Shown here in pieces: positions 1 to 64,000 of a DNA stretch of 64,000 nucleotides; within the stretch, counting starts at the first letter, position 1, and each line of letters opens with the position of its first letter. The stretch covers positions 32,001 to 96,000 of the IMG/VR virus record IMGVR_UViG_3300036770_002724, one strand, 5' to 3'. The position numbers and the translations under genes are program-made. The DNA comes from a virus. The notes beneath the pieces are model-generated. The model saw only the letters and a program-made list of their open reading frames with translations, did not search any database and was not told the origin of the DNA.

Positions 1-453
1 CCCCCCAAGCTCCGGACGGCGATCACTTCCGGCAACGCTTTCGTTACCGGGGAGCCGGGGGTCGTGGGGGGTGTGACGGCAGGCTATTCCACCCAGGTGG
101 GAACGATCACCGTCGTCAACAATAACTACACCTCCATTCCCCCTACTAGCCGTTGTGTTCTTACGGTCGGAGACTACCAGTTGACGATGGGCCTGGAGAT
201 CAACCCTGGGAATCCGGCGACTCCTAGCGATGGGGCGACCGGGATCGCTAATGCGATCAACCGTCTCCCCGGGTTCGTTGCTGTCGCTGCGCTGGCCGTC
301 GTGACCGTCGGGTACGTCAGCGACGTGAACGCGGTCATTCCGTTTTCCGTTCAGCATAACGGTACGGTAACGAACTTGGTTTTGACGCCGGGCGTCAGCG
401 TCGGGGCTCTCGCTCGTGGAACCCCGGCGGTGGGCGCTCCGGTCATCCTCTGA
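1..453 (+). CDS. 5'-truncated putative virion structural protein (Gly/Ala/Thr/Val-rich, beta-strand type)
   Basis: Frame is open from base 1 (PPKLRTAITSG...) to TGA at 453; composition resembles the structural paralogs at 27.9-32.7 kb. Confidence 0.5.
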   Translation, partial: PPKLRTAITSGNAFVTGEPGVVGGVTAGYSTQVGTITVVNNNYTSIPPTSRCVLTVGDYQLTMGLEINPGNPATPSDGATGIANAINRLPGFVAVAALAVVTVGYVSDVNAVIPFSVQHNGTVTNLVLTPGVSVGALARGTPAVGAPVIL

Positions 454-461
454 GGTGGGTT

Positions 462-1142
462 ATGCCTAGAGCTTTTGTCAAGGACCGTCAGGAGCGTGCA
501 GTCCTACTGAGCCGACTCCCGGAGGGGGCCACTCGGGTCAAGGTCGAGAACGAGATCGGCAAGACGTGTTACAAGGAAATCGACAACCTCGCTGACACGG
601 ACAAGATTCTCACGAAAGACGATGGGACTCCCATCGTCATGTTCGCCTCTCCAGGTCGCAAGCGCCATGTGGTTTTGGAGCCGGTCAACTCGACTGTCAA
701 AGAAATCCTGAAGCGTAAAGAGGCTTTCGTCCAGAAGGATCCCCTCTGCCAGATCACCCACCAGGATCCGGAGTCTCCGGACGTCCTCCAGCACGTCATG
801 GTGGGGATCAGCGAGGAGGCAGCTTCCATCGCCTTTGAGCGTCAGGAGGCCGAACGGCAGGGCAAGGATACGGCCACGCTTTCTCAGCGGCGCATCCAAG
901 CGATGAGGGCTGTGGGAGAGGCGTGGCTCAAGCGCAAGGAGCAGGTTTCCGCCCGGGGTATCGACCTGGACTCTCCGGCTTTCGAGTCCGTCTTCGCCTA
1001 CACGATGGAGACGTTCAAGGAAGCCATGACTTCCGCCAAGGCGCGTCCTGAGATGATCGAGACGGTCTTCGCCAAGTTCGCCCAGATGATCAACGACGAG
1101 TGGAAGGCCGAAGCGAAGACCCGGATGAAGAAGTTGGTGTAG
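462..1142 (+). CDS. Putative terminase small subunit
   Basis: 226 aa, helical C-terminal half, directly upstream of terminase large subunit (3-nt gap); assignment is positional. Confidence 0.5.
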   Translation: MPRAFVKDRQERAVLLSRLPEGATRVKVENEIGKTCYKEIDNLADTDKILTKDDGTPIVMFASPGRKRHVVLEPVNSTVKEILKRKEAFVQKDPLCQITHQDPESPDVLQHVMVGISEEAASIAFERQEAERQGKDTATLSQRRIQAMRAVGEAWLKRKEQVSARGIDLDSPAFESVFAYTMETFKEAMTSAKARPEMIETVFAKFAQMINDEWKAEAKTRMKKLV

Positions 1143-1145
1143 CCT

Positions 1146-3014
1146 ATGGGCCTAGCCAATATCGCGATGGGCGTGGGGCGTACCAAGCCCTCGGGAAGCG
1201 CCCCCTCTTCCGTCGTAGACATCATCACCTTCGCGGAATCCGACTGGGGACTGGGGTGTAACCTCTTTCCGGCTCAGAGAGTCATCCTCAAAGCCTTCTA
1301 CGGGATCCCTCTCAACGATACAGACAAGACGGTCCCCGTTTCGGACTGGCGTCGGCAAAGCTGGGCGCACATGACGGAAGCGGACTACCTCCGCAAGCTC
1401 TTCGACGACGGGCGGTCCAGTATCCGCGAGGTCGTCCCGGGAGATGAACGCCACGAGCTAGTTCTGAGCATCGGGCGCCGTTCAGGGAAGACGTTGATGG
1501 CGTCGGTCATCGCGACCTACGAGACGTACAAGCTGCTGCTGAAGGGGTGTCCTCAGAAGTACTACGGGCTTCCGACGACCAACGAGATCGGTATCGCCAG
1601 CGTCGCGACGGACAAGAAACAGGCAGGTATCCTCTACACAAACGTCTCAGGCTACTTCGCGGATTGTTCCTTCTTCTCGCAGTACATGGCGAATAGCACC
1701 CTGAGCTTCGCCAAGCTACAGACCCCCTACGACATCGAACGCTACGGTCGATTCAATGAGGCAGAGACCACCCGGTCCTCTATCTTCGTGAGCTTTCACG
1801 CTTGTGTCGCCAAGGGTCTTCGTGGTCCCGGCAACATCGTCATCATCCTCGACGAGCTAGCTCACTTCGTCGATGAGGGGCAGTCCTCCGCCGAACTGGT
1901 GTACAACGCGATCACGCCCAGCAAGTCGGCGTTTTCGCCCAAAGACCCCAACAGCCCCCAAGTCCCGACCGGCCCCGTAGAGGGGCGGGTGATCAGCATC
2001 AGTTCTCCTCTGGGTCGTCAGGGTCAGTTCTATTCCCTGTTTGAGATCGCCATGCGGGGGAGCGAGGCGAGCAAGGACATGCTCGCGATCCAGGCTCCGA
2101 CCTGGGAAGTCAACCCGACGGTCCCGGCGACCGAGTTCGAGAAGCACTACCTCAAGAATCAGACGGTCTTTTTCACGGAGTACGGGGCAGAGTTCACCGA
2201 CCGGACCCGAGGGTGGATCGAGCGGGCCGAAGACCTGGAAGCCTGCATTGACCCCACGGCAAAGCAGGTAGATGCTGCTCCGGCACGTCGCCCCCACTTC
2301 ATCGGGATCGACTTGGGCATGGTGGAGGACGCCTCTGCCGTGGCTATCGGCCACATCGAGGAACGCGAGGGTGAGAAGGTCATCATCGTGGATCTCGTGG
2401 ACCAGATCAAGGCTGGGGATGGCCGTTTCGCCAACGTCGAACGGCTAGATTTTGATGACATCGCGGACTGGATCCACCAGCTTTCCAAGCGGTTCTATCT
2501 GGCCGGTGGGGTGTTCGACCAGTGGGCGGGAATCCCGTTCGAGCAAGCTCTGGCAAAGCGGGGGCTTCGTCAACTGGTCTCGGAGCACATGACCAAGAAT
2601 CTGGTAAGCTCCATCTACCAGAACTTCAAGGACATGATGTTCGACCGTCGACTGGTCCTGTACGACGCCCCCATTCCTCCGGGCAAAAACCACTGCGATT
2701 ACATCCAGGAGCTTTTGGAGCTACAGGCACAGTCCGTCTCGAAGTACATCACGGTCGTCGAGGCTCCTAACATCGAGGGTAAGCACGATGACCGTTCGGA
2801 CGCCCTCGTCCGTATGGTCTGGCTCGCTAGCCAGAACATCACCAAACCCAAGTACATATCCAGGGGTGACGGGGCGACCTTGTCGCAGAGGACCGCAGCT
2901 ACGGCGAACATCCGGGAGGTCGCTAAAGCGGCTCTAGGTGCCCGTAAGATGGGGTCGCACCCTTCCCGGCAAGTTTCCCCTCTAGGCAGGGGTCGGGTTC
3001 TCGGTCGGAGGTGA
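1146..3014 (+). CDS. terL: Terminase large subunit
   Basis: Walker A SIGRRSGKT, Walker B IIILDE, coupling motif ISISSP, RNase H-like nuclease motifs IGIDLG and HDDRSDA. Confidence 0.95.
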   Translation: MGLANIAMGVGRTKPSGSAPSSVVDIITFAESDWGLGCNLFPAQRVILKAFYGIPLNDTDKTVPVSDWRRQSWAHMTEADYLRKLFDDGRSSIREVVPGDERHELVLSIGRRSGKTLMASVIATYETYKLLLKGCPQKYYGLPTTNEIGIASVATDKKQAGILYTNVSGYFADCSFFSQYMANSTLSFAKLQTPYDIERYGRFNEAETTRSSIFVSFHACVAKGLRGPGNIVIILDELAHFVDEGQSSAELVYNAITPSKSAFSPKDPNSPQVPTGPVEGRVISISSPLGRQGQFYSLFEIAMRGSEASKDMLAIQAPTWEVNPTVPATEFEKHYLKNQTVFFTEYGAEFTDRTRGWIERAEDLEACIDPTAKQVDAAPARRPHFIGIDLGMVEDASAVAIGHIEEREGEKVIIVDLVDQIKAGDGRFANVERLDFDDIADWIHQLSKRFYLAGGVFDQWAGIPFEQALAKRGLRQLVSEHMTKNLVSSIYQNFKDMMFDRRLVLYDAPIPPGKNHCDYIQELLELQAQSVSKYITVVEAPNIEGKHDDRSDALVRMVWLASQNITKPKYISRGDGATLSQRTAATANIREVAKAALGARKMGSHPSRQVSPLGRGRVLGRR

Positions 3015-3018
3015 TGTC

Positions 3019-3282
3019 ATGCCAAGCCTTTCGGTTACCAGTCCCGTTCGGGCCGACCATCGCTTTTTGAAGAAAGTCGTCTCCGTCATCCTTGGGGGTA
3101 AGGTAGAGAGTCGACCGAGCGAGTTCTCGATGATCTCCCGGGCTTTCGTTCAGGTAGGTGGTTCGTGGGAACGTATCTTCAAGGGCTCCCCCCAAGACGT
3201 GCATCTGCTCAAACGGATCGTCCGAAGAGCCTACAAGCTCGGATTGTTGACGAAGATAGAGCCGTGGGGGGCTCGTGACTAG
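3019..3282 (+). CDS. Hypothetical protein (87 aa)
   Basis: Fills gap between terL and the next ORF with tight spacing. Confidence 0.55.
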   Translation: MPSLSVTSPVRADHRFLKKVVSVILGGKVESRPSEFSMISRAFVQVGGSWERIFKGSPQDVHLLKRIVRRAYKLGLLTKIEPWGARD

Positions 3283-3676
3283 GTCAAGGGTACGTCGCCG
3301 TGCTCAGGAAGATTTCGGTCGGGAGATGCAGCAGCACATTTCCCGGTCCCTTCGGCATTTGATCCAAGCCCAAGAGATATGTCAGCGGATTGCACGGGAT
3401 GCGGATCCCATGAACCGCATTGAGGTTCGACGTGCAAGGGTCGCGAATCAGACGTTGAGCAGGGTGCGCTCGCTCATCGAACAGATTGGACCCTTGTCTC
3501 CGGGCTACGATAAGAGTGACCCCGACCTGACGCCCGAGACTACGAAGCGTCCGAGGCAGTCGGAAAAGCAAGCGTCACAACAGTCCGCAAAGCCGGTCAA
3601 GCGGGTGTTGTCATTCCAAGACCGGGTCCGGCAAGCCTTGGAGAAGATGAGGGAACAGGATGGCTCGGAACAATAA
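3275..3676 (+). CDS. Hypothetical basic protein (133 aa)
   Basis: GTG start overlapping the previous stop; end overlaps portal start. Confidence 0.55.
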   Translation: MTRSRVRRRAQEDFGREMQQHISRSLRHLIQAQEICQRIARDADPMNRIEVRRARVANQTLSRVRSLIEQIGPLSPGYDKSDPDLTPETTKRPRQSEKQASQQSAKPVKRVLSFQDRVRQALEKMREQDGSEQ

Positions 3677-5351
3677 TCCCGCTGATACGGTGAAGGTGGC
3701 GGAGATCCCCCCTCGTCCTAACGTCAAGGTAGGGAAGCCGGGTCAGGTCGTCACTACCGCCATGCGGATGAAGACGGCCTTTCCGACGGTCGGAGGCACC
3801 ACCCTGGGTTCTGGCGGCAACTTCTACTCGCCGGAGCTTTCGACCGACTTCCTTGAGCTTCCGCAGACCACCGACGAGCAGAGGAACTACTACAGGTTCT
3901 TCTATGACCACGACGAGTTCATCGGGCAGGCCATCGACCTGACCGCTGAACTTCCGTTGTCCAAGATCCGACTTCGGATGCCCGAGGCCAAGAACCGAGA
4001 GATCGCTGAACAGGCGATGCGGTTCTGTCAGCGGTGGTCCCGGAAAATCGGGCTCCTTCATCGGCTGATCTCCATCGTCCACGACTACTTTCTGGTCGGG
4101 GAAGCCTTCGTCTTTTGCGAGGACACCTCGCCAGATATGCCTCCCGACGTCCGGTCCTACGCAATCCGGGAGGTCAAGGAAGACGGCTCGACCGAAGAGA
4201 AGTGGCTCGACTACCCCGATGCAAACGAGCGTGCGGTTGCTTGGCTGAAAAAGAACTACCAGGGCTGGACGGCGGTTCGCGTCCTTCCACCTGAGCAGAT
4301 CCACATGGAGAGCTTCCCGTTCACGAACGAGAAGCTCATCGAACTGGTGGTGGACAGCAAGACCAAGGCTATCGTCCAGAAGGCGCAGCAGGGGGATCTT
4401 CGAGCGCAGCAGATCGTGGACTCCATGCCCCAGGAGATCGTCGAGGCTGTAATCAGCGGTCAGAACCTGCCCCTCAACACCGACCCCGATGCCGGGAGCT
4501 TCTGCTTTCATCTCGCCCGCAAGAAGTCTGACTACGAGCCCCGGGGAAAGAGCGTTCTACAGCGATGCCTTCGGACCCTGGTCTTTCGGGATAAGGTCCG
4601 TCAGGCTCTCACCAGCATCGCTTCCCGGCACATGACCCCGTTCCGGCTCATCTACGCGGAGGACATGGACGCCGAGCAGACCGAAGACCTCCGTGCCCAG
4701 GTTGACCTCGCCCTTCAGGATCCCGACTACTCCATCATCACCAACTTCCAAGTGAACTGGGAAGAGATGGGGGCCGACCAGCGTCTCCCGAACTGGGATT
4801 GGGTCTACGAGCAGACGAACAAGCAGCTTTACGCGGGCCTCGGTATGACAGAAAGCCTCCTCTCCGGCGAGAGCAGCTACTCAGGCGACCGGATTCACCT
4901 GGAGGTCATCAACACGCGGTTCATGCTTCTCCGCGAAGCTCTCCAAGACCTCGTCGAAGACTTCATGTTCAAGCCCATGTGCGCTCGCATGGGCTTCGTC
5001 GAGGAAGATGAGGACGGCAACCTCGAAGTGGTTTTCCCTCGACTGTCGTTCACCCGTCTGGCGCTTCGGGACAACCAGGAGACGTTCGACGCCCTGTTCA
5101 ACCTGTACCAGAAGGGCTCTCTGGACGTGGAGGTCATCCTCGACCTCCTGAACATCGACCCGCTGACGACCAAAGAAAAACTGGAAAAGGACATGCTCAC
5201 GCCGAATGACGCCCTTTTCAACGAGATCCTGCGGTCGGCGTACAGCGGGGTTGGAAACGCCCTTCCGGAGCAGACGGACATCATCGAACGGGCGGCGAAG
5301 GTCATGGGCCTGAAATACAAGCCCCCGGCTGAAGGCGGAGATCGTTTCTAG
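3660..5351 (+). CDS. Portal protein
   Basis: 563 aa after terL; portal-like segments (IGQAIDLTAELPLS, DYFLVGEAFVF, VRVLPPEQI, YEPRGKSVLQRCLR, LYAGLGMTESLLSG). Confidence 0.85.
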   Translation: MARNNNPADTVKVAEIPPRPNVKVGKPGQVVTTAMRMKTAFPTVGGTTLGSGGNFYSPELSTDFLELPQTTDEQRNYYRFFYDHDEFIGQAIDLTAELPLSKIRLRMPEAKNREIAEQAMRFCQRWSRKIGLLHRLISIVHDYFLVGEAFVFCEDTSPDMPPDVRSYAIREVKEDGSTEEKWLDYPDANERAVAWLKKNYQGWTAVRVLPPEQIHMESFPFTNEKLIELVVDSKTKAIVQKAQQGDLRAQQIVDSMPQEIVEAVISGQNLPLNTDPDAGSFCFHLARKKSDYEPRGKSVLQRCLRTLVFRDKVRQALTSIASRHMTPFRLIYAEDMDAEQTEDLRAQVDLALQDPDYSIITNFQVNWEEMGADQRLPNWDWVYEQTNKQLYAGLGMTESLLSGESSYSGDRIHLEVINTRFMLLREALQDLVEDFMFKPMCARMGFVEEDEDGNLEVVFPRLSFTRLALRDNQETFDALFNLYQKGSLDVEVILDLLNIDPLTTKEKLEKDMLTPNDALFNEILRSAYSGVGNALPEQTDIIERAAKVMGLKYKPPAEGGDRF

Positions 5352-5382
5352 CTCTATCAGGCTCCCCTAGTCAGAGGAGCCT

Positions 5383-6717
5383 ATGCACCCCAAAGCCTCA
5401 GTCGCCTTGATGAAGTTCCTATCCGGTGCTGCTCGACGGCTCGGAGTAGGCGATCACGCTTATGTCGTAGGGGGTGCCGTCCGGAACTACGTCCTCGGGG
5501 TTCCGATCAAGGACGTCGATCTGGTCATCGATCCCACCGTTCAGCCCGGTAAGGACTCGGCCTGGTTCGCGAAGCAGCTACAGAAGCTCATCCCCGCCCC
5601 GACCAGTCTCGTGACCAACAACTACGGGGTCGCCATCCTGTCGGTGAACGGCCCTTGGGTTCTTGGCGGTCACGACCTGGACGGGGAGAAGATCGAGATC
5701 GCAAATGCCCGCAGCGAGTCCTACGCTGAAGGGGGCTACAAGCCCGATCAAGTCGTTCCGGCCACGATCCAAGAAGACGTTTACCGCAGGGAGTTCACCT
5801 TCAACACCTTGCTGTGGCGGCTAAAGGATCTCGCGCAAGGGCCGGACAAGGCAGAGATCATTGACCTCACGGGTTGCGGGCTTCGCGACCTTGAGCGAGG
5901 GGTCATGGCTTGTCCCCGCGATCCCGATGAGGTGTTCGCGGATGACCCGAGCCGGATGATCCGGGCGGTCAAGTTTACCATCAAGTACGGGTTCAAGATC
6001 CCCCCGGACCTAGAAGCCTCGATTCGACGGAACGCTTCTCGACTTCGCCAGATTCCTCCCGGGCACATCACCAACATGCTCATCGAGACTTTCTTGCGGG
6101 ATCCGTCCGGCAAGAAGGCTCTGATGGAGATGGACCGTCTCGGGCTTCTCGCGGTCATCCGAGAGATCGCTCAGGATAACAAGTCTTTCCGACAGAGTCT
6201 CGCCAACTGGGCGGAGTCTGAGGCGAGCGTAGCCTTCCTCTTCGACCTGATGGATCTCGGTATGCCCGTGGGAAAGAAACTGACCTTCCTGTCCCCAGAG
6301 GATGTCTCCAGGGTTCGCGAGGTCACCTTCGACATGACTCCCGCGAAGGGTGAAGCCTACGTCTCCGTCCTCAAGCAGCCGGGTCGGGTTCTGGACTTCC
6401 CCTCGCTCATTCAGGAGTTCGATCTGAAGGGGCCGGGGGTTGGTGTTCTTACAGACGTTGCCCGCCGGTCCTTGCTCGAAGATCCTGACCTGATTGACGA
6501 CTCTCGGCGCTTCTCTGACCAAGTGCGTCAGAGACTCATGTCCAAGAGGGTTGCTTCGCGCGTTCTGGCTTCGGTTCGTCGTCCCTCGGTCGAGGAGAGC
6601 GATAGCCCCCGCGAGTACCTCGGCTCCCCGCTCTCGACACGCCCTGATTACGGGCGAGGTTCCTCTAGCCGGGTCGCTAGCCGGGTCGCTAGTCGATGGC
6701 TCGCGAGTAGGCGTTGA
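5383..6717 (+). CDS. cca: Class II nucleotidyltransferase (CCA-adding enzyme / poly(A) polymerase family) with C-terminal RVASR repeats
   Basis: YVVGGAVRN..KDVDL (DxD), ARSESY, RREFTFN, GLRDL, DDPSRMIRAVKF; tail KRVASRVLAS...SRVASRVASRWLASRR. Confidence 0.9.
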   Translation: MHPKASVALMKFLSGAARRLGVGDHAYVVGGAVRNYVLGVPIKDVDLVIDPTVQPGKDSAWFAKQLQKLIPAPTSLVTNNYGVAILSVNGPWVLGGHDLDGEKIEIANARSESYAEGGYKPDQVVPATIQEDVYRREFTFNTLLWRLKDLAQGPDKAEIIDLTGCGLRDLERGVMACPRDPDEVFADDPSRMIRAVKFTIKYGFKIPPDLEASIRRNASRLRQIPPGHITNMLIETFLRDPSGKKALMEMDRLGLLAVIREIAQDNKSFRQSLANWAESEASVAFLFDLMDLGMPVGKKLTFLSPEDVSRVREVTFDMTPAKGEAYVSVLKQPGRVLDFPSLIQEFDLKGPGVGVLTDVARRSLLEDPDLIDDSRRFSDQVRQRLMSKRVASRVLASVRRPSVEESDSPREYLGSPLSTRPDYGRGSSSRVASRVASRWLASRR

Positions 6718-6733
6718 GTATTCGAGGCGTGTC

Positions 6734-9700
6734 ATGTCTATCTGGTTGGAAGCCGCTCTGGACGAACTTCACGGACCCCTTTCCGACTGGGTTCACTATG
6801 GTCGTTCCGGTTCCAAGCGAGAACTGTTTGAGGCATACGACGGGCTTGCGCCTCAAGCGAAGATGGCTCTGGCAGGCGCGGTGAGAAAAGCGTTCGGAGG
6901 CTCCTCCAAGGCTATCATGTACCGACGGCTGAAATCCTCCGGAGAGGCTAGCCGGATGGGAGGGATGTCTCTCACAACAGCCCTTCCTGGCTACGTCGAG
7001 GCGGAGGCGTTCGAGGTTGAAGCCGATGACGTCCTCGTCCATCACGGTGTCCCCGGAACCCCGCTTAGTAGCAAAGCCTTCGGGCACGAGAAAGAGGTCA
7101 TCTTGAAGCCGACGGCGAACCCGAAGAGTCTAGGCCCGGTTCCGGCTAACAGGACTGCGGCCCGCTACAAGGATAAGAAGCAAGTCCCGAAGGCTGATGG
7201 GAAGGGAAAGACGACGGTCTACGAGTACAGCGACCGTCAGGTCGCCCTCCGAAATCGAGAGAAGGCCAAGCAGGTCGAGAAGATCCGAAGGTCCATCGGG
7301 GATCTGAGGGAGCAAGTCCGGAAAGACCTCAAGTCGAAAGACGAGCACACCCGGAACGTCGCCCTAGCTGTAGGTCTCCTGGACAAAACTTACGAGCGCG
7401 TCGGGAATGAGGATTCGGCCAAAGACGGTCACGTCGGGGTCACCGGCTGGAAGGTGAAGCACCTCACGGTTGGCAAGGACAAGATCACGATCAAGTACGT
7501 CGGCAAGTCGGGGGTCAAGCACGAGAAGGTCGTCGACAACGCTGCCTCGGTTGCCGCGATCAAGAAGGCTATCGAAGGTAAGAAGGATGACGACCTCATC
7601 TGCGGGTGCTCTGCCGAGGACGTGAACGAATACTTGGAACCCTTCGACATCACCGCTAAAGACCTTCGGGGCTACCACGCCAACACCGAGATGCAGACCC
7701 GGCTGAAGCGGATTCGATCCGAGAACGGGGCGCTCCCCAAGAATCGGGAAGAGCGGAAGGAAACGCTCAAGGAGGAGTTCGATCAAGCCCTGGAGGAGAC
7801 GGCGGAGGCGGTCGGTCACGAACCCTCGACCTTGCGTTCCCAGTACCTCGTCCCCGGACTCGAAGACGAGTTTATGAAGGACGGTGAGGTGAGCCAGACG
7901 CTCGACAAGCGGGGCTCATCCGTGAAGGTCGCTCTACGCGAAGGCTCCGGTCTGTCGCGGATCGCGGGAAGGATTCGGACGGTCCCTACCCCAGATTCCC
8001 TTGTACCTTCGTCTGTTCGCTCTTTTTTCAACCGGAATCAAGCGGTATTTGATCGGTATCCCGACTTGTGGCTGAAGGGCGGGGCGGCGCGCGGGACTTT
8101 TGTTTCTTGGGCGTTTCTCAAGCTATTCGGAGCTAGGGCGGAGCCCAAAGAGGCTAGGGACTTCGATTTCGTCACTTTCAGTCAAGAGGGTCCTTGGGAA
8201 GTCGAGGGTGAATCCGTCGAATTCGCATCCTCCGTTTCGGCTTACATGGGGTCGAGAGACTTCGGGGTGAACGAGGTTCTCCTTCGTCCGGACAGGATGG
8301 TTTTTTCGGACAAGGCTTGGAGGGATGTTCTCCGGCTTGAGATTTCCCCTCGTTCTGTCATCGAAGAAGACCGCTACGGGCGGACGGGGCTTCGCGCGCT
8401 CTTGTTCGTTCTGGAGCTAGGATTTAGCCCAGGGAAGTTCATCGCGGAAGAGATCAAGAAGGCGGATACTTGGAATCTTCTTCTCCATCTATTCAAAGCA
8501 TACGAGAAGGGGATAGAGGACGATTACTTCCTCTACATCAAGAAGTCTGGGGGGGTGCTAACGGAACGGATAGCTACGGTAGACGACTGGCTGATCGAGC
8601 TAGTTGGAGCAACCCCGCATTTTTCGTTGCGGCCTTACCATAAGGCTATCTTGGATAAGGCTAAAGAAATGTCGAATCTCGGGAAAGACCCGTTCGATTC
8701 GATACCCCGGTCGGCTTCCGAGTCTCTTCTTCAACATTGGTTCGCCTCCTCTTTTGACCGGGTCGCCACGAAGACCGAGGGGGAGAAGGAAAACGAAGAG
8801 GTCGAGCGGCTGGTCAAGCCAGCCCCCAAGACCAAGCCCCCGCGTCAAGACCTTCGCCGCAATCGGATGAAGGTTGAGGACGAGGACGTTGAGCGTCCAA
8901 GTGCGGAGTCGGATCGGGATCTCTCCCTGAACTACAAGAAGGTCGCCGCCGAATTGACCGCTCGTTGGTACGGGGTCATCCCGCCTCGCCCCAAGCCTCC
9001 GAAGCCGCCCCCTCTACCGCCGAGGGATCCGATCCCCGGATGGAACCCTGTTACCCTTGATCTTGCCCAGAAAAAGTCCCGCAAGCCGGGCGACGTGTGG
9101 CGATCCAAGACCCCGGGTCGTTGGCTCGCGATGAATTCGGAGGAGACTGTACATTCCTTTGAGGACAGATCGAAGGCAGAGTCTTTCTCCCAGAACGGGA
9201 AAAGGGCATCGAACGCGGAGTGGTTGGCTCTACGGTTCGCAGATGCCCCCTTGAATCCTACGGACCACAGACCCGGTGACGTTTGGGAATCTGAACGTAC
9301 TCCTGGTCGCTGGTTAGGGAAGAACCCCGAAGGTGTGTCGAAGTCTTTTGACACGAAGGAAGAGGCTCAATCCTTCGCGAAATCCGAAGCGACCTCAGAG
9401 TCCGAAGCCCCAGAAGACGGTGACCTTCAGACCAAGGATACGACTCCCCAAGAGCCGCCGCCGCCGCCGAGCCCAGAGGAGTCGATCTCTCAGATGGTGA
9501 AATCCCTCTCAAACCTAGAGGACGAGCAGATCCAATCGACTCTCGAAAGTTTCTCAGACGCGGAACGCGCCAAGATTGCAGAGACCTTTGCCCAAGAGAG
9601 CGAGACGCTTCGACGTGCGTTTGAGGATGGTACGCTCCTCGGCTCCGACAAGGATCTCAAAGAGGTCTCGGAGGCGTTTGAGAACCCTTCCTCTTCTGTG

Positions 9701-10771
9701 GAGCCTTCCCTGCTGGGTAAGCGACTCGCACAAGCCCTCTTTGCTAAGACCGTTCTGGCCAACCCTCTCCAAGTCGGGAGCCCCCTCAGTGCCGCCCCCT
9801 TGGCTGACGACCAGCTATCCAAGCGACGTGTGGACTCCATGAAGCACTTTGGCCAGATGTCCCCCGCGATTCGCTCGGAGGCCATGAAGAACATCCACCA
9901 GGAGATGACTCAGATCCCGGACGATAAGAGCGAAGCCTCGGAGGCTAAAAAAGCTGACCTCCAAGCTCGCCTCGTTGGACTCACCCTTGCCGCTGCCATG
10001 AAAGATGAACCTTGCTCGGCCAAGGTCGAGGGCGAATGGGGAGAAGAGGACAAAGAGCTACACCCCCCTATCCCTCCAGCTACCGTGAAGCTGTTGAAAG
10101 CCTTGGACAAGCAGGGTCAGTCTAGCTTGGTTCTTGATGCCGTCTCCGCGCGCGGGACTCCGAAAGGTCGTGAAGCCTTCGTGAAGGCGCTGGAGTCTAT
10201 GGGGGAGGATGGACTCCTCAGTTTTGCCAAGAGCGTGGATGCCTTTTCGGACATGGTGGATGTCCTGGAAGACTCCGATACGACCTCTCTGGTTCGCCTA
10301 AAGACCCAAGCGGTCCTCCAGGATCTCATCGTCAACCACTTGATGTTCGGAGACATGTTCACCCAAGACGCTCTCGACGAGTCCGATGAGCGCCGTCCCA
10401 AGAAACGTAAGCAGAAGTCTGACAAGATGAAGTCTGAGCCGAGCCCAAGGACCTTGAGGAAGATCAAGGATCTAAACAGTTGCATCAGGGACAAGGGCTT
10501 CACCAGCGAATGTGAGGTTCTTTCTCTGGATGTCGAAAAGACCGCCCTTGATGATCTTTTCAAGGACATTCTGCGTGACATCGGCAAGATCCCCAAAGGC
10601 AGTGAGGCCAGGGCTCAGATGGAAGCGTTCCAGCAGGAAGAGAACGTGGAGGACGCCCAAAAAATCTTGAAGACGCTGTTCGTACAGACGGGCGACCTCC
10701 CGTCTGGGGCACGGTCTCAGCCCACTAGAACCGCAGGACTAGAAGAACTGTGGGGCGATTATCTCCAATAA
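6734..10771 (+). CDS. Multidomain protein: ADP-ribosyltransferase-like domain + type IB DNA topoisomerase + class II nucleotidyltransferase-like domain + two short repeats + helical C-terminus
   Basis: Start reassigned to ATG 6734. ART-like R-S-E pattern (IMYRR, MSLTT, HEKEVIL); TopIB pentad ERVGN (R), VGKSG (K), KDLRGYHAN (R), VGHE (H), RSQYL (Y at 7844-7846); LWLKGGAAR..RDFDF..SRDFGVNE; two PGDVW..TPGRWL..N.E...SF repeats. Confidence 0.8.
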   Translation: MSIWLEAALDELHGPLSDWVHYGRSGSKRELFEAYDGLAPQAKMALAGAVRKAFGGSSKAIMYRRLKSSGEASRMGGMSLTTALPGYVEAEAFEVEADDVLVHHGVPGTPLSSKAFGHEKEVILKPTANPKSLGPVPANRTAARYKDKKQVPKADGKGKTTVYEYSDRQVALRNREKAKQVEKIRRSIGDLREQVRKDLKSKDEHTRNVALAVGLLDKTYERVGNEDSAKDGHVGVTGWKVKHLTVGKDKITIKYVGKSGVKHEKVVDNAASVAAIKKAIEGKKDDDLICGCSAEDVNEYLEPFDITAKDLRGYHANTEMQTRLKRIRSENGALPKNREERKETLKEEFDQALEETAEAVGHEPSTLRSQYLVPGLEDEFMKDGEVSQTLDKRGSSVKVALREGSGLSRIAGRIRTVPTPDSLVPSSVRSFFNRNQAVFDRYPDLWLKGGAARGTFVSWAFLKLFGARAEPKEARDFDFVTFSQEGPWEVEGESVEFASSVSAYMGSRDFGVNEVLLRPDRMVFSDKAWRDVLRLEISPRSVIEEDRYGRTGLRALLFVLELGFSPGKFIAEEIKKADTWNLLLHLFKAYEKGIEDDYFLYIKKSGGVLTERIATVDDWLIELVGATPHFSLRPYHKAILDKAKEMSNLGKDPFDSIPRSASESLLQHWFASSFDRVATKTEGEKENEEVERLVKPAPKTKPPRQDLRRNRMKVEDEDVERPSAESDRDLSLNYKKVAAELTARWYGVIPPRPKPPKPPPLPPRDPIPGWNPVTLDLAQKKSRKPGDVWRSKTPGRWLAMNSEETVHSFEDRSKAESFSQNGKRASNAEWLALRFADAPLNPTDHRPGDVWESERTPGRWLGKNPEGVSKSFDTKEEAQSFAKSEATSESEAPEDGDLQTKDTTPQEPPPPPSPEESISQMVKSLSNLEDEQIQSTLESFSDAERAKIAETFAQESETLRRAFEDGTLLGSDKDLKEVSEAFENPSSSVEPSLLGKRLAQALFAKTVLANPLQVGSPLSAAPLADDQLSKRRVDSMKHFGQMSPAIRSEAMKNIHQEMTQIPDDKSEASEAKKADLQARLVGLTLAAAMKDEPCSAKVEGEWGEEDKELHPPIPPATVKLLKALDKQGQSSLVLDAVSARGTPKGREAFVKALESMGEDGLLSFAKSVDAFSDMVDVLEDSDTTSLVRLKTQAVLQDLIVNHLMFGDMFTQDALDESDERRPKKRKQKSDKMKSEPSPRTLRKIKDLNSCIRDKGFTSECEVLSLDVEKTALDDLFKDILRDIGKIPKGSEARAQMEAFQQEENVEDAQKILKTLFVQTGDLPSGARSQPTRTAGLEELWGDYLQ

Positions 10772-10904
10772 AATGAGGGCTTGGGGGCGGGTACGATGGG
10801 CGTACTTGGTTTCCCGGTTTTCAATCTATACCAAGGGCGTACTAGCAGAGGATGCCTTTGCGCCTTCGGGTCGCAGTCCTCGGCCCAGCCCTAAAAAGGA
10901 GTCG

Positions 10905-11876
10905 ATGATGAGCAAGCTGACCAAGAAAGGCGCGCAGGCCGTGACGGCGGACCTTGATCGCCTCGCCAATCTGTTCCAGACGAACCACAAGGTGCTCGGT
11001 GTCCCCGCGCGTATCGCGACGGATTTCGCCTACCGGCTCGATCTTCTGTCGGACACCATCGAAAAGAAGGCGGGACTTCGTCGTACCGCCCTGACCGGCG
11101 ATGATGTTTTTCAGGAGTCGGGTTTCGATCCCGAGGCTATCGGGATGGAGCAGGACGGCCCCCTTGAGACCGTGGACTCGGACGAGCCCTGGATGGCGGG
11201 CGAGTTCACCGCCCAAGAGAACCGGGAGCTTCGCGAGCTTCAGCAGGCGGGAGCCCTTGGCCCCGAGGTCGTGGACGGTCCCCGTGCTCCGACTCCGGGG
11301 AAGCAGGCGGCGCTCGCTCGTCTGGATGCTGCCAACCGAAATCTTCTTCGCCTCGCGAAGACCTCGCCCCGTCTCGCCGGGGGTCTGACCCGTCTCGCGG
11401 CTCAGGTTCTCAATGTCAAGGCTGGCTACCTTGAGGGCCAGGTCTCGATGGGCCACGTCGCCAAGACCGTGAAGGCGGCGAAGCTCGCCGCCGAGCAGGT
11501 CGAGAAGTCTGAGGAGAAGGAAGCCGAGGAGAAGGAGCCGGGCGAGGAGAAGAAGGTCGCCAAGCTCGTCGCGATGGCTCACCGGATCGCTTCCAACACG
11601 CGCAAGGTTGCGAGGGTCGCGGATGCGTACATGCTCCTAGATTTCATGCAGAATTCTTGGGAGCACTACGAGTCCGTGTCTGAAGCGGTTCCACAAATCG
11701 TCAAACTTGGTTTCCCGTCTACCTTCGCCAAGGCTTTTCTCCAAGCGTGGGTGAAGAACCGTATTGGTTTGGTGCCGTTCAGGCAACGGACGAAAGCGGG
11801 AGCCAAGTTCATCGCAGATATGGCTTCGGAGCACGGGGTTCCCATCGATCCGGACTTCATCGTAGAGTGGGGCTGA
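10905..11876 (+). CDS. Putative internal head / scaffold-associated protein
   Basis: SD AAGGAG before ATGATG 10905/10908; acidic and Ala-rich with RRTA, KQAA and RIAS..KVARVA motifs. Confidence 0.5.
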   Translation: MMSKLTKKGAQAVTADLDRLANLFQTNHKVLGVPARIATDFAYRLDLLSDTIEKKAGLRRTALTGDDVFQESGFDPEAIGMEQDGPLETVDSDEPWMAGEFTAQENRELRELQQAGALGPEVVDGPRAPTPGKQAALARLDAANRNLLRLAKTSPRLAGGLTRLAAQVLNVKAGYLEGQVSMGHVAKTVKAAKLAAEQVEKSEEKEAEEKEPGEEKKVAKLVAMAHRIASNTRKVARVADAYMLLDFMQNSWEHYESVSEAVPQIVKLGFPSTFAKAFLQAWVKNRIGLVPFRQRTKAGAKFIADMASEHGVPIDPDFIVEWG

Positions 11877-11932
11877 GACGGGGCGGTTACAACCTGTCCG
11901 CTTGAACGTATGAACTTCGGCTGGGAGCCGCC

Positions 11933-12529
11933 ATGACCAAGCGTCTGTCGCGAAAAGTTGCCGTGGTGAACTACCAGAACCGGGCAAAGGATTTTGCCAT
12001 CGGTGACATGGTTTATCCTTACACCCAAGTCGGGGCTGGGATGAACCCCACGGCGTATTCGGGGCGTATCGTTGCCGTCTGGCCCGCTATCGGGATGGTG
12101 GACGTGGAGTTTCCCACGGGTAACACCCGGTTCCCGGTCGAAGAGCTACAAAAGACCCATTCCCAGGATGCTGTTCCGCCGAAGCCGACGGCGGATACTG
12201 TTCCGGGAGGGGCGGGTTCGGAGCCTGTCTCAGCGGGTCCGAAGGATGCGGATCCTGGTCAGAAGACCGCTTCTCGGATTGCATCTCGGGTGGCTCAGGC
12301 TTACGTCAAGAGGGCTCTCTACTGGGGGGCCTCTGACCGGCACTACCGGGCCACTCGGTCGGAGCTTGATCAGAACAGCTTTTGCTGTCCTCGATGTGAC
12401 AAGGAAAGCCTACTCCAAAAGGCTGTCTACAAGCGGGAGGATGGTCAGAGTGTCCGTCTCCTCGCCTGCAAGAAATGCCTGTTCCTGATCAAGCCCGACC
12501 AGATTCTCAACCACCCGACGGATGAATAG
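11933..12529 (+). CDS. Hypothetical protein with SH3-like N-terminus and C-terminal Zn ribbon
   Basis: FAIGDMVYP..GRIVAVWPAIGMVDVEF; CPRC...CKKC; contains SRIASRVAQAY. Confidence 0.6.
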   Translation: MTKRLSRKVAVVNYQNRAKDFAIGDMVYPYTQVGAGMNPTAYSGRIVAVWPAIGMVDVEFPTGNTRFPVEELQKTHSQDAVPPKPTADTVPGGAGSEPVSAGPKDADPGQKTASRIASRVAQAYVKRALYWGASDRHYRATRSELDQNSFCCPRCDKESLLQKAVYKREDGQSVRLLACKKCLFLIKPDQILNHPTDE

Positions 12530-12538
12530 GGGAGAGGC

Positions 12539-15280
12539 ATGGCTTTCCTGAAGTACGCCAAGGCTGCGGTCGTCACCCCCTTCGTCACCCGGCAGCAGTG
12601 GACGAACGTCCGCGTCGCAGGTGAGTCGGCCAAGGTGGATCTTCCTTCCAACCTCGTCGAGAGGGCTGCTACCCTTTTTGACGAGCCCTTCGACCCCAAG
12701 AAGTACCTTTTGACCCACGCGACCATCGTCGCCTCCGTGGATGTCTTCGCCCCCAAAGGCGTGAAGGTCGGCAAGGTTCAGGAGGACGGCTTTCGGGTCA
12801 ATCGCAAGTACGCCGACTACAGGGTCAAGGCGGACTGCCAGAAGTACATCAACAACAACCGGGACTGTTGGTCCCGTGCTGTTCTTGCCAAATCCTACAA
12901 GACCTTCGTGGGGAGCCACAACTTCGTCGAGCACGTCCAGATTGAGGACTTGTCGAAGGGTCGTATCATCGACGCGGTGGCCCGGGACATCGGGGAGTCG
13001 ATTTACGTCGACATCTTGATTGCGACCGACCGTAAGCACAAGGATCTCGTCGAGGCCATCCAGTCGGGCAAGATGGGAACCCTGTCGATGGGCTGTTTCC
13101 TTCCTGGGACTCAGGTCACAATGGCGGACGGACGCCGTATTGCCATTGAGGATGTGCAGCCTGGCGATATGGTTTTGACCCACAAAGGTCGTTCGCGTGA
13201 GGTTCTGAATAAGCAGATCCGAGGCGGCAAGTGGGACATGCGGACGATCCACGCTGTCGGGCTGGCCTCCCCCATCACGTCCACCGGAAACCACCCCTAC
13301 TACGTCCTGCGCCCAGCCGAGGTTTGCGCTTGCGGGTGCGGTGAGGCGTTGCCCGTTTATGCCCCGGCGGTGAAGAAGCCGACAACCCGTAGCCTGACTC
13401 GACGGTTCAAGGTTGGGCACGACAAGCGCATCCTGAATCCAAACAACACCTACTCGATGGACGAGTTCAAGCGTCGGAAGGCGCAGATGAACGAGATCCA
13501 GAACCCCGATTTGGTGAAGGTTCGGGCTGATGAGCTTCGGGTCGGGGACTTCATCGCCTTTCCACGGGTGAAAGACGGGGAGCACACGGTCCCTGTTTCT
13601 GAGGGCAAGGCTCGCTTGCTGGGATACTTTTTGGCTGAAGGTAGCTTCAACAAGCGGAAGGGTCGTCGGACGACTGTGGTGTTCTCGTTCTCAATGGAGG
13701 AGAAGGACACCCTCGTCGCAGAGGTGGTTCGGCTGTTGGAACAAGAGTTCCCCGGCAAAAACAAGCCGTGGGTGCAAGATCGGGTCAAGCGGAACACCTG
13801 CGTGGTCCACCTGACCAGTCGCAAGGCGGCAGATTGGTTCCACAAGCACGGCGGCGAGTACAGCCACGGCAAGTGCCTGTCTGCTGACGCGATGAACTGG
13901 TCGCAGGAGAACCACAAGCATCTGATCGGAACGTGGCTCAATGGGGACGGTCACCGTGCCAAGGCTCACGGGGGGTTCCTCGTGGGTACCACCGTGTCAT
14001 TGGACCTCGCTAACCAGTTGCACGCCCTGATGGCGAAATGCGGCTGGTTTGCTCGCTTTGAAGCCCGCATTGGATCGAAGTCGATCACGGTAGCAGAGGC
14101 CATCAACGGTGGGGTCGCTGTTCGTGACGAGTCCACAGGACGCCTCCCGGCTTTCTTGTTGACCATCGGGAACACGCAATCGGTCGAGTTGCAAGGCTAC
14201 TGTGCTAAGGCTCCCGCCACGTCGAAGTACGGCAAACAGAACAATCGCGTCTTCGATGACTGGGTGATCAGCCCGATCACGGCTATTGGGGAGAGCACCT
14301 ACGAAGGTTGGGTTCACGATATGGAAGTGGACGAAGACCACACCTATGTCGCAGAGGGGGCTTCGGTTTCAAATTGTACGGTAGACGGTACGATATGTAC
14401 GAAGTGCGGCCACTGGGCTTCGGATGAGACGGAGATGTGCCCCCACGTCAAGTACGAGAAGGGGAATACCTTCTACGACAAGGAAGGTCGGAAGCACATC
14501 GTGGCAGAGCTTTGCGGTCACGAGGATCTGGACCCGACCGGAGGCGTGAAGTTCATCGAAGCCTCTTGGGTGGCGACTCCGGCGTTCACGGGCGCGGTTC
14601 TTAGGAACGTCCTGGAGCCGACCGTGGAGATTTCTCGCAAGGCTCAGAAGGTGCTATCCTCTCCCCCGAATCAGTGGGACGAGAGCGCCCGTAAGAAAGC
14701 GGCTTTCTCGCTTGACCAGAAGTCTCTGGAAGGTCGGGTAGAGGCCCGTCGCCGGGCACGGCTCGCTTCGATTTACGCCCAAGATGATGGGATGTCCGAC
14801 CCCTCTGAGGGGGGTGGTGAAGCTGCGAAGGCGGAGCCTGCGAGCCCCCTGAAGGACATTGAGGACCAGTTGACCCAGACCTTGCTCGACAAGGTGCGGA
14901 AGCGGGTCGAGGACACCATCAAGGATGACACCAAGCCTATGGGTCCGCCCGAGGCTTCGATTGCCACGAACGAAAGTCTCAGCAGGGTCGCTCACATCCC
15001 CGGTATGATCCGGGTTTACGAGCAAGGTCTACGGAAGCTCGCACGAACGGCCACTACGGATGTTGAGCTTGTGGACCGTATTGCGGATTATCACAAAGGA
15101 ATCGGTCTGGAAGTTCCCGTTTCTGTCTATAGAGCCTGCCTAAAGGTAGGTGCAGTAGGCAACTACGGGTCGCAACAGGAGTTCCTGTCGTCCTGCCGGA
15201 AGGCTCTCGGTCGAAACCCCACGAAGGTGGAAGCGGGAGTCCTCATCCGACTGGGAAAGCTCCTCTCCCACGTTGGGTGA
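12539..15280 (+). CDS. Prohead (capsid maturation) serine protease precursor interrupted by an intein
   Basis: Extein motifs NFVEH, GTLSMG/C and FIEASWVATPAF typical of HK97/herpes-fold prohead proteases; located before scaffold and capsid genes. Confidence 0.85.
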   Translation: MAFLKYAKAAVVTPFVTRQQWTNVRVAGESAKVDLPSNLVERAATLFDEPFDPKKYLLTHATIVASVDVFAPKGVKVGKVQEDGFRVNRKYADYRVKADCQKYINNNRDCWSRAVLAKSYKTFVGSHNFVEHVQIEDLSKGRIIDAVARDIGESIYVDILIATDRKHKDLVEAIQSGKMGTLSMGCFLPGTQVTMADGRRIAIEDVQPGDMVLTHKGRSREVLNKQIRGGKWDMRTIHAVGLASPITSTGNHPYYVLRPAEVCACGCGEALPVYAPAVKKPTTRSLTRRFKVGHDKRILNPNNTYSMDEFKRRKAQMNEIQNPDLVKVRADELRVGDFIAFPRVKDGEHTVPVSEGKARLLGYFLAEGSFNKRKGRRTTVVFSFSMEEKDTLVAEVVRLLEQEFPGKNKPWVQDRVKRNTCVVHLTSRKAADWFHKHGGEYSHGKCLSADAMNWSQENHKHLIGTWLNGDGHRAKAHGGFLVGTTVSLDLANQLHALMAKCGWFARFEARIGSKSITVAEAINGGVAVRDESTGRLPAFLLTIGNTQSVELQGYCAKAPATSKYGKQNNRVFDDWVISPITAIGESTYEGWVHDMEVDEDHTYVAEGASVSNCTVDGTICTKCGHWASDETEMCPHVKYEKGNTFYDKEGRKHIVAELCGHEDLDPTGGVKFIEASWVATPAFTGAVLRNVLEPTVEISRKAQKVLSSPPNQWDESARKKAAFSLDQKSLEGRVEARRRARLASIYAQDDGMSDPSEGGGEAAKAEPASPLKDIEDQLTQTLLDKVRKRVEDTIKDDTKPMGPPEASIATNESLSRVAHIPGMIRVYEQGLRKLARTATTDVELVDRIADYHKGIGLEVPVSVYRACLKVGAVGNYGSQQEFLSSCRKALGRNPTKVEAGVLIRLGKLLSHVG
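13094..14374 (+). mobile_element. Intein (427 aa) with LAGLIDADG homing endonuclease
   Basis: Block A CFLPGTQVTMADG, block B ITSTGNHPYY, LLGYFLAEGS and LIGTWLNGDG, block F/G VHDMEVDEDHTYVAEGASVSN followed by Cys+1. Confidence 0.95.
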
Positions 15281-15328
15281 GGGCGAATGGAACGCAACGC
15301 AGTCGCCATTCATGCAAAGGAGAATCAA

Positions 15329-17203
15329 ATGAGCATCAGGAAGCGCATGACTTGGGCGGGTCGCAAGGCGTCGAACCCTCCCGCTATGCCTGGCTACGGA
15401 ACCGAGGATCAGGATCACCCGGCGCACTACCCGGACCCTGCCGCTGACCTCTACGAGAACGGTGACACGGACTCGTGGGCGGAGACCCCGAAGCCCCCGC
15501 CCTACCCGCAGGGCAATCCCCCGGCGATGCCGGGTTACGACACTGAGGATCAGGATCACCCGGCTTATGTCCAGCAGCCGCGCGTTCCGAAGTCGGCGGC
15601 TCTTCGCGCCCGTATTGAGCGCAAGGCGGCGAAGTGCGCTCGCATCGCGCAGTCGATGCTCGGCCCCCAAGCCCCGATGGCGATGGTCGAGGACCAGTCG
15701 CTCGCCCTCATGGATCTCCCTGACTCGGAGATTGACGCGACCCTCGCTCGGATGAGCGGTGGGATGCTCATGGCCGAGGAGCACGAGGGTGGCGATGAAG
15801 AGGCCATGCTCGCGGAGATGATGGCTGAAGAGGGTGTTGAGGCCGAGGAGCACGAGGGTGGTGACGAAGAGGCCATGCTCGCGGAGATGATGGAAGAGGC
15901 CGGAGACGAGATGCTCGCGGGTCGTACTTGGGGCAACCCTTTCCCTCGTCGGACGCCCGATGACAACGTCCCTTATAACAAGCATCCCGGTTCGCCGCCC
16001 GCAGGGGCGAATGGTTCTCCGGAGCGGAAGAAGTACAACCAGTGGTTCCGTGAGAACGTCTGCCCGGATCACAAGACGAACTGCGGTATGCCGAAGAAGA
16101 AGACCGCTGAAGATGCCATGCTCGCTCAGATGATGATCGAGGAAGGCATGATGGCGGGCGATGAGGAAGGCATGGAGGCCGGAGACGACGGTCTCATGGC
16201 GTCCATGCTCGCGGAGATTGAGGCTCTTCAGGCTGAGAACCAGGCTCTCAAGGCGGGCAGGCGGGCCAATCAGAATGACCCCAAGGGTCCGACCCTTGGT
16301 GCCAAGTCCAAGTCGGTTGAACAGGCCGAGGCCGAGGCTATGGCCTTGGCCGATGAAGAGTTCAAGACCGCCGAGGACGAGTTGGACGCCGAAGAGGAGT
16401 CCATGCTCGCGGAGATGGTGAAGCAGGAGGCCAAGAAGGCTGCTCTTCGCCGTCGCGCCAAGAAGTCCGAGGAGGTCGAGTCCGAGGAGGTCGAGTCCGA
16501 GGACGAGGTCGAGGCCGAGGAGGAGGCCCCCAAGGCTTCCAAGAAGAAGGCCAAGAAGTCCGAGGAGGTCGAGTCCGAGGACGAGCATGAGGCCGAGGAC
16601 GAGGAGGCCCCCAAGGCTTCCAAGAAGAAGGCCAAGTCCTCGATGGGTTGTGGTGACTCTCCGGGCGCGATGTTCGCTATCGACGAGGAGGCCAACGACC
16701 CGATGGGTCTGATGGGCGAGGCCGAGATCCACGAGGGAGATGAGATGCTCCTGGCTGAAATCTTCGGCAAGAAGGCAGCCGAGGATGAGGTCGAGGCCGA
16801 GGACGAGGAGGCCCCCAAGGCTTCCAAGAAGAAGGCCAAGAAGTCCGAGGATGAGGTCGAGGCTGAAGAGGAAGAGGCGTCCGAGGAGGAAGTCGCTTCC
16901 AAGAAGGCGGCTCTCCGTGCGGCCCTCCTGCGTCGGGCAAAGGCCAAGAAGTCCGAGGATGAGGTCGAGGCCGAGGATGAGGTCGAGGCCGAGGATGAGG
17001 TCGAGGCCGAAGAGGCCAAGAAGGAGGCTCGCCGCCTAGCGGCGCGTCGCCAAGAGGCTCTCCGCCCGCAGCCCCGTAAGCCGAATCACGGGATCAAGAC
17101 CATTGGCGGGATGTCGCGTTCTGCCGGTTCGCGGAGCGAGGTCGGTGACCTGGAGAATCTCTGGGAGACCGCCCCGGACGTGAGCGCCGTCTTCGGCAAG
17201 TGA
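15329..17203 (+). CDS. Scaffolding / head-core-like protein with acidic and Lys-Ala repeats
   Basis: SD AAGGAGA before ATG 15329; repeats NPPAMPGYxTEDQDHPA x2, EEHEGGDEEAMLAEMM x2, KKAKKSEDEVEAE(D/E)E many times; between protease and capsid genes. Confidence 0.75.
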   Translation: MSIRKRMTWAGRKASNPPAMPGYGTEDQDHPAHYPDPAADLYENGDTDSWAETPKPPPYPQGNPPAMPGYDTEDQDHPAYVQQPRVPKSAALRARIERKAAKCARIAQSMLGPQAPMAMVEDQSLALMDLPDSEIDATLARMSGGMLMAEEHEGGDEEAMLAEMMAEEGVEAEEHEGGDEEAMLAEMMEEAGDEMLAGRTWGNPFPRRTPDDNVPYNKHPGSPPAGANGSPERKKYNQWFRENVCPDHKTNCGMPKKKTAEDAMLAQMMIEEGMMAGDEEGMEAGDDGLMASMLAEIEALQAENQALKAGRRANQNDPKGPTLGAKSKSVEQAEAEAMALADEEFKTAEDELDAEEESMLAEMVKQEAKKAALRRRAKKSEEVESEEVESEDEVEAEEEAPKASKKKAKKSEEVESEDEHEAEDEEAPKASKKKAKSSMGCGDSPGAMFAIDEEANDPMGLMGEAEIHEGDEMLLAEIFGKKAAEDEVEAEDEEAPKASKKKAKKSEDEVEAEEEEASEEEVASKKAALRAALLRRAKAKKSEDEVEAEDEVEAEDEVEAEEAKKEARRLAARRQEALRPQPRKPNHGIKTIGGMSRSAGSRSEVGDLENLWETAPDVSAVFGK

Positions 17204-17221
17204 TCCGCTAGTCGGACCACT

Positions 17222-17268
17222 AAAAGCCCCTTGGACCTGATTTCTAGGTCCAAGGGGCTTTTTCTTTT
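17222..17268. terminator. Intrinsic terminator, possibly bidirectional
   Basis: Perfect 17-bp stem AAAAGCCCCTTGGACCT / AGGTCCAAGGGGCTTTT, 7-nt loop, followed by TCTTTT. Confidence 0.85.
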
Positions 17269-17430
17269 CCCTCTGACCCCCACCTTCGTTTTTCGTTCGA
17301 TACCGAGGACGTAGTGTTAGGCGAACCACGGAAACGTGTTTCGTCGAGCGAGGTCTTCTCTCCATGTCGGGGGGTATGGCCATAAACGAATCCACTTTCC
17401 TGTAAACAGGGAGCAACTCAGGAGGCGTAT

Positions 17431-18120
17431 ATGCCGTTGCTTGGACAGGCCAGTGGTGGTTGGACGGAGTCTTCGTCGGCTCTGCGACTGCTTCACGTCG
17501 GTATTCGCAATACCGTGGGCATCGTGACCGACGATAGCTTCACTCAGACCAACCCCCCGGCGATCACGACCGCTGCGACCATCTCGACCCGGATCAACCA
17601 GCGCAAGTTTGGTGTGCTCTCGGGCTCGGTGGCTTTCACCCGGGCGGATGCGGGTAGCAACTTCATCGGTGGTCCCGGCCTTGCCGCGACCCAGGTGGCG
17701 ATTGCTGCTAACAACGTCTGGTTCACTGGCTACCGGGCGCTGGGTTGCTTCATCAACTCGGCTACCGGCAACCCGTATGAGAACCTTCCGGCTCAGGCGT
17801 CGGGCAAGTGCCCTTATGTCTCGGCCCAAGGGACTTACGGCAACCGGACCTACGAGACCCAGGCCATCGCTTCGACCGGCGCTATCACGGCGGGCGACGC
17901 GCTGACCTACACCACGGGTCAGCCGCTCCTCGCCTCGCGCAACGGCTACATCCAGCCTGCGGCGATGGTGTTCGGCGGCGTCCTCGTGGACTTCAACGTC
18001 GTTGTGACCTCGGCGGAGTGCTTTGCGCGTACCGCCGCTGGCGTCGCGACCATCCTCGGCGTCGTGAAGATGCCGCCGGATGCAGTGCAGACCGAAGTCG
18101 TTTACGACCAGCGGATCTGA
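17431..18120 (+). CDS. Putative head decoration / capsid cement protein
   Basis: SD AGGAGG; 229 aa small-residue-rich beta protein directly upstream of major capsid gene. Confidence 0.6.
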   Translation: MPLLGQASGGWTESSSALRLLHVGIRNTVGIVTDDSFTQTNPPAITTAATISTRINQRKFGVLSGSVAFTRADAGSNFIGGPGLAATQVAIAANNVWFTGYRALGCFINSATGNPYENLPAQASGKCPYVSAQGTYGNRTYETQAIASTGAITAGDALTYTTGQPLLASRNGYIQPAAMVFGGVLVDFNVVVTSAECFARTAAGVATILGVVKMPPDAVQTEVVYDQRI

Positions 18121-18138
18121 GAAAGGAGATGGTTCGTC

Positions 18139-19011
18139 ATGGCAGTAGATAACGCCATCAAGCAGCGGATCATCGGTGAGTACATCAAGACCGCCGCTGG
18201 TCGTGCAAAGCTCGCTGCGTCGATGACGCAGCCCCTGCGGACTCGTCGTGACTACGCGGCGGTGGGTCGTAAGACCTTCCTCGTCGAGCAGCTTCCCGAC
18301 GGTGCCCTTCCGATTTACGACAAGGATCCGGACGTCACGGCGTTCGTGGTGGGTGAGGAAGGCGAGAACATCGTCGGCATCACCAAGCCCCGGCGTGTGA
18401 TCTTCCCGCTGTTCGAGATTGCCTCGAACCCGGAGATCCCGCTGACCCAGATCAAGGAGCGCCGCTTCGACCTCATCGAGCGTGCCCAGGATCTCGCGAA
18501 GGCGCAGATCCAGGCTGCCGAGGACGAGCGGGTTTTCGCGATTCTGGACGCTATCGCCACGGCGGGTTTCGACTCGCTCCCGGCGCAGCTAAACGCGGAC
18601 ATCCCGGTTGTGGCTCCGATCAGCGGTGCCGTCCTCGCGGACGCCTTCGCTCTGATCGAGCGTCACGATCTCCGGGTTGCTCGCGTGTACATGAACGCTC
18701 GCGACTACGCGGACCTCCGCAAGTTCGGGCGTGACATCCTGGACATCGAGACCCAGGCGACCCTGCTCAAGACCGGCCTTATGGCGACCCTCTGGGGCTC
18801 GCAGGTCATCACGAGCCGTCTGGTCCCGGTGGGCACGGTGTACCTGTGCTGCGAACCGGAACACTTCGGTCGCATCCCCGTCCGTACGGAACTGACTGTT
18901 CTTTCGGCGGATGACCCGAAGGCTCGGACCATCGGGTTTTCCTGCTTCGAGAACCTGGGCATCGGGGCGTACAACCCCCGTGGCCTGGCGCGTCTGACCG
19001 TGACCCGCTAG
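18139..19011 (+). CDS. Major capsid protein (HK97 fold)
   Basis: SD AAGGAG, strongly biased codons, 290 aa; motifs QPLRTRRDY, VEQLPDGALPIYDKD, IQAAEDERVF, YMNARDYADLRK, FENLGIGAYNPRG; strong terminator downstream. Confidence 0.88.
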   Translation: MAVDNAIKQRIIGEYIKTAAGRAKLAASMTQPLRTRRDYAAVGRKTFLVEQLPDGALPIYDKDPDVTAFVVGEEGENIVGITKPRRVIFPLFEIASNPEIPLTQIKERRFDLIERAQDLAKAQIQAAEDERVFAILDAIATAGFDSLPAQLNADIPVVAPISGAVLADAFALIERHDLRVARVYMNARDYADLRKFGRDILDIETQATLLKTGLMATLWGSQVITSRLVPVGTVYLCCEPEHFGRIPVRTELTVLSADDPKARTIGFSCFENLGIGAYNPRGLARLTVTR

Positions 19012-19039
19012 TCAAGCCCGCGTAATCGCTGGACAATAG

Positions 19040-19084
19040 ACGCCTAGCGTTCCCCTCAAAAGGAACGCTAGGCGTTTTTTGTTT
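19040..19084 (+). terminator. Intrinsic terminator after major capsid gene
   Basis: 14-bp stem ACGCCTAGCGTTCC / GGAACGCTAGGCGT followed by TTTTTGTTT. Confidence 0.9.
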
Positions 19085-19163
19085 GTCCGGCCCTCCCGCC
19101 TACCCTCTTCGGTTCTTGTGTGTACGATTGTTGTTGATACCGCGCATCTGGTCGTATACTGTT

Positions 19164-21122
19164 GTGGTGGTGTCTACATCCCCGGAAGTAACCCCCGATC
19201 AGTTACGTCAGTGGTACGAGGTGGAGCTTCTCTCCGAGGAGGCCATCGCTGAAAAGCTGGGCACCTATCAAGTCTGGGTGAGCCGCAAGCGAAAGAAGTA
19301 CGGGATACCCACCATCACACAGGCGGAGCGGAGTCAGAGGCGGCTACCGTCATTGTCGGACTACCAAGTTCAGGTGCTCACCGGCTCCCTGTTGGGGGAC
19401 GGGTGGATGGATGCGACCAGTAAAGCCTCCGCACGTTTCCAAGAGGGGCATTGTGTCGAGCAGGCCGCATACACGGAGTGGAAAGCCGAGGTCTTTCAGC
19501 CGTTCGTCTCAGGTCTGATGGACCGAAAAAAGAACGACCTCAAAGCCGGTAAGACCTTCTACTCCAAGGTGCTCGTGACGACGTCCTGTCCACAGCTTCG
19601 CTTCTTTTACGATCTCTTCTATCCGGCTCCTGATCGGGTCCGGGTGTTCCCTTCGGATCTTGCTGCTCGGATGACTCCCTTGGTGCTGGCCGTTTGGTAC
19701 ATGGACGACGGCAGTCTGACTACCCGAGGGGAGCCGAGGATTGCGTTTGGTCTTGACGATGAGAGTCGGTCACGGGCTCTCAAGTCCCTGCGGGGGTTAG
19801 GGCTCAGTCCGGTCACCTATGGTGAAGGTGGCAACCAGAGCATCCAGTTCCCCAAGCAGGCTATGAAGTTCCGAGCCCTGATAGAACCCCACATCATCCC
19901 CTGCATGGCGTACAAGCTCCCGACGGAGACCGCCGGTCAAGTTCATCATCGGGAAGCCCGGGAGCTTACCCCTGAGAAAGCAGCGAGTCTCTATCAAGGG
20001 GGTCTGGCGGTTGAGCAGATCGCAAAGACCTTCAACGTGGGCGCCTCGACTGTAGGCCGTCGCTTGCTAGCCGCAGGGACAAAGCGGAATCAGCGTCCAG
20101 GACCGAAGGGCAAGACTGCGTCCCTGACCTTGGATGCTGCACAGAAATACCTCGCCCGGTACAATTCTTCACAATGGGCAGGGCTTTCGTCGGACGATCA
20201 AGAGCGATGGGTCGCGGACGTTTTCCGTGTGCTGCGGAGCCTCCCGCTGCCGGTGTTCCCAGCAGCGGGACCAGAAGAAGCTAAAGACCTGCTGGGGCAG
20301 GTACAGCAAGCTGAGATGTCCTTGATAGGCAACGTCATCCAGCCTATCCGAAGGGTTGGTATCTCCCTCTGCAACGGCTTCTTCCCTAACCGTTACGAGG
20401 CGGTGTCCTTGGGTGAGAAGTCCGCGTTCGAGGCGTGGCACACCGATAAGCTGCTGGAGCGGGCGATCAGGTTTCAGTTCAAGGTAGGTGACCCGGTGCT
20501 GCCTCATCGGGTGCTTCGGGCGGTTACGATGAACTGCCGGACGCCGACGATCTTTCGACCGACAGTAGCCCGATTCGTCTATCAGAGATATTGCTCGGCT
20601 GGGGGCACGGTCTGGGATCCCTGTTCTGGATTCGGTGGACGCCTCTTGGGTGCCCTGGCTGCGGGTGTGGAGTACGTTGGGACGGACGTGGACTCTGCGA
20701 CCGTGGAGGGCAACCTGGCGCTTGCAAAGACTTTGGGGCGAGAGGTACGAGTCGAGAAGACACCAGCGGAGAAGTTTGTGCCTCCGCCCGTGGATCTGGT
20801 GTTCACTTCACCCCCCTACTTCAACCGAGAGCTATACTCGCAAGAGGAGGGTCAGTCCTGGAAGCAGTATTCGGAGTTCGATGGATGGGTCGAGGGCTTC
20901 TTGCGGCCCGTCGTACAGAAGGCTCGAAAGGCGTTACGTCCGACGGGGCGGTTGGTGCTGAACGTAGCGAACGTGCGTAGCCATCGGGAGGCTATTCCTT
21001 TGGTAGACGTGACGATGCAGGTCGCCCAAGAGGAGGGCTTCCGTCTGGTAGAGACGCTTCGGATGCCTTTGCCGAAACTGAATCGAGATAACCCCTCAGA
21101 GCCTGTGCTGGTTTTTGAGTGA
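19164..21122 (+). CDS. Fusion of LAGLIDADG homing endonuclease and amino (N6A/N4C) DNA methyltransferase
   Basis: VLTGSLLGDGWM and LAVWYMDDGS; C-terminal WDPCSGFGGRLLGA (motif I) and DLVFTSPPYF (motif IV); start uncertain (GTG 19164-19170, after TATACT at 19155). Confidence 0.8.
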   Translation: MVVSTSPEVTPDQLRQWYEVELLSEEAIAEKLGTYQVWVSRKRKKYGIPTITQAERSQRRLPSLSDYQVQVLTGSLLGDGWMDATSKASARFQEGHCVEQAAYTEWKAEVFQPFVSGLMDRKKNDLKAGKTFYSKVLVTTSCPQLRFFYDLFYPAPDRVRVFPSDLAARMTPLVLAVWYMDDGSLTTRGEPRIAFGLDDESRSRALKSLRGLGLSPVTYGEGGNQSIQFPKQAMKFRALIEPHIIPCMAYKLPTETAGQVHHREARELTPEKAASLYQGGLAVEQIAKTFNVGASTVGRRLLAAGTKRNQRPGPKGKTASLTLDAAQKYLARYNSSQWAGLSSDDQERWVADVFRVLRSLPLPVFPAAGPEEAKDLLGQVQQAEMSLIGNVIQPIRRVGISLCNGFFPNRYEAVSLGEKSAFEAWHTDKLLERAIRFQFKVGDPVLPHRVLRAVTMNCRTPTIFRPTVARFVYQRYCSAGGTVWDPCSGFGGRLLGALAAGVEYVGTDVDSATVEGNLALAKTLGREVRVEKTPAEKFVPPPVDLVFTSPPYFNRELYSQEEGQSWKQYSEFDGWVEGFLRPVVQKARKALRPTGRLVLNVANVRSHREAIPLVDVTMQVAQEEGFRLVETLRMPLPKLNRDNPSEPVLVFE

Positions 21123-21136
21123 TTGGGGCCTTAGTC

Positions 21137-21982
21137 ATGTCGCTCTTTGATTCCGTCGTCGTCTTTCGCCCTCATGGGTATGTCCACAACTGCTTCGCGG
21201 AGTGCGCTCTCGCGATGAATGAAGCCGCCAAAGACTTGGGGTGGATCCCTTCTGAACAGCCTGTTTTCGAGGTAGACACACCGGAAGTTCTTCGAGGACT
21301 GAACCGCCCTCTCGTCTTCGGAGTCGTCCTCGCCCCCTCGTGGGCGCAGTACCTCCCTGAAGGCTCCGTCCTCTACAACCTGGAGCAGTCGGGAGCCCCG
21401 ATCACCTGGGGGGTGTACCAAGAGGTGTTGAAGCGGTCCCGCATCTGGGACTACGATCCGGTCAACAGGGGAACCCAGGATTGGCCCGTATGCCGGATAG
21501 GCTACCATCCGGTCCTCAGTCAGTTTTCACTCGCAGACGTGCGCCCCATCGACGTTTTCTTTTACGGGTCGATCAACGCCCGGCGTGCTGACCTGTTCGA
21601 TAGAATCCGGTCTCGCGGGTTGAACGTCGTCGCTCGTTTCGGGGTTTACGGGGAGGAGCGGGATCGGCTCATGGCTCAGTCGAAGGTGGTCCTCAACCTC
21701 CACTATCATTCCGACAAGGGGATCTTCGAGCAGGTCCGCTGCCAATACCCCCTGTCCAATCGGATCGCGGTCGTCTCTGAAACCGGAGCCTCGTCCGAGG
21801 TGGAAGCGGAGTACGCGGAGGCTGTCCGGTTTGCTCCCTACGAAGGGCTCGCGGACGCTTGTAAAGAACTGGCGCGAGGCCCGTGGAAGGCTCAAGGGGA
21901 CAGGGGTTTCGAGGTCTACTCGACCTCGATGCTCCAGTCCCGTTACCTCTCAATCCTCGAAAGGCCCGTCACCCCCGGGTAG
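21137..21982 (+). CDS. GT-B glycosyltransferase (family 1-like)
   Basis: DVFFYGSINARR, YGEERDRLMAQSKVVLNLH, FEQVR..SNRIAVVSE. Confidence 0.75.
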   Translation: MSLFDSVVVFRPHGYVHNCFAECALAMNEAAKDLGWIPSEQPVFEVDTPEVLRGLNRPLVFGVVLAPSWAQYLPEGSVLYNLEQSGAPITWGVYQEVLKRSRIWDYDPVNRGTQDWPVCRIGYHPVLSQFSLADVRPIDVFFYGSINARRADLFDRIRSRGLNVVARFGVYGEERDRLMAQSKVVLNLHYHSDKGIFEQVRCQYPLSNRIAVVSETGASSEVEAEYAEAVRFAPYEGLADACKELARGPWKAQGDRGFEVYSTSMLQSRYLSILERPVTPG

Positions 21983-21992
21983 GGGGTGACGG
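21966..21992. terminator. GC-rich hairpin at the end of the glycosyltransferase gene
   Basis: 11-bp stem CCGTCACCCCC / GGGGGTGACGG with 5-nt loop; short U tract only on the minus strand. Confidence 0.5.
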
Positions 21993-22135
21993 CCCAGCGG
22001 ATTGACCTCGTCCTCCCTGGTGGCGACCTCGCGTCCCACGCGGCCACCAGGATAGGGGGGCCTTTGCACCCCTCCACCACCCGGAGCAATCCGCTCACTC
22101 CGGATGGGCCGACCGATTATTGGCGTCGTCCCTGC
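21990..22135 (-). ncRNA. Putative structured non-coding RNA with closing stem and 8-9 bp pseudoknot
   Basis: Pairings 21990-21996/22105-22111, 22081-22086/22098-22103, loop 22087-22094 with 21997-22004, 22016-22024/22043-22051, 22030-22034/22038-22042; lies downstream of the conserved 42-bp element; strand inferred. Confidence 0.5.
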
Positions 22136-22136
22136 T

Positions 22137-22178
22137 ATGACATAGCTATCCGCGACCCGGCCCGGTTTAGCCACAAAA
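22137..22178 (-). promoter_or_regulatory. Conserved 42-bp element, copy 1 (candidate promoter or operator)
   Basis: 36/42 identical to 43544-43585, including exact GCCCGGTTTAGCCACAAAA; phased A-tracts adjacent. Confidence 0.6.
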
Positions 22179-22247
22179 AGCACGAAAAAACGTATCACGC
22201 CTTCGTTGGTTCCTCCTCCGGTTCGGGTACTCGGGCTAGGAGGTCTC

Positions 22248-23294
22248 ATGTACGATCTCAGAGACTACGAATTCTGGAAGCCCTCGACTACCGTCAAAAG
22301 CTCGATGACATGGCGGTCTGCTCTTGTTCTTGCTGCGTGTGGCTCCCAGTTTCTTGAGTATCGCGCACATAAGCCCGTGGGGAAGGACCCGGCAAGGAAC
22401 TTCCCGGGCTTCGATCTCGCCCGTATCGAGCGTGATCTGCGGGAGTGTCTGGGGCCGGAGGCGCGGGGGATCAGGGCGACTGGCGCTTGGAACGAAGCGG
22501 CGATTCAGTTGACCGTCCTGACTCGGACCATGTTGATCTGTTTCCGACCCGACCCCTCGACCAAGGACCGCCCGTTCTTTACTGCCTACGAGAAGGGCGA
22601 GGAGCTTTTCACGTCCTTGGGGCGTTCAGGTGTCCTGCCCTATTTGCTGTCGCCCCACTCGAAGCCCTACTGGAAGTCGTTGCTCATTCTCGGTGCGATG
22701 AGCAGCGGGGCGCGTTTCATCGTATCGGAGCCGACCCCCAGGACTTCCCGGGAAAGGCGTCCGTCTCTTGAAGGGGCTACCTCCCTGTCCCCCTCGCAGA
22801 TCGAAGCCGCCTTGTCCCTTTTGCGTAAGGGGTTCCGGGCTAAAGCAAACGTCGGTGCCTCGGTCAGCACCTTGGAGTTCAAGGTCGATTTCATCGAAAA
22901 GGAAGGGGCCTTCAAGCTCCCGCCCCATTTGGTGTTTTCGGAATCTGAGCTAGAGGGTATTGACGACATGAGCGTCAGCCCTCGTACCCCTGCCGTAGCA
23001 AAGGAGCCTTCTTCGATCATGGTACAAACGCCTGCCAGTCCTCATCCCCTTCACGCCGAAGTGCTTCGTGAACTAGGCCCACTGCTTTCTTTGGAAGCGG
23101 AAGCTCTTGGGGTCAGTCAAGAGGACCTCACCAAGTCTCTGGTAGAGGAGGTCTTGTCGGGTATTCGATCCAGGCTTCGCGAGAGCGCGCAAACCCGTTT
23201 CGATGCTCAGATGTCCCGGCTGGAGGAGGCTCATCAGAAGAAGCTCGCCTCGTTGCGGGAGGAATTCGGTCATTTTCTCGTGAGCCCAAGGTAA
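22248..23294 (+). CDS. Hypothetical protein with C-terminal coiled coil
   Basis: SD GGAGG before ATG 22248; 348 aa. Confidence 0.65.
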   Translation: MYDLRDYEFWKPSTTVKSSMTWRSALVLAACGSQFLEYRAHKPVGKDPARNFPGFDLARIERDLRECLGPEARGIRATGAWNEAAIQLTVLTRTMLICFRPDPSTKDRPFFTAYEKGEELFTSLGRSGVLPYLLSPHSKPYWKSLLILGAMSSGARFIVSEPTPRTSRERRPSLEGATSLSPSQIEAALSLLRKGFRAKANVGASVSTLEFKVDFIEKEGAFKLPPHLVFSESELEGIDDMSVSPRTPAVAKEPSSIMVQTPASPHPLHAEVLRELGPLLSLEAEALGVSQEDLTKSLVEEVLSGIRSRLRESAQTRFDAQMSRLEEAHQKKLASLREEFGHFLVSPR

Positions 23295-23364
23295 GGTGCA
23301 GCGATTCGTCTACCGTCCTCCCGTCTTTGGTCGGGGTACGGTTTCATACGACTACGGAGGATAG

Positions 23365-24750
23365 ATGCCGGACATTCAGTTCAAGCGAGGCGAGTTCGTC
23401 GCCTTTCGCGCCACGACCAAGTTCCACCTCGGGGAGCGGCAGCGGGACATCTGGGATGGGGATGAGGTCGAGTTTGATGGGCAGACCCTGAAGTATCAGG
23501 GGGAGTCCATCGGAGCCCCTTCGATTCGAGGGGCGATCAAGGCTGGATGGCTCGTCCCGGTGGACGACAACGTCAGCCGTTACATCCCCAAGGCAGCGAA
23601 CGTCGAGGTTCGTCCGGCCAAGACCTCTGGTAACGAGCGAGGACCGGCGCTCAGGATGGCGAACGCTCAGGATGATGAGCGGGAGGTCGGGAACGTCAAG
23701 TCGCTCCAAGAGCGACGGAAAGCGGCTCAGGAGGCGGTTCACGACCGGATCACCCTGGCCCGTCAGGATCCCGATGTTGGATCAGCCGAGGATGGCGAGG
23801 TCATCCGGGCGTCTTTCGCCAAGTCGGCAGTCCAGAAGCCCCTTGTCGATCAGAACACGGTCGTCGATGAGGAGGATGCTGCCCCTGTCGCCTCAACTTC
23901 TTCTGTCGAAGCAGATGTCCCTGCGATCAAGGAGCCAGAACTGCCTACTGGGCGTCCCCGTTCGCCCGAAGAGGCGGAGGCGATGAACCGGGCGATCCTG
24001 GCGAGGGCGCTCTCCCAGCCTGTTCCGAAGCCCAAGGATCCGACCGTCGCTTATGGCGGAGCGCGTCACGATTCCTTGGGGGATTCTTCCAAGGGCTCAA
24101 AAGACGGTAAGTTCGCCATCAAGGCTTCTGAGGATGATCAGGGCGGGGAGGTCGTCGGGAAGATCAAGACCTCTGCCGTCGGGGTTGCGGTCGGGGCCGA
24201 GGGTGCGCGGGTCGAGGCGCAGAAGCTCGACGTATCGAAGGTTTCGGCTCAGGATGTCGAGGCGGCAGTCAAGCCGGTGGGGGGCTCCAAGCGTCCGACG
24301 CTTCCGACCCTGAAGCCGAAGGTTCCGGCGTCCTTCGCGGCAGCGAAGCAGAAGACGGTCGTGACCGCTTCTGAGAAGCCCCCTGTCGAGGAAGACTTCG
24401 AGCATGATCTTCCCCAGGGCACGGCGACTCAGGTGGTCGATGGCGAGAGCTTGTCCGCCAAGCCGTCGGGGACGACGGGCGACGTGACTGAGACCCGCAC
24501 CGGGTCGGACCTGGATGAACTGCTCCCGGATGCTTTGGTAGCCGGTGGTAAGCCGGAGGCTTCCATCGTCGGTCAGAACGTCGAGGGTTTTGCTTGGGAC
24601 AAGACGCTTCATTGGTCGAAGCGGGTGGATCTCGCGGTAAAGAACTACGGGGATCAGCCTGAGATCATCCAGCAGATTCTCGCGGTCGAGACACCGAGCG
24701 TCGCCAAGCAGATCCAGTCGAAGCTCATCCGTGCCGGTAAGACTGTCTGA
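23365..24750 (+). CDS. Hypothetical protein, low-complexity centre with folded termini
   Basis: SD GGAGGA; 461 aa; phage-typical codon bias. Confidence 0.7.
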   Translation: MPDIQFKRGEFVAFRATTKFHLGERQRDIWDGDEVEFDGQTLKYQGESIGAPSIRGAIKAGWLVPVDDNVSRYIPKAANVEVRPAKTSGNERGPALRMANAQDDEREVGNVKSLQERRKAAQEAVHDRITLARQDPDVGSAEDGEVIRASFAKSAVQKPLVDQNTVVDEEDAAPVASTSSVEADVPAIKEPELPTGRPRSPEEAEAMNRAILARALSQPVPKPKDPTVAYGGARHDSLGDSSKGSKDGKFAIKASEDDQGGEVVGKIKTSAVGVAVGAEGARVEAQKLDVSKVSAQDVEAAVKPVGGSKRPTLPTLKPKVPASFAAAKQKTVVTASEKPPVEEDFEHDLPQGTATQVVDGESLSAKPSGTTGDVTETRTGSDLDELLPDALVAGGKPEASIVGQNVEGFAWDKTLHWSKRVDLAVKNYGDQPEIIQQILAVETPSVAKQIQSKLIRAGKTV

Positions 24751-24797
24751 CCTGTCCCGCTAGCCTATCTATCGGGGGGCTCTCATAGGGAGCCCCC

Positions 24798-25184
24798 ATG
24801 CCTACCAAAAAAGCCAATAGCCAAGCTGCCTGGGCGTTGTTGACCGAGGGGGTCACTTCCGCTCGTCTGGAGGCCCATCGTCTCCAGCACATGATCAACC
24901 GCGCTTCTCAGCTTGTGGAGAAGTCCGAGCAGCGGGACCATTTGTACGAAGTCGCCGGGGATGTGATCGTCGCTCTCCCTGAGCGGCTCAACCACTTGAT
25001 CACCGACCTTGATCGAACGTCTTTGGCCTTGTCTCGCATGGGGCAAGACTTCCTGGAGTCTCGGCTGTCACTTTCCGATAAGAATCTTGTTGAGGAGTCG
25101 ATCTCCTCTGCGTTCGGGAAGTCGCGACCCAAGGAGTCTCATGTCGCTCGACGGGTTGCCCGGCGCTATCTCGGGAAGCTGTAG
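24798..25184 (+). CDS. Hypothetical helical protein ending in RRVARRYL motif
   Basis: 128 aa; preceded by TAG-N6-TATC motif. Confidence 0.7.
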   Translation: MPTKKANSQAAWALLTEGVTSARLEAHRLQHMINRASQLVEKSEQRDHLYEVAGDVIVALPERLNHLITDLDRTSLALSRMGQDFLESRLSLSDKNLVEESISSAFGKSRPKESHVARRVARRYLGKL

Positions 25185-25186
25185 CC

Positions 25187-26662
25187 ATGATCCGACGTGC
25201 CGATCTCAACCCCCCGCTAGGCTCACCAGGGGGGCCATGCCGGGTCGTTCAGCGTATCCATGAACGGGTCAGGAGTCCCGTTCTGAGGGAACAACTGACT
25301 CAAGAGGTCGAGGATGGCTCTGAACTTGACAACCCTTCAGCCGCCAAGGTGTACGATGTCAATACCGAGCGGCTCGAAGGTTTCTTCAAGCAGGTAATCA
25401 TCGGGCCGCACGCGGCCTACCGGATGGATCTGCGAACGGTCTCTGTTCCGGTCATCAAGCAGGCTGTCCAGAACTTCCTCAAGGCGATGTCCGACGCAAA
25501 GTCTCGGAACGCCCCAGAGTACCACCGCAACAAGGCCGAATTGGAACGGGGTCGTACCGTTCGGTGGGATGACCCAAAGCTCAAGGTCACCATTGTCCTT
25601 TCGCTCGCTGGTCAAGGGGTTGCCAAGATCGTCACGACTTACTGGACGGGCCGAAAAGATCCTTCCCCTCCCCGTGCTCCGTGCTCCATCAAGACCGCCC
25701 TCGGTTATCGTGAGCCCGCGAGCGCCCTTCCCGGAGCCCAGACGTTCGTCAACAATCCAGATGGTGAGCAGCGGCGAGAAGTCCCCAGTGGTTCGGTCGC
25801 CCCAAAGCCGCGTTCTCGCAACTTCAAGCAGCCCGCTTACAACGGGCCAGGTTCTTCAGGATCTTCGCCCGACGGAAAGTCGTTCAGTCAGGACAAGCCT
25901 CGGACCCTCGGGATGCCGGGGGAGGAATACGGGTCGCCGTACATTGGACCTCTTCAGGGTGGGCGTAAGCGCCGGACGATGACGGCAGACTTCCTCTACG
26001 AGAAGCGTCCACCGGACATGGACCCGGAGTCGAAGTTCGACCGGGCGACTTCTCCGCTGACTTGGCCTCATGGCGAACCGGGGCAGACGCTCGACATCAC
26101 CGAGATCACGGACAATCCGGGTTCTGCCAAGGTCATCCCCGAAGGCAAGGGCTTCGTCAACCGGCAAGCGTACAAGATCGCAGACATTGAGTCCCTTTGC
26201 GACTCGGACCTTCGCGGCAAAGCCCAACAGGTGAAAGTCCGTTTGCGGCGTGTGGATTCGCGCGCGATGTCCTGGACCTTTGAGGCGACGGGATCGAAGG
26301 GTCCTTATCAAATCAAGATCAAAGCGTTGCCGAAGCGGTCTGACGTGAAAGACCCCAAGAAGGTAGATGTCCTGGTCTCCTGCTCCTGCCCGTTTTGGCA
26401 GTGGCAGGGGCCGGAGCATTGGGCGACCCAACACGACTACCTGTATGGTCGTCCTCGGGGCACGGCGTCTCGACCTGAAATCAAGGATGCCAACAAGGAG
26501 CATGGAGCCTGCAAACACGTTCTTGCCGCTCTCCATGCTATCAAAGACGGTGACATTCCGGGACGTACCAAAAAGCTGGCCTCTCTGGGTTCCGTGTGGC
26601 GGGACGAGGGTTTCATCCAGCGGATTGCGCGGCGGTATCTTGAGGGCAAAGGAGACTACTGA
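25187..26662 (+). CDS. Multidomain protein with C-terminal SWIM-type Zn finger and terminal RIARRYL motif
   Basis: VSCSCPFW....CKHVLAAL (CxC...CxH); linkers KTALG, RTMTA, RQAYK. Confidence 0.65.
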   Translation: MIRRADLNPPLGSPGGPCRVVQRIHERVRSPVLREQLTQEVEDGSELDNPSAAKVYDVNTERLEGFFKQVIIGPHAAYRMDLRTVSVPVIKQAVQNFLKAMSDAKSRNAPEYHRNKAELERGRTVRWDDPKLKVTIVLSLAGQGVAKIVTTYWTGRKDPSPPRAPCSIKTALGYREPASALPGAQTFVNNPDGEQRREVPSGSVAPKPRSRNFKQPAYNGPGSSGSSPDGKSFSQDKPRTLGMPGEEYGSPYIGPLQGGRKRRTMTADFLYEKRPPDMDPESKFDRATSPLTWPHGEPGQTLDITEITDNPGSAKVIPEGKGFVNRQAYKIADIESLCDSDLRGKAQQVKVRLRRVDSRAMSWTFEATGSKGPYQIKIKALPKRSDVKDPKKVDVLVSCSCPFWQWQGPEHWATQHDYLYGRPRGTASRPEIKDANKEHGACKHVLAALHAIKDGDIPGRTKKLASLGSVWRDEGFIQRIARRYLEGKGDY

Positions 26663-27048
26663 TGCCCGTCTACGAGTACCGCTGCACCTCTTGTGAGATT
26701 TTGAGCGAGCGCGTCCTCTCGATCAAGGACTGCAACAACTCCCAAGCCTGTGGGAGTTGTGGCTCGCCTCTGGAGCGTTTGATTTCCGCCAACCTCGGGA
26801 TGGTCCTCAAGGGAGACGGCTGGCCGGGAAAGGCGATGAAGGTCAACGGGCAGATGGCCCGTAAGAACCGTCGTCTCGATGCGAAGTCGGAAGAGCGGCG
26901 ACGGGACGCTCCCGGAGTGAAGCTCGTCCCGAACGTGAACGGGGAACAGGTGAACTCGTGGTCCGAGGCGAAGTCCCTCGCCGGAAGCCTCGGCAAAGAC
27001 ACCTCTTCTTACGACCCTCTCGTTCAAAAGGAAAAGGCTGACACATGA
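26662..27048 (+). CDS. FmdB-family zinc-ribbon protein
   Basis: MPVYEYRCTSC...CGSCG..LERLIS. Confidence 0.8.
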   Translation: MPVYEYRCTSCEILSERVLSIKDCNNSQACGSCGSPLERLISANLGMVLKGDGWPGKAMKVNGQMARKNRRLDAKSEERRRDAPGVKLVPNVNGEQVNSWSEAKSLAGSLGKDTSSYDPLVQKEKADT

Positions 27049-27854
27049 CGTACCCCCTACCGTTCAAGGTTTTTCCGGGCATCGTTCAACGGTCCCGGTA
27101 CTTCATCGACCTTCAGGTCCGAGACCTTCCTGGGATCAACGCGACCCGGCTTTGGGGCTCGACTAATCTGACGGATGCCTACGGGACGTTGTCGACGAGC
27201 GGGATCGCAGGGTCAGGGGGGACGGCGTTTGCGGAAGCGACTCGGGGAACGTCGTTCGTTTCCCGCACGCTCGACCGGACCCAGCTAGTCGAAGAATCTC
27301 ATCGGGGGATGACCCGCTACTACTTCAACCCCGATGACTTCGTGAACCCGGCGCTACTGAGCCCGATGCCTGCTGACGACGCTATCCTGTACGTCCGGAT
27401 GCAGCAAAGCAGCATGGCGGCGGGCGGTTTCCTGGCCGTTCCGGCGGGCGCCGTAAACAACGCCAGCGAACCTATCCGGGGGCCGATCCTCGTGATCCCT
27501 CCCGTCATGTTTTGGCAGACGGGCCGTCCTGCCCTGTCGCTCGCAGGAATCGCCCCCTCTAATACGGGCTGCACCGCAGGGAACATTCCGGTCGTAGATG
27601 AGACCGTCCAGATCCCTCTCCCGATGCACATCGTCCTGCCTCGTCCTACAAGCCTGATCACCATCACGAACATGAATTCTGCCGCAGGCGTTACCCTTTT
27701 GGTTTCCCCTGGTCTCGGATTGCCGATGGTCGAGATCGCTTACGGTACGCCTGTCAACTTCGAGGGCGGGATTCGGGAGATCGTCTTGGCTCGCGCATCA
27801 GGAGCGGGAGGTTGCGCCTTCTCGATCTTCGCCGCCATCAACATGGAGTCCTGA
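27045..27854 (+). CDS. Putative virion structural protein
   Basis: 269 aa, beta-rich composition, leads into the paralog array. Confidence 0.5.
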   Translation: MTYPLPFKVFPGIVQRSRYFIDLQVRDLPGINATRLWGSTNLTDAYGTLSTSGIAGSGGTAFAEATRGTSFVSRTLDRTQLVEESHRGMTRYYFNPDDFVNPALLSPMPADDAILYVRMQQSSMAAGGFLAVPAGAVNNASEPIRGPILVIPPVMFWQTGRPALSLAGIAPSNTGCTAGNIPVVDETVQIPLPMHIVLPRPTSLITITNMNSAAGVTLLVSPGLGLPMVEIAYGTPVNFEGGIREIVLARASGAGGCAFSIFAAINMES

Positions 27855-27922
27855 TTTTCCGAATAGGCTCCCTATAACTTTGGCTTCCTTGAAGAAGGCC
27901 CGTGGGCCTTGGGAGAACCGAA

Positions 27923-29155
27923 ATGCCCTACATCTGCCTGGCCCGAACCGACATTCCGGACGGCACCCTCCAAGTGCTCGACCTTCAGCCCAACGCTTCC
28001 CAGCGGACCATCTACGACCCCCCGGCGCAGACCCGTTACCTGAAGCGCCCCCGGAACACCCCGGTCGCTTTCAACGCGGACGGAACCCTTCAGGGAGACG
28101 TATACGGTCTTGCGGGATACCTTCTTGATCGGGTTGAGGCGGGCGGGACGCTCCAGGCGGGCGCGACCGTTACCTGCGCCGGAGTCCAGGCGGGCGATAC
28201 CGTGACCATCGCGGGCGTCGTCTTCTCGGCGGTCAACGGCGGCGCCGTCGCGGCGAACCAGACGTTCGACATGAGCGGAACCGACATCCAGACGGCGACT
28301 TCTCTTGTCGCGACCATCACCGACGCAGCGAGCATCGCTCTCATGGTCGCCGGGTCGGGCCTCGGATACGCCCACGCGGTCAGCGGAGGCACGGCGGTCG
28401 TGACCCTCTCCGCTCGCTATGGAGCGGGCCTTACGCTTCGGGGTGGTCCGGGCGGGGATGTCTCGCTCGCGTCCTCAAACGGAACGCGCCTTGCGCTGAA
28501 CACGGTGCTCGGTCGTCTTTTCCGTGCGGTCGAGCGGTGGACCGTCGCCTCTCTGACTTCGGTGTTTACCGCGATCATGGTCCGCGTGGACGGAGCCCTT
28601 CCTCTCGCCCTTGCGAACATCAACACGGCCCTCGCGGCGGCGGCGACCGGGACCGAGCTTACCAACGCGGGTGGCTCTCGGTCGGTCGGGACCGTGGCAG
28701 ATGTCCTTTCGATTCTTTCGGGGCGTCAGTACCTATTGCCTCGGGCGAATCCGCTCACGGGTGTGGCGAACGACCTGATGAGCGCCACGAACTCGTGGGA
28801 TAACACGCCTCGGGGCGGCTTCACCGTTCCGGTCCTCGTGAACGGGACCACGATGGAGGCGGGCGAGATCCGCCCTCTCAACATCGGCGGAGACGTGGAG
28901 AACCGTCCGGTCGGCCCGTACACCGCGACCTACGATGGCGGAGCTTTCCAGCGGTCGCTGGCGACGGGTCAGCTTGCGGTTCTTGCGGGCGTCGCGGGCA
29001 TGACCCCGGTGACCTTGTTCCCGAATAGCTCTCCGACTCCTGTGTTCCCCTGGAACTACTTCACCTCGACCCAAGCGGTCGCGGACCCCATTGATCCGGT
29101 GACCGTTACCCGGGTCGTGACCGTGTATGACGACGCCGGAGCCGTGCTGGCTTGA
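27923..29155 (+). CDS. Structural paralog 1 of four
   Basis: ATG 27923 with SD GGAGA; YICLARTD..LQVLDLQPNASQ..YD...QTRY N-terminus, VTVYDDAGAVL C-terminus; insertion GDTVTIAGVVF. Confidence 0.7.
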   Translation: MPYICLARTDIPDGTLQVLDLQPNASQRTIYDPPAQTRYLKRPRNTPVAFNADGTLQGDVYGLAGYLLDRVEAGGTLQAGATVTCAGVQAGDTVTIAGVVFSAVNGGAVAANQTFDMSGTDIQTATSLVATITDAASIALMVAGSGLGYAHAVSGGTAVVTLSARYGAGLTLRGGPGGDVSLASSNGTRLALNTVLGRLFRAVERWTVASLTSVFTAIMVRVDGALPLALANINTALAAAATGTELTNAGGSRSVGTVADVLSILSGRQYLLPRANPLTGVANDLMSATNSWDNTPRGGFTVPVLVNGTTMEAGEIRPLNIGGDVENRPVGPYTATYDGGAFQRSLATGQLAVLAGVAGMTPVTLFPNSSPTPVFPWNYFTSTQAVADPIDPVTVTRVVTVYDDAGAVLA

Positions 29156-29181
29156 TCCGGTAAACAAAGGAGAATCCCATC

Positions 29182-30372
29182 ATGGCTCGTGCATATATCT
29201 GTCTCGCCCGAAACGACTTGGAGGATAACCTTCTTCAAGTCCTCGACCTCGTCCCGAACACCTCGCAACTGAACCCGATTTATCAGGGTCAGGGGCAGAC
29301 GGGGTATCTGACTTGGTTCCCGCAGAACGATGCGGTCGCCCTCACGGCGGGTCCGCCCGTGACCGTGAACTCGACTGTCTACGGCGTCCGGGCCTACCTG
29401 CTCGACTCCATCGACGATCAGTCGGGCGGCGGAAACGCCCCCATGTCGGTAGCCTCGGCTAACCTCGTCTCCATCGCGATCCTCAACCGGGTCGCCCAAG
29501 GGCTTCCGCTCACGGGAGCGGCTCTCGATTCTCTCGTGGGCGGGCTCCTCACCGGGTCGGACTTCACCGGGGCTACTGCTCCGGGTTCGACCTCGCTTGG
29601 AGTCGTCGAGGAGCTTCTTCGTATCCTCGCCGGAGAGGTTTACCGGGTGTCGTCTGGTGCGGCCTTGAGCGACGGCGGCGGCGCCTTCCACGGGGCCAAG
29701 GTCGGCGTCTTCGTGACCGCTCCGAACATCGTTCAGGATCTCGGCTTCGGCTCGGGCGGAATCAGTGCGGCTTTTGGCCTCCCGGTCATCCCGACGACCG
29801 TTCCGGTCCAGACGGGAACCCAGGACGTCAACTTCCGGCGTATCCGGCCCATTCAGGATACGGGCGAGCTTGCGATGTCCACGGCGACGGGCGTGCTCTC
29901 GAAGCTGGACCTGGCTTCGTACTCGTTCCGTAACCCGTCTTACATCTACGCGCCGAACACCAGCACCATCACCTGCGGAAGCCTCGCGGCGGCGACGAAC
30001 GACGTGGTTTACATCAACGGCGTCGCCTTTACCGCGATTGCGGGTGCGGCGAACCCGGCGCTCCAGCAGTTCGCGGACATCACCCAGGGTGCGGCGACTC
30101 CGACGGCGGTCGCCGCTTCGCTTCGGACGGCGATCAATGACGCGGCGAGCGTGGCCCTCACCGGGATGACCTCGCCGGTCGCGAACGTCGGCCCCGCGAT
30201 CACGGTACGTCAGGATTCGGGAAACCAGTTCTGGTTCTCGACCAACGCTCCGGCTCGGGTGACCTTCGGAAGCCTTCCGGCGGGTGCCGCTCAGGGCGTC
30301 CAGGGGTCGCAGTTGATCTCGACCTCGGCTCGGGCTGCGACCGTGTACGACGCCTCCGGCAACGTCATCTGA
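29182..30372 (+). CDS. Structural paralog 2 of four
   Basis: YICLARNDLEDNLLQVLDLVPNTSQ; C-terminus ATVYDASGNVI; insertion NDVVYINGVAF. Confidence 0.7.
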   Translation: MARAYICLARNDLEDNLLQVLDLVPNTSQLNPIYQGQGQTGYLTWFPQNDAVALTAGPPVTVNSTVYGVRAYLLDSIDDQSGGGNAPMSVASANLVSIAILNRVAQGLPLTGAALDSLVGGLLTGSDFTGATAPGSTSLGVVEELLRILAGEVYRVSSGAALSDGGGAFHGAKVGVFVTAPNIVQDLGFGSGGISAAFGLPVIPTTVPVQTGTQDVNFRRIRPIQDTGELAMSTATGVLSKLDLASYSFRNPSYIYAPNTSTITCGSLAAATNDVVYINGVAFTAIAGAANPALQQFADITQGAATPTAVAASLRTAINDAASVALTGMTSPVANVGPAITVRQDSGNQFWFSTNAPARVTFGSLPAGAAQGVQGSQLISTSARAATVYDASGNVI

Positions 30373-30383
30373 TTGGCTCTGAA

Positions 30384-30418
30384 CAGGGGAGGGGTTCCGT
30401 GAAGGAGCCCCTCCCCTG
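30384..30418 (+). terminator. Intergenic hairpin between paralogs 2 and 3 (terminator or mRNA stabiliser)
   Basis: 15-bp stem CAGGGGAGGGGTTCC / GGAGCCCCTCCCCTG with one G-U pair; weak U tract. Confidence 0.55.
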
Positions 30419-30440
30419 CGTTTACTGAGGGAGAAGAACC

Positions 30441-31325
30441 ATGACCCGTGCTTTTATCGTCCTGGGGCGAAACGACCTGAGCCCGAACGGTCTTCAGGTG
30501 CTCGATCTGTTCCCGAACTCGTCGCGGCGGAACCTGATCTATGACCCCGCCGGACAGACGGGCTATCTATCGTTCTTCCGCCAGAACGACCTCCCGACCG
30601 TCACGGGGGCCGGTCCCATCACCGCCTCCTCGACCGTCTACGGTCTTCGGGCTTACCTGCTGTCGAACATCGACAACCAGGCGGCGGGCGGCGGAAACCA
30701 CAACACTCCCTCGGTCGCCAACTGCACCACCATCGCGAACGCGATTCTTTCGGCGGTCAACGCCGGGACGGCCCTTACCGCAGCCGTGGTGGACGGTCTC
30801 GTGGCGGCGACGTGCGCTAACTCCGACCTCACGGGCGGGACGGCGGCAAGCTCTCAGTCTACGGGGTCCATCGTTGGGCTTCTCCGCGTGCTTTCCGGCG
30901 AGGTGTACCGGCTGTCCTCGGGCGCCGTGGTGGCGGCGGGCGTCGGGGCGACCTTCGTGGGAAACGTCGGCGCTTTCGTGACGGCTCCCGACCTGACGCC
31001 TTCGACCGGCCTCGGTGGCGGGATGAACGGCGGAGCGGATCCGGCCTACGGTTTTCCGGTTGTCCGGTATCAGGCTCCGGCGCAGTCGGGGACTCGCGAT
31101 CTGACTTTCCGCAACGTCCGTCGCTTTGATGTGAACACCTATCTCACGCTGTCCGCGAGCGTAGGGGCTCTGTCGAAGCTGGATTCGGCCACCTTCTCGT
31201 GGTTCAACCCCGGCTTCACTTACGTCGCCTCGACGGGAACGGCGCTTTCGGTTACGGGCGCGAACCTCACGAGCTACGTCCAGCGGGGCGTGACCGTGTA
31301 CAGCGAGACCGGAACCCCGCTCTGA
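30441..31325 (+). CDS. Structural paralog 3 of four
   Basis: FIVLGRNDLSPNGLQVLDLFPNSS..YDPAGQTGY; C-terminus VTVYSETGTPL. Confidence 0.7.
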   Translation: MTRAFIVLGRNDLSPNGLQVLDLFPNSSRRNLIYDPAGQTGYLSFFRQNDLPTVTGAGPITASSTVYGLRAYLLSNIDNQAAGGGNHNTPSVANCTTIANAILSAVNAGTALTAAVVDGLVAATCANSDLTGGTAASSQSTGSIVGLLRVLSGEVYRLSSGAVVAAGVGATFVGNVGAFVTAPDLTPSTGLGGGMNGGADPAYGFPVVRYQAPAQSGTRDLTFRNVRRFDVNTYLTLSASVGALSKLDSATFSWFNPGFTYVASTGTALSVTGANLTSYVQRGVTVYSETGTPL

Positions 31326-31336
31326 GGAAACAAAAA

Positions 31337-31693
31337 ATGTCGAACCTACGAAAGTCACTTATCCGACTCGCCCGCTCCAATCCTGAGATTCGCGAGCACG
31401 TTTTGCCTTTGCTGAAGGCTGACAAGGTTTCGAGTTTCAGAGATCCCAAGCAGATGTCCGAAGAAAAGGCGCTGGGCATGGTAGACGAGATCCTGGCTGA
31501 AGTGGGCGGGAGGGCGAAAGACAGTATAGCGTCTATCCGAGTCGAGATCAGAGAGTTCATCGAGCAAGAGCGTGCTATTGAACGGGCTTGGGAGAAGTGG
31601 GATCTGAAGGCGCTTCAAGCCTTTGGGATCTTGAGCCGCGACGAACTGCGTTTCATCGAAGAGACTTGGGATCTCTATGGGTGGCCTAGCTGA
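31337..31693 (+). CDS. Hypothetical protein carrying the N-terminal LRxxLIRLA tag
   Basis: ATG 31337: MSNLRKSLIRLARSNPEIREHVLPLLK. Confidence 0.75.
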   Translation: MSNLRKSLIRLARSNPEIREHVLPLLKADKVSSFRDPKQMSEEKALGMVDEILAEVGGRAKDSIASIRVEIREFIEQERAIERAWEKWDLKALQAFGILSRDELRFIEETWDLYGWPS

Positions 31694-31727
31694 CTCCTCT
31701 TGCTCTGAATAGAAGGGTGCGTGTCTT

Positions 31728-32663
31728 ATGCCGACCGGCCAAATGTTCATCATCCCTCGGCGTAATGACCTGGTGGGGATGAACTTTTACATCACCGACC
31801 TGTTTCCTAATACGTCGCAGCGTGGGTTCTACGACCCCGAGGGTCAGACCCACTACGTCCGGTACTCGCTCGACTTCCCGGGGACGACGAACTTGGCGCT
31901 AGGGGCTTATTCTTCAGGAAGCCTGAACACGTCCCCTATCGCGGATGCGGTCGTGGAGGATACGACGGGGGGCGGGAACGATGTCTTCGCCACGCCTTCG
32001 ACCACCTACGGGCTCGCAGGATACCTTCGGGAGCGGGTGCAGCCGGGAGGTACGGCGGCGCCTCTAGCGGGCCGTATGACCGCTGCGAACGCGGTTCTAC
32101 AGGCGGCAGCAATCCAGTCGGCAGCAAACTCCGGTTCGGCATTGACCTTGGCAGCGATCAATGCCATCTTGGTGAACGTCGGGGTCGGCGGAACGGCGAA
32201 CACCGACCTGGATGGAGCGGCGTCCAGTTCGTTTGGGTCGGTTCTCGACATCCTTCGGATTCTCGCGGGTGAGACGTACCGGACGCCGGAGTTCACCATC
32301 GTCTGCAACCAGCTCAACCAGTTCCGGTCTTTGGCGGAGCGGACCACGCTGGTCGCGGGTCAGAACACGACGGTTACTGGCCAGAACTTCGTGAGCCAAG
32401 GGTACTTCGTCGGCCCGACGGAACCGGGCTACCGGCTTCTCCCGACGTACATCGAGTCCGGCTACTTTCACGTCTCGGTCGCGGCAGGCTACCTCGCCGC
32501 CCACAAGAATCCTGTGACCTTCCGCAATCCTGTTTTCGCCTATACCGCAGCGGCGGTTACCCCGTTTCTCCCTCGTGCCTATGCCTTGGACGGTACGGCA
32601 ATTCCGTCCAGTGGCACTTACCCAGTCCTCGTGGTTTACGACGCGCAGGGTAACGTGCTGTAG
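31728..32663 (+). CDS. Structural paralog 4 of four
   Basis: FIIPRRNDL...ITDLFPNTSQRGFYDPEGQTHY; C-terminus LVVYDAQGNVL. Confidence 0.7.
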   Translation: MPTGQMFIIPRRNDLVGMNFYITDLFPNTSQRGFYDPEGQTHYVRYSLDFPGTTNLALGAYSSGSLNTSPIADAVVEDTTGGGNDVFATPSTTYGLAGYLRERVQPGGTAAPLAGRMTAANAVLQAAAIQSAANSGSALTLAAINAILVNVGVGGTANTDLDGAASSSFGSVLDILRILAGETYRTPEFTIVCNQLNQFRSLAERTTLVAGQNTTVTGQNFVSQGYFVGPTEPGYRLLPTYIESGYFHVSVAAGYLAAHKNPVTFRNPVFAYTAAAVTPFLPRAYALDGTAIPSSGTYPVLVVYDAQGNVL

Positions 32664-32714
32664 GGCGTCTCAGTCCGCTCGCCGGGTGGACCAGAGCCGT
32701 CAACAGGACGTACC

Positions 32715-32951
32715 ATGTCTAACGAAATCCACAAGACTTCTGACATCTACTATGCGGCGTACTTGAAGGTCGCCGGGGTCACTTTTTTGGGATCGGAGAG
32801 AGACGGGGGTCGTGTCATCTTCCAGTTCGATGCCCCCGACCCCAATGTTCTTCGCGATCTCAAGACGCAGTACTTCAATCGGACGGCCAAAGTCGTCGCC
32901 ATGACCTATGCCGACGAGTGTCGGGCGATGAAGAGCCTCACGCATACCTGA
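32715..32951 (+). CDS. DUF5659-like small protein
   Basis: TSDIYYAAYLKVAG..L...ERDGGRVIFQF pattern. Confidence 0.6.
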   Translation: MSNEIHKTSDIYYAAYLKVAGVTFLGSERDGGRVIFQFDAPDPNVLRDLKTQYFNRTAKVVAMTYADECRAMKSLTHT

Positions 32952-32956
32952 ACCGA

Positions 32957-33277
32957 ATGGGGAGCCGGTATCTTGATTCGATGCTCCCTGGTGCTCCTCC
33001 GGTCTTCTACTTGCTCGTGGCCTCGGGCCTGTGCTTCGCCTTGAGGAGCAAGATCGACCCCCTCTATGGGCGGTTCGGAGTCCTCGACCGGACCCTCGAC
33101 TGCGCCTTCTGTACGGGCCTTCATTGTGGCTGGATAACCTGGGGGATGTTCTGGGTCGAGTCCGGCTTCACGGAGGTCGTGTCCCTCGGTTCCCTTGCCT
33201 CATGGTGTCTGGCTTGCGGGTGGTTCTGTTACCTCTCCGAGACGGTCTTTGACCGGCTAGAGAACATCCATGACTGA
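32957..33277 (+). CDS. Small membrane protein, DUF1360-like
   Basis: Hydrophobic helices around LDCAFCTGLHCGW; start uncertain. Confidence 0.5.
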   Translation: MGSRYLDSMLPGAPPVFYLLVASGLCFALRSKIDPLYGRFGVLDRTLDCAFCTGLHCGWITWGMFWVESGFTEVVSLGSLASWCLACGWFCYLSETVFDRLENIHD

Positions 33278-33569
33278 TCGTCGAGTCCACGGGGTCTCTC
33301 TCCATGTCCCTGACGACCTTGTCGCGGGGGCGTATGCGAACGCCTTTCGGATCCTCCAAGATGAGGGGTCGGACCTCTTCCTCGATTTTTGCTCTTATTC
33401 TGAGAGGGATAAGAAGGGGGTCGTGGTGGCGAGGGTCCGCGTACACGTCTCTTTCATCGAGCACATACGGGACCGGCTCTCTTCGACCCTCAAAGAGCTA
33501 GCCGATGACACCCTTCCCCCGACCGAGACTTTCTTGGTCAAGGGGCCGGGGGAAGGAGCGTTGAACTGA
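33270..33569 (+). CDS. DUF3467-like protein
   Basis: GAYANAFRI...LFLDF...VVARVRV pattern. Confidence 0.55.
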   Translation: MTDRRVHGVSLHVPDDLVAGAYANAFRILQDEGSDLFLDFCSYSERDKKGVVVARVRVHVSFIEHIRDRLSSTLKELADDTLPPTETFLVKGPGEGALN

Positions 33570-33570
33570 C

Positions 33571-34524
33571 ATGTCGTTCACCCCAGGGCAAACGCTAGGG
33601 CGAGGGGATCTCGACCTGTTCCTCACGGACGCCAACGGCATCGCGACGAACGCTGCCGTCATCACCTACGCGCTCTACTATGTAGATCCGGGTCCGCCCG
33701 AGGTCGAAGTCCTCATTGGCTCTGCGACCCGGACGCCGGTCAATCCGGCCATCGGGGAGTACTACGCAGCCCTCATGGTCCCTCCGACGGCGACGCCGGG
33801 GACTTACAGGATTCGTTGGACGTTCCAGCAGTACGTCAACTCGACGCCCCAGCAGGTCGTTCAGGAGTGGCAGGTCGTTACCCCGGATACCCAGCTAACG
33901 GCGGTCCAGTATACGCCTTGTCAGACAGACCTCATCCGGAGGCTTCGGATTCTCCTTCGTGACAACAACCCCGATAAGAACTACCATTTCCGTCCGCCCC
34001 AGCACGAGGGGGCTATCGACCAGTTCAACCGCATCTTCGGTCGAATCTGGGAAGACGACGAGCTTCTCGAATACCTGGAGCGAGGGCTCGACTGGTGGAA
34101 CATGTTTCCCCCTTCGACCCGGGGTATGGACACCCTTGACAAGCTGTGCGCTGAGTATCCTGCTTGGAGGACGGCGGTCATGTGGGCGGCGATCACGCAC
34201 GCCTGTTTTGCCGTTGCTGCGAACTGGGTTGCGGACGAGTTCGATTACAGCATCGGCGGCGTTTCTTTGAGCATCGAAAGGTCGAGCAAGTACGAGTCGC
34301 TCAAGCAGAACGCCGAAGGCCAGTTCGACAAGGCCACCGAGGCGAAGGCGCGAACCGTGAAGTTCATTCGCGGTCTACAACAGCCCAAGTATGGGGTGGG
34401 CGTGCGAAGCGCCTTCGGACCATATGTAGGTAGAGGTGTGTTGAGTCCGAGGTCTTTCCTCGTTTTGCCTTTTTTCCTGTGGTTCTCGGGACTTGCGTCT
34501 TCTTCGTTGGGCTTGATGGCGTGA
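33571..34524 (+). CDS. Putative head-to-tail adaptor / neck protein
   Basis: N-terminal Ig-like segment plus helical adaptor-like domain (IRRLRILLRD, WEDDELLEYL, FDYSIGGVSLSIERSSKYESL); ends in hydrophobic tail encoded by the 76-bp repeat. Confidence 0.65.
   Translation: MSFTPGQTLGRGDLDLFLTDANGIATNAAVITYALYYVDPGPPEVEVLIGSATRTPVNPAIGEYYAALMVPPTATPGTYRIRWTFQQYVNSTPQQVVQEWQVVTPDTQLTAVQYTPCQTDLIRRLRILLRDNNPDKNYHFRPPQHEGAIDQFNRIFGRIWEDDELLEYLERGLDWWNMFPPSTRGMDTLDKLCAEYPAWRTAVMWAAITHACFAVAANWVADEFDYSIGGVSLSIERSSKYESLKQNAEGQFDKATEAKARTVKFIRGLQQPKYGVGVRSAFGPYVGRGVLSPRSFLVLPFFLWFSGLASSSLGLMA
34447..34522 (+). repeat. 76-bp exact direct repeat, copy 1
   Basis: CCGAGGTCTTTCC...GGGCTTGATGGCGT identical to 37580-37655. 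Confidence 0.95.
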
Positions 34525-34584
34525 CATCAAAGAAAATACGGGTAGGGGATAGACGTAACTAGAATCTTCGGCTAGATTAGTCGA

Positions 34585-35640
34585 ATGAGCGACCCCGTTT
34601 CTTGTCCGGCCTGTAAGAAGACGCTACCTATCAAGGGTATTCCGAAGCACGTTTCGGGTTGTCCGAGTTGGTCATCAAAGATTAGTATTCCGCCTTCCGA
34701 TTACAACTGGGACCTATATTTCAAGCGAGGCCCCTACGCGGAAGGGCTCCTCGAAGGAACTGATTGGGTACGTTGTCAATTGTGCTTCTCTGAAGGCAGG
34801 GACGCTCGTTTCAAGAGAATGATGGACCATCTCAAGAAAGTTCATTCCCTTACTGAAGAGTCTTACCTCGCGTCCTATCCCGGAGCCTCTGTACGGATTG
34901 AAGGTACTCGCCAAAAACGAGAAAAGACAGTCCGTGCCCGGTACGGTGTTGAGAACGTCTTTCAGGCAATTTCCGTAAAACGGGAGATTCGCGATTCGAT
35001 GATTCGGAACTACGGGGCTCCGAGTCCTTTGCAGGTCCCGGCCTTACGGGCGAAGGTCGCAGCGACTAATCTAGAACGCTTCGGAGTCGAAAATCCTTTC
35101 GCCTCACCAGAGGTTCAAGCGAAGATCCGAAAGACGAACCTTGATCGTTTCGGGGTAGCGAATCCGAATCAGTCTCCGGTTTTTCGGTTAAAAACGATTG
35201 AGAGCAACATTCAGAAATACGGATCTCCCGTACCTCAAGGCTTCGGATTAGAACGCAAGACCCGCCCCGAAGAGATCGTGGACGCCTTCAAAATTGAAGG
35301 TCTCTACTACACCGGAAATCGATCATATTGGGTTCGATGCGAGGGAGGAGACGGCGTCCCTAAGAACCGCAACCCGGACTTTGTGGTCTACGCGCCGGAG
35401 CAAATCGCTCTCGTCAATTCGGGAACCCCGCCCAACGAAGTCCGAACGAATAAGATCGTCGAGGTTATAGGCGATTGGTGGCATCGCGAAGAGATTGTAG
35501 GTCTTCCGCGAGACGCATACGTCGCTTCGAGGATTAAAGAGTATGCTTCGATCCGAATCTCCTGCCTCGTCATCTGGGAGTCGGAGGTCAAGACTCAACC
35601 CGAGGAGGTTCGGGCTCGGCTAGCGGATTGGTGCCGGTAG
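34585..35640 (+). CDS. Free-standing homing endonuclease-like protein (Zn finger, YGVEN repeats, Vsr/PD-(D/E)XK nuclease)
   Basis: CPAC, CQLC..H; repeats RYGVENVFQ, RFGVENPF, RFGVANPNQ; RNPDFVV..VEVIGDWWH..CLVIWESE; lower GC than neighbours. Confidence 0.75.
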   Translation: MSDPVSCPACKKTLPIKGIPKHVSGCPSWSSKISIPPSDYNWDLYFKRGPYAEGLLEGTDWVRCQLCFSEGRDARFKRMMDHLKKVHSLTEESYLASYPGASVRIEGTRQKREKTVRARYGVENVFQAISVKREIRDSMIRNYGAPSPLQVPALRAKVAATNLERFGVENPFASPEVQAKIRKTNLDRFGVANPNQSPVFRLKTIESNIQKYGSPVPQGFGLERKTRPEEIVDAFKIEGLYYTGNRSYWVRCEGGDGVPKNRNPDFVVYAPEQIALVNSGTPPNEVRTNKIVEVIGDWWHREEIVGLPRDAYVASRIKEYASIRISCLVIWESEVKTQPEEVRARLADWCR

Positions 35641-35678
35641 TCCGTTGTTGGTCTAGGGGGTTCGACGAAATCGCATAA

Positions 35679-36464
35679 CTAGCGCGTAGCTAGGTGGGTC
35701 TCGACCTTTCTCACCGCTTCGGAGAGGCGTTTCGACAGGTCCTCGAAGGTTGCCCCCGACACCGTGCTATCGCGAAACAGCTTTTTGTGTTCGGGTCTTT
35801 TCGGGGTGATCGTGAGTTTATAGGCCCCTTCCTTCCCCGTGATCCGGATACTCCCGTTCCCGAAAAAGTCTTCTCCCTGGCGAACAATCAACGCTTTCTG
35901 TTCGTTCAGGGTCGGACCCTTCCGCTCTTTGATTTTCTCCGGAAGGGGTTCGATCTCGACCCATTCCCCATCTTGGCTCACCGCGTAAAGGGGAAGCTGA
36001 TGGAGGTAGGGGTCGGATGAACTGAGGGCTTTTTTCCCTGTAAGGTTTTGCTGTACTTTGATTCCTGCCTTGAGCGCCCCCGATTTGTTCGATGTCTTCG
36101 TGAAGACGAGCCACGCCTTTCGATTCCAGTAGCGGACGCTAGGTTCCGCGAGAAGACCGAGTCCGGCGGGTTTGATGAGCGGACGGGCGTCTAGTACCTG
36201 GGAAGGGCTTCCCATCTTGCGCTCGATCTCGGAGATCGCCCTGGTCGTAGGGGGTGAGGGGTCTTCCTCTCCGACGTCGAAGAATTCAAAGCCGTCGAAA
36301 GCGGAGGTTTTTTCTCGCGGTCCTTCTCGTCGGGGGCCTGATGAAGTTCGACTGTTCCCTGTAACGGTAAGTTCTCCGCCTCTCTTTTTCAGCAGAGGGA
36401 GGAGTTGGGATCGAAGCTCAGGTTTGGAGAACGCGAGACGGATGACCTTGGACCGTAGGCTCAT
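35679..36464 (-). CDS. Hypothetical protein carrying the N-terminal tag
   Basis: MSLRSKVIRLAFSKPELRSQLLPLLKK. Confidence 0.8.
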   Translation of the reverse strand: MSLRSKVIRLAFSKPELRSQLLPLLKKRGGELTVTGNSRTSSGPRREGPREKTSAFDGFEFFDVGEEDPSPPTTRAISEIERKMGSPSQVLDARPLIKPAGLGLLAEPSVRYWNRKAWLVFTKTSNKSGALKAGIKVQQNLTGKKALSSSDPYLHQLPLYAVSQDGEWVEIEPLPEKIKERKGPTLNEQKALIVRQGEDFFGNGSIRITGKEGAYKLTITPKRPEHKKLFRDSTVSGATFEDLSKRLSEAVRKVETHLATR

Positions 36465-36555
36465 ATACGCAGGGTTCTATAGAAGGGCGAGCGGAGGGGA
36501 TCAGACGTTACGGGATTCGGATTCGTCATTATTCTTTCTCTAGCGTCTTTTAGGT

Positions 36556-37500
36556 ATGCGTCATCGTCAAGCGGCTCGACCGATTACAATTGACAAGTCC
36601 CTAATTAACTCCATCATTCATTTTCTCGTTCCGGAAATCGAGAAATGGCTAAGGCGTCGTCCGGATCAGGACTCTCCGATTGGGTCTGTTCGCAATATCG
36701 CTAAGGACGACCTTCGTGTCGAGACGGCGGACGGGTATCGCTCGCGCAACGTGAAGGTTTATGTCCACGCGCGCCCGGCTGGGTCCAAAATCAAGGGGGT
36801 GGGGTTGGCGGTTGTCGGAGGGAAGGCTCAAAAGTATTCCGACAATACTTTTGATATCCAGTTGTTCATAAACGGCGACCTAAGCCCGAAAGAGTATCTG
36901 GTTCCTAGGGAATTTTTCGGTCAACCAGTCTTTGATCGCATGGGTTGGAGGAATACCAGCCTCACTAATCTACCTCACGGGCTATACATGACTCTGATGC
37001 ACGAGGTCACCCACATCGCAGATTTTCTCCTCAACGAACGCATTAAGCAAACGTACTCCTCCAAAGAAGTGGAGGGGAAGCTCGACTCGGATCCCTCTGT
37101 TCTATCAATGTACTACAACGACCCGCTTGAGGTTCGGGCGAAAATGCAGGAGATCGCGGATGACGCGGTGCGTCTGGCCAAGCAATTGCGCCCGCTTGTA
37201 GACGGCTCTAATCAGAGGCTAATGGACACAATACTAAGGCTCAGTTCTAGCTGGCAGGAGATCGAAAAGGAGCTTACGCCCCGGAACCGGGCGCTTATCT
37301 TGAAGGCAGTCTACACCGAACTCGATGATAGGGATCTTCTTTTTGCAGACAGCCCCGCTCCGCGTATCGCCTCTCGGTACGCCCGGCGTCTACTCCCCCT
37401 ATCTTCTTCGTCTAACATGAGCGATCTACGTTCTCGTCTGGTCCGCCTCGCTTACGCTCGTTCGGACCTTCGACCCCACTTGCTTCCTCTTCTTCGGTAA
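36556..37500 (+). CDS. Zincin-like (HExxH) metallopeptidase carrying both RIASRY and C-terminal LRxxLVRLA tags
   Basis: LMHEVTH at 37000-37014, YYNDPLEVRA downstream; C-terminus PRIASRYARR..MSDLRSRLVRLAYARSDLRPHLLPLLR. Confidence 0.7.
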   Translation: MRHRQAARPITIDKSLINSIIHFLVPEIEKWLRRRPDQDSPIGSVRNIAKDDLRVETADGYRSRNVKVYVHARPAGSKIKGVGLAVVGGKAQKYSDNTFDIQLFINGDLSPKEYLVPREFFGQPVFDRMGWRNTSLTNLPHGLYMTLMHEVTHIADFLLNERIKQTYSSKEVEGKLDSDPSVLSMYYNDPLEVRAKMQEIADDAVRLAKQLRPLVDGSNQRLMDTILRLSSSWQEIEKELTPRNRALILKAVYTELDDRDLLFADSPAPRIASRYARRLLPLSSSSNMSDLRSRLVRLAYARSDLRPHLLPLLR

Positions 37501-37579
37501 GCTGCTGAACGGCCCTCCTATCTTCCGGGTTGGGGTCTCGTTCCTTTCACGTTGGCGCAAAGCGAGTTCGATTCGCTTC

Positions 37580-37655
37580 CCGAGGTCTTTCCTCGTTTTG
37601 CCTTTTTTCCTGTGGTTCTCGGGACTTGCGTCTTCTTCGTTGGGCTTGATGGCGT
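37580..37655 (+). repeat. 76-bp exact direct repeat, copy 2
   Basis: Identical to 34447-34522. Confidence 0.95.
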
Positions 37656-37678
37656 AACGGAGGATCGACTAAACGGCT

Positions 37679-38497
37679 TTACCGAAGAGCCGACCGGATG
37701 TAATCCATCCACACGTCGTCGCGCGCCCACTGGGTCGCTTGGATGTCGATGCTCTTGAGATCAATGCCTTTGCGAGCGACATAGGCGTCGACCCGGTCGA
37801 GATTCAACAGTTTGTCGTACAGCTTGCCCGTGACGAACGCTTTGGCTTGTCGCTCTACTGAAGACCCTTCAGGGTCGGCCTTGAACCCCAGCGGCGTCAC
37901 TCCGCGCTCTACGTCTGAGAGAGCGCGGTCCATCGCAGGGCGAACCTCGCGGTCGAAGTACTCTCGCACTAGGTCGTCCACCTTGCGCTGGGTGTCCGTC
38001 TTGAGTTCCTCGACCCACTGTTCCAAGGCACGGGCGTTTTCATCTTCGCGACGGGACATCTCCCGCTCGATCTTGTTGTATTCTTGGTGGGTCACCCGGT
38101 TGATTTCGTTCTTCTTATCCAGTGCCCGGATCAGTCCTGCGTACTCACGAGCCCCACCTACTTCCTTGAGGTTTCCATCCGTCACCCGCCACATGGACAC
38201 TTCCTGTTTGTCCGTGTCGTACACCCATAGGTATTTCCATTGAGGCCCACTTCGGACGCGGATCTCTCGGGCGCCGGGTCCGCCGACCTCGGGCTCTTCA
38301 GCCGTGTCTCCGGCCAGGCTTCCGGAGTGCGTGGACAGGACGTATTTCGTTCCTGCGACGGTCTCAGTGTGCGTGTTCCGCACGAAGGGCCGGATCGGGA
38401 TGATGTCCACGGCAGTTTTCAGAAGGGGCAACAGGTGGGGGCGAAGCTCAGGCTTGGCGTGGGCCAGCCTGATGACCTTGGATCGTAGGCTTGCCAT
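37679..38497 (-). CDS. Hypothetical protein carrying the N-terminal tag
   Basis: MASLRSKVIRLAHAKPELRPHLLPLLKTA. Confidence 0.8.
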   Translation of the reverse strand: MASLRSKVIRLAHAKPELRPHLLPLLKTAVDIIPIRPFVRNTHTETVAGTKYVLSTHSGSLAGDTAEEPEVGGPGAREIRVRSGPQWKYLWVYDTDKQEVSMWRVTDGNLKEVGGAREYAGLIRALDKKNEINRVTHQEYNKIEREMSRREDENARALEQWVEELKTDTQRKVDDLVREYFDREVRPAMDRALSDVERGVTPLGFKADPEGSSVERQAKAFVTGKLYDKLLNLDRVDAYVARKGIDLKSIDIQATQWARDDVWMDYIRSALR

Positions 38498-38506
38498 GTG
38501 ATTCGC

Positions 38507-39079
38507 TCAGGGTGCATGGAGGTGGATCTGGATGGTGATAAGCAGGTCTTTTGCGAGTTGCTCGTTGATCGTCTTTCGCATCCGGTCGAACCGCATTTCG
38601 GCAATTTCGTAGTGACCTGTGGGGTCAACGTCGTCGAGGTATTTGCTAAGGTTCGTTATCTCTCCCTTCTCGAACACCTGAAAAAGCTGTTTGAGTGGAA
38701 GTTTGATGCTTGGGTCTTGGCTCAAGAACGCGATGTAATCGCCACCCCACTTGTTCTTGATATAGTTCAAGAGTGAGGTGTCCAGATTAGCGTCGAGTGG
38801 TCCATCCACATTGAAGTCGTACCCCATGAAGTATGACTCCTCCACCCGGCGTTTCCCTGTTTCTTTGACGTACTTCCTGAGCCACGGGCTCTTCCTCATC
38901 TTGGCGAGAGCCTTTTGGTAGAGCCCTTCCATTTTCGGGTTCTGGCGGGTGGGCTTGGACACGTCATACCAGGACATGTCGTATATCGACGTCGACGCTT
39001 CTTTCAAGAGGGGCAGCAAGTGAGACCGAAGCTCAGGACGCTGGTGCGCGAGGCGGATGACCTTGGATCGTAGGCTCAT
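38507..39079 (-). CDS. Hypothetical protein carrying the N-terminal tag
   Basis: MSLRSKVIRLAHQRPELRSHLLPLLKEA. Confidence 0.8.
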   Translation of the reverse strand: MSLRSKVIRLAHQRPELRSHLLPLLKEASTSIYDMSWYDVSKPTRQNPKMEGLYQKALAKMRKSPWLRKYVKETGKRRVEESYFMGYDFNVDGPLDANLDTSLLNYIKNKWGGDYIAFLSQDPSIKLPLKQLFQVFEKGEITNLSKYLDDVDPTGHYEIAEMRFDRMRKTINEQLAKDLLITIQIHLHAP

Positions 39080-39122
39080 ACCCCAAGACGGGGAATAAGA
39101 AGGCTAACGAAAGGGCTGGGGG

Positions 39123-40022
39123 TCAGGGATACCGTCCTCGGCGGTGGTTTTGGACGATCCGCATGGCTTCCTGCTCCGACTTCGCCTTCTCGATGAGTGC
39201 GTACAAGAAGTTCAGTTCGTAAACCGTGATCTCCCCTTTGCGGTAGTCGTCGCTCACGGCATCATACGCGCGACTGTAGGACTTGGCACGTTTCAACAAG
39301 GGGAGGAGAGCAGGTCGAAACTCTGGCTTTTGGTAAGCCAGCCGGACGATTTGGCCTCGAAGGCTAGACGTCTTGCGGATGTTCGGCGTGATCGCCTGGT
39401 GCATCCAGTGCTCCGAGGTCTGGACGTGGCCCGCTCGGACGAACTTCGCAACGTGCTTGTCGAACTGCGACATCGGGAACGCCTTCGCCACCCGCACGAC
39501 GTAGCCCTCTGCTGGAGCCGACGAACTGAACAGGGACTTGAACGGATAGAGCCCCATGATTTTCTTGGTGTCCCACCGTCCGCGCCAGACGACCGGGGCG
39601 TGAGGGATGTCCAACAGCTTCGCCCATTCCTCCACCTCGTCCCAAGGACGAGCGTTGTTGCTCCCGTCTGCGACCCCGAACAATACGAAGTAGTCGGGAA
39701 GAAGGTCATACGCGATGGAGTGCTTGGCGTAGAGGTTCTCCCCCATGAACCGCCAACCATCGGGCGCCCCCATGCAACCGATCTCGCGAGCCTTGCCCTT
39801 GACGTAGTCGCGCGAAGGATGCCCCTTTGATTCCGTGGACCGAGCGTGACATTCGCCTGACGAGTAGATGGTGGTGTTCTCCCCGTCCATCTTCTCAGTC
39901 ACGACGACCTCTTTGCCCTCAAACATCTTCTCGACGGTTTCTAGGCTGTGCGTCTTGTCGTCAGACGTGGATCCTAGAGACCACGGAAGATGGTATGTCC
40001 GAGGGTATTTGGTCTTTGTCAT
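39123..40022 (-). CDS. ATP-dependent RNA ligase (Rnl2-like family) fused to the tag and a small C-terminal domain
   Basis: Start reassigned to ATG 40022 (MTKTKYPRTYHLPWS); motif I TEKMDGENT, GENLYAKHSIAY, FVLFGV, AEGYVVR, AKFVR; then SLRGQIVRLAYQKPEFRPALLPLLKRA. Confidence 0.85.
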   Translation of the reverse strand: MTKTKYPRTYHLPWSLGSTSDDKTHSLETVEKMFEGKEVVVTEKMDGENTTIYSSGECHARSTESKGHPSRDYVKGKAREIGCMGAPDGWRFMGENLYAKHSIAYDLLPDYFVLFGVADGSNNARPWDEVEEWAKLLDIPHAPVVWRGRWDTKKIMGLYPFKSLFSSSAPAEGYVVRVAKAFPMSQFDKHVAKFVRAGHVQTSEHWMHQAITPNIRKTSSLRGQIVRLAYQKPEFRPALLPLLKRAKSYSRAYDAVSDDYRKGEITVYELNFLYALIEKAKSEQEAMRIVQNHRRGRYP

Positions 40023-40169
40023 GGCTCGTCTTAGCCGGGTTATCCAAGAAATAACGGAGCCCCCAGCGTGTACACAGGAGGGCTTGGTGCGACGTGTGAG
40101 GGGGTGATTTTTTTTGTCTGGAACCGTGTCCGTTTTGAGTAGTGCCTTGCAGGACGAAAGGACGGACAG

Positions 40170-42608
40170 ATGCACAGCAAGTTCGCACTCCACAACCTCA
40201 AGGGAAACCCCACGACCTACTACTTGGTCGAGTCCGAAGCGGTCTCTGCGCCGACGACTCCGGGACCGAAAGCCAGCCACCATATCGCGATCCTCGATGT
40301 GTCGGGATCCATGTACGGGGACATGGAGGCTGTTCGTTCGACCGTCGAGAAGGTCTTTACTGCACAGGAGTTCAATGACCCCTCTCAGTTGATCTCCCTC
40401 ATCACCTATTCGTCGAACCCTGATTGTCGGGTTCACTTCAGCCGCATCACCGTGGCAGATGTTCTTGCTCCAGGCAGCCTTCCGCTACGGGAGATCCGCT
40501 CGCTTCATACGCGCGGTTTGACCTGCATCTCCCAGGCACTTGAGGCTGCCGAGGAGTTGATCCACGACGACGAGATCACCGCGATTTCCCTCCACTCGGA
40601 TGGCTACGCGAACGATCCGTCGCCCTTCGCGGAAAGCCAGCGGTTGCTCCAGGCCGCACGGGAGATTGCGGCTCACCCTAACGTCTTCTGCAACACGGTC
40701 GCGTATCGCTCTTCTTGCGACTTCGCTCTCCTCACGGCGGTAGCGAACCAGCTTTCCGGCAAGTGTGTTCAGGCAACCTCCGCCAAAGGCGTCTACGATG
40801 CCCTGGTCGATTCCCAGAGACTTCTTGGTGGTCGCGTAGCTCCCACGGTCGAGGTGGGGCTGGGCTCTGCTGACTTCGTCACGTTCGTCTCAAAGAAGGC
40901 TCGCAAGATCCTTGGAGGCACCGCATCCCTGATGGTCCGGGGGCTTTCGGCAGATGACGACATGACGGCTTACAGGTATCGGCGCGTTGATGAGGCGGCT
41001 TACGCGGCCTCCCCCGCTTCCGAGAACGATCTGGATGCTCTCTTGGCTTTTTGCCGGTCGAACATCGCCCTGGGCAACCTCAATCCGGCCAAGTACGCCA
41101 TGATCACCACTCGGATCCCTGACCTAATCGGGCCGCACGTCCGAGCGATGGTCAACGCGGAGGTAGCCTCTTGGGCGCTTGCCGTCGAGACCCTGCTGTT
41201 CCGCGACCTCACGACTCCCGTTCACCAGAGCCCTTCCTATGGGCTCTCGGGGGCATCCACGAACACCCTGGCTGTCTTGGATGTGCTTGCGAAGCACAAG
41301 GGCTCGTTGCGGGTGCATATGCCCACCCTGCTGGACGGTTACAAGCGGCGAGGGGTGAAGAGGATTCCGGGCACCCGTGAGTCGGATGGTTCCGTCACGA
41401 AGCCGGACTTCTCGACCAAGCTCCGGTCCAAGGAGGAGTGGGTTCCGGTCTCCGGGGTCGAGATCAACCGAGACACGGCCACCGTCAATCTGCGTCTGGT
41501 GCAGGATGTTGACCTCGTGGACTCCGCTGGGACGGTCATCCCAGAGGTGGCAGGCATCAAGCTCGATCTCAAGGACTTCAAGAACTACACGCTCGTGTCC
41601 GACGGACAGGTCAACGTCGGGCGTCTACAGGTGAGGACATCCGATAAGCGGTGCTTCTCGGATCTCAAGTCTCTGGGGGTCGCTCAAGGGGACTTCGACC
41701 CCAATCAGGGGTCCGAGATCCATCTTGCGGATCTCCCGTTGGTCGATTACGACCGTCCGGTCGGCAGCATCACGGCACAGGGGTATGACCGGCTTCTGAA
41801 GCTCACGGTCCTTCAGAAGATCCTGAACGGCATTTCCGGTGAGGCGTCTGAGGTGTTCACGTCTGAGCAGATCGTGGAGTTGAAGCGGCACTACCTCACT
41901 CCCGCTCTGTACTTCAGCCCTCCCACGACCACGGCCCATGCGGACTTGAAGGCTGCGCTGGCGGCAGGCGAGGTCGATGTTCGGACCTCGTACAAGGTCA
42001 AGATGGGCATCCCGTCTATCCGCTCTGTCGCAGAGCTTTACTCGGGCAACGCTTATCTCCAGCGGAGGTTCACGTTCACGGGGGAGGACGGTAAGGCTGC
42101 TGAGAAGCCTCTCCTTTCGATGTTTTCCCAGAAGGGGGTCTGGGGTATCAAGGCGCTTTCTTCTCGTACCAAGCTGGATGAGATCGACGCCTTGACGTAT
42201 CCGATCTACGCCGAGGTCTTCGGTCTCGACTCGACGGGTGCCCTCAAAGACCTTCTTTCTTCTATCGGTGTTGATTCGACGTCCGTGCTGGATGCCTTGG
42301 CTCATCGGGTCACGGCACCAGACAAGGTGGGCGAGGTTCTTCTCGGGGTCTCTCGGCAAGTGGACGCCGCTATCGAAGCGATCTACTCCGAAGACATCAT
42401 CCCGCTGGCCTTCTACGTTGGGGCCACGGGGCTTGTTCCAGATGCTCTTGGGGCCAAGGCCATGACGCCGGATGACTTCGTTTCGAGTCATCCGGCGGTG
42501 AAGCTCTCCAAGGATGAGAAGGAGGCGATGTTCTATGCTCTTCCTGGGGGTCTTGTCCTGAGCGTTTTCACTTCGGCGGAGCACTTCACGACGGATACGG
42601 CAAAGTGA
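40170..42608 (+). CDS. vWA-domain protein (812 aa)
   Basis: MIDAS pattern AILDVSGSM, GLTCISQAL, LHSDGYAN; long uncharacterised C-terminal region. Confidence 0.8.
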   Translation: MHSKFALHNLKGNPTTYYLVESEAVSAPTTPGPKASHHIAILDVSGSMYGDMEAVRSTVEKVFTAQEFNDPSQLISLITYSSNPDCRVHFSRITVADVLAPGSLPLREIRSLHTRGLTCISQALEAAEELIHDDEITAISLHSDGYANDPSPFAESQRLLQAAREIAAHPNVFCNTVAYRSSCDFALLTAVANQLSGKCVQATSAKGVYDALVDSQRLLGGRVAPTVEVGLGSADFVTFVSKKARKILGGTASLMVRGLSADDDMTAYRYRRVDEAAYAASPASENDLDALLAFCRSNIALGNLNPAKYAMITTRIPDLIGPHVRAMVNAEVASWALAVETLLFRDLTTPVHQSPSYGLSGASTNTLAVLDVLAKHKGSLRVHMPTLLDGYKRRGVKRIPGTRESDGSVTKPDFSTKLRSKEEWVPVSGVEINRDTATVNLRLVQDVDLVDSAGTVIPEVAGIKLDLKDFKNYTLVSDGQVNVGRLQVRTSDKRCFSDLKSLGVAQGDFDPNQGSEIHLADLPLVDYDRPVGSITAQGYDRLLKLTVLQKILNGISGEASEVFTSEQIVELKRHYLTPALYFSPPTTTAHADLKAALAAGEVDVRTSYKVKMGIPSIRSVAELYSGNAYLQRRFTFTGEDGKAAEKPLLSMFSQKGVWGIKALSSRTKLDEIDALTYPIYAEVFGLDSTGALKDLLSSIGVDSTSVLDALAHRVTAPDKVGEVLLGVSRQVDAAIEAIYSEDIIPLAFYVGATGLVPDALGAKAMTPDDFVSSHPAVKLSKDEKEAMFYALPGGLVLSVFTSAEHFTTDTAK

Positions 42609-42612
42609 AGTC

Positions 42613-42655
42613 CCTTGGGACACCGACCTGATCGAAATCAGGTCGGTGTCCAAGG
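42613..42655. terminator. Hairpin between convergent genes
   Basis: 15-bp perfect stem GGACACCGACCTGAT / ATCAGGTCGGTGTCC, CGAA loop. Confidence 0.75.
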
Positions 42656-43165
42656 CACAACGTCATCGGACAACGCCGCTCGTTCCTCGGGTCTCAGATC
42701 GCGCGGGCTCCCCTCTCCCCCGTAGACGATCAGATCGTTCTGGGGATGGCGGACTTCGGCCAAGACGGTTCGCCGGGCCAAGGCCCGAAACAGGTCGGGC
42801 GTCCCGCAGGACGACCCTCCGGTGTTGCAGCCCAAGTAGATCACGACCGGGCTCGTTTCGATGATCTCCAGAAGACCTGGGGACTTCCAGTTGACCGGCC
42901 AAGCCAAGAAGGCTACGTCCGGTCTTTCCTGACGGCGAGCAGTCGCCTCAAAGTACTCGGTTCGGACGACCAGTTCCGGAGGCTCGCGGGAGAAGACCCC
43001 GAGGTTCATGGGCGTCCGGTCTATCGCGACCACCTGGGAGGCGCCCATGCCCAGGAGGGCTCTCGTGTGCGTAAGGTCGCCTGCTCCGAGATCCCAGACG
43101 GCTCGGTTCCAGACGAAGTTTGCGACGACCCGCTCCATCTCGCGGGTCAGTGAGCCGTAGGGCAT
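42638..43165 (-). CDS. Small class I SAM-dependent methyltransferase-like protein
   Basis: SD AGGAGG before ATG 43165; VWDLGAGD motif I, VVAID motif II, DVAFLAWP motif IV region. Confidence 0.65.
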   Translation of the reverse strand: MPYGSLTREMERVVANFVWNRAVWDLGAGDLTHTRALLGMGASQVVAIDRTPMNLGVFSREPPELVVRTEYFEATARRQERPDVAFLAWPVNWKSPGLLEIIETSPVVIYLGCNTGGSSCGTPDLFRALARRTVLAEVRHPQNDLIVYGGEGSPRDLRPEERAALSDDVVPWTPT

Positions 43166-43326
43166 AGCCCCTCCTTGTGCCCTCCAGAGAGGACGCCTCA
43201 AAACCCGTACCCTTTGGGTAGCGGGCTTTAGCCCCGGAGCCGGACAACGAAACAGCCCCGGGACTTCATCAGGTGGGAGGCGAGATGTCGAGGCGCCCTC
43301 CCGGGAGGGCACAAGGCCCTCTGATA

Positions 43327-43545
43327 CTACCGGGGCCGGACCAGCCGGTAGTACTCGGTCGTCTTGTCTGCGGCGTCGGTGACGCGCATGAAGCGGGCTC
43401 CCGGCCCGCTCTCATACTTGTCGTCCGCCGCGAACTCCAGGGTCACCATCTGACCCTGGAAGGCGCGGGGGACATCCCAGCGCCCCTCCGCCACCTTGGC
43501 GGGGACGGTCTTAGTCGCCTTGTAGTTGAAACCGTTGACCTTCAT
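43327..43545 (-). CDS. Hypothetical protein (72 aa)
   Basis: ATG 43545 abuts the 42-bp element with no SD, suggesting a leaderless or short-leader transcript. Confidence 0.55.
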   Translation of the reverse strand: MKVNGFNYKATKTVPAKVAEGRWDVPRAFQGQMVTLEFAADDKYESGPGARFMRVTDAADKTTEYYRLVRPR

Positions 43546-43585
43546 GCCATAGCTACTCGTGACCGAGCCCGGTTTAGCCACAAAA
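43544..43585 (-). promoter_or_regulatory. Conserved 42-bp element, copy 2
   Basis: 36/42 identical to 22137-22178. Confidence 0.6.
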
Positions 43586-43648
43586 CGACAGACGCTTCCC
43601 GAATTCCCACGGGGGTCTCGCTTTTTGTTCAATGCACTCAATCAAGTG

Positions 43649-43984
43649 ATGAGCACCCTACGTTCCAAGCTGATCCGACTGGCTCGCCAGCAGCCTACCC
43701 TTCGCCCGCACTTGCTGCCCCTACTGAGGGAGGCTTCTTCTATGGATGATGATCTGGAGTTGTCGGTCTATGAACTCTTTCCCCGCCCCGAGACTGCTAG
43801 GGCTGAAGCTGAGATCCGAAAAGAAATCGACGACGCCGTCATGGCTACCGTCAAATCCTACAAGAACATCGAAAAACTGATTAAAAAGTACAGCCACCTG
43901 GGCACGGAAGACACCGAGTCTCGGAAGCTGATCTGGGACGACTGGGAAATCTCTATGGAGAAGGCCCTTCGCGGAAAGATGTGA
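43649..43984 (+). CDS. Hypothetical protein carrying the N-terminal tag
   Basis: ATG 43649: MSTLRSKLIRLARQQPTLRPHLLPLLREA. Confidence 0.8.
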   Translation: MSTLRSKLIRLARQQPTLRPHLLPLLREASSMDDDLELSVYELFPRPETARAEAEIRKEIDDAVMATVKSYKNIEKLIKKYSHLGTEDTESRKLIWDDWEISMEKALRGKM

Positions 43985-44024
43985 CGGACGCTTCCCACAC
44001 GGGTTTGCGGGAGAGGGTTCGACC

Positions 44025-44666
44025 GTGGGTATTCTACGTTCCAAGCTGATTCGACTGGCTCACCAGCAGCCTCATCTGCGGCCCGATCTGTTGCCCCTAC
44101 TGAGGGAAGCGGGATTTGCCAGGCGCGCGGTGGATACCACCTATGAGACGAAGCTGCTTCCTCCTGTCCTCAAGACCGTATTGGGCGGTCTAGGCTTCCG
44201 GAAGCGTCTGGTCAACGTGAGGGTGAGCACCCAGTATTCGATGGCTTCTCCAGGTAACGAGGGCAGCCGGGGTTTCTTCGGTATGGTCAGCTTGAATCCT
44301 CCCAAGCTGGTCGGGTCCATCCAGTACGGTAACTGGGGCGGAGGCGGCTTGGGTAAGCCTTCCCCTGTGGACACGGATACGACCTCCCGTTCTCTTGCTG
44401 ATGGGATGGTCGTGGTCCAGGGTCAAACCGGGGGCTACGTTTACGTCAATCTCGTGATGACCCCGGAGACCTTTGAGTTCATCCAACAGGATCCCCGGAT
44501 GCCCCGGAAGCCCCAAAAGAGCCTTCTGCCGGTCTATGTCCTGAAGAATCACAATGGGGTCGAGCTGGCCCGGCATACGGACATCCGAAAGCTCACGGAT
44601 GAGATGTTGCGCTACGAGATGCAGACCGGAAATCCGACCCGAATCGAGATTCTTCAGGACTCGTAA
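44025..44666 (+). CDS. Hypothetical protein carrying the N-terminal tag
   Basis: GTG 44025: MGILRSKLIRLAHQQPHLRPDLLPLLREA. Confidence 0.8.
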   Translation: MGILRSKLIRLAHQQPHLRPDLLPLLREAGFARRAVDTTYETKLLPPVLKTVLGGLGFRKRLVNVRVSTQYSMASPGNEGSRGFFGMVSLNPPKLVGSIQYGNWGGGGLGKPSPVDTDTTSRSLADGMVVVQGQTGGYVYVNLVMTPETFEFIQQDPRMPRKPQKSLLPVYVLKNHNGVELARHTDIRKLTDEMLRYEMQTGNPTRIEILQDS

Positions 44667-44674
44667 GCCGTAGG

Positions 44675-45043
44675 TCAAGTCTCTTCCTTTGGTTTGATCG
44701 GGGGGCAGCACCCCGTCTCAGTCCACCACCAGTCCACGACCTCCAGATCGAGCTTATCCCAGATCCACTCGGGAAGCTCGGGCAGCGAGTCGTAGGCGAA
44801 CCACTCCTCGCCTCCTCTCGTCCGTCCGCGTCGCAGTCGCTCGTGGAGCATCCCCTCCAGGTGCCCTTGATCCTTGAGCACCAGGATGATTCTTAGCTTG
44901 TAGGGGCTTCCCGTCTGAAGCTGCTTGAGGCGACGCTCCGGATCCCTCGACCGACCGATCTTCACGGCCCCCGTCGTATGGCTCTGGATGAGGTAGAGGT
45001 GAACCCCGGGTGTCGGGTTCTGTGGGGGGCTGGTGTATCGCAA
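44675..45043 (-). CDS. T5orf172 / MUG113-type GIY-YIG-like nuclease
   Basis: LYLIQ..GAVKIGRSRDPERRLKQLQTGSP..E..LH....GEEWF. Confidence 0.8.
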   Translation of the reverse strand: MRYTSPPQNPTPGVHLYLIQSHTTGAVKIGRSRDPERRLKQLQTGSPYKLRIILVLKDQGHLEGMLHERLRRGRTRGGEEWFAYDSLPELPEWIWDKLDLEVVDWWWTETGCCPPIKPKEET

Positions 45044-45118
45044 CTCGGGGGCCTTTTTGGGGGACCGGCTATCGTCATTTTACCCTGATGGTTTTTTCAG
45101 GTTCGGGTATGTAGAGGC

Positions 45119-45397
45119 ATGACAAGGCTTCAACTCGTCAAGCTGGCAAGGCAGAGGGGCATCAAGGGGGCGTCGAAGATGCGAGTCGACGAACTCAAGT
45201 ACCATCTGTCCGATAACGGGGTGTTGCCCCAGATCCCCGAAGAGGATACGGTAGTGGAGGACGAAACGCCTCGTCCTCCTGAGATCACGATTCGACTGAA
45301 CACTCCGATGTTCCGGCACCGTCCTGTCCTGATGGCGTTCGCGGAGCTTGTCATCGCCCTCAAGGAAGCCGAGGAACTGGGCATCATCGAGACATGA
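45119..45397 (+). CDS. Small protein with Rho N-terminal-like (HeH) domain
   Basis: MTRLQLVKLARQRGIKGASKMRVDEL. Confidence 0.65.
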   Translation: MTRLQLVKLARQRGIKGASKMRVDELKYHLSDNGVLPQIPEEDTVVEDETPRPPEITIRLNTPMFRHRPVLMAFAELVIALKEAEELGIIET

Positions 45398-46065
45398 AGG
45401 ACAAGCACATTCGGGTTCGGATTGAGCAGTGCCTTCTGCTGGCCAAGGCGTCGAATTGCCCTCGCAGGTCTTTCGGTGCCCTTCTGCTCGACCCCGAGCG
45501 TAACGTCGTTCTCGCGGACGGCTACAACGGTGCTCCCCGTGGAGGAGGGTCTCTCTGCGGGGGGCACCGTTGTCTTCGCGACGGGCTCGCTCCCGATCAG
45601 GTCGAGATCCGTTCTTTCGGAGACCAATGCGCCGTCCACATTCGTTCGGGACAATCTTGGGAGTCTGCCCTCTATCCAGACGGGCGGGTCTTGGGGTCTC
45701 CCGATCAAGCAGATGCCTTGAAGGCCCGGCTCCTCAAAGAAAACCTCCCCGTCGCTTCGGGGACGCGCGTCGAGATCGGGTGCGTCCACGCCGAAATGAA
45801 CGTCATCTGTAACGCGGCGGCGGGCGGGGTAAAGTCAGCAGGGGCTTGGTTGATCGTGACCGGCGAGCCCTGCCTCCAATGCGCCAAGCTCGTCCATCAC
45901 GCGGGAATCGTCCACGTCATCGTGGTCGCGGGCGGGTACGCCGGGGCGAATGGACTGGAGTATCTGCGGGAGCACAAGGTTCGAGTGACCGAGGTGGACG
46001 GTCCGCAGGATCCCCGGCTTGGGAAGGCGGTTCAGTCTGGTATGTGTACGTCCTCCAGTCTTTAG
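45394..46065 (+). CDS. dCMP deaminase family protein
   Basis: SNCPRRSFGA, GYNGAP, CVHAEMN, TGEPCLQCAK (HxE...PCxxC). Confidence 0.9.
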   Translation: MKDKHIRVRIEQCLLLAKASNCPRRSFGALLLDPERNVVLADGYNGAPRGGGSLCGGHRCLRDGLAPDQVEIRSFGDQCAVHIRSGQSWESALYPDGRVLGSPDQADALKARLLKENLPVASGTRVEIGCVHAEMNVICNAAAGGVKSAGAWLIVTGEPCLQCAKLVHHAGIVHVIVVAGGYAGANGLEYLREHKVRVTEVDGPQDPRLGKAVQSGMCTSSSL

Positions 46066-46382
46066 AGCCTCGACCCCGAGGACTCCCTGGCTTCCACTAC
46101 GTCGGCTGTACCACAGATCCCGTCCGGCGACTTCGCCAGCACAACGGTGAGATCGTCGGCGGAGCCAAGTACACGTCAAAGCATCGCCCGTGGGTCGCCC
46201 GTGCATTGTACGGTCCCTATTCCGGAAAGGTCTCTGCCATGAAGGCGGAGTACGCCCTGAAGCATGGGAAGCGGGGGACGGCCCGTACTCGATGGTCCCC
46301 CGAGGATTCGATCTGGTGTCGCGGGGCGGGACCGGATCATCCTTGGGTAAGCGACCCGACGAAAGACCCTTCCTGGGACTGA
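46044..46382 (+). CDS. GIY-YIG nuclease, SLX1/UPF0213-like
   Basis: YVYVLQS..YVGCTTDPVRRLRQHNG..GGAKYT..RPW..AMKAEYALK; start uncertain (GTG 46044 inside the deaminase 3' end). Confidence 0.75.
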   Translation: MYVLQSLEPRPRGLPGFHYVGCTTDPVRRLRQHNGEIVGGAKYTSKHRPWVARALYGPYSGKVSAMKAEYALKHGKRGTARTRWSPEDSIWCRGAGPDHPWVSDPTKDPSWD

Positions 46383-46425
46383 GCCTAGTCCTCCTATAGT
46401 CCGTCTCCTTTCGAGGGAGATCGCG

Positions 46426-46713
46426 ATGCCCGAATCTGCACCGAGGCGGGGGAACGAAGTTACCGTCACGCTGAACTGGGTTGAGATCCTGTTCAAAGTT
46501 CTTGCGGCTTCCGTCTTACCGCTCCTCTTGTGGGGGGTTCGGCTGGAGTCCAAGCAGACGACGCAGGAACTGAAGATCCAGCAGATAACGGAGGAGGTGG
46601 CGGCGACCCGGGGTCACGCCACGGCGCTCGTTCGACTGGAGGAGCAGGTCAAGTCCGCGAACGAAAAGCTGGTCGAGATCAAGGTTCTTCTGAACAAGAG
46701 GCCCGTGGAGTGA
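46426..46713 (+). CDS. Single-TM coiled-coil protein (holin- or spanin-like candidate)
   Basis: WVEILFKVLAASVLPLLLWGV followed by heptad-rich tail. Confidence 0.5.
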   Translation: MPESAPRRGNEVTVTLNWVEILFKVLAASVLPLLLWGVRLESKQTTQELKIQQITEEVAATRGHATALVRLEEQVKSANEKLVEIKVLLNKRPVE

Positions 46714-47075
46714 TGAAGGATTTACGGAAGCCGCTTTTCCTAGCGGTCATTTTCACGACGATCTTTGTTTCCGTGCTATTCGTGAGCTTTCCCTCGCCGC
46801 TCCCTTCCGAAGAGGTTACGGTCATACGGCTACCTCTCCCGAAGTCGGAGACGAGTACCTTGACGCTAGGGACCGCGACGACGGCGATCAGTCGGATCGA
46901 GAGGGACCTGTCGGCTATCCAGAAGACCCTCGAAGATCGAAGGGCGAAAGAAATCGAAGGTTACGCACGAAGAAACGGCTGGGACAAAAAGCTCCCCACC
47001 AAGGTCAAAGACCCGATCCTCTACGACGAGTGGAAAGACCTTCGGGCCAAGGGAAAGGTCTATGGGACTCCCTAG
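46713..47075 (+). CDS. Single-TM coiled-coil membrane protein
   Basis: TGATG coupling; LFLAVIFTTIFVSVLFVSF. Confidence 0.55.
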   Translation: MKDLRKPLFLAVIFTTIFVSVLFVSFPSPLPSEEVTVIRLPLPKSETSTLTLGTATTAISRIERDLSAIQKTLEDRRAKEIEGYARRNGWDKKLPTKVKDPILYDEWKDLRAKGKVYGTP

Positions 47076-47256
47076 AATCTACGAATACAAGGCCGAGGAC
47101 GGAACGACCTACTGGACGTTCAAGCTCATCCAAGGGAAGATCACCCCTCCTACGAGGCTAGAAGTCCAGAGCCGTCTAGGCATACACCTGATCAACTTTC
47201 TTGTCTGGCTTCGGGCCGAGGGTCGCCGTCGGTCTGAGGGTAACATCCCGGAATGA
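47062..47256 (+). CDS. Hypothetical protein (64 aa)
   Basis: Overlaps neighbours on both sides as in a coupled operon. Confidence 0.5.
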   Translation: MGLPRIYEYKAEDGTTYWTFKLIQGKITPPTRLEVQSRLGIHLINFLVWLRAEGRRRSEGNIPE

Positions 47257-47585
47257 ACGACACCGAGATCCCCACTCCTGTTGAAACTTCGTCCGAGGCT
47301 TCGAGCGATCCTCGCATCAAGGGTTACCTGAGCCCTCAAAAGCTGAAAGCCATGCAGGCACTCCGGCAATCTGGGCGTGACCTCGTGACTGAAATCGGGA
47401 TGCTGGAGGTCCGCAAGACTCGGCTCATGTCGAATCTCGCTCAGATCGAGGCTCAGGGAGAGGCTCTTGTGACTGAAGAAGCTCGAAAGGTGGGTGTTCC
47501 CGAGGGTGCTGCTTTTTCGGTGACGCCCGAGGGTGCGATTCTCGTGAACGGACCCGTTGCAGTACCTGCCCCCGACGGGGGTTGA
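47253..47585 (+). CDS. Hypothetical coiled-coil protein (110 aa)
   Basis: ATGA overlap with previous stop. Confidence 0.6.
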   Translation: MNDTEIPTPVETSSEASSDPRIKGYLSPQKLKAMQALRQSGRDLVTEIGMLEVRKTRLMSNLAQIEAQGEALVTEEARKVGVPEGAAFSVTPEGAILVNGPVAVPAPDGG

Positions 47586-47603
47586 GAACACCAGGAGGGG
47601 GCC

Positions 47604-49097
47604 ATGCCCGAGGGATGGGATCCGACATCAACCGACCGACCGTTGCCTCCGCAGAACGGTCAGGCGGTCAGTCCTTTCATCACGGGCATCTTGGACATCC
47701 GCTGGGATGACCCCGCCCTTCTCGCGGGAAACAGCATCTACACGGTCGTAGGCGTCAACGTCTATCGCTCTGACGCCTCCGACCGTGGACCCTACTTTCG
47801 GCTCAACGCCCTTCCCGTCGGCGGCGGGTTCTACCGCGACCTCACCGACATGGTTCCGGTTCACCGGGAGGTCATCCCCTGGGATACCGGCTGGATCTTC
47901 CGAGGTGACGCCCCTAACCTTCGGCGGTGGACTCTGCGGACCTCGCAGCCTATCGTGAAGGCGGTCTTTCAACCGCCCTACAGCCGGGCGACGCCTGCGA
48001 ACTCGCCTTCTGACGTTACCGTTTACATCAACGGCATCCTCGTTCCGGTCGAGTCGGTTTTCGGTCCCACGGGAGAAGTGACCCTCGTCAATCTGGGGGA
48101 CATCGACGTTGCTCGCCAGAAGATCGACAACCCGGTTTTGCCGACGGAGACGTCCACGGTCGAGGTTTCTTACTTCGCCGCCCAGAACATCGTTCGGTCG
48201 GGCCTCGAACTCCACAGCTACTACCGGCTGACGACGGTCGTGATCGATCCGACGACTCCTTCCGGATACCGGGAGTCGGGTCTAGGCTACTGTCCGCCGA
48301 TCATCAGCAAGCAAACGGAAGCCCTCGATTACATCTGGCGCGAGGCGGTTCGTCGGAACCAGTGGATCGTTCAGCAGGGCGGGGAGCGGGCCAAGATTTT
48401 CATTCGCAGAACCGCTGGGATCCCTTGTACGCACGGCATGGATCCCCGGACCATTGAGTTTGGGGGTCAGCCTTCGATTCGGTGTCAGATTTGCTTCGGC
48501 ACGGGTTTCGTCGGGGGCTATGACGGGCCTTTCGACGTTCTTATCGCGCCGGATGACGCCGAGCGGAAGATCACCCAGACGATGACGGGTCGGCGCAGGG
48601 AGCACACGCAGGACGTCTGGATAGGGCCGAGCCCCGTCGTCACGATGAGGGACTTCATCGTGAAGCAAACGAACGAGCGGTACTCCATTGGGCCTGTCAG
48701 GAGGCCCACCAATCGAGGCGTCTACCTTCAGCAGCACTTTATGATCGGCTCTCTGGACGAGGCGGACATCCGTTACGCGGTCCCCATCGACGGAGTCGAG
48801 AAGTACGCCTGGCCCCAGAACCGCTGGTCTATCGTCCAGACGCCGACCTCTTTCGTGGACGGCTACCCGCCGACCCCCCAGCAGCGCCAGATCAACGGTC
48901 TCACGCCGACTGCCGATCCGTGGCCCCTTGGACCTACGGCAGAGGCTCCGATGGGAACCTCGAACGGTTCCTCTCCGCCCGAGCTTGAGCAGAGAGGCCG
49001 AACGACGGTCTGGTCCAACATTTCTCGCGCTTTCTGGCCTATACTTCTGCTTCCTAGTATGTGGGAGACATTCTGTGCAGTATCTTGGCCCCTGTGA
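47604..49097 (+). CDS. Putative neck / head-closure protein with Zn-binding CxxCxGxG motif
   Basis: Fn3-like N-terminus (DIRWDDP..VGVNVYRS), CQICFGTGFVGGY, MRDFIVKQTNERYSIGPV; positional context. Confidence 0.6.
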   Translation: MPEGWDPTSTDRPLPPQNGQAVSPFITGILDIRWDDPALLAGNSIYTVVGVNVYRSDASDRGPYFRLNALPVGGGFYRDLTDMVPVHREVIPWDTGWIFRGDAPNLRRWTLRTSQPIVKAVFQPPYSRATPANSPSDVTVYINGILVPVESVFGPTGEVTLVNLGDIDVARQKIDNPVLPTETSTVEVSYFAAQNIVRSGLELHSYYRLTTVVIDPTTPSGYRESGLGYCPPIISKQTEALDYIWREAVRRNQWIVQQGGERAKIFIRRTAGIPCTHGMDPRTIEFGGQPSIRCQICFGTGFVGGYDGPFDVLIAPDDAERKITQTMTGRRREHTQDVWIGPSPVVTMRDFIVKQTNERYSIGPVRRPTNRGVYLQQHFMIGSLDEADIRYAVPIDGVEKYAWPQNRWSIVQTPTSFVDGYPPTPQQRQINGLTPTADPWPLGPTAEAPMGTSNGSSPPELEQRGRTTVWSNISRAFWPILLLPSMWETFCAVSWPL

Positions 49098-50106
49098 AGT
49101 TTGCGGGAAACTGAACCGAAACTATAGGGCACTGGCAGCACATCTTCGTCACACGTCCGATCAAGCACATCGGGATTTGCTCTTCAAATGGCATCATTGG
49201 CGTTCCGAGTACAGGGCTACTCTTCGTTGTCGAAAGTGTGGTCAGCTTTGGACCACGAAACACAAAGCTGACCACGAAAACAAGCGGTGCCCAAGATGTG
49301 AGGAACTGAGGCGTGTTCTTGGGAAACGTCGATATGAACAGCTAAAGTTTGATATGGTCTCCGACACCCGCCATGTGATGACTGATTCTGGAACGAAGGC
49401 GGGTTGGGACGGGCTGGAAAAACGACATACCGTTTGGGTTATGGGGGATGACCTAACTTGGAAGGTTTTCGAGGCTTTTGAGGAGGGGCTTCCAGTCAAT
49501 AAGGTAATTCATAGCCTGGGCATTACATATCAGGTCTATGCTGACATTTTGATGGCTATTTTAGGTGCGGACGTGTATCAAGCCGCCCACAAAAGACGTA
49601 AGAGATTGGTGGGGTCGGTAAACGTGCAGCGCGCCCATGCTAAGTGGGCTTCCATGTCCTCAGACGACAAGGCTGCGTATTATCAGAAGCATTTCGGTAA
49701 AGGTTCAGCCTTAGAGGCAGGTTTTGCTGGTGCTTTACGTCGTTCTGGGATTACCGATCTATTGCTGAACGTGTGGCAATCTTTGAGTGTGGGGGGTCGT
49801 GTGTGTCCCCGTGAAGCGGACATCAAGATTTCCCTCGAAGACGGTCGAAAAGCGGTCATATTGTGTGACGGTGAGGCTTTTCACGGCCCCAGATTCATTT
49901 ACGGGTCACCAACTGCCCGCATCGCAGAAGACGTTGCAACCGCAGAGGCTTACTTCGATGTAGGCTATTCTGTGTTTCGATATTCAGAAACGGAGATAAA
50001 GTCTGGTTGGGCTTTAGATCATCTATTGGGTGCTCTAATAAGGCTTAGGTCAGGTACGTCGAAGATTTACCGCACTTGGTGTCCTTCGGAAGAACGGGCT
50101 TCTTAG
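49075..50106 (+). CDS. Free-standing homing endonuclease-like protein (Zn fingers + Vsr-like nuclease)
   Basis: GTG 49075 with SD GGGAGA; CEVC..H, CRKC..CPRC; READI..VILCDGEAFHG..D...YSVFRYSETE; lower GC. Confidence 0.7.
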   Translation: MQYLGPCEVCGKLNRNYRALAAHLRHTSDQAHRDLLFKWHHWRSEYRATLRCRKCGQLWTTKHKADHENKRCPRCEELRRVLGKRRYEQLKFDMVSDTRHVMTDSGTKAGWDGLEKRHTVWVMGDDLTWKVFEAFEEGLPVNKVIHSLGITYQVYADILMAILGADVYQAAHKRRKRLVGSVNVQRAHAKWASMSSDDKAAYYQKHFGKGSALEAGFAGALRRSGITDLLLNVWQSLSVGGRVCPREADIKISLEDGRKAVILCDGEAFHGPRFIYGSPTARIAEDVATAEAYFDVGYSVFRYSETEIKSGWALDHLLGALIRLRSGTSKIYRTWCPSEERAS

Positions 50107-50108
50107 TT

Positions 50109-50714
50109 ATGGCGAAGATCCAGATGCGGAGGGTTCGAGGGAAGCCTTGGTCCAAGACCAAGGAGATTCCCTTGACCCCTTCGACGTTGCGGCGTCTCGG
50201 TTATGCCATCGTCAAAGAGTTGAAACGGGAAGCAGCCAAGGACTTCGCCAAACGGGGGTGGTCAGGCGAGGATCCGATGGGAGGCAAGCCGATCTGGGAG
50301 TCCTTCCACTTCAGCGTGAGGGGTCAAGATGTGATCGTTTACTCGACCTTCTATGGGATGAAGGAACTTGCGAAGGGGGACATCCCGGCTCGGAAGATGA
50401 CATGGCTCACGCAGAAGGCCAAAGAGGAGCACCCCTCCCAGTATGCACTCACCGACCGCGAAAAAGAACTCGGTATGAGGGTCACGGGCAAGCCGAGCAA
50501 AGGTGAGCGTCTGCCTCTGATCGTTCCGGTGGAGTCGAACGGGTCCGTTGTTTTTCGGGTCGCGCCGCTTCGTTTCGCAGATGCTTGGGTCCATCCTGGG
50601 ATTGCCAAGTTCACGTTCTTTGGGCGGGCGATACGAAAGGGTCGGGAAGCCTGCATGGAGATCATCGCGGAGGAGATCGCGAAAGCCCTTGCCGAAGGGG
50701 ATCCGACCCGATGA
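50109..50714 (+). CDS. Putative tail-completion / neck protein
   Basis: Basic N-terminus, WVHPGIAKFTFFGRAI C-terminal pattern of virion morphogenesis proteins. Confidence 0.5.
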   Translation: MAKIQMRRVRGKPWSKTKEIPLTPSTLRRLGYAIVKELKREAAKDFAKRGWSGEDPMGGKPIWESFHFSVRGQDVIVYSTFYGMKELAKGDIPARKMTWLTQKAKEEHPSQYALTDREKELGMRVTGKPSKGERLPLIVPVESNGSVVFRVAPLRFADAWVHPGIAKFTFFGRAIRKGREACMEIIAEEIAKALAEGDPTR

Positions 50715-51313
50715 GAGAAGCGGAGATCACCTGCTTGTGTTCGCCTGGGGTCCAGATTGCGGACCTGGGACTCTCTTTGAAACGTGGGGATGTCATTTAC
50801 CTCTCCGAAGACAAGATCCGTCGGTCGCAGCACTTGGAGACGGTTCGGCGCGCGAACGGGGTGTCCGTCCGATGGGTCGAACGCTGTCGAGAAAAGCGCG
50901 AACCTAAGATCGAAGCTCCCTTCATGGCTCCTGTCTCATCATCCCCTTCGCCTGTTCTGGGGGTTCCCCTTGCACCCATTCCGGAGACTTCCTCTGGGTT
51001 GCCCTTGGATATGGTCGAACTGGAAGCCCTCCTCAAGCGGGTCGTCAGTCCTTTGATCGAACAGGTGTCCGCCTTGCGGCAAGAGATCGCCCAGCGACCT
51101 TCCGTGGTCATGGCCCGTGAGGCGGTTCCTGTTTCTTCACGACCCTCGATTCCCGGGTCGGGTACGGTGGCTTCTGAAGCCCCTTTGTTCATCCCTAGCG
51201 ATCTGGTGAATTCGGGGCTCAAAGCGGACATCGCCTTCGTCGAGAAGGAGCAGTCGGTAGGGGGGCTGGACTCTGCTACTGAGGCTCTGAAGGCGCTCAA
51301 GAAAAAACGGTGA
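50711..51313 (+). CDS. Hypothetical protein
   Basis: ATGA overlap at 50711; Pro-rich centre. Confidence 0.6.
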   Translation: MREAEITCLCSPGVQIADLGLSLKRGDVIYLSEDKIRRSQHLETVRRANGVSVRWVERCREKREPKIEAPFMAPVSSSPSPVLGVPLAPIPETSSGLPLDMVELEALLKRVVSPLIEQVSALRQEIAQRPSVVMAREAVPVSSRPSIPGSGTVASEAPLFIPSDLVNSGLKADIAFVEKEQSVGGLDSATEALKALKKKR

Positions 51314-51317
51314 AATC

Positions 51318-52325
51318 ATGTCGGAGAAGATCATCAAGGGGCGCGGCCTCGACATCGGGACGATGAACATCGTAGCGGCTCGTCGGACTTCCAAGGGGGT
51401 CACGACGTCCCGTATGCGGGACGTGTTCCTCGACCTCCCGGCAAGCGCCAAGAAGATGCTCCGTCTCGCGAAGACGAGCTTCGTGGAGCGGGGAGACGAG
51501 GTCTATATCCTGGGGGATGCCGCTCTGGAGACGGCCAACATCTTTGGTCGCGAGCCCCGTCGCCCGCTCTCCGCCGGTCTGGTTTCGGCAGGGGAGACTG
51601 AGGCTCTCGAAGTCCTCGCTCTCCTCATCAAGCACGTCTTGGGCGAGCCTTCGTCGCCGGGAGAGGCTTGCTACTTCTCGGTCCCGGCGGCGCCTATCGA
51701 TCAGCCGGATCGGGACATCGTTTACCATCGAGGGGTCTTTGACCGCATCGTTCGGGACTGCGGTTATCGCCCTGTCGCCTCGAACGAGGCTATGGGGATC
51801 ATCTTCAGCGAGTGCGCCGAAGACGGTTTCTCTGGAGTGGCGCTCTCCTTCGGAAGCGGGATGACGAACTGTGCCCTCGCGATCAACACCATCGAAGGTC
51901 TTTCCTTCAGCGTCGCGAGGGGCGGCGATTGGATCGACGCCGGAGCGGCCAACTCGGTCGGTTCGACCAAGGCCCGTATTTGTGCGATCAAGGAAGCGGG
52001 GGTGGACCTCAACGCCCCCAAGGGTCGAGATCAGGAGGCTATCGCCTTCTACTACAAGAACTTGATTGAGTACGCGCTCGACCAGATCGCGCTCCGCTTC
52101 AAGGCCATGCAAGGCCAGTTTGCCCTCCCTCGGCCTATCCCGATGGTCATCTCAGGGGGAACGAGCATGGCGGGCGGGTTCATGGAGTTCTTCACCAAGG
52201 TTTTTGAGGAGAAGCAAAAGCGGTTTCCGATCCAGGTGTCGGACATCCGGGCTGCCAAGGATCCGCTGAACGCTGTGGCTTATGGGATGCTTGTTCAGGC
52301 CATGCAAGATGACGATGATGCCTGA
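51318..52325 (+). CDS. Actin-fold (MreB/FtsA/Hsp70-like) ATPase
   Basis: Phosphate 1 GLDIGTMN, connect 1 SNEAMG, phosphate 2 LSFGSGMT, ARGGDWID, adenosine VISGGTS, connect 2 NAVAYG. Confidence 0.85.
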   Translation: MSEKIIKGRGLDIGTMNIVAARRTSKGVTTSRMRDVFLDLPASAKKMLRLAKTSFVERGDEVYILGDAALETANIFGREPRRPLSAGLVSAGETEALEVLALLIKHVLGEPSSPGEACYFSVPAAPIDQPDRDIVYHRGVFDRIVRDCGYRPVASNEAMGIIFSECAEDGFSGVALSFGSGMTNCALAINTIEGLSFSVARGGDWIDAGAANSVGSTKARICAIKEAGVDLNAPKGRDQEAIAFYYKNLIEYALDQIALRFKAMQGQFALPRPIPMVISGGTSMAGGFMEFFTKVFEEKQKRFPIQVSDIRAAKDPLNAVAYGMLVQAMQDDDDA

Positions 52326-52342
52326 ACGGCGGAGGCGTTGAC

Positions 52343-53557
52343 GTGTACTACCAGCTTTCGGCGGCGCTCAAGAACCGTTTTGTCATGGAGCTACGCCGGT
52401 TCTGGGCGACGCATCCGAAGTACCGAGACCTTGTGGACCGAATCCAGGGCAAGTACAGCTTTCGTGAGCGCCCTCAGTTCGGGATCATCGTCAAGACCTC
52501 GGGGGCCAACAAGATCGATCTCGCCGCCGATAACTACGTCGGTGTCGTCCAGAGCTACACCTATCTGACGCGGGTCAAGAACTCTCCCGGTCTAGCTATC
52601 GAGTGGGTTCGCGAAGACTCCCTGGCGATCCAGCGGAACGATGGGATGTTTCCTTCTCCACCTGGGGTCTACTACATCGAGATCGTGGAGGGTCCGAGAA
52701 CCGCGACCGGGCTGGAGACTCTTCAGTTCTACGTCGACCCCCTCTTGGACGTGAACCACGAACAGGTGATGCAGATCGACGAGACGACGGCGCAGCTTGC
52801 TCACCCTCCATTGGACGGGACGCTGCGGCTGTACGAGTCGCCCTCCGGCTATATGCTTCAAGAGGGCATTGAGTACGTCGTAGACTCCACGGGCCTCATC
52901 ACGATGACTCGTCCGGTGAACCGGGGTCGGTCCTTGGTTGCAGACTACAGGTATCCCATCGACACCCGGGGGCCTTTTCCTTATCACGAGAACACGGCGA
53001 ACAACTCGGCCATCCCAGGGGTGGTCATGGCTTTTGGGCGCCGGGGGGAAAAGGGGGACAAGCTCGCGGTGGTCGTTCACCCGATCCGTATGCCAGCAGC
53101 TTTGGAGTACGGGGGACGCTGGGACGTCAGCCTGGAGTTCGAGGTCATCGCCCGTGATGTCTATGCCCAGCAGGAGATCACCGATCTTTCGGTCATGTTC
53201 ATGCTAGGCGTCCTTCGCACGGCCCTCACCAAAGAAGGCATCGAGATTACCGAGCTTTCGATGGGAGGGGAGAGCGAGGAAGTCTACGACGAGACGGGAG
53301 ACGACTATTTCTACAACGCGACCTTCTCTGCGACCGTCCAGACTGACTGGTCGATCCACGTCCCCCTCGACCTGATGATTCGTGCCGTCACCCCTCTCAC
53401 GAATGAGGAAGCCAAGATCCAGGCGAACCTCCCTGAAGACGAGCAGGAGTCCATGAGTCAGGCGGGGAACATCAGAGTCCTTGAGGGGCTCGGTCTTGAG
53501 GGGCTCACGGATCCGTTTTTCCGGGACCGTACAGCGACCTTTGAGCTTATCCGCTAG
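52343..53557 (+). CDS. Putative tail terminator / sheath-capping protein
   Basis: 404 aa just upstream of sheath; C-terminal WDVSLEFEVIARD..QEITD..YFYNATFSATVQTDW pattern. Confidence 0.55.
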   Translation: MYYQLSAALKNRFVMELRRFWATHPKYRDLVDRIQGKYSFRERPQFGIIVKTSGANKIDLAADNYVGVVQSYTYLTRVKNSPGLAIEWVREDSLAIQRNDGMFPSPPGVYYIEIVEGPRTATGLETLQFYVDPLLDVNHEQVMQIDETTAQLAHPPLDGTLRLYESPSGYMLQEGIEYVVDSTGLITMTRPVNRGRSLVADYRYPIDTRGPFPYHENTANNSAIPGVVMAFGRRGEKGDKLAVVVHPIRMPAALEYGGRWDVSLEFEVIARDVYAQQEITDLSVMFMLGVLRTALTKEGIEITELSMGGESEEVYDETGDDYFYNATFSATVQTDWSIHVPLDLMIRAVTPLTNEEAKIQANLPEDEQESMSQAGNIRVLEGLGLEGLTDPFFRDRTATFELIR

Positions 53558-53566
53558 GGGGCCGTC

Positions 53567-54013
53567 ATGCCTGTGTACCGATGGCAGTGCTTTGAGTGCG
53601 GTCTTCAGTTCGACGCCTCGGCGTCGCTGTCTCAGCGTAACGACAAGAAACCCTGCCCGGACTGTCAGGCTCTCTCTGAGCGCATGGTCCCCGAAAGCGT
53701 CACCGGATTTTTCAACAAGTCCGTCACCGGGCCGGTCCCTCAGAACACGGGCATCTCTCAGCTTGATACCCACATTGATCGGGCCATCGGAACACACGCT
53801 CATCAAGGGTGGGAGGCACACCAGCAGCGCGAAGTGGACAAGCGCAAGACCTTTGCCCACCAAGGGGTTCATAGGGCTCCGCTTTCCAAGAATCCTGATG
53901 GCTCCTACCGGGTGATGTCTGCGAACGAAACCGAAGTCCAGAGACGCGCCCTCAACATTCACGATCTGGCGATGCAGAATCGCAAGGTCGCCAAGGGTCC
54001 GCCCTCTCGCTAA
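53567..54013 (+). CDS. FmdB-family zinc-ribbon protein (second copy)
   Basis: MPVYRWQCFECG...CPDC...ERM. Confidence 0.78.
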   Translation: MPVYRWQCFECGLQFDASASLSQRNDKKPCPDCQALSERMVPESVTGFFNKSVTGPVPQNTGISQLDTHIDRAIGTHAHQGWEAHQQREVDKRKTFAHQGVHRAPLSKNPDGSYRVMSANETEVQRRALNIHDLAMQNRKVAKGPPSR

Positions 54014-54123
54014 TCACCTTATCCGAAGCCCGTTTCAGAGAACCCTCAGTTCTTCCGGCCCCCGGGTCGGCCTGATGCACAACTCTCCTTGGGCTACGCT
54101 TCGGATACGAGAGGATAACCCCG

Positions 54124-57100
54124 ATGGCATTTCCGAATGATCAGTACGCCCCTCCTGGGGTATACACCCAGACCAACTTTGAGAACCCGCTGGCCTCGAC
54201 CCTTGCTTCGGTCAAGGTGCCCGTGATGATCGGGGAGGGAAACGAGTCCCTCTTTCAGCGAAACCTCGAAGTCGTCCGGGGTTCCTCGAAGTCCGTAGAC
54301 ATCTTTGTTCCCCAGGAGGACGAGACGGGTCGGGCGGTCGTTTCGATTTCCCAGACGGGCCAGGTGACCCTCGGGGACTTCGACGGAATCCGCACCCGTT
54401 TCCGGGTCCGCCAGTTTCCCATCGTCACGGGCGACGGGACCGCGACGACCACGAACAATCGGTCGGACGTTCAAGTCACGACGACGAACAATCAGCCCCT
54501 CGTGGTCCTCTCGGTCGATGGCGCTCGGGGCATCATCGAACTGGCCCAGCCCCCGGCGGTCGGTCAGGTCGTCCGCTGCTCTTACTACTTTGACCGGACG
54601 GACACCCTGGCGACCGACAACGTGTCGGATCAGGTGACCCCGACTCCGGCTCTTATCCGAGCCGTCACCGGGATCATCGACGCCAACTCCCCGAACCAGA
54701 CGGGTCCGCAGACGCCCCTCACTTTCTACGGGGACGTCCTGAACTCGCTCGGTCAGGTGGTCGTTCCGGCGAACAACGTCCTCCTGCTTACCGTGGACGG
54801 GGTCGGACGGAACATCGTCATTCCGCCTCGCACCGGGTACACGATGGCTCAGGTGGCTTCGGCCATCTCGGCGGCGGCGGTCGGAACGCTCACCGCTTCG
54901 ACCTTCGTGAACCAGTACGGTATGTCCGCCCTCTCCCTCTCGGCGGACTTTGACATCACCGTAGGGGCAGGGTCGGCTAACGCGCTCCTGGGCCTGGTCG
55001 AAGGGGCTTCGTCGAACCGGACGAATGTCTTTTACGTCTTCAACGGGCCGATCACCGACGGCTCAAACGGCGGCGTGACCACCACCGACACCGCACACGT
55101 CACCGTGAAGGTCGATGGGCGTCAGGTCATCCCGACCAAGGTAGACGGTACGACCCGGGCGGTCACGCTCCCCTACGCGCCCAAGGCGGGCTCGACGGTC
55201 GCGATCACCTACTACTGGAACACTTGGCAGGATACGTTCGATTACCTTGCGAACATCGGGGTCAGCCAGATCACCGCTTGCGGCTTTACCCCGGGCGGTT
55301 CGGACTACATCCAGGGGGCCGACTTCATCCTCAAGGATGACAAGGTCGTCTGGGGTACGGCTTCTTTGGTGGCGGCGGGGGTCAATACCTCGGGGAGCGA
55401 GTTCTTCAACGAGTCGAAGATCACTCCGGTCCTCGTGGACAACAAGACCTTCCTCTCGCCGTGCGACCCTATCGTGGACGTGACCACGGGCGTCGCTTCG
55501 GCGCGGGACTTCACCCTTCCGTTCCAGCCGACCCTCGGAAACGGTCGAGACACTTCGCTCGGCCAGAGCCTTTTCCAGAGCGTCAGCAACGGGCGTATCG
55601 ACCTCCCGGTCAATCGCCCAGACGTGATCGACGCCTACTGGGGCTATGACGTTCCCGACGCTCTCGCTCGCGGGAAGATCAACGTCACCAAGGTCGATGG
55701 TCTGGTCATCACCCTGGAGTCGGATGTCCCGGTGGGGGCGAACGTCTACGCGACGTTCTACTACAACCGGCTGGTCGATCAGGAGTACACGCTTACCTGC
55801 ACGATTCCCGGGGTCTCGGGTGTCGGTCAGTACACGATTCAGGACAATGGCGCGAACGACCTCTTCAACGCCAAGTTCCCCACTAGCTCGAAAGGTTCGT
55901 CGCTCAACGGCGTGACCATCGAGTTCCCGTCAGGCTCGGAGTTGACTCCCGACCTTCGTCACGAGGGGTTGAGCGGGTCGGACTTCATTGGTCCGGTCGA
56001 AGAAACCGTGACCGTCCAGTTCGCCTCTCGGTGGGCGGGTCCGGCTCGGTTCTCCCTTCCGGGTTCGGCTCCATACCAGTTCATCCCGGGCCAGTCGGAT
56101 CGTCTGCGGATCCAGATCGACGGTTCGGATCTCGTGTCGGGCCTTACGGGCGCGAGCCTCAACGCGATCACGACTTCGACGAGCGCGTTTGGCAGCCTCC
56201 TCGGAAACGAGATTGCGTACACGGGCGGGACGGGCGCTACGGTCGGCCTGACCTACAGCCTAGACTCCGATGAGACGGTCAGCCTTCTCATCGACGGTTC
56301 GGATGTCGAGGTCACGGTCCCGGCGGCGAACAACGTCAACGCTAGCGTTTTCGTGGATCGCATCAACGAGGCGGCGTCGGGTCACTCCAGCACGGCGGCG
56401 GCGGGTGCAGCGGCGAACACCGAGATCGTCCTCAACGCGACGCCTCGGTCGAGCATCAACGGCTACTATGTGGGCTGGGTGGTCGTCATCGGTAACGGCG
56501 CAGCCGGTGCCGTTGCGGGTACGACGGCGGTCGTTACCGCGTACAACGGGTCCACGGGCGTCGCGACCGTGGGTTCTTCGCTCGGTGGTATCCCGCTGGC
56601 TCTCGACCCATACCACATCTACAATCCGACGGCTCGAAGCTACCTGAAGGGTGCGACGAAGTTCAGCGGTCCCGTCACGATCACGGCGGGTCAGCACGAC
56701 GACCTCCAGTTTACCTACATTGGAACGCCTTCTGGAACCTTCACGGATACCATCACGATCACGGCGGGGACTTACGCGAGCGTCGCAGCCCTCGTGACCG
56801 AGATCGAGACCCAGCTTGCGGCTTCCATCGGCGGTGCGGGTGCGGCGTTCGCGGGCCTCGACATCGAATGTTCGGCGGACGCCGACGGACGGCTCCAGTT
56901 CGCTATCCAGCTTCCGGGTGCCGATTCGGCGGGGTCGCTCCAGTTCCTCAACGCAGCTTCGGTTGCTCAGGACTTCGCCATCCTCGCCGGACTCGATACG
57001 GCGGCGGCAAGCGGCGGCGGTCAGGCGGCGCTCATCCAGGCTCCGGTCGCGGTCCTCTATACGGTCACTTCGGGCGGTGTCCGACCGTATGACCGGATTA

Positions 57101-59400
57101 TCCTACGGAACCGGATTCTTTCGGGCGGCGGAGCCAACAGTTCGATGGCTCCGGCTTCTGCGGAAGCCCAGACGGGCCTCGTAGTCCGGGGTGGAACCGG
57201 GCTGACGAAGGCAGGTTTGGAGCAGGGGTCGTTCGCGGAGGCCACGGCGAAAGCGGTGGTTCGTGCGGCGACGATTGCGGGCGAGGTGGTTCAGGACGGC
57301 GGTTACAGCGCCAACAGCGAGCTTCAGGTCACGTTCTATGACGGGACCGGAAGCGTGGCGGCGAACAACCAGTTCGCCTTCACGATGGACGGAGTTGCGG
57401 TGAACTTCGCTTTCATCGCTTCCGCGACGGGAACCGTCACTCCGCTGGGTCCGATCACGACTGCGACTACGGTCCTCGGTCAGATTGCGGCGGCGATGGC
57501 GGCGGTCGCCGGGCAGCCCTTCGGTAACGCGGCGGCGATCATCGCGGCCCGCTATGTCCGTCAGGAAGGTCTGGGGATCCGGCTCACCAGTTCGCTCTTC
57601 TCGGAGCAGTCGGTCATTACCGTCGGTTCGGGGAGCGCCAACGCGGTCCTCGGATTCACGGCAGGGACCACGGTGCAGAGGACGCTGGTGACGGCTAAGG
57701 CTTTGGCTTCGGCGGTCATGGGTCAGCGTCACGCGACGTTCAGCACCCTCCTGCTCGGGCTCGCGTCGTCGAACACCTACTTCTTCGACGAAGCCTTGGC
57801 GGGCGTCATCGAGGATGCGGCGGGGGCGGAGTACCTGTACCTCCAGTCTCGGACGGTCGGGACTAGCTCCCAGGTTCGGATTCGCTTCACGAGCGTGGGC
57901 GGTATTCGGACCCAGGACGCGACGTTCCCGGGAACCGGCCTCGACGTTCAGGATTCGGCGGGCGACATCGGAGAGGCGGCGATCAACGGGTTCTTTGTGA
58001 CCTCGAACGTCGTGAACGGCTCCGGGTCGGCTAACGACTCCATCTTGAACAACGGGACCGGGTCGGACGGTGTGATCGGCCAGACGTACCGGGATGCGGT
58101 CACGGGCCTGACCTTCACCATCTTGCCGAGGGGCTTCCAGACGAACTCGACCGGCCCGTGGGTTGCGTATCCGACGGGGGCCAATGCGACGTTCCGGGTC
58201 CAGGTCTCGAAGACGGTCACCTGTGACGCGAACCTTCCGATCACCGCTTTGCCGGGGGTCGAGTTGAAGGTGGCGAACACCTTCAACGTAGCGGCGGGGG
58301 ACACGGGCATCGTCAGCACCTTCAAGCGAGGGGGCAACGAGCCTGCGATTGGCGACCTCTACTACGTCAGCTACATCTACGAGAAGCAGGACTACAACAC
58401 CCAGTTCTTCACGAAGATGTCGTCCATTGAGGCGGCGTTCGGTTCGATCTCGCCGGACAACCCGGTTTCCCTTGCGAGCTACCTGGCGATCTTGAACGGC
58501 GCGATCCTGATCGGGATCAAGCAGGTCAAGAAGGCAGAGGGGTCGCAGCAGGGCAGTTTGGAGTCGTACCGGGCGGCTATCGAGGATCTGGAAGGGGTGC
58601 AGCCGGGCCAAGTGGCTCCGGATCTCATCACTCCGCTTCGCGGGGATTCGCTGGAGCTATTCCAGATCCTCAAGAAGTCGAACGCGATCATGTCCTCGAT
58701 TCGCTATCGCTCGGAGCGGACGAGCATCATCGGGCTCTCGGCGGGGACGCTTCCTGATGCGGCGCAGCGGGTCGCGGAGCAGCTTCGCGATACTCGGATG
58801 CGTCTCGTCTATCCGGACATTGTGACCGTGGACATCACGGATGCCTTTGGCCGGATCAAGGAATACCTGGTAGACGGGACGTACCTTGCGGCGGCGATGA
58901 CGGGTTCGGTGGTCTCTCCGAACTACGACGTAGCGACTCCGTGGACGAACCGGCTTCTCACCGGGTTCAACAGTCTCGCTCGCATCCTCGATGCGGTCGA
59001 GATGAACCAGATCGCGGTGTCGGGCGTCACGGTGCTTGAGCAGCGGGGGAACAATATCCGGGTGCGCCACGGGCTTACCACGGACATGACCAACCAGCTA
59101 ACCAAGCTCCCGACGATCATCCAGATCGCGGATGAGGTTCAGCGTCAGGCTCGGGCGACGTTGGAGCGGTTCATCGGCCTCAAGTACCTGCCGGGCATCG
59201 CTTCGCAGGTCGAGGGTCGGTTGTCGATGATGTTCAAGAACCTGGTCGCCGCTCAGATTGTTGCGGCGTACACGGGGGTGAAGGCGACTCCGGATGCGGA
59301 GGATCCGACGCTCTTGAACGTGGAGGCGTACTACAGCCCGATCTTCCCGCTGCTGTACATCGTGATCACGTTCAACCTGCGGTCGCGGTTGGCTGCCTAG
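54124..59400 (+). CDS. Contractile tail sheath protein, very large (1758 aa)
   Basis: N-terminal YAPPGVYT; C-terminal sheath core (NQIAVSGVTVL, IRVRHGLTT, ERFIG, VEAYYSPIFPLLYIVITF); long beta-rich insertions. Confidence 0.92.
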   Translation: MAFPNDQYAPPGVYTQTNFENPLASTLASVKVPVMIGEGNESLFQRNLEVVRGSSKSVDIFVPQEDETGRAVVSISQTGQVTLGDFDGIRTRFRVRQFPIVTGDGTATTTNNRSDVQVTTTNNQPLVVLSVDGARGIIELAQPPAVGQVVRCSYYFDRTDTLATDNVSDQVTPTPALIRAVTGIIDANSPNQTGPQTPLTFYGDVLNSLGQVVVPANNVLLLTVDGVGRNIVIPPRTGYTMAQVASAISAAAVGTLTASTFVNQYGMSALSLSADFDITVGAGSANALLGLVEGASSNRTNVFYVFNGPITDGSNGGVTTTDTAHVTVKVDGRQVIPTKVDGTTRAVTLPYAPKAGSTVAITYYWNTWQDTFDYLANIGVSQITACGFTPGGSDYIQGADFILKDDKVVWGTASLVAAGVNTSGSEFFNESKITPVLVDNKTFLSPCDPIVDVTTGVASARDFTLPFQPTLGNGRDTSLGQSLFQSVSNGRIDLPVNRPDVIDAYWGYDVPDALARGKINVTKVDGLVITLESDVPVGANVYATFYYNRLVDQEYTLTCTIPGVSGVGQYTIQDNGANDLFNAKFPTSSKGSSLNGVTIEFPSGSELTPDLRHEGLSGSDFIGPVEETVTVQFASRWAGPARFSLPGSAPYQFIPGQSDRLRIQIDGSDLVSGLTGASLNAITTSTSAFGSLLGNEIAYTGGTGATVGLTYSLDSDETVSLLIDGSDVEVTVPAANNVNASVFVDRINEAASGHSSTAAAGAAANTEIVLNATPRSSINGYYVGWVVVIGNGAAGAVAGTTAVVTAYNGSTGVATVGSSLGGIPLALDPYHIYNPTARSYLKGATKFSGPVTITAGQHDDLQFTYIGTPSGTFTDTITITAGTYASVAALVTEIETQLAASIGGAGAAFAGLDIECSADADGRLQFAIQLPGADSAGSLQFLNAASVAQDFAILAGLDTAAASGGGQAALIQAPVAVLYTVTSGGVRPYDRIILRNRILSGGGANSSMAPASAEAQTGLVVRGGTGLTKAGLEQGSFAEATAKAVVRAATIAGEVVQDGGYSANSELQVTFYDGTGSVAANNQFAFTMDGVAVNFAFIASATGTVTPLGPITTATTVLGQIAAAMAAVAGQPFGNAAAIIAARYVRQEGLGIRLTSSLFSEQSVITVGSGSANAVLGFTAGTTVQRTLVTAKALASAVMGQRHATFSTLLLGLASSNTYFFDEALAGVIEDAAGAEYLYLQSRTVGTSSQVRIRFTSVGGIRTQDATFPGTGLDVQDSAGDIGEAAINGFFVTSNVVNGSGSANDSILNNGTGSDGVIGQTYRDAVTGLTFTILPRGFQTNSTGPWVAYPTGANATFRVQVSKTVTCDANLPITALPGVELKVANTFNVAAGDTGIVSTFKRGGNEPAIGDLYYVSYIYEKQDYNTQFFTKMSSIEAAFGSISPDNPVSLASYLAILNGAILIGIKQVKKAEGSQQGSLESYRAAIEDLEGVQPGQVAPDLITPLRGDSLELFQILKKSNAIMSSIRYRSERTSIIGLSAGTLPDAAQRVAEQLRDTRMRLVYPDIVTVDITDAFGRIKEYLVDGTYLAAAMTGSVVSPNYDVATPWTNRLLTGFNSLARILDAVEMNQIAVSGVTVLEQRGNNIRVRHGLTTDMTNQLTKLPTIIQIADEVQRQARATLERFIGLKYLPGIASQVEGRLSMMFKNLVAAQIVAAYTGVKATPDAEDPTLLNVEAYYSPIFPLLYIVITFNLRSRLAA

Positions 59401-59420
59401 TCCATGACGGATTAGGACTG

Positions 59421-59464
59421 GGAAGGGGGTGTCGGGTGAGAGCCTGACACCCCCTTCCTGTTTC
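59421..59464. terminator. Terminator between convergent sheath and minus-strand gene
   Basis: 16-bp stem GGAAGGGGGTGTCGGG / CCTGACACCCCCTTCC (one G-U), GAGA loop, then TGTTT. Confidence 0.8.
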
Positions 59465-59472
59465 CTGGGAGT

Positions 59473-59940
59473 TCAAGCGGCAGCGGCGAGTCCGTCAAGC
59501 TGCTTGAGGATCTGCACCTTCCGCTCATTCGAGGGCTTCACGCCCGAGGGGAAGTAGCTGTTCACGGTCTCAGCGTCCACACCGAGGTCCAGAGCCCGCT
59601 TGCAAATCTCCTCCTTCGAGGGGAGCGCCACCCGGCCCTTGTCCGAGACGGTGAGCGTGAAGCCCGCGAGGGTGCGAGTCTCACCCGACGGGGCCTCGGC
59701 CTTGTCGGTGGCCTCCTCGACCTTGGCCTCGGCCTTGGGCTTCCGCTTCACCACGACCTTCTCGGCCTTCGGAGCCTTGGGCGCCTTCGGAGCCTTCTCG
59801 GCCTTGGGCGCCTCGACGGTCTCGGTGGTCGCGGCGGGCTTCGCCTTCAGCGACTCGATCTCGTTGAGCGCCGCCTGAGCGGCGTTCGCGAGCGCGAGCG
59901 ACTGGTGGTACACGGTCTTGAGGTGCATTTCGAGCGACAT
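59473..59940 (-). CDS. Lys/Ala/Pro-rich putative nucleoid-associated or histone-H1-like protein
   Basis: APKAEKAPKAPKAPKAEK repeats; SD AAAGGA; high-expression codon bias on the minus strand. Confidence 0.6.
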   Translation of the reverse strand: MSLEMHLKTVYHQSLALANAAQAALNEIESLKAKPAATTETVEAPKAEKAPKAPKAPKAEKVVVKRKPKAEAKVEEATDKAEAPSGETRTLAGFTLTVSDKGRVALPSKEEICKRALDLGVDAETVNSYFPSGVKPSNERKVQILKQLDGLAAAA

Positions 59941-60141
59941 TGTTTTGTCCTTTCGTTTTGAGGTCTTTGCTGACCCGGCCTTTACCTTACCTGCCTTTTC
60001 GTTTTCCGCTACCCTTTTTTTATCGCGTCTTCGTTTTTTTCCTTTTCTCGTGCGCTAGGCTTTACCCTTCATTGAGGGTTCTGGCCTCCCGTTTGCCAGC
60101 CTATACTGACCACTTCAGAGAAGACCTCGGGAGGTCCACAC

Positions 60142-60978
60142 ATGGTTGCCAGCAGCGATAAGAACCCACAGAACGGCGTACAGGGTACGTCGTACCTCTA
60201 TCAGTTTGGTACGACTCCAAACACGAGGACTGCGGTATCTCAGCGTAACCGCGTCCTGACTCCCGTCTACGGCAACAATGCGGCGCTTCATCAGATGGGC
60301 GTCTTGGGGACGTTTGGTGTCGATCAGTCGCGGACCATCGACAATGTCCGTGGCATCGGCTTCGGAGACAAGGTCGCGGAGCTTGTCCCTTCGATCCAGG
60401 AGCCTGTGACCGTCAGCCTGGAGCGTGCCCTTCTTTACCTCTGCAACATCTGGCAGGCGACCGGCTACGCAGCGGGAGTAGACGGCCCCGTGCGTATGCT
60501 CACGCACCATCGCTGGCCCTTCGACATTGAGCAGCAGTTGGTTTTCTCGACGCTCGCGGATGCGGACATCGGGGCTGCTTCGACGGGCGGTTACGGTGGG
60601 ACTTCGGGTAACTTCGACGGTGGCGTAAAGGCCATCGCATATCCCGAGGTCACCCAGGATGCGGGCAATCCTCGGAGCCCGACTTCTGCATCGCGCGGTC
60701 ACACGGCGATCATCACGATCTACGAGGCGTGCTGGTTCAACGCTACGGGCTCTTCTTTTGCCAAAGACTCCGGGCTTGTCATGGAGACGGCGAACGTCAC
60801 GGTGTCGGACATTCACGATTTCGCTTCGGTCTACGGCGAGTTTCTCGCGACCGGAAACGATCCGACCATCGGGCAGCTAGGCTCGATTCGTTTCGCTTCG
60901 CTGGAGGGCGCTCGATTCGACGGCGCTAGCGGTAGCGGAATCGGGGGCGGGGGTGCTGCTCTTCAGCTAGGCGGATGA
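60142..60978 (+). CDS. Tail tube protein
   Basis: SD GGAGG; follows sheath; beta-rich 278 aa (RGIGFGDKVAELVPS, RWPFDIEQQ, IYEACWFN, VMETANVTVSDI). Confidence 0.8.
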   Translation: MVASSDKNPQNGVQGTSYLYQFGTTPNTRTAVSQRNRVLTPVYGNNAALHQMGVLGTFGVDQSRTIDNVRGIGFGDKVAELVPSIQEPVTVSLERALLYLCNIWQATGYAAGVDGPVRMLTHHRWPFDIEQQLVFSTLADADIGAASTGGYGGTSGNFDGGVKAIAYPEVTQDAGNPRSPTSASRGHTAIITIYEACWFNATGSSFAKDSGLVMETANVTVSDIHDFASVYGEFLATGNDPTIGQLGSIRFASLEGARFDGASGSGIGGGGAALQLGG

Positions 60979-61205
60979 TGCTAGCCCCTTTGATGGGGTA
61001 ACGTGACCTCAACAGCTTCGGTGGCATCCGACCGACAGACGTACAAGAACGTATTATCCTTGTGCTTTCCCCGGCCCGTGTTGATAAGGGTCGGGGCCTC
61101 CGGCCAGACAAGCCGGTCAGACAGACGAGACGACTGAGAACGACATCGCATTGTGCTGTCTAGGGCCGACCGTTGCTGTTCCCTACCAGGACCAAGGGAG
61201 CAGAT

Positions 61206-62351
61206 ATGACCCTCACACTACAGGCACTAGAGAAAGCACTTGATACCATTGGCTCCGTCGGCAAAGGCGAGATTGCCTTTGATGTCGCCGGTACGTCCGT
61301 TGTTCTTCGGATCATTCCCCCTGAAGAGGAAGCCCTGATTCACAGGCAAGCCTCTCAGATGATCGTCGCTGACGAGTCCGGGAAGCAAGATCAGTATTCC
61401 GCTTTGGCCTACATCAACGAGGTCAAAACCGGCATCGTCGCCCATGCTCTCATCGAGATCGATGGGATAGACCTCCGGGGCTCCCCGTTCATTGAGACAG
61501 GGGAGAAGCTCCCGAACGGCAAGGCGGTCAAGATTTCGCGTGCGGAGGCCATCCGCAAGATCATCCGGCAAAAGGAGTGGTCAAGTACGCTCCAGGCCAT
61601 GATGTTCCGCAAATACGGCGAGTTGATCGAAGAGGTCGAACGCCAGGCGGAGAAGGCCATCGTCTTCAACCCTTCGGATCGACCTGCCGAGATCGACCGG
61701 CTGCGGAAGCGGCTTGAAGAACTTGAGGAGCAGGAGCGCCAAGCCAAGGAAGAGGGTGAAAAGACCGTAGGGACCGAGTTCGCCCGGAAGGTCCGGTCCA
61801 TCGTCGCGATGGAGGACCGCGAGGAGTCCCCAGAGCCCCCCGTCCAGGAGGTCCCTCCCCAGCCGGAACCTCAACTACCGGAGCAGGAGCCTATGGGGGC
61901 GGCTCCCAGTCGTCGTCCCTTGATCCCGCAGAGGGCCACCCCTCCCGCCCCCGTGGCTCAGACGGTAGTCCCTGATAGCCCTCCCCCCCAAGTTCTTCCT
62001 GTGGTGGACGACTCGTTCCTCGACACGAGCGACTCCGATGAAGCGATGCGGGAAATCGAGGCAGAGAATCAGCGGTTGCTGCGGGCTCGCATGGGGGCGG
62101 GTCAAGCCCTATCCCCGGCCCCTGAGTCGGCGCTTACGGCTCCGAGGGCAGCACGGCGTCCACCACACCTCGATGCCTTGGAGGCCAGTCAGCCAGACAG
62201 GAACTTTCTTGGTGGTCTGAACCAAGGGTCTTCTTCGCTCAAGGCTCCAGTAGAGGAGGTGTCGCGAGGCCCACAGCCGTCACGTCAGGTGTCGATCAAC
62301 ACGCCCGCCAAGGGTGGGTCGAATCCTCGGTTCAAGCCCACGGGTAGGTGA
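61206..62351 (+). CDS. Putative tail assembly chaperone
   Basis: Between tube and tape measure; SD AGGGAG; folded N-terminus plus Pro-rich tail. Confidence 0.65.
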   Translation: MTLTLQALEKALDTIGSVGKGEIAFDVAGTSVVLRIIPPEEEALIHRQASQMIVADESGKQDQYSALAYINEVKTGIVAHALIEIDGIDLRGSPFIETGEKLPNGKAVKISRAEAIRKIIRQKEWSSTLQAMMFRKYGELIEEVERQAEKAIVFNPSDRPAEIDRLRKRLEELEEQERQAKEEGEKTVGTEFARKVRSIVAMEDREESPEPPVQEVPPQPEPQLPEQEPMGAAPSRRPLIPQRATPPAPVAQTVVPDSPPPQVLPVVDDSFLDTSDSDEAMREIEAENQRLLRARMGAGQALSPAPESALTAPRAARRPPHLDALEASQPDRNFLGGLNQGSSSLKAPVEEVSRGPQPSRQVSINTPAKGGSNPRFKPTGR

Positions 62352-63559
62352 GCCTCATGTCGCTTCTCCCGGAGACGACGGCGGCGCAACGGGATCCTTT
62401 TTACGAGGACGTCGAGTCCTTGTTGCTCCCGGGTTTTTTGTCTCATCCCGTCGTCGTCCAAGACACCCCCCTTTGTCTGCGGACCCTTGGGCCGGGTGAC
62501 ATGTTCGCCCTCAAGGCCCGGATGACCACGTTGAGTTCGGAGTGGCGAGCCTGGACCGTAGCCTCGTCAATCTGGATGATCAACGGGATCAGTCTGTTGG
62601 ATGAGCCGGGTCTGGTTCCTCGATTGGCCGACACTGTCCGGTCGCTCCCAAAGAACGCCCAAGACATCCTGTTCGCCGTCATCGTCGGTTTGTTCGCGCG
62701 CCAGAACCGGGCGGGGACTTCCATCGAGTCCTACTGTTACGAGATCCAGTCCCGCTACCAATGGCGGTCCTTGAAGGGCACCAGTTTTCCGGACCATGCG
62801 GGCATACCGGGTGTCCAGCGGCTTGGGACGAACGTCATCCAGCGGATGTGGTCGGCGTACAACATGTACGAAGACCAGCGGGAGCAAGATGACACCTTGT
62901 GGGAGGGCTTCAAGCTCTCCGCGTCTGCGATGTCACCCAAGGGCATCCAGAAACTCGACCAAAGGGACAAGGAGCGACGCTCCAAGGAGAACCAGCGTCG
63001 CCAGGAGGTGATGGATCGGTTCTTCTACTGGAAGCTCGGGATCTTGGATACCCCGAAGACGTCCGGTGACCGTCGCAGGTCGCTCGATCACGGGTCTGGC
63101 GGGTCGAAGTCGGTCGAGGAACTAGAGGAGGAGATGCGGCGTTGGGTCAGCGGGGAAGAGGACTGGCACGACCGCGTTGTCCGCGAATACAAGCAGAAGA
63201 TCGTCGCCCGGATCGAATCTGACAAGATCGAACAGGACCGACGTATCGCAGCCCTACAAGCAGAGGCTGCGGCACAGGGTGCAGACCTGCGACCGAGTAC
63301 GGCCCTTGTCGGCTACACCCCGGATCAGCTTACCAATATCGTGGGGGATCGTCAGGTAGGTGCTCCTGGAACCCGCAGGGTCTCCTTGGGTGGCGGTCAG
63401 CAAGAATACCTCTATGAGAAGTACCTTGGGAGTGCTCTGACGCCGGGCAAGCTCAAGGTCGAGGGTGAGAAGCTCGTGGTGGAAGAGGACGCACAGCGGG
63501 CCAGTTTGTCCGAGCAGGTTGCTCAACGGCAAGTGCCCTTCACAAATGGGGGTAGCTAG
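62348..63559 (+). CDS. Putative second tail assembly chaperone
   Basis: GTGA overlap; directly upstream of tape measure. Confidence 0.6.
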   Translation: MSLMSLLPETTAAQRDPFYEDVESLLLPGFLSHPVVVQDTPLCLRTLGPGDMFALKARMTTLSSEWRAWTVASSIWMINGISLLDEPGLVPRLADTVRSLPKNAQDILFAVIVGLFARQNRAGTSIESYCYEIQSRYQWRSLKGTSFPDHAGIPGVQRLGTNVIQRMWSAYNMYEDQREQDDTLWEGFKLSASAMSPKGIQKLDQRDKERRSKENQRRQEVMDRFFYWKLGILDTPKTSGDRRRSLDHGSGGSKSVEELEEEMRRWVSGEEDWHDRVVREYKQKIVARIESDKIEQDRRIAALQAEAAAQGADLRPSTALVGYTPDQLTNIVGDRQVGAPGTRRVSLGGGQQEYLYEKYLGSALTPGKLKVEGEKLVVEEDAQRASLSEQVAQRQVPFTNGGS

Positions 63560-63561
63560 CG

Positions 63562-64000
63562 ATGGCTTCATCGGCAGTACTGAATCTTCTTGTAACTCCC
63601 CAGTTCACCAATGATGCGAGCTATCTCAGGCTATGGAATAGGCTGGCGGGTAGGCAGGGGGATACTCTCCGTAAGAAAATTCAGGAGGCCGTCGGAGCGG
63701 CTACGACCAAGGGCTTTTCGATCCAAGCGGCGGATCGATATGGTCAGAGGCTATTGCAGCAAGCCTCCAGGATCTCGGACCTTCAGGAAGCTCAGATCCA
63801 TCGGGACGCCGAGCTTGAGCGGAAACTCCAGAGTGAACTTCTCAGCGACCGGGAGAAGCAGACTCTACGAATTGAATACCTCCGTCACCAGCAGGAAATC
63901 GACAACCTTGAACGCAAGTTCAAGCGTGAGATGGAGGAAGCTGAGAAGATAGGTGACGCGATTGCGGAAAACGCCGCCAAGTCTTTCAGTGAGCGTTCCG
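63562..64000 (+). CDS. Tape measure protein, 3'-truncated
   Basis: ATG 63562 (MASSAVLNLLVTPQF...) reads open to the window end (not in supplied ORF track); helical charged sequence after the chaperones. Confidence 0.7.
   Translation, partial: MASSAVLNLLVTPQFTNDASYLRLWNRLAGRQGDTLRKKIQEAVGAATTKGFSIQAADRYGQRLLQQASRISDLQEAQIHRDAELERKLQSELLSDREKQTLRIEYLRHQQEIDNLERKFKREMEEAEKIGDAIAENAAKSFSERS

Follow-up and report, generated by a model that had tools for sequence, protein, structure and literature searches.

The balance of evidence leans towards reading the open reading frame (ORF) at positions 6734-10771 as a modular cargo protein of the head gene cluster, with a type IB topoisomerase (TopIB) and a 'link' as its backbone, ADP-ribosyltransferase (ART) and nucleotidyltransferase (NTase) cassettes and an acidic tail, which would be packaged and delivered. 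Positions refer to the window, i.e. the whole stretch of 64,000 nucleotides that was analysed. The analysis supports the assignments of the domains, more tentatively for the ART-like one, and establishes the intact catalytic residues, the modular architecture and the synteny with the head module, and the best reading of the protein is as a TopIB-centred variant of the phage "polyvalent" capsid-delivered proteins. The ORF belongs to a large modular protein family that is apparently undescribed, as we found no published description of a family of TopIB-centred modular head-operon proteins.

The ORF is preceded by its own GAGG ribosome-binding site (6724-6727), and its ATG at 6734 agrees with standalone homologues of the first domain, which have the same first residue. 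The frame is open back to 6494, and an earlier start was rejected, since this extension reads as off-frame junk and runs over the end of the preceding gene, which uses another frame. The interval between the portal gene (3660-5351) and the prohead protease gene (12539-15280) holds the ORF together with genes 5383-6717, 10773-11876 and 11933-12529; TerL, portal, protease and MCP are all recognised within the window, and no strong terminator was found from the portal gene to 17222. The source record is 139 kb long with a CheckV completeness of 26%, and the phage is probably a huge phage. A first-pass annotation, made from the letters alone, had read three enzyme signatures in this single 1,345-residue ORF and placed it between portal and protease; the R-S-E pattern, the TopIB pentad and the NTase motifs were all recovered, and the position holds, with three further genes in between. 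The features of the ORF and its neighbour are the following.

5383-6717, plus strand: companion gene, canonical class II (CCA/poly(A)-type) NTase (Pfam PF01743, E 3e-17)
6734-10771, plus strand: whole ORF, 1,345 aa, ATG at 6734, stop at 10769-10771, uninterrupted frame
6734-7138, plus strand: module 1, compact ART-like domain, aa 1-135 (invariant motif, AF2 fold, VIA-align list)
7148-7168, plus strand: tag 1, NRTAARY, at the border of ART and TopIB (motif class)
7148-7909, plus strand: module 2, TopIB catalytic domain, aa 139-392 (Pfam PF01028, PDB TopIB matches, pentad)
7946-8683, plus strand: module 3, putative divergent class II NTase head and neck, aa 405-650 (Foldseek, VIA-align, motifs)
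7955-7975, plus strand: tag 2, SRIAGRI, at the border of TopIB and the NTase-like module (motif class)
8750-8968, plus strand: link, aa 673-745, with a DRVATKT tag, an acidic run, LVKPAPKTKPPRQDLR and DLSLNYKKVAAE (110 of 119 relatives)
8978-9043, plus strand: proline-rich spacer, aa 749-770
9086-9385, plus strand: two mini-domains of ~38 aa, PGDVW..G.W.G.N..G..SF....A.SF, aa 785-822 and 847-884
9404-10768, plus strand: C-terminal acidic region, aa 891-1345 (common to 13 relatives)

By profile and pentad, residues 139-392 are a type IB topoisomerase, for which relaxation activity is predicted. Pfam PF01028 matches aa 173-366 with E 1e-28 (100.7 bits against a cut-off of 23.7), TopIB chains in the PDB match with E ~1e-12 (variola 2h7f, phmmer, E 2.7e-12), and alignment to 2h7f pairs R222, K258, R312, H362 and Y371 with poxvirus R130, K167, R223, H265 and Y274. 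This pentad, which the first-pass annotation had called complete and whose tyrosine codon (7844-7846) it had located exactly, is invariant in 120/120 relatives. Since the variola alignment begins at chain residue 62, with just ~15 residues including the tag preceding it in the ORF, the N-terminal DNA-binding domain of the poxvirus/bacterial type is almost wholly missing from the module.

Residues 1-135 are predicted to form an R-S-E ART-like domain with a modest fold match, and the call is made because of the composition of the hit list and the invariant motif. R-S-E ARTs have an Arg ending strand 1, Ser-x-Ser/Thr at strand 2 and Gln/Glu-x-Glu just ahead of strand 5; in the AF2 model (pLDDT 96.3), R64 (6923-6925) ends strand 59-64, S79-L-T (S79 at 6968-6970) opens strand 79-81 and E119-K-E121 (7088-7096) stands before strand 121-124. 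The module has 99 homologues, and in an alignment of 30 of them R64, S79, E119 and E121 make up four of just six invariant columns, so that the motifs on which the R-S-E call had originally been made are invariant family-wide. VIA-align of residues 1-136 against 48,161 chains returned a list whose top ~30 entries are nearly all R-S-E ARTs (8za7 ART toxin, CPILE-a, ExoS, C3, C2-I, Certhrax, HopU1 and VIP2), at Z of only 5.3-4.0 over 110-116 aligned residues, where even the best value is weak in absolute terms and falls under the tool's level common for unrelated models. Foldseek gave no match at E ≤ 0.001, Pfam, including ART-PolyVal PF18760, none at E ≤ 1 in any of 30 members, and neither PHROG nor PDB sequence searches gave any; hhalign found no relation to the ART-PolyVal-bearing relative P0005. 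Glu-x-Glu ARTs usually target arginine, as does T4 Alt. In other proteins the same cassette is combined with Phage_Mu_F (P0162), Zincin and GNAT (P0194), InPase (P0127, P0161) or NUDIX (P0169).

The NTase-like module, aa 405-650, is best described as a putative divergent class II head and neck, with nucleotide addition as its predicted activity. Its motifs G449-G-A-A-R (from 8078), D476-F-D478 (8159-8167), E496 and R508-D-F-G-V-N-E (from 8255) are kept in 10 copies of the module and are colinear with those of canonical enzymes (hhalign). AF2 models the module with moderate confidence (pLDDT 78; TM 0.40-0.48), and the top Foldseek matches of the model are all class II tRNA NTases (E ~1e-3, prob 1.0), while VIA-align matched 200-221 residues to 3h37, 4wby, 1miv, 3aql and 1ou5, all five CCA-adding or poly(A) enzymes, at Z 9.2-8.1, the next unrelated match being at Z 4.9; the class II head proposed in the first-pass annotation is thereby supported at the level of fold. 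By sequence the relation is weak (hhalign to canonical domains, E 0.02; phmmer to 1miv, E 0.44), and Pfam, PF01743 included, gave no match at E ≤ 1. The tRNA-holding body and tail are absent from the module, which ends at the next tag after 246 aa, compared with 344-517 residues in the matched chains. Just 9/119 relatives have it.

A separate canonical NTase, overlooked in the first-pass annotation, is encoded just upstream (5383-6717) and is fused to TopIB-type proteins in other phages. Its domain is orthologous to the N-terminal domains of the TopIB proteins P0018, P0014, P0037 and others (E ~1e-125), and its C-terminal tail has three RVASR tags.

Beyond the NTase-like module follow the conserved link and then a helical tail. 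Next to TopIB, the basic/acidic link is the other element found in nearly all family members, and in locus L038 a separate post-portal protein begins with it. The mini-domain motif occurs 12 further times in other family members, and the acidic region aa 891-1345 gave no family match. Another point that had been missed is that the C-terminal half of the ORF has its counterpart in a conserved head protein, which some lineages encode as a gene of its own.

The modularity of the ORF is typical of its relatives, 207 of which have a TopIB 55-78% identical, joined to varying PAP2, 2H, RNA ligase, HAD, SOD, GNAT, NUDIX and ART-PolyVal domains. Between loci, the modules around TopIB are swapped, fused or split, and in L038 they are encoded as separate genes. 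The exact combination of ART, TopIB and NTase is found in one protein cluster and one contig only, as would be expected of an assembly chimera, a danger already raised in the first-pass annotation, or of a decaying pseudogene with dead domains. We consider such an origin extremely improbable, as the 4 kb frame is unbroken with all catalytic residues intact, the borders coincide exactly with family-wide tags, and seven relatives from independent samples (P0004, P0006, P0007, P0010, P0011, P0013 and P0020) have TopIB, NTase-like module and link in the same order, with P0002 joining the same ART cassette to TopIB.

Every module border of the ORF is marked by a short R-V-A-x-R-aromatic tag. The linker motif RTAARY at 7151-7168, pointed out in the first-pass annotation, is present, and the ORF has two more copies of this class of motif. 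The consensus, R-V-A-[AS]-R-[WYF]-L, is located between modules and occurs 141 times in 120 relatives against 11 times in shuffled sequences, with no tag inside the TopIB domain of the relatives surveyed; it opens the standalone TopIB gene of L038, and a tag adjoins the domain in just 6/98 homologues of the ART cassette. In the source phage, MCP has no tag and the self-processing site of the protease no obvious one. It is possible, though we give it the smaller chance, that the protein is packaged and delivered as one uncleaved multi-enzyme chain, the tags being short docking helices on a head component or flexible linkers. In line with this, 9 relatives and the upstream NTase have a tag at the very C-terminal end of the chain, where a cut would trim off only a few residues, the head protein g11933 has a conserved internal motif of related form, RVAxAF[VL], and some polyvalent proteins are transferred full length (PMC5512222), but a 150-kDa protein would need to pass unfolded through the tail channel.

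Packaging of the cargo protein is indicated indirectly, by gene context. The topoisomerase lies in the head module, on the same strand, in ~49/58 related IMG/VR loci, with the order TerL, portal, (NTase), TopIB, link, g10773, g11933, protease, MCP, and the ART cassette recurs in MuF-, zincin- and InPase-bearing polyvalent proteins; Pfam found no MuF, portal or zincin domain in the ORF itself. The enzymes could instead form a non-virion cluster that works inside the cell on DNA topology and RNA repair and just happens to be encoded in the late head operon, as Lu11, PaBG and phiRSL1 have a phage-type topoisomerase I among DNA-metabolism genes (PMC7824862). This appears improbable, as the portal-protease position is kept across loci with TopIB just 48-70% identical, the cassettes are common to MuF, zincin and InPase polyvalent proteins, and late expression of enzymes countering early defence makes little sense unless they are carried to the next host.

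The near-universality of TopIB (120/120) and link (110/119), the sole parts so widespread, is also what a head-assembly enzyme would show, i.e. a TopIB tethered near the portal that relieves twist as several hundred kilobases are packaged or ejected, the other modules being add-ons. Both parts have the GC3 of core head genes (TopIB 0.80, link 0.74; lower in ART, 0.65, and the NTase-like module, 0.61), both adjoin the TerL and portal genes and in one lineage lie directly between them, and related contigs reach 536 kb. However, we know of no phage that needs a topoisomerase for packaging, and the repeated fusion of RNA-repair, ART, NUDIX, GNAT and SOD modules without a packaging role would be left unexplained, so that we regard this account as unlikely, while noting that it is compatible with delivered cargo.

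For the delivered cargo protein, we infer packaging, cleavage, delivery and substrates along the following lines. An ART cassette would have been added before TopIB, a minimal class II NTase inserted between TopIB and link, and a long acidic tail fused. The protein would be made late together with the head proteins, enter the procapsid via the conserved link, the tail or the tags, possibly be cleaved by the prohead protease at its tags, and reach the next host together with the DNA. There, the ART may modify a host protein using NAD+, TopIB may relax or otherwise handle the incoming genome like the poxvirus virion topoisomerase, and both NTases, i.e. the module and the upstream gene, may repair or lengthen the 3' ends of RNAs, such as the CCA ends of tRNAs that host defence nucleases have damaged. 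By analogy, modification of the host, relaxation of the incoming DNA and RNA tailing are plausible roles for the individual modules.

More tentatively, and with rather less than even confidence, we propose that capsid-borne TopIB and link are a core head component of a large huge-phage clade and that the R-V-A-x-R-aromatic tag serves as a general address label, and possibly also as a cut mark, that allows the capsid to take up any enzyme cassette. The cassettes observed include ART, NTases, 2H, RNA ligase, phosphatases, NUDIX and SOD. If the proposal is true, every phage would bring its own 'first-aid kit' into the host, to manage DNA topology, repair RNA and take over the cell, and the system would be the phage counterpart of the poxvirus virion topoisomerase and of encapsulin cargo-loading peptides.

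Among known systems, the poxvirus TopIB travels inside the virion and supports early transcription. The module described here resembles the vaccinia/variola enzyme in being small and in having the same R-K-R-H-Y pentad, but lacks the N-terminal DNA-recognition domain and is one module of a 1,345-aa tailed-phage protein. T4 Alt is a packaged and injected Arg-specific ART, whose capsid-targeting sequence is removed by gp21. Like Alt, our protein has a predicted phage R-S-E ART, and while Alt enters the head bearing a short peptide signal that is linked to the head protease (summarised in PMC5512222), packaging is here proposed. Unlike in Alt, the ART-like domain is ~135 aa long and fused to other enzymes, has no detectable sequence relation to it (no PHROG or Pfam match), and is accompanied by tags that differ in sequence and stand between modules, not only at the N-terminus.

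With the class II tRNA nucleotidyltransferases (PF01743) the NTase-like module shares the predicted head and neck fold and colinear GGxxR, DxD, third carboxylate, RDxxxN and PRxxLR motifs, and differs in falling below Pfam detection, in a longer GGxxR-DxD spacer and in its 246 aa without body or tail. In the jumbo phages Lu11, PaBG, phiRSL1 and Motura, a phage-specific topoisomerase I is treated as a replication/repair gene and, unlike the TopIB module in its head-gene setting, not as head-module cargo (PMC7824862). Both are tyrosine-recombinase-fold enzymes of large phages (PMC7824862), but they are distant from each other (Lu11, tblastn E 0.8; Xanthomonas PhiXhv phages, 30% identity).

The closest comparison is with the polyvalent proteins of phages and conjugative elements, for which delivery with DNA was proposed (Iyer, Burroughs, Anand, de Souza and Aravind 2017; PMC5512222) and whose MuF, zincin, GNAT, InPase and NUDIX domains are described as capsid-delivered (PMC5512222). 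Neither topoisomerase IB nor CCA-type NTases figure in the paper, and the portions of its text that were searched describe no specific short tag of the kind that delimits the modules here (PMC5512222). Polyvalent 2H domains never associate with RNA ligases (PMC5512222), whereas the TopIB relatives combine RNA ligase, 2H, PAP2 and NTase. A further hallmark of polyvalent proteins, a fusion to MuF or portal or a zincin-like processing peptidase on the same chain, is absent from the ORF. Polyvalent proteins are recognised by at least two disparate enzymatic domains per polypeptide and by being encoded amid virion and packaging genes; the ORF combines ART-like, TopIB and NTase-like domains in one polypeptide, is itself encoded amid such genes, and shares with them several unrelated enzymatic domains per chain among virion genes (PMC5512222), its family having ART, 2H, GNAT, NUDIX and InPase cassettes in common with theirs.

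The open reading frame (ORF) at 6734-10771 encodes a real and intact modular protein of 1,345 aa, which combines an ADP-ribosyltransferase (ART)-like module, a type IB topoisomerase (TopIB) and a nucleotidyltransferase (NTase)-like module and has a conserved place in the head gene module of a phage. The first-pass annotation had described three enzyme signatures in one head-module ORF, and domain matches, motifs and conserved gene order all uphold this description. The source record comprises 139,036 bp, of which the window covers bases 32001-96000, and since CheckV estimates the record to be 26% complete, it represents part of a phage that is probably huge. The features of the region, including this ORF (hereafter the cargo ORF), are as follows.

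1146-3014, + strand: large terminase, head module
3660-5351, + strand: Mu-type portal, head module
5383-6717, + strand: canonical class II NTase (PF01743, E 3e-17), directly after the portal gene
6734-10771, + strand: cargo ORF, head module
9086-9385: two copies of a mini-domain of ~38 aa, PGDVW..G.W.G.N..G..(S/T)F....A..FAKG, with at least 12 more in other TopIB-family proteins
10773-11876, + strand: conserved gene without assigned function, head module
11933-12529, + strand: conserved gene without assigned function (198 aa), head module
12539-15280, + strand: prohead protease with an inserted intein (Hint and LAGLIDADG matches)
15287-17203, + strand: acidic repeat protein (638 aa) between the protease and capsid genes
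17431-18120, + strand: 229-aa protein, head module
18139-19011, + strand: major capsid protein (MCP), head module

Strong terminator-like hairpins within 3000-20000 occur only at 17222-17262 and 19038-19077, which places the cargo ORF inside a probable head operon. A frameshift or readthrough fusing it with the upstream NTase gene (5383-6717) was ruled out on three grounds: the cargo frame 5' of 6734 reads as off-frame junk, the ORF has its own GAGG seven bases ahead of its start codon, and ART-domain homologues share the start residue. The protease has an intein-free ortholog of 516 aa in a related locus (L001, 14275-15825), which matches the head maturation protease family phrog_18299 (E 6e-13) and for which no sequence relatives were found in the PDB.

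The TopIB module, previously called with a complete catalytic pentad, is well founded: Pfam Topoisom_I matches cargo residues 173-366 with 100.7 bits, solved TopIB structures are matched at E about 1e-12 (phmmer), and the pentad R222, K258, R312, H362 and Y371, aligned to the variola enzyme, is invariant in 120 of 120 relatives. Because the alignment with poxvirus TopIB begins at poxvirus residue 62, the usual N-terminal DNA-binding domain is lacking and the module comprises little more than the catalytic domain.

For the ART-like module (residues 1-138), 99 homologues were found among 1.84 billion cluster representatives, many of them standalone proteins of 139-180 aa and others cassettes within larger proteins. 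The only invariant columns in an alignment of 30 homologues are W19, K28, R64, S79, E119 and E121, which gives the Arg, Ser-x-Thr, Glu-x-Glu signature of R-S-E ADP-ribosyltransferases. The module had no sequence match in Pfam, PHROG or PDB, and hhalign found no relation between its family and P0005, a protein bearing ART-PolyVal. In the AlphaFold model, which is of very high confidence (pLDDT 96.3), the Arg and Ser motifs fall at strands 1 and 2 and the Glu motif immediately ahead of strand 5. Foldseek with this model returned nothing significant, and the exhaustive comparison of VIA-align against 48,161 chains placed about thirty R-S-E ARTs at the top of its list, among them a Listeria ART toxin, CPILE-a, ExoS, C3, C2-I, Certhrax, XopAI, Tre1, HopU1 and VIP2, with 110-116 residues aligned and Z scores of only 5.3-4.0, which alone are not decisive. 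Because the make-up of this hit list goes together with the invariant motif, the module is probably an ART; the Foldseek result and the low Z scores count against the earlier call. The analysis defines a ~135-aa family of probable R-S-ExE ARTs, with 99 cluster representatives, which current domain libraries miss.

Just 9 of 119 relatives have the NTase-like module (residues 405-650), which invariably stands between TopIB and the link and lacks body and tail domains. All ten copies keep LW-KGG-x-AR, RD-x-D, an acidic position in the following strand, RD-x-G-x-NE and PR-x-x-LR; in hhalign these are colinear with the canonical class II motifs A, B and D, at a weak score (E 0.02). The best Foldseek matches of its model (pLDDT 78) are all class II tRNA nucleotidyltransferases (E about 1e-3, probability 1.0), and VIA-align ranks five CCA-adding/poly(A) enzymes first, at Z 9.2-8.1 over 200-221 residues, with the first unrelated chain at 4.9. 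Colinear motifs and both structural comparisons agree with the NTase assignment proposed for this third segment. The analysis also defines it as a minimal class II NTase family missed by current domain libraries. The nine known copies derive from the search for TopIB relatives; word-indexed searches using the module alone gave no matches at either length setting. Nineteen TopIB proteins have an N-terminal domain that matches the separate upstream NTase (5383-6717) at E 1e-92 to 1e-125, and this phage therefore represents a split form of a common NTase-TopIB fusion.

The link (residues 673-745), found in 110 of 119 relatives, consists of DRVATKT, an acidic run, LVKPAPKTKPPRQDLR and then DLSLNYKK. 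Beyond it lie a proline-rich spacer, the two PGDVW mini-domain copies and a 455-residue acidic C-terminal region, which is common to 13 relatives. Searches of PHROGs gave no match for the C-terminal half of the cargo protein or for the link protein of the related locus L038.

A search that covered one length class of TopIB relatives found 207 relatives of 740-2,350 aa on contigs up to 375 kb, and they have a common TopIB core that is 55-78% identical. Domains joined to this core, in sets that vary from protein to protein, include PolyA_pol, PAP2, 2H/LigT, RNA ligase, HAD-like, ART-PolyVal, GNAT, NUDIX, SOD and carbonic anhydrase. The three-module set itself did not recur, as no other relative among those listed has the ART and NTase-like modules together, and the search for the same architecture yielded its parts: in P0002 the ART cassette follows TopIB, and the NTase-like module is found in the nine relatives mentioned. 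P0003, the closest relative over the full length, contains no ART and carries a Cys-rich module in place of the NTase-like module. A BFVD fold search returned uncharacterised phage proteins only (E ~2e-3).

A profile scan of IMG/VR recovered 55 loci, on contigs that reach 536 kb. When the head proteins of this phage served as tblastn queries, TopIB was seen on the same strand and in the same gene order in about 49 of 58 loci, duplicates included. In a second arrangement, a standalone 349-aa TopIB gene opening with ..SLRVAARYQEKKK lies between terminase and portal, and a separate protein of 358 aa, encoded directly behind the portal, has the link at its N-terminus. Locus L038 additionally has a tandem array of three paralogous genes, each of about 175 aa (11017-12605), between the standalone TopIB and portal genes, for which no family match was found. 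The GC3 of TopIB (0.80) and link (0.74) is like that of terminase, portal, NTase and MCP (0.72-0.81) and is lower in the ART (0.65) and NTase-like (0.61) modules, which speaks for an old core to which the cassettes were added more recently. The MCP is 83-93% identical across L020, L026, L008 and other loci, where TopIB is only 55-70% identical; the shell is far more constrained than the presumed cargo.

Because of the conserved head-module position and the cassettes shared with polyvalent proteins, we favour, with some reserve, the reading that the cargo protein is loaded into the capsid and delivered. A possible element of such loading is a short tag (consensus R-V-A-[AS]-R-[WYF]-L), found between modules or at protein ends and never within the TopIB domain. 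There are 141 instances of the pattern [RK][VITL]A[ASGT][RKHQ][aromatic/aliphatic] in 120 proteins, versus 11 after shuffling. The tag was rejected as part of the TopIB fold because C-termini, junctions between other modules and unrelated proteins encoded by this phage also carry it. Other sites in the window are the 60-aa basic tail of the upstream NTase, with three RVASR tags whose coding sequence is in part a direct DNA repeat (about 6671-6694), the C-terminal vicinity of ORF 36544-37500, and the genes at 10773-11876 and 11933-12529. The latter, present in 49 of 58 related loci, had no family match; its product has a C-terminal CxxC...CxxC zinc ribbon and an RVAxAF[VL] motif, kept in orthologues, that resembles the cargo tag. 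A role of the tags as protease cut sites is a weaker proposal than capsid delivery, and a somewhat doubtful one; they could equally be docking helices, because they also stand at extreme C-termini. The complex predicted for MCP and the tag-bearing tail of the upstream NTase scored 0.00, which counts neither for nor against binding. The product of 15287-17203, with many EDEVEAE and APKASKKKAK repeats, may be a scaffold and, being highly acidic, a possible partner of the Arg-rich tags.

By analogy with T4 Alt, the poxvirus virion topoisomerase and CCA-adding enzymes, the ART would ADP-ribosylate a host protein at Arg, TopIB would handle the topology of entering DNA, and the NTase would repair or extend RNA 3' ends. 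To our knowledge, a TopIB inside the virus particle has so far been a poxvirus hallmark. If the proteins of this family are packaged, a TopIB is present in the capsids of a large and widespread group of huge phages, together with interchangeable RNA-repair and host-modifying enzymes. It would then be directly testable how very large phage genomes are dealt with at entry, how phages pre-empt tRNA-cutting and NAD-based defences ahead of all phage gene expression, and whether a seven-residue tag is able to bring foreign proteins into phage heads, which would be useful for engineering.

Literature searches turned up neither an account of a TopIB packaged by a phage nor one of this TopIB family, and a jumbo-phage survey lists phage-type topoisomerase I among DNA-metabolism genes only (PMC7824862). 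Records of cultured phages contain distant TopIB relatives only. One is a 668-aa 'topoisomerase' of cultured 228-kb Xanthomonas and Erwinia jumbo phages, as in Xanthomonas phage PhiXhv-15 (PV764602.1; locus L005, 7116-9122), with a distant TopIB core (30% identity), encoded a few genes upstream of a head-tail connector gene; these phages are possible culturable models for tests of virion association. Elsewhere, the ART cassette is accompanied by Phage_Mu_F, Zincin_1/GNAT, InPase and NUDIX domains, and thus keeps the same domain company as the polyvalent proteins of Iyer et al. (PMC5512222), where topoisomerase IB and CCA-adding enzymes are unmentioned. Specific to the present protein are an ART cassette of a family without a Pfam or PHROGs model, a minimal cassette of the NTase type and the separate encoding of the canonical NTase, and we class it as a TopIB-centred, tag-delimited polyvalent head protein.

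Follow-up and report, generated by a model that had tools for sequence, protein, structure and literature searches.

The closest described counterpart of the locus considered here is OOP RNA of phage lambda, a short, RNase III-dependent cis-antisense RNA to the 3' end of cII (Krinke and Wulff 1987, 1990, as listed in PMC5869508). OOP RNA is made from its own promoter, converges with a protein gene, holds no ORF, is rich in hairpins and reaches no further into the opposite message than its 3' end, and in these respects the candidate described below would resemble it. A second point of reference is leaderless translation, which depends on a 5'-terminal AUG (Brock et al. 2008, as cited in PMC5312081). 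In a 265-nt gap that separates two plus-strand genes of an uncultivated phage, a promoter-like box of the kind found ahead of leaderless genes faces hairpin-rich DNA that has no gene. We put at roughly 0.4 the probability that this unit, which would belong to the leaderless promoter family but has no gene, makes a short non-coding RNA from the minus strand, antisense to the 3' end of a glycosyltransferase message.

The window (64 kb, bases 32001-96000 of a linear 139,036-bp IMG/VR phage record) comes from a phage with a GC content of 60%, and CheckV puts the completeness of the 139-kb record at 26%. The site is surrounded by a block of structural genes; no tRNA or tmRNA was found by ARAGORN. 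Homologues of the upstream gene, counted in Table 1 with the window's own protein included, comprise several with PF13524 or a glycosyltransferase name. The closest non-self match (P0005, 73% identical) stops five residues before the window's protein and lacks its C-terminal extension PVTPG; the left arm of the 11-bp hairpin, which encodes these residues, therefore specifies a non-conserved tail. The downstream gene has a proximal control region of its own, CCTCC..TTCGGGTA..GGAGG-ATG, and the closest relatives of its protein include P0001, at 61% identity. P0001 and P0005 are encoded on one 29.8-kb contig, so synteny of the flanking genes exists beyond this phage. No RNA sequencing run was found to contain the phage; the runs with matching contigs are that of the source sample and one of a lake-water relative, which at low coverage spans 22971-23256 only, and not the site.

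Table 1. Features of the gap and its surroundings, in positions of the window
Feature	Position	Strand	Details
Capsid gene	18139-19011		phrog_2522
Glycosyltransferase-family gene, upstream of the gap	21119-21982	+	convergent with the 42-bp box; 41 homologues
Long imperfect 18-bp hairpin in the conserved 3' end of the glycosyltransferase gene	21888-21948	+	-35.9 kcal/mol (+) vs -31.0 (-); z about -4.8
Perfect 11-bp G/C hairpin	21966-21992		arms 21966-21976/21982-21992; glycosyltransferase TAG stop in the loop
Segment AGCGGATTGA, two competing partners	21996-22005		22087-22095 (9 bp); 21950-21956 (7 bp, encloses the 11-bp hairpin)
9+5-bp hairpin, strand-symmetric	22016-22051		perfect outer stem (22016-22024/22043-22051)
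Weak G/C hairpin	22054-22073		pair probability 0.0-0.36
Promoter-proximal hairpin	22077-22107	-	13 bp with three G-U pairs on the minus strand; 6+3 bp on the plus strand
Weak first hairpin	22106-22132	-	GGG-A-CGAC / GUCG-G-CCC, 11-nt loop; seen in MFE folds
Promoter-like 42-bp box	22136-22180	-	core TTGTGGCTAAA at 22176-22166; TAGCTA at 22148-22143
Downstream gene, 348 aa, no known family	22248-23294 (from 22208 with control region)	+	AGGAGG ribosome site

On the strand complementary to that printed by the repeat finder, the 42-bp box is composed of TTGTGGCTAAAC, 16 semi-conserved bases, TAG[C/G]T[A/T], four bases and ATG. The 139-kb record contains ten exact cores, and five more, which make 15 in total, came from one other GC-rich phage fragment (IMGVR_UViG_3300036770_002369, 57.9 kb) that was located by scanning IMG/VR for the pattern; a 15-mer of the box, searched in IMG/VR, returned chance matches only. 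The present locus, its flanking gene and the capsid gene are all absent from that related phage. Downstream of the box and in the same orientation, a gene is present in 14 of the 15 copies, the sole exception being the copy at 22136-22180. Across the other copies the box lies 38-52 nt ahead of real start codons: an ATG is found at +38 to +41 from the start of the core in 13 of the 15, too near to leave space for a ribosome site, and one copy has a GGGAGG-led (SD) ATG at +52. Two copies in the related phage show the +38 ATG followed by a short hairpin leader plus GGGAGG, and several copies form back-to-back pairs between divergent genes. Products encoded downstream of boxes include a DNA ligase-like protein (638 aa), a DUF6900 protein and members of PHROG families. 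The box therefore has a direction and goes with the starts of genes. It can be read as a putative promoter, or promoter plus operator, for leaderless messages.

The copy at 22136-22180 differs from the others in carrying ATA (22138-22136) at position +38, where they carry ATG, and it points leftward into the hairpins. Scored with a leave-one-out weight matrix, it reaches 56.4 bits and ranks second of the 15, and has therefore not decayed. An intact box that is aimed into gene-less hairpin DNA suggests, as the probable product, a small antisense RNA.

Only three local hairpins in this DNA are predicted to form, those at 21966-21992, 22016-22051 and 22077-22107; in the Boltzmann ensemble the corresponding 11-bp, 9-bp and 6-bp local stems mostly have probabilities of 0.75-1.0. 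All three had been picked out in the initial annotation, the last as a 6-bp hairpin (22081-22086 with 22098-22103), and they are present as described there. For the hairpin at 22016-22051, the outer 9-bp stem has a probability of 0.52-0.996, with at least 0.88 in five of six combinations of strand and context (the value of 0.52 belongs to the minus strand in one of three contexts), and the inner 5-bp stem one of 0.35-0.96. The hairpin at 22077-22107 is the one that most depends on the strand, at -21.8 kcal/mol (z -4.75) on the minus strand versus -13.8 kcal/mol (z -3.03) on the plus strand, so that the minus strand is favoured by 8 kcal/mol; its pair probability there is 1.0, and the 13-bp form leaves a loop of 5 nt. 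Strand-specific G-U pairs are present in two of the site's hairpins, and for the long hairpin in the gene end the plus strand is better by 5 kcal/mol. The weak first hairpin is built from the stem blocks GGACGACGC and CGGTCGG. A further G/C hairpin that had been proposed at 22054-22073 does consist of complementary segments, but is weak (Table 1), and the GCAA tetraloop suggested for it on the minus strand would, as read from the sequence, require a G-G mismatch next to the closing pair.

How unusual this folding is depends on which part is considered. It had been stipulated that the pairings should be rare in shuffled sequence, and for the stems this holds: the 170 nt contain three perfect stems of at least 9 bp, versus 0.17 in dinucleotide shuffles, and 0.2% of the shuffles reach three. 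As a whole, 21966-22135 folds with z -3.2 on the plus and -3.6 on the minus strand, values that 3-4% of random 170-nt windows of the same genome attain (mean z -0.43, sd 1.37); with the 11-bp hairpin removed, z falls to -2.0/-2.3, which about 10% of windows attain. The core itself (22009-22138; z -1.8 plus, -2.6 minus) is ordinarily stable for this genome. The exceptional part lies to its left, mostly beyond the coordinates first reported: 21885-22008, made up of the final ~95 nt of glycosyltransferase coding sequence, the hairpin on its stop codon and GGATTGA, has z -6.5 on the plus strand and -5.9 on the minus strand, and is the most stable plus-strand window in the whole 139-kb record. In 21000-23500 no terminator-like site was found on either strand and no U-tract follows any hairpin; after the 11-bp hairpin the minus strand reads GCCUUUCG only, and the plus strand likewise lacks a U-tract. 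Canonical terminators do occur elsewhere in the genome (for example at 19040-19082 and 17222-17262). With no canonical terminator here, the 3' end of any RNA is uncertain, and the one given below is a guess.

These figures bear directly on a reading in which all the features belong to the plus strand. The hairpins would then be 3' structure of the glycosyltransferase message, serving as a terminator, a brake on read-through or a block to exonuclease and setting that message apart from the next plus-strand gene; the box would be silent or a regulator-binding site, and the minus strand would yield no discrete RNA with a role. The strongest structure, centred on the stop codon and lying largely in a gene end constrained by its protein, may indeed concern the plus-strand message only, and the ordinary stability to the right of 22009 is consistent with this. 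Similar U-less G/C hairpins are found directly 3' of stop codons elsewhere, after units 3 and 5, and the encoding of a non-conserved C-terminal extension by the left arm of the 11-bp hairpin is what is seen when a terminator overlaps a gene end. Bidirectional intrinsic terminators and 3'-end stabilisers offer a parallel in that perfect G/C hairpins are centred on a stop codon between opposed directions of transcription; they differ in that the stems here have no flanking U/A tracts and stand several in series rather than singly. Against a plus-strand-only account stands the undecayed, top-scoring box aimed into the hairpins, which it leaves unexplained, as it does the minus-strand preference of the hairpin at 22077-22107 and the position of that hairpin relative to the box, which is the one typical of the family. 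It is the most serious of the competing readings, and only somewhat less likely than the antisense unit.

The position of that hairpin has a wider bearing, since a strong hairpin close behind the box is a trait of the whole family. Within 300 nt of the box, the minimum GC-corrected z is -2.9 to -4.3 in all nine testable copies; 110 control gene starts have a mean minimum z of -1.3, and 6% of them fall below -3. The 10 boxes are followed, at a distance of no more than 400 nt, by 13 of the record's 43 perfect hairpins of at least 9 bp, against an expectation of about 1.2. In 14 units of the two phages, the 80 nt from +15 to +95, counted from +38, have an MFE of -32.2 kcal/mol, versus -23.8 kcal/mol in 85 controls (Mann-Whitney p 6e-5), with z -2.0 versus -0.4 (p 6e-4). 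About ten units have a hairpin of 9-13 bp, or a 12-bp composite, that starts 23-54 nt past +38, and in the coding units it lies within proven coding sequence (ligase-like, DUF6900). The wider point, and a better supported one than the antisense unit, is that in most units of the box family, whether or not they encode a protein, a strong hairpin follows within a few dozen bases of the start; the hairpin at 22077-22107, which starts at +32 and falls in the same position class as those of the other units, is generic and is not evidence for a special fold. With a stable hairpin set at a constant short interval behind the start of most of its transcripts, the family recalls the 5'-proximal stabiliser or pause hairpins of mRNAs, such as the ompA-type 5' stem-loops and the put elements of phage HK022, which are cis-acting promoter-proximal RNAs. 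The ompA-type hairpins stand at the very 5' end, and put RNAs are sequence-specific two-stem elements. The phage hairpins begin roughly 23-54 nt past +38, just beyond the footprint of an initiating ribosome; they differ in having no shared sequence and in lying within coding sequence in 14 of the 15 units.

Could the unit encode a small leaderless protein, or the remnant of one? The frame that starts with ATA at exactly +38 is open on the minus strand for 62 codons (22138 to 21953), the IMG/VR gene caller placed an 82-aa ORF here (P0003), and the box unit at 43583 drives a gene of only 72 codons. The chance of so long an open frame at the local GC content is, however, estimated at ~26%, and the sole minus-strand ATG after the box opens a 2-codon ORF (ATG-TCA-TAG), as the initial annotation had noted. 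By codon statistics trained on the phage's long ORFs, real genes score 0.26 +/- 0.15 and the family's own small genes (49-146 codons) 0.22-0.43, with GC3 0.81-0.90. All six frames of the region score between -0.42 and -0.02, the three stop-free candidate ORFs between -0.14 and -0.02 (GC2 0.61-0.65), and the 62-codon ATA frame -0.04 (GC1/2/3 = 0.77/0.61/0.65). A word-seeded search of 5.8 billion proteins matched the minus-strand ORF to itself only, and a full HMMER search of 1.84 billion cluster representatives yielded no relative. A 5' ATA should not support leaderless initiation, given the dependence on AUG (Brock 2008, via PMC5312081), and the indels of a partial second copy, described below, break the frame. 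A small protein is consequently improbable, and the stretch downstream of the box is best read as non-coding. The unit has neither an ATG 38-41 nt past the core, nor an SD with an ATG, nor an ORF of coding type, as leaderless genes of the family would; judged by the ATA, the codon statistics and the lack of homologues, it has no translated ORF, as is the case for an OOP-like cis-antisense RNA. Read-through or recoding of the glycosyltransferase TAG was also considered and rejected: the plus-strand frame past the stop is open, but it scores -0.02, which is non-coding, and it would enter the next gene.

No homologous locus was found among GenBank phages (blastn), in IMG/VR (with both flanking proteins and an alignment query), in GTDB genomes or in JGI metagenomes. 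The JGI metagenomes did yield one 2.3-kb contig with a downstream gene of 33% identity, in which the proximal control region of ~50 nt is kept, the gap is 54 nt long and has no box or hairpins, and the upstream gene is different. When the region was compared with the remainder of the record by sensitive blastn, no meaningful match and no second copy of the element emerged, and the two 15-mers that it shares with 99253 and, in reverse, with 48521, considered as trans targets, are not part of any extended similarity.

A possible second copy comes from the source metagenome, where a 7,876-nt contig (run X1) carries a diverged box with 7 differences in 49 nt. In the minus-strand sense the bases after this box read GGACGACGC-TATG-CGGTCGG-GCCGCT-CCGG, and those of the window GGACGACGC-CAATAAT-CGGTCGG-CCCAT-CCGG. 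The weak first hairpin thus keeps its stem blocks, with a loop 3 nt shorter and an indel of 1 nt thereafter; indels of these sizes make this a non-coding type of pattern. On its other flank the contig is unrelated, and with only 30 nt in view it suggests a second copy of non-coding type in a different context. Its sequence is absent from the 139-kb record and from IMG/VR (30-mer search), and a search with the block pattern of the putative RNA's 5' part gave chance matches or none. There is a slim chance that the two represent a new family of structured regulatory RNA, with a dedicated copy of the leaderless promoter, at least one diverged paralogue in the same genome (perhaps about 500 kb) and a GGAUUG/CAAUCC switch that would decide between ending at the 11-bp hairpin and reading on as antisense to the glycosyltransferase message.

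The initial annotation had gone further and proposed a compact pseudoknotted RNA of a new class: a riboswitch-like switch, a ribozyme, or an RNA capable of intermolecular pairing in the manner of phi29 pRNA. Some of its elements stand. The loop of the 6-bp hairpin does have a perfect complement, which is 9 bp long (21996-22004/22087-22095) rather than 8; perfect stems are more frequent than in shuffles, as given above; and the two GGAUUG copies that face a single CAAUCC on the minus strand mean that alternative pairings exist. The 7-bp closing stem (21990-21996/22105-22111) is present as a complement, but its pairing probability is at most 0.001 on both strands and in three contexts, because three of its nucleotides are shared with the 11-bp hairpin, an overlap that had been noticed correctly. 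The linkers that would connect the 6-bp stem to the 9-bp helix measure 0 nt and 2 nt, as read from the sequence. In an H-type pseudoknot, 2 nt cannot span a helix of 9 bp. On the minus strand, moreover, the loop side of the 13-bp hairpin contains the AGCGGAUUG of the proposed loop pairing and leaves only 5 nt unpaired, and the loop-pairing segment has a competitor, in that GGATTGA (21999-22005) prefers TCAATCC (21950-21956), with p 0.94-0.97 when the left flank is included. A shorter contact of 5-7 bp between 22087-22095 and 21996-22004 may form.

Comparison with known RNA families points the same way. No Rfam family reaches its gathering score in the 64-kb window, which counts against identity with phi29 pRNA, riboswitches, self-cleaving ribozymes, group I/II introns or known sRNAs, and with Rfam 15 at E<=10 the stretch 18900-22400 gives only microRNA, snoRNA and leader noise far below the cut-offs. 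With phi29 pRNA (RF00044) the locus shares that it would yield a phage RNA with hairpin loops able to pair with another segment. It differs from pRNA in lying away from packaging genes and genome ends and in having one loop and one linear partner, where pRNA has two inter-locking loops; the record also holds no second copy from which intermolecular rings could be built. A pseudoknotted RNA of a new class is accordingly not supported and, as an explanation of the site, very improbable. The proposal of a minus-strand sRNA in the same annotation fares better, and is made reasonable by the intact leftward box, the lack of coding signal and the hairpin at 22077-22107 that favours the minus strand, though not in the guise of a riboswitch or ribozyme. 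A DNA-level inverted-repeat site for recombination, replication or packaging, with RNA folding irrelevant, would account for the similar z of most parts on both strands and for the perfect palindromic arms of two stems, but the location amid structural genes, the lack of other copies and the strand-specific G-U pairs in two hairpins make it the least probable reading of all.

For the antisense unit, the following course of events is envisaged. The box at 22180-22136 would fire leftward on the minus strand and give a non-coding RNA of roughly 150-180 nt, from 22138 to about 21960, possibly extending up to ~250 nt. This RNA would first form the promoter-proximal hairpin typical of the box family and then cross the perfect 9-bp and 11-bp hairpins at the stop codon of the convergent glycosyltransferase gene. 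Since it would come from the opposite strand, its complementarity to the glycosyltransferase message would be complete over the 3' UTR and over the final ~20 (up to ~95) nt of the gene, and for that reason its most likely action would be in cis. It might mark the glycosyltransferase mRNA, at its 3' end, for cleavage of the double strand, or convergent transcription might halt plus-strand read-through into the next gene. The identity of the box as a promoter, its activity at 22136-22180, the ends of the RNA and its antisense action are here what we infer; the box, its orientation and intactness, the hairpins and the absence of a coding signal or homologue are what the analysis shows.

Set beside OOP RNA, the unit has an intact box that is correctly oriented opposite a protein gene, and would overlap the gene end if the RNA ends near the 11-bp hairpin. 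The differences are considerable: there is no similarity of sequence or structure, the candidate RNA would be about twice the size of OOP, and there is no U-tract terminator. Its target would be a glycosyltransferase gene in a structural block, where that of OOP is a regulator of lysis and lysogeny. If real, the unit would be a phage cis-antisense small RNA, of a kind that is already known.

The family-wide hairpin provides a testable rule on how leaderless phage messages are built, in coding units as well as in this one. Should the RNA be real, it would join the few candidate regulatory RNAs of an uncultivated phage of very large size, and a promoter family that otherwise serves leaderless protein genes would have been recruited for a non-coding antisense unit within a block of structural genes.

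Ten near-identical 42-bp boxes of the form TTGTGGCTAAAC-N16-TAGSTW-N4-ATG occur in the whole 139-kb phage record, frequently arranged as back-to-back divergent pairs, and these promoter-like elements directly adjoin the ATG of leaderless genes. Five further boxes lie at 1266-3590 of the related 57.9-kb IMG/VR phage 3300036770_002369, and because additional copies are seen on contigs from the metagenome run of the phage's own sample, the complete phage genome probably holds more than ten.

Most transcription units of the box family carry a 9-13-bp hairpin that begins ~23-54 nt past the start codon, within real coding sequence and without a common sequence. Thirteen of the 43 perfect hairpins of at least 9 bp lie no more than 400 nt from the ten boxes, and MFE after the boxes is lower than at other gene starts (p 6e-5). 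The hairpin may serve as a stabiliser or as a pause signal for leaderless messages. In the unit of the box at 43583, a 144-nt fold with 27-nt closing arms (43173-43316) lies past the 72-codon gene and includes a canonical terminator-like hairpin with UUUU.

In the related phage, each of two tandem boxes precedes an identical 22 nt (ATGGGGGAGCGACCCCCGGGAGG), which folds as a 5-bp 5' hairpin plus GGGAGG ahead of the real start codon. The ATG at +38 (counted from the start of the box core) opens an ORF of just 11 or 30 codons at these boxes, and it is therefore retained even where it is not the gene start.

Boxes, promoter-proximal hairpins and domains of one composite ORF (window coordinates, the whole record, or the related 57.9-kb phage)
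Feature	Sequence	Position	Strand
42-bp box	window	22136-22180, 43541-43587	(-)
42-bp box	whole record, outside window	115227, 118546, 133161, 138880	(-)
42-bp box	whole record, outside window	118572, 125549, 133178, 138927	(+)
Tandem-box regions	related phage	1771-1835, 2108-2175	
Hairpin, first ~25-130 nt after box	window	43436-43460	
Hairpin, first ~25-130 nt after box	whole record	118650-118671, 125625-125655, 133271-133306, 139005-139032	
LAGLIDADG_2	ORF 19083-21122	residues 97-236	
N6/N4 DNA methylase, N-terminal part	ORF 19083-21122	residues 570-659	

To the right of the box at 22136-22180, the proximal control region (22208-22250) of the 348-aa downstream gene contains a CCTCC...GGAGG stem, with TTCGGGTA between its arms, that would hide the ribosome site. 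This region is conserved in a relative (contig L073, 335-380) whose protein is only 33% identical.

On the left, no stretch of the 139-kb record folds more stably on the plus strand than the glycosyltransferase gene's 3' end (21885-22008, z -6.5), where an 18-bp hairpin in conserved codons is followed by a 7-bp helix around the stop-codon hairpin. The start of this gene shares 4 nt with a single ORF (19083-21122) that joins a LAGLIDADG_2 homing-endonuclease domain, an HTH and part of a DNA methylase. Elsewhere in the window, a 913-aa ORF (12539-15280) encodes a prohead-protease-like protein with internal Hint/intein and LAGLIDADG_3 matches, and hence probably holds an intein.

The closest cellular homologues of the glycosyltransferase (21119-21982) are from Streptomyces and Acidimicrobiales which, together with the leaderless gene starts, give a hint, and only a hint, of an actinobacterial host. 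Two 151-nt contigs in a lake-water metagenome run are 97-98% identical to the downstream gene at 22971-23256, so this subsurface phage has a close relative in another habitat, lake water, albeit at very low coverage.

Follow-up and report, generated by a model that had tools for sequence, protein, structure and literature searches.

A predicted helix-turn-helix peptide on unrelated proteins of huge phages points to an undescribed, widespread docking system

Results

In the window, i.e., the whole stretch of 64,000 nucleotides of viral DNA analyzed here, eight genes encode proteins sharing a basic and amphipathic peptide of about 27 residues (25-30; mean charge +2.6), hereafter called the tag, with the consensus LRxx(L/V/I)(I/V)RLAxxxPx(L/I/F)RxxLLPLL and 10 invariant columns in the alignment of the copies. 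The first gene, coding for a 118-aa ORFan with an N-terminal tag (31337..31693, plus strand; tag core 31346-31414), is embedded within the structural region and starts 12 nt past the preceding same-strand gene. A 261-aa ORFan, also tagged at its N-terminus (35679..36464, minus strand; core 36390-36458), is located within a 3.1 kb cassette which holds two tagged genes and is flanked by a 79-nt repeat of 99% identity. The next gene encodes a 314-aa HExxH protein (36556..37500, plus strand) which ends in the tag, the core (37426-37494) forming its last residues; a RIASRYARRL motif (from 37363) stands about 20 residues upstream of the tag. Two further N-terminally tagged ORFans of 272 aa (37679..38497; core 38420-38488) and 190 aa (38507..39079; core 39005-39073) are encoded on the minus strand, as is an RNA ligase (PF09414; 39123..40022, start codon inferred) in which the tag (core 39294-39362) comes after the ligase domain and precedes an extension of about 50 aa. 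Finally, a 111-aa ORFan (43649..43984, plus strand; core 43658-43726) and a 213-aa protein (44025..44666, plus strand; core 44034-44102), both with N-terminal tags, are encoded by adjacent genes which are 83% identical in tag DNA and are the only ones to have a 14-nt upstream element in common; no promoter common to the tagged genes as a set was found. The body of the 213-aa protein is conserved only in the relative G001, where its gene is placed in the structural block. For the tagged ORFans of the window, searches of Pfam, PHROGs, the protein atlas and PDB sequences gave no match.

A six-frame regular-expression search confirmed the eight copies at the positions given in a preliminary description of this DNA and found no more in the window, relaxed patterns giving none in addition. 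Searched against the whole 139 kb record, the tag profile recovered the same eight copies (E 2e-20 to 3e-16) and a ninth one beyond the window (G000:C1:24574-24642). With the tags masked, the nine tagged proteins gave no pairwise match at E<=1e-5, which upholds the earlier view that their bodies are unrelated. Chance is excluded as the origin of the copies, since the same profile retrieves 3,711 protein clusters (498 of them at E<=1e-10) from 1.84 billion representative proteins.

Regarding the level at which the repeat is conserved, the DNA of the tag copies is 52-83% identical, with pS of 0.37-0.76 and dN/dS of 0.10-0.52. With synonymous sites near saturation and dN/dS at 0.1-0.5, selection acts on the tag peptide, as the preliminary description had proposed; DNA-level conservation, for which dN/dS near 1 would be expected, was not found. 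Alternatively, the repeat might matter as DNA and be translated only by accident, whether as a regulatory element, a recent duplication or the limit of a cassette or recombination event, a reading favored by the two tagged genes inside the repeat-flanked cassette and by the 83% identity between the tag DNA of the neighbors 43649 and 44025. It is however extremely improbable, and effectively refuted by the synonymous divergence: the pS and dN/dS values hold across the copies, DNA identities of 52-75% are insufficient for homologous exchange, the peptide is kept in thousands of proteins with unrelated codons, and the tagged genes as a set have no common promoter-like element.

The tag is widespread, phage-specific and essentially absent from cellular genomes. 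Its core pattern was found in 98 stretches of viral contigs versus 4 genuine matches in 596 Gb of cellular genomes, these four being MAG contigs of 1.3-36 kb. Among 28 terminase-related huge-phage records, 16 have the tag, and the records examined, many of them partial, contain 8-15 tagged genes, the highest count being 15 copies, in a fragment of 167 kb. The profile search thus gave the positive result hoped for, related phages having the tag on a variety of bodies. The sole deposited phage match is an uncultured 485 kb genome without annotation, and no cultured relative with the tag was found. Nor does the tag correspond to a known domain with another role, as had been considered: Pfam and PHROGs gave no match over the tag region, the best match among PDB sequences (E 0.79) was not significant, the protein atlas gave no usable match, and a literature search on how jumbo phages target proteins to the capsid, and on targeting peptides of huge phages, returned no description of it.

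Over several hundred instances, more than 10 tag positions are nearly invariant, while the terminases of the source phages are only 51-65% identical. Such constancy would suit a very conserved partner, and one may imagine that the tag binds a conserved host machine (polymerase, ribosome or chaperone), so that many phage proteins reach one host hub without any phage structure being addressed, or that it is a general dimerization domain; its basic, amphipathic character (+2.6) would also agree with this. We consider this explanation unlikely, as tag sequences drift in a genome-specific manner, no likeness to known host-binding motifs was found in Pfam or the PDB, and both the multi-copy use of the tag in disordered proteins and its association with a head-module motif (see below) would be left unexplained. 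Indeed, tag identity is 0.82 within G001 versus 0.57-0.70 for G001 against the other two genomes, and this within-genome likeness despite saturated synonymous sites is what would be expected with one common, co-evolving partner.

With respect to its place in proteins, 374 tag instances divide into 172 N-terminal, 146 internal and 56 C-terminal ones, at variance with a strictly N-terminal, 10-20-residue propeptide of the T4 type. The RNA ligase of the window illustrates how the tag may be gained: its orthologs in G001 and G002 lack the tag and end exactly where it starts in the window's enzyme, and the extension of about 50 aa matches a small tag-bearing protein found by the tag search. On sequence comparison the protein thus reads as a fusion of a ligase and a small N-tagged ORF, and the tag as portable, in agreement with the initial proposal of a label acquired by new genes. 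Besides the HExxH protein and the RNA ligase found here, domains attached to the tag elsewhere include ART-PolyVal, 2H-SAK, RelA/SpoT, ParB-like, GNAT, WGR and pentapeptide repeats, a set which overlaps with the repertoire of polyvalent proteins predicted to be packaged and injected. Moreover, the set of tagged genes turns over fast between relatives, which is the pattern expected of host-interaction genes.

Several features connect the tag with the head module. A scaffold-like protein of the gp10773 family (10905..11876, plus strand), encoded between portal and protease, has no canonical tag but contains a 53-residue module, FDP...GPLE...DEPxM.GEFTQQE..EL, which also occurs in other huge phages, in small proteins of the form tag-FDP-tag (53 columns aligned by hhalign at 99.2%, E 2e-19; also detected by BLASTP). 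The head module of this phage further comprises an acidic scaffold (15287-17203) and the capsid protein (18139-19011), along with gp17431, the portal and the protease. A candidate degenerate tag in gp10773 (NLLRLAKTSPRL...) was discarded, its HMM score being negative and the profile-profile alignment ending before this stretch. The tag and the gp10773 family tend to occur in the same records (14/2/2/10, Fisher p 3e-4), but on the terminase tree this association amounts to about one split, and tags were found without gp10773 in two records; this phylogenetic confounding and these two records led us to reject as unproven the idea of gp10773 as an obligatory receptor. In G001, the protease, an acidic scaffold, a tagged 134-aa gene, a gp17431 homolog and the capsid protein follow one another on one strand, and in the window the tagged gene 31337 likewise stands among structural genes. 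Over whole genomes, tagged genes are scattered on both strands, and their 1.3-fold enrichment near the capsid gene (p 0.02-0.15) is not significant with clusters collapsed. Relatives lacking the tag have the same capsid protein (85-88% identity), so there is no co-variation between the tag and the capsid protein as such. Proteins encoded in the head module have a different motif at their C-termini, RVASRYL, and this one could be the true head signal.

The preliminary description had also pointed to T4, where the prohead protease removes the targeting sequence. A T4-like removal of this tag is not supported: many copies are C-terminal, internal or multiple, and there is no conserved cleavage motif. 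A universal LxE site beside the tag is unsupported, Glu occupying position +2 in 38% of the copies at N-termini and in 23% of the internal ones, and L-K/R-E-A after the tag, seen in 3 of the 8 window copies and in 38% of N-terminal copies, is not universal. As a separate observation, the prohead protease gene of this clade carries an intein.

AlphaFold2 predicts a helix-turn-helix for every tag. Many of the matches have 2-7 tags per protein, joined by low-complexity K/E-rich linkers and accompanied by other short motifs, and tandem tags with linkers of 5-13 aa were found repeatedly. For P0042, a 63-aa protein consisting of two tags, the model (pLDDT 72.6, pTM 0.51) has four helices, and two tandem tags can be modeled as a four-helix unit. 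A structure search with the tandem-tag model returned generic four-helix bundles only (Z<=6.6, below the noise level of helical models), and no specific fold was retained. In P0020, a tag-FDP-tag protein with tags far apart, AlphaFold2 gave low confidence and no packing, and contacts were not readable at this fold confidence. Tag-masked bodies fell in large part (156/279) into one single-linkage cluster, which was rejected as a sign of common domains, its source being low-complexity linkers and common short motifs.

Multi-tag proteins of this type invite another explanation, namely that tags act as stickers holding together a scaffold-client assembly in the cytoplasm (a condensate or a viral-factory-like body), in which K/E-rich disordered proteins with several tags would form a matrix and single-tag enzymes would be concentrated during infection but not packaged. 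Low AlphaFold2 confidence, the absence of globular packing, a possible pairing of tandem tags in the models, RNA-repair enzymes (RNA ligase, 2H phosphoesterase) which work on cytoplasmic RNA and the dispersal of tagged genes over both strands would all agree with it. Nevertheless, we regard it as rather doubtful: the multi-tag proteins have a module homologous to that of the protein encoded between portal and protease, a tagged gene of G001 lies between scaffold and capsid genes, no compartment-forming protein was identified, and a procapsid core fits the sticker-and-spacer logic equally well.

Discussion

Altogether, we interpret the tag as an undescribed and widespread docking-peptide system. 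We infer that the tag copies all have the same binding partner, or associate with one another, and, with less assurance, that the docking site is the procapsid. In the reading we prefer, to which we give a probability of roughly 45%, the tag is a portable docking module recruiting its carriers to one phage-encoded assembly, most likely the interior of the procapsid (scaffold or core). The self-contained basic helix-turn-helix would bring every tagged protein to this common assembly, where a matrix or adaptor role may fall to multi-tag proteins with the gp10773-type module, with enzymes and ORFans that have a single tag as clients; the tagged proteins would then become packaged cargo, probably delivered with the DNA into the next host. 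Capsid targeting by the tag is plausible, and is supported circumstantially by the tagged gene in the head operon of G001, the gp10773 module and the polyvalent-type domains attached to the tag. Against it stand the protease site that is not conserved, the non-significant grouping of tagged genes near the capsid gene, the equally conserved capsid protein of tag-negative relatives and the RVASRYL motif of the head-module proteins.

How does such a system compare with known ones? The IP loci of T-even phages are variable, and the tag likewise belongs to an unrelated and variable set of proteins. The capsid targeting sequence (CTS) of T4 is a short peptide on unrelated proteins which addresses the prohead core and can be transferred to foreign proteins, and through which the ADP-ribosyltransferase Alt is packaged (PMC5694885; PMC5512222). 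An ADP-ribosyltransferase thus figures among T4 cargo as ART-PolyVal does on the tag. However, the T4 CTS has 10-20 residues, is strictly N-terminal and is removed by gp21, whereas the tag, with about 27 residues and a predicted helix-turn-helix, can also be C-terminal or internal, may be repeated 2-7 times within one protein, and has neither a conserved cleavage site nor any sequence similarity to the CTS.

The scaffolding protein of P22 has a small basic helix-turn-helix coat-binding domain at its C-terminus, which docks a flexible charged protein inside the procapsid. The tag would resemble it as a small basic helical hairpin, although this hairpin is predicted only, the tag model gave no specific structural match, and P22 has one domain on one protein whereas the tag recurs in dozens of unrelated proteins of each genome.

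Encapsulin cargo peptides, usually C-terminal and sometimes N-terminal, are portable and load diverse enzymes into an HK97-fold shell (PMC8346489). They share with the tag portability, diverse enzyme partners and terminal positions, but are shorter and extended and bind a pocket of the shell protein, while the tag is also internal and the capsid protein is here equally conserved in tag-bearing and tag-free relatives; the C-terminal RVASRYL motif is nearer to the encapsulin logic than the tag. Polyvalent proteins and MuF-fusion effectors are also thought to be packaged and injected (PMC5512222; PMC7824862). Their enzyme repertoire overlaps with that of the tag (ART-PolyVal, 2H, RelA/SpoT, ParB-like, metallopeptidase and GNAT), but their domains are covalently strung into a single giant polypeptide or else fused to a protein of the head, whereas the tagged ones are separate small proteins with a non-covalent tag.

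Concluding Remarks

A single and easily recognized peptide, the tag offers a direct handle on the way in which phages with genomes of several hundred kilobases fill and arrange their very large capsids, in a clade with no cultured member. From sequence alone, a set of candidate cargo or client proteins can be drawn up, and hundreds of ORFans are singled out as likely to take part in host interaction. Should the tag prove to be a loading signal, foreign proteins could be packaged by means of it, as with the T4 CTS; should it build a cytoplasmic assembly instead, this would add a new form to phage cell biology.

Finally, we tentatively put forward the broader possibility that this clade of huge phages has a generic sticker-and-client system, in which one hairpin of 27 residues would pair with itself or with a head-resident adaptor, form a multivalent disordered matrix and load into it a fast-changing cargo of enzymes and small effectors, which may number up to dozens. 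If this were true, the tag would represent a modular and evolvable code for loading cargo, whether into very large capsids or into a new phage-made compartment, and one without sequence relation to any known targeting signal.

A short peptide shared by unrelated proteins

A six-frame pattern search of the window returned exactly eight copies of the consensus LRxx(L/V/I)(I/V)RLAxxxPx(L/I/F)RxxLLPLL (the tag), at the positions proposed in the preliminary description; relaxed patterns gave no further copies, and a ninth lies beyond it in the same record. Six tags sit at residue 3-5 of ORFs 31337, 36464(-), 38497(-), 39079(-), 43649 and 44025 (named by window coordinates), one forms the final residues of the HExxH protein and one is C-terminal to the PF09414 RNA-ligase domain. 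Ten columns are invariant in the alignment of the eight copies, and the bodies of the nine tagged proteins, once masked for the tag, show no mutual similarity. Copy against copy, the tag DNA is 52-83% identical, with pS of 0.37-0.76 and dN/dS of 0.10-0.52; the level under selection is therefore the peptide, as had been claimed, and a DNA-level explanation is excluded by this synonymous divergence. We consider it probable (about 80%) that the tag is a portable docking peptide that connects a large number of unrelated proteins with a single shared partner or with one another.

Two local features surround tagged genes. A 79-nt direct repeat of 99% identity (34447-34525 and 37580-37658) flanks a 3.1 kb segment of lower GC in which two tagged genes accompany a DUF7487/homing-endonuclease gene; for these reasons the segment looks like a recently inserted cassette. 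A 14-nt element, GAC(A/G)GACGCTTCCC, precedes the adjacent tagged genes 43649 and 44025 (at 43587-43600 and 43983-43996), has no other exact occurrence and may be a local promoter or operator.

Distribution in huge phages

The 139 kb IMG/VR virus record containing the window is 26% complete (a CheckV estimate, as are all completeness figures), and the genome would thus measure roughly 0.5 Mb; a terminase search retrieved 66 related viral loci, on contigs of up to 536 kb. The profile search envisaged in the preliminary description, built from the eight copies and run against 1.84 billion representative proteins, gave 3,711 matches at E<=1e-3 and 498 at E<=1e-10. Of 28 terminase-related records, 16 have tags: a 485 kb genome holds 11, a 536 kb genome 8, and the highest count is 15, in a fragment of 167 kb. 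The back-translated degenerate invariant core matched 98 viral-contig stretches, versus just four genuine tags among 596 Gb of genome sequence from bacteria and archaea; the MAG contigs that hold these four measure 1.3-36 kb and may be phage sequence binned by mistake. The tag accordingly seems to be specific to this huge-phage group. It is widespread in uncultured huge phages and, as far as our search of the literature reached, undescribed, with no counterpart in Pfam, PHROG or PDB. Tagged genes are densely clustered at 3822-8586 of IMGVR_UViG_3300009514_000374, where tags and repeated DGHHRWAA (ParB-like nuclease) modules alternate along a protein of >1,000 aa.

Anatomy, turnover and attached domains

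Over 374 instances, the tag profile reads (S)-L-R-s-k-[LV]-I-R-L-A-[HY]-x-x-P-E-L-R-x-[HD]-L-L-P-L-L-K-(E/K)-A-(A/G), with a mean charge of +2.6, and AlphaFold2 predicts a helix-turn-helix for every copy modelled. The tag is N-terminal in 172, internal in 146 and C-terminal in 56 instances of this retrieved set, which, like the top-match lists, is skewed to multi-tag proteins because scores sum over copies. Low-complexity, K/E-rich sequence with 2-7 tags and other short recurrent motifs characterises many of the matches, and tandem tags with 5-13-residue linkers recur; in whole genomes, the commonest arrangement is a single N-terminal tag on a small ORFan. A natural 63-aa two-tag protein gave a four-helix model of moderate confidence (pLDDT 72.6, pTM 0.51), similar to generic helical bundles only, and the model of a tag-FDP-tag protein (FDP being a 53-residue module) was unpacked and of low confidence.

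The ligase orthologues of two related huge-phage records (G001 and G002) stop exactly where the window ligase continues into the tag, and its additional C-terminal stretch has a match in P0223, one of the small tagged proteins from the profile search, so that the internal tag reads as a probable gene fusion. Among the window's tagged proteins, a clear homologue in a relative exists for the body of 44025 only, which implies rapid replacement of the tagged repertoire. Tags are more alike within a genome than between genomes: identity is 0.82 within G001 versus 0.57-0.70 for G001 against the other two genomes, which fits co-evolution with one partner or among tags. That the tag binds a host hub, or is a plain oligomerisation element, strikes us as improbable.

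Most tagged proteins are ORFans. Recognisable domains comprise ART-PolyVal, 2H-SAK phosphoesterase, RelA/SpoT, WGR, pentapeptide repeats, GNAT and, as a borderline match, ParB-like nuclease, to which the window adds the RNA ligase and the HExxH protein. The tag presumably works like the coat-binding hairpin of the P22 scaffold, yet is no member of its kind. It is likewise comparable in mode of working to the T4 capsid targeting sequence and to encapsulin targeting peptides (PMC8346489), while belonging to neither. Compared with all three, it is longer, position-independent, often multivalent, devoid of a conserved processing site and unrelated in sequence.

Head genes and further motifs

Among the window's products are a terminase, a portal and an acidic scaffold-like protein, together with a major capsid protein of 290 aa and a prohead protease (12539-15280) whose gene is interrupted by an intein with Hint and LAGLIDADG domains. 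A 1,425-aa protein (6494-10771), encoded between the portal and scaffold-like genes, contains a topoisomerase IB catalytic core of eukaryotic type (PF01028, E 1e-28) and is a head-module protein of polyvalent type. Across 25 related records, identity is 78-93% for the capsid protein (18139-19011) versus only 51-65% for the terminase (1146-3014), an unusual reversal of the usual order of conservation. Tagged gene 31337 is wedged among four same-strand genes (27902-29155, 29182-30372, 30441-31325 and 31728-32663) without family match; at least the last three start similarly (M..A.I.L.RNDL....LQVLDL.PN.S) and look like paralogues.

Another motif, R(V/I)A(S/R)R(Y/W)L, occurs at window 6544-6702, 12272, 25149, 26618 and 37363 and at position 29126 of the whole record, at the extreme C-terminus of several head-module proteins, repeated on the tail of a CCA-type nucleotidyltransferase and, in the HExxH protein, some 20 residues before the tag. 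Nearly absent among tag-family matches (1/154), it looks, by analogy, like an encapsulin-style C-terminal loading peptide. The module FDP..GPLE..DEPxM.GEFTQQE..EL is portable too (window 10905-11876; tag-bearing P0020, P0012, P0002 and others), and AGCEKLPxGPMRxNC, (V/M)P(E/P)(A/Q)FK and EW(K)xHKxxHPxA...H(T)I also travel with tags.

The capsid as a possible destination

Three points favour the capsid. In G001, a tagged 134-aa gene lies between the acidic scaffold and capsid genes on the same strand and a second within the same structural block; in the window, gene 31337 lies amid genes of the structural region. Secondly, 53 columns of the FDP module are common to the tag-FDP-tag small-protein family and to the family of gp10773 (hhalign 99.2%, E 2e-19; also BLASTP), the untagged product of 10905-11876 (+); encoded between the topoisomerase IB polyprotein and the protease, this family resembles scaffold or core proteins in its conserved N-domain, K/E-rich tail and conserved C-terminal HG(Y/F)(N/D)L motif. 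Thirdly, the attached domains overlap those of 'polyvalent proteins', for which packaging and injection are predicted (PMC5512222, PMC7824862); T4 Alt, an ADP-ribosyltransferase, is packaged via a capsid targeting sequence (PMC5694885).

Against it, tagged genes are enriched only 1.3-fold near the capsid gene, not significantly once clusters are collapsed; the capsid protein is as conserved in tag-free relatives as in tagged ones; and the proteins actually encoded in the head module are marked by the different C-terminal motif RVASRYL. The co-occurrence of tag and gp10773 (Fisher p 3e-4) is weakened as an argument, amounting in essence to a single terminase-tree split: a clade of 11 records (near-complete members about 290-376 kb) lacks gp10773 and mostly tags, and in the other 17, to which the 485 and 536 kb genomes belong, both are mostly present. 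Two records have tags with gp10773 absent. A further point against the capsid is that no conserved cleavage motif adjoins the tag in 374 instances. Of the capsid targeting initially proposed, the portable peptide under selection stands. The tag might instead gather proteins in a cytoplasmic scaffold-client assembly, which we regard as rather unlikely. For the docking peptide, the procapsid interior is a tentative site, to which we give slightly less than even odds; tagged proteins docked there would be packaged and probably injected as cargo.
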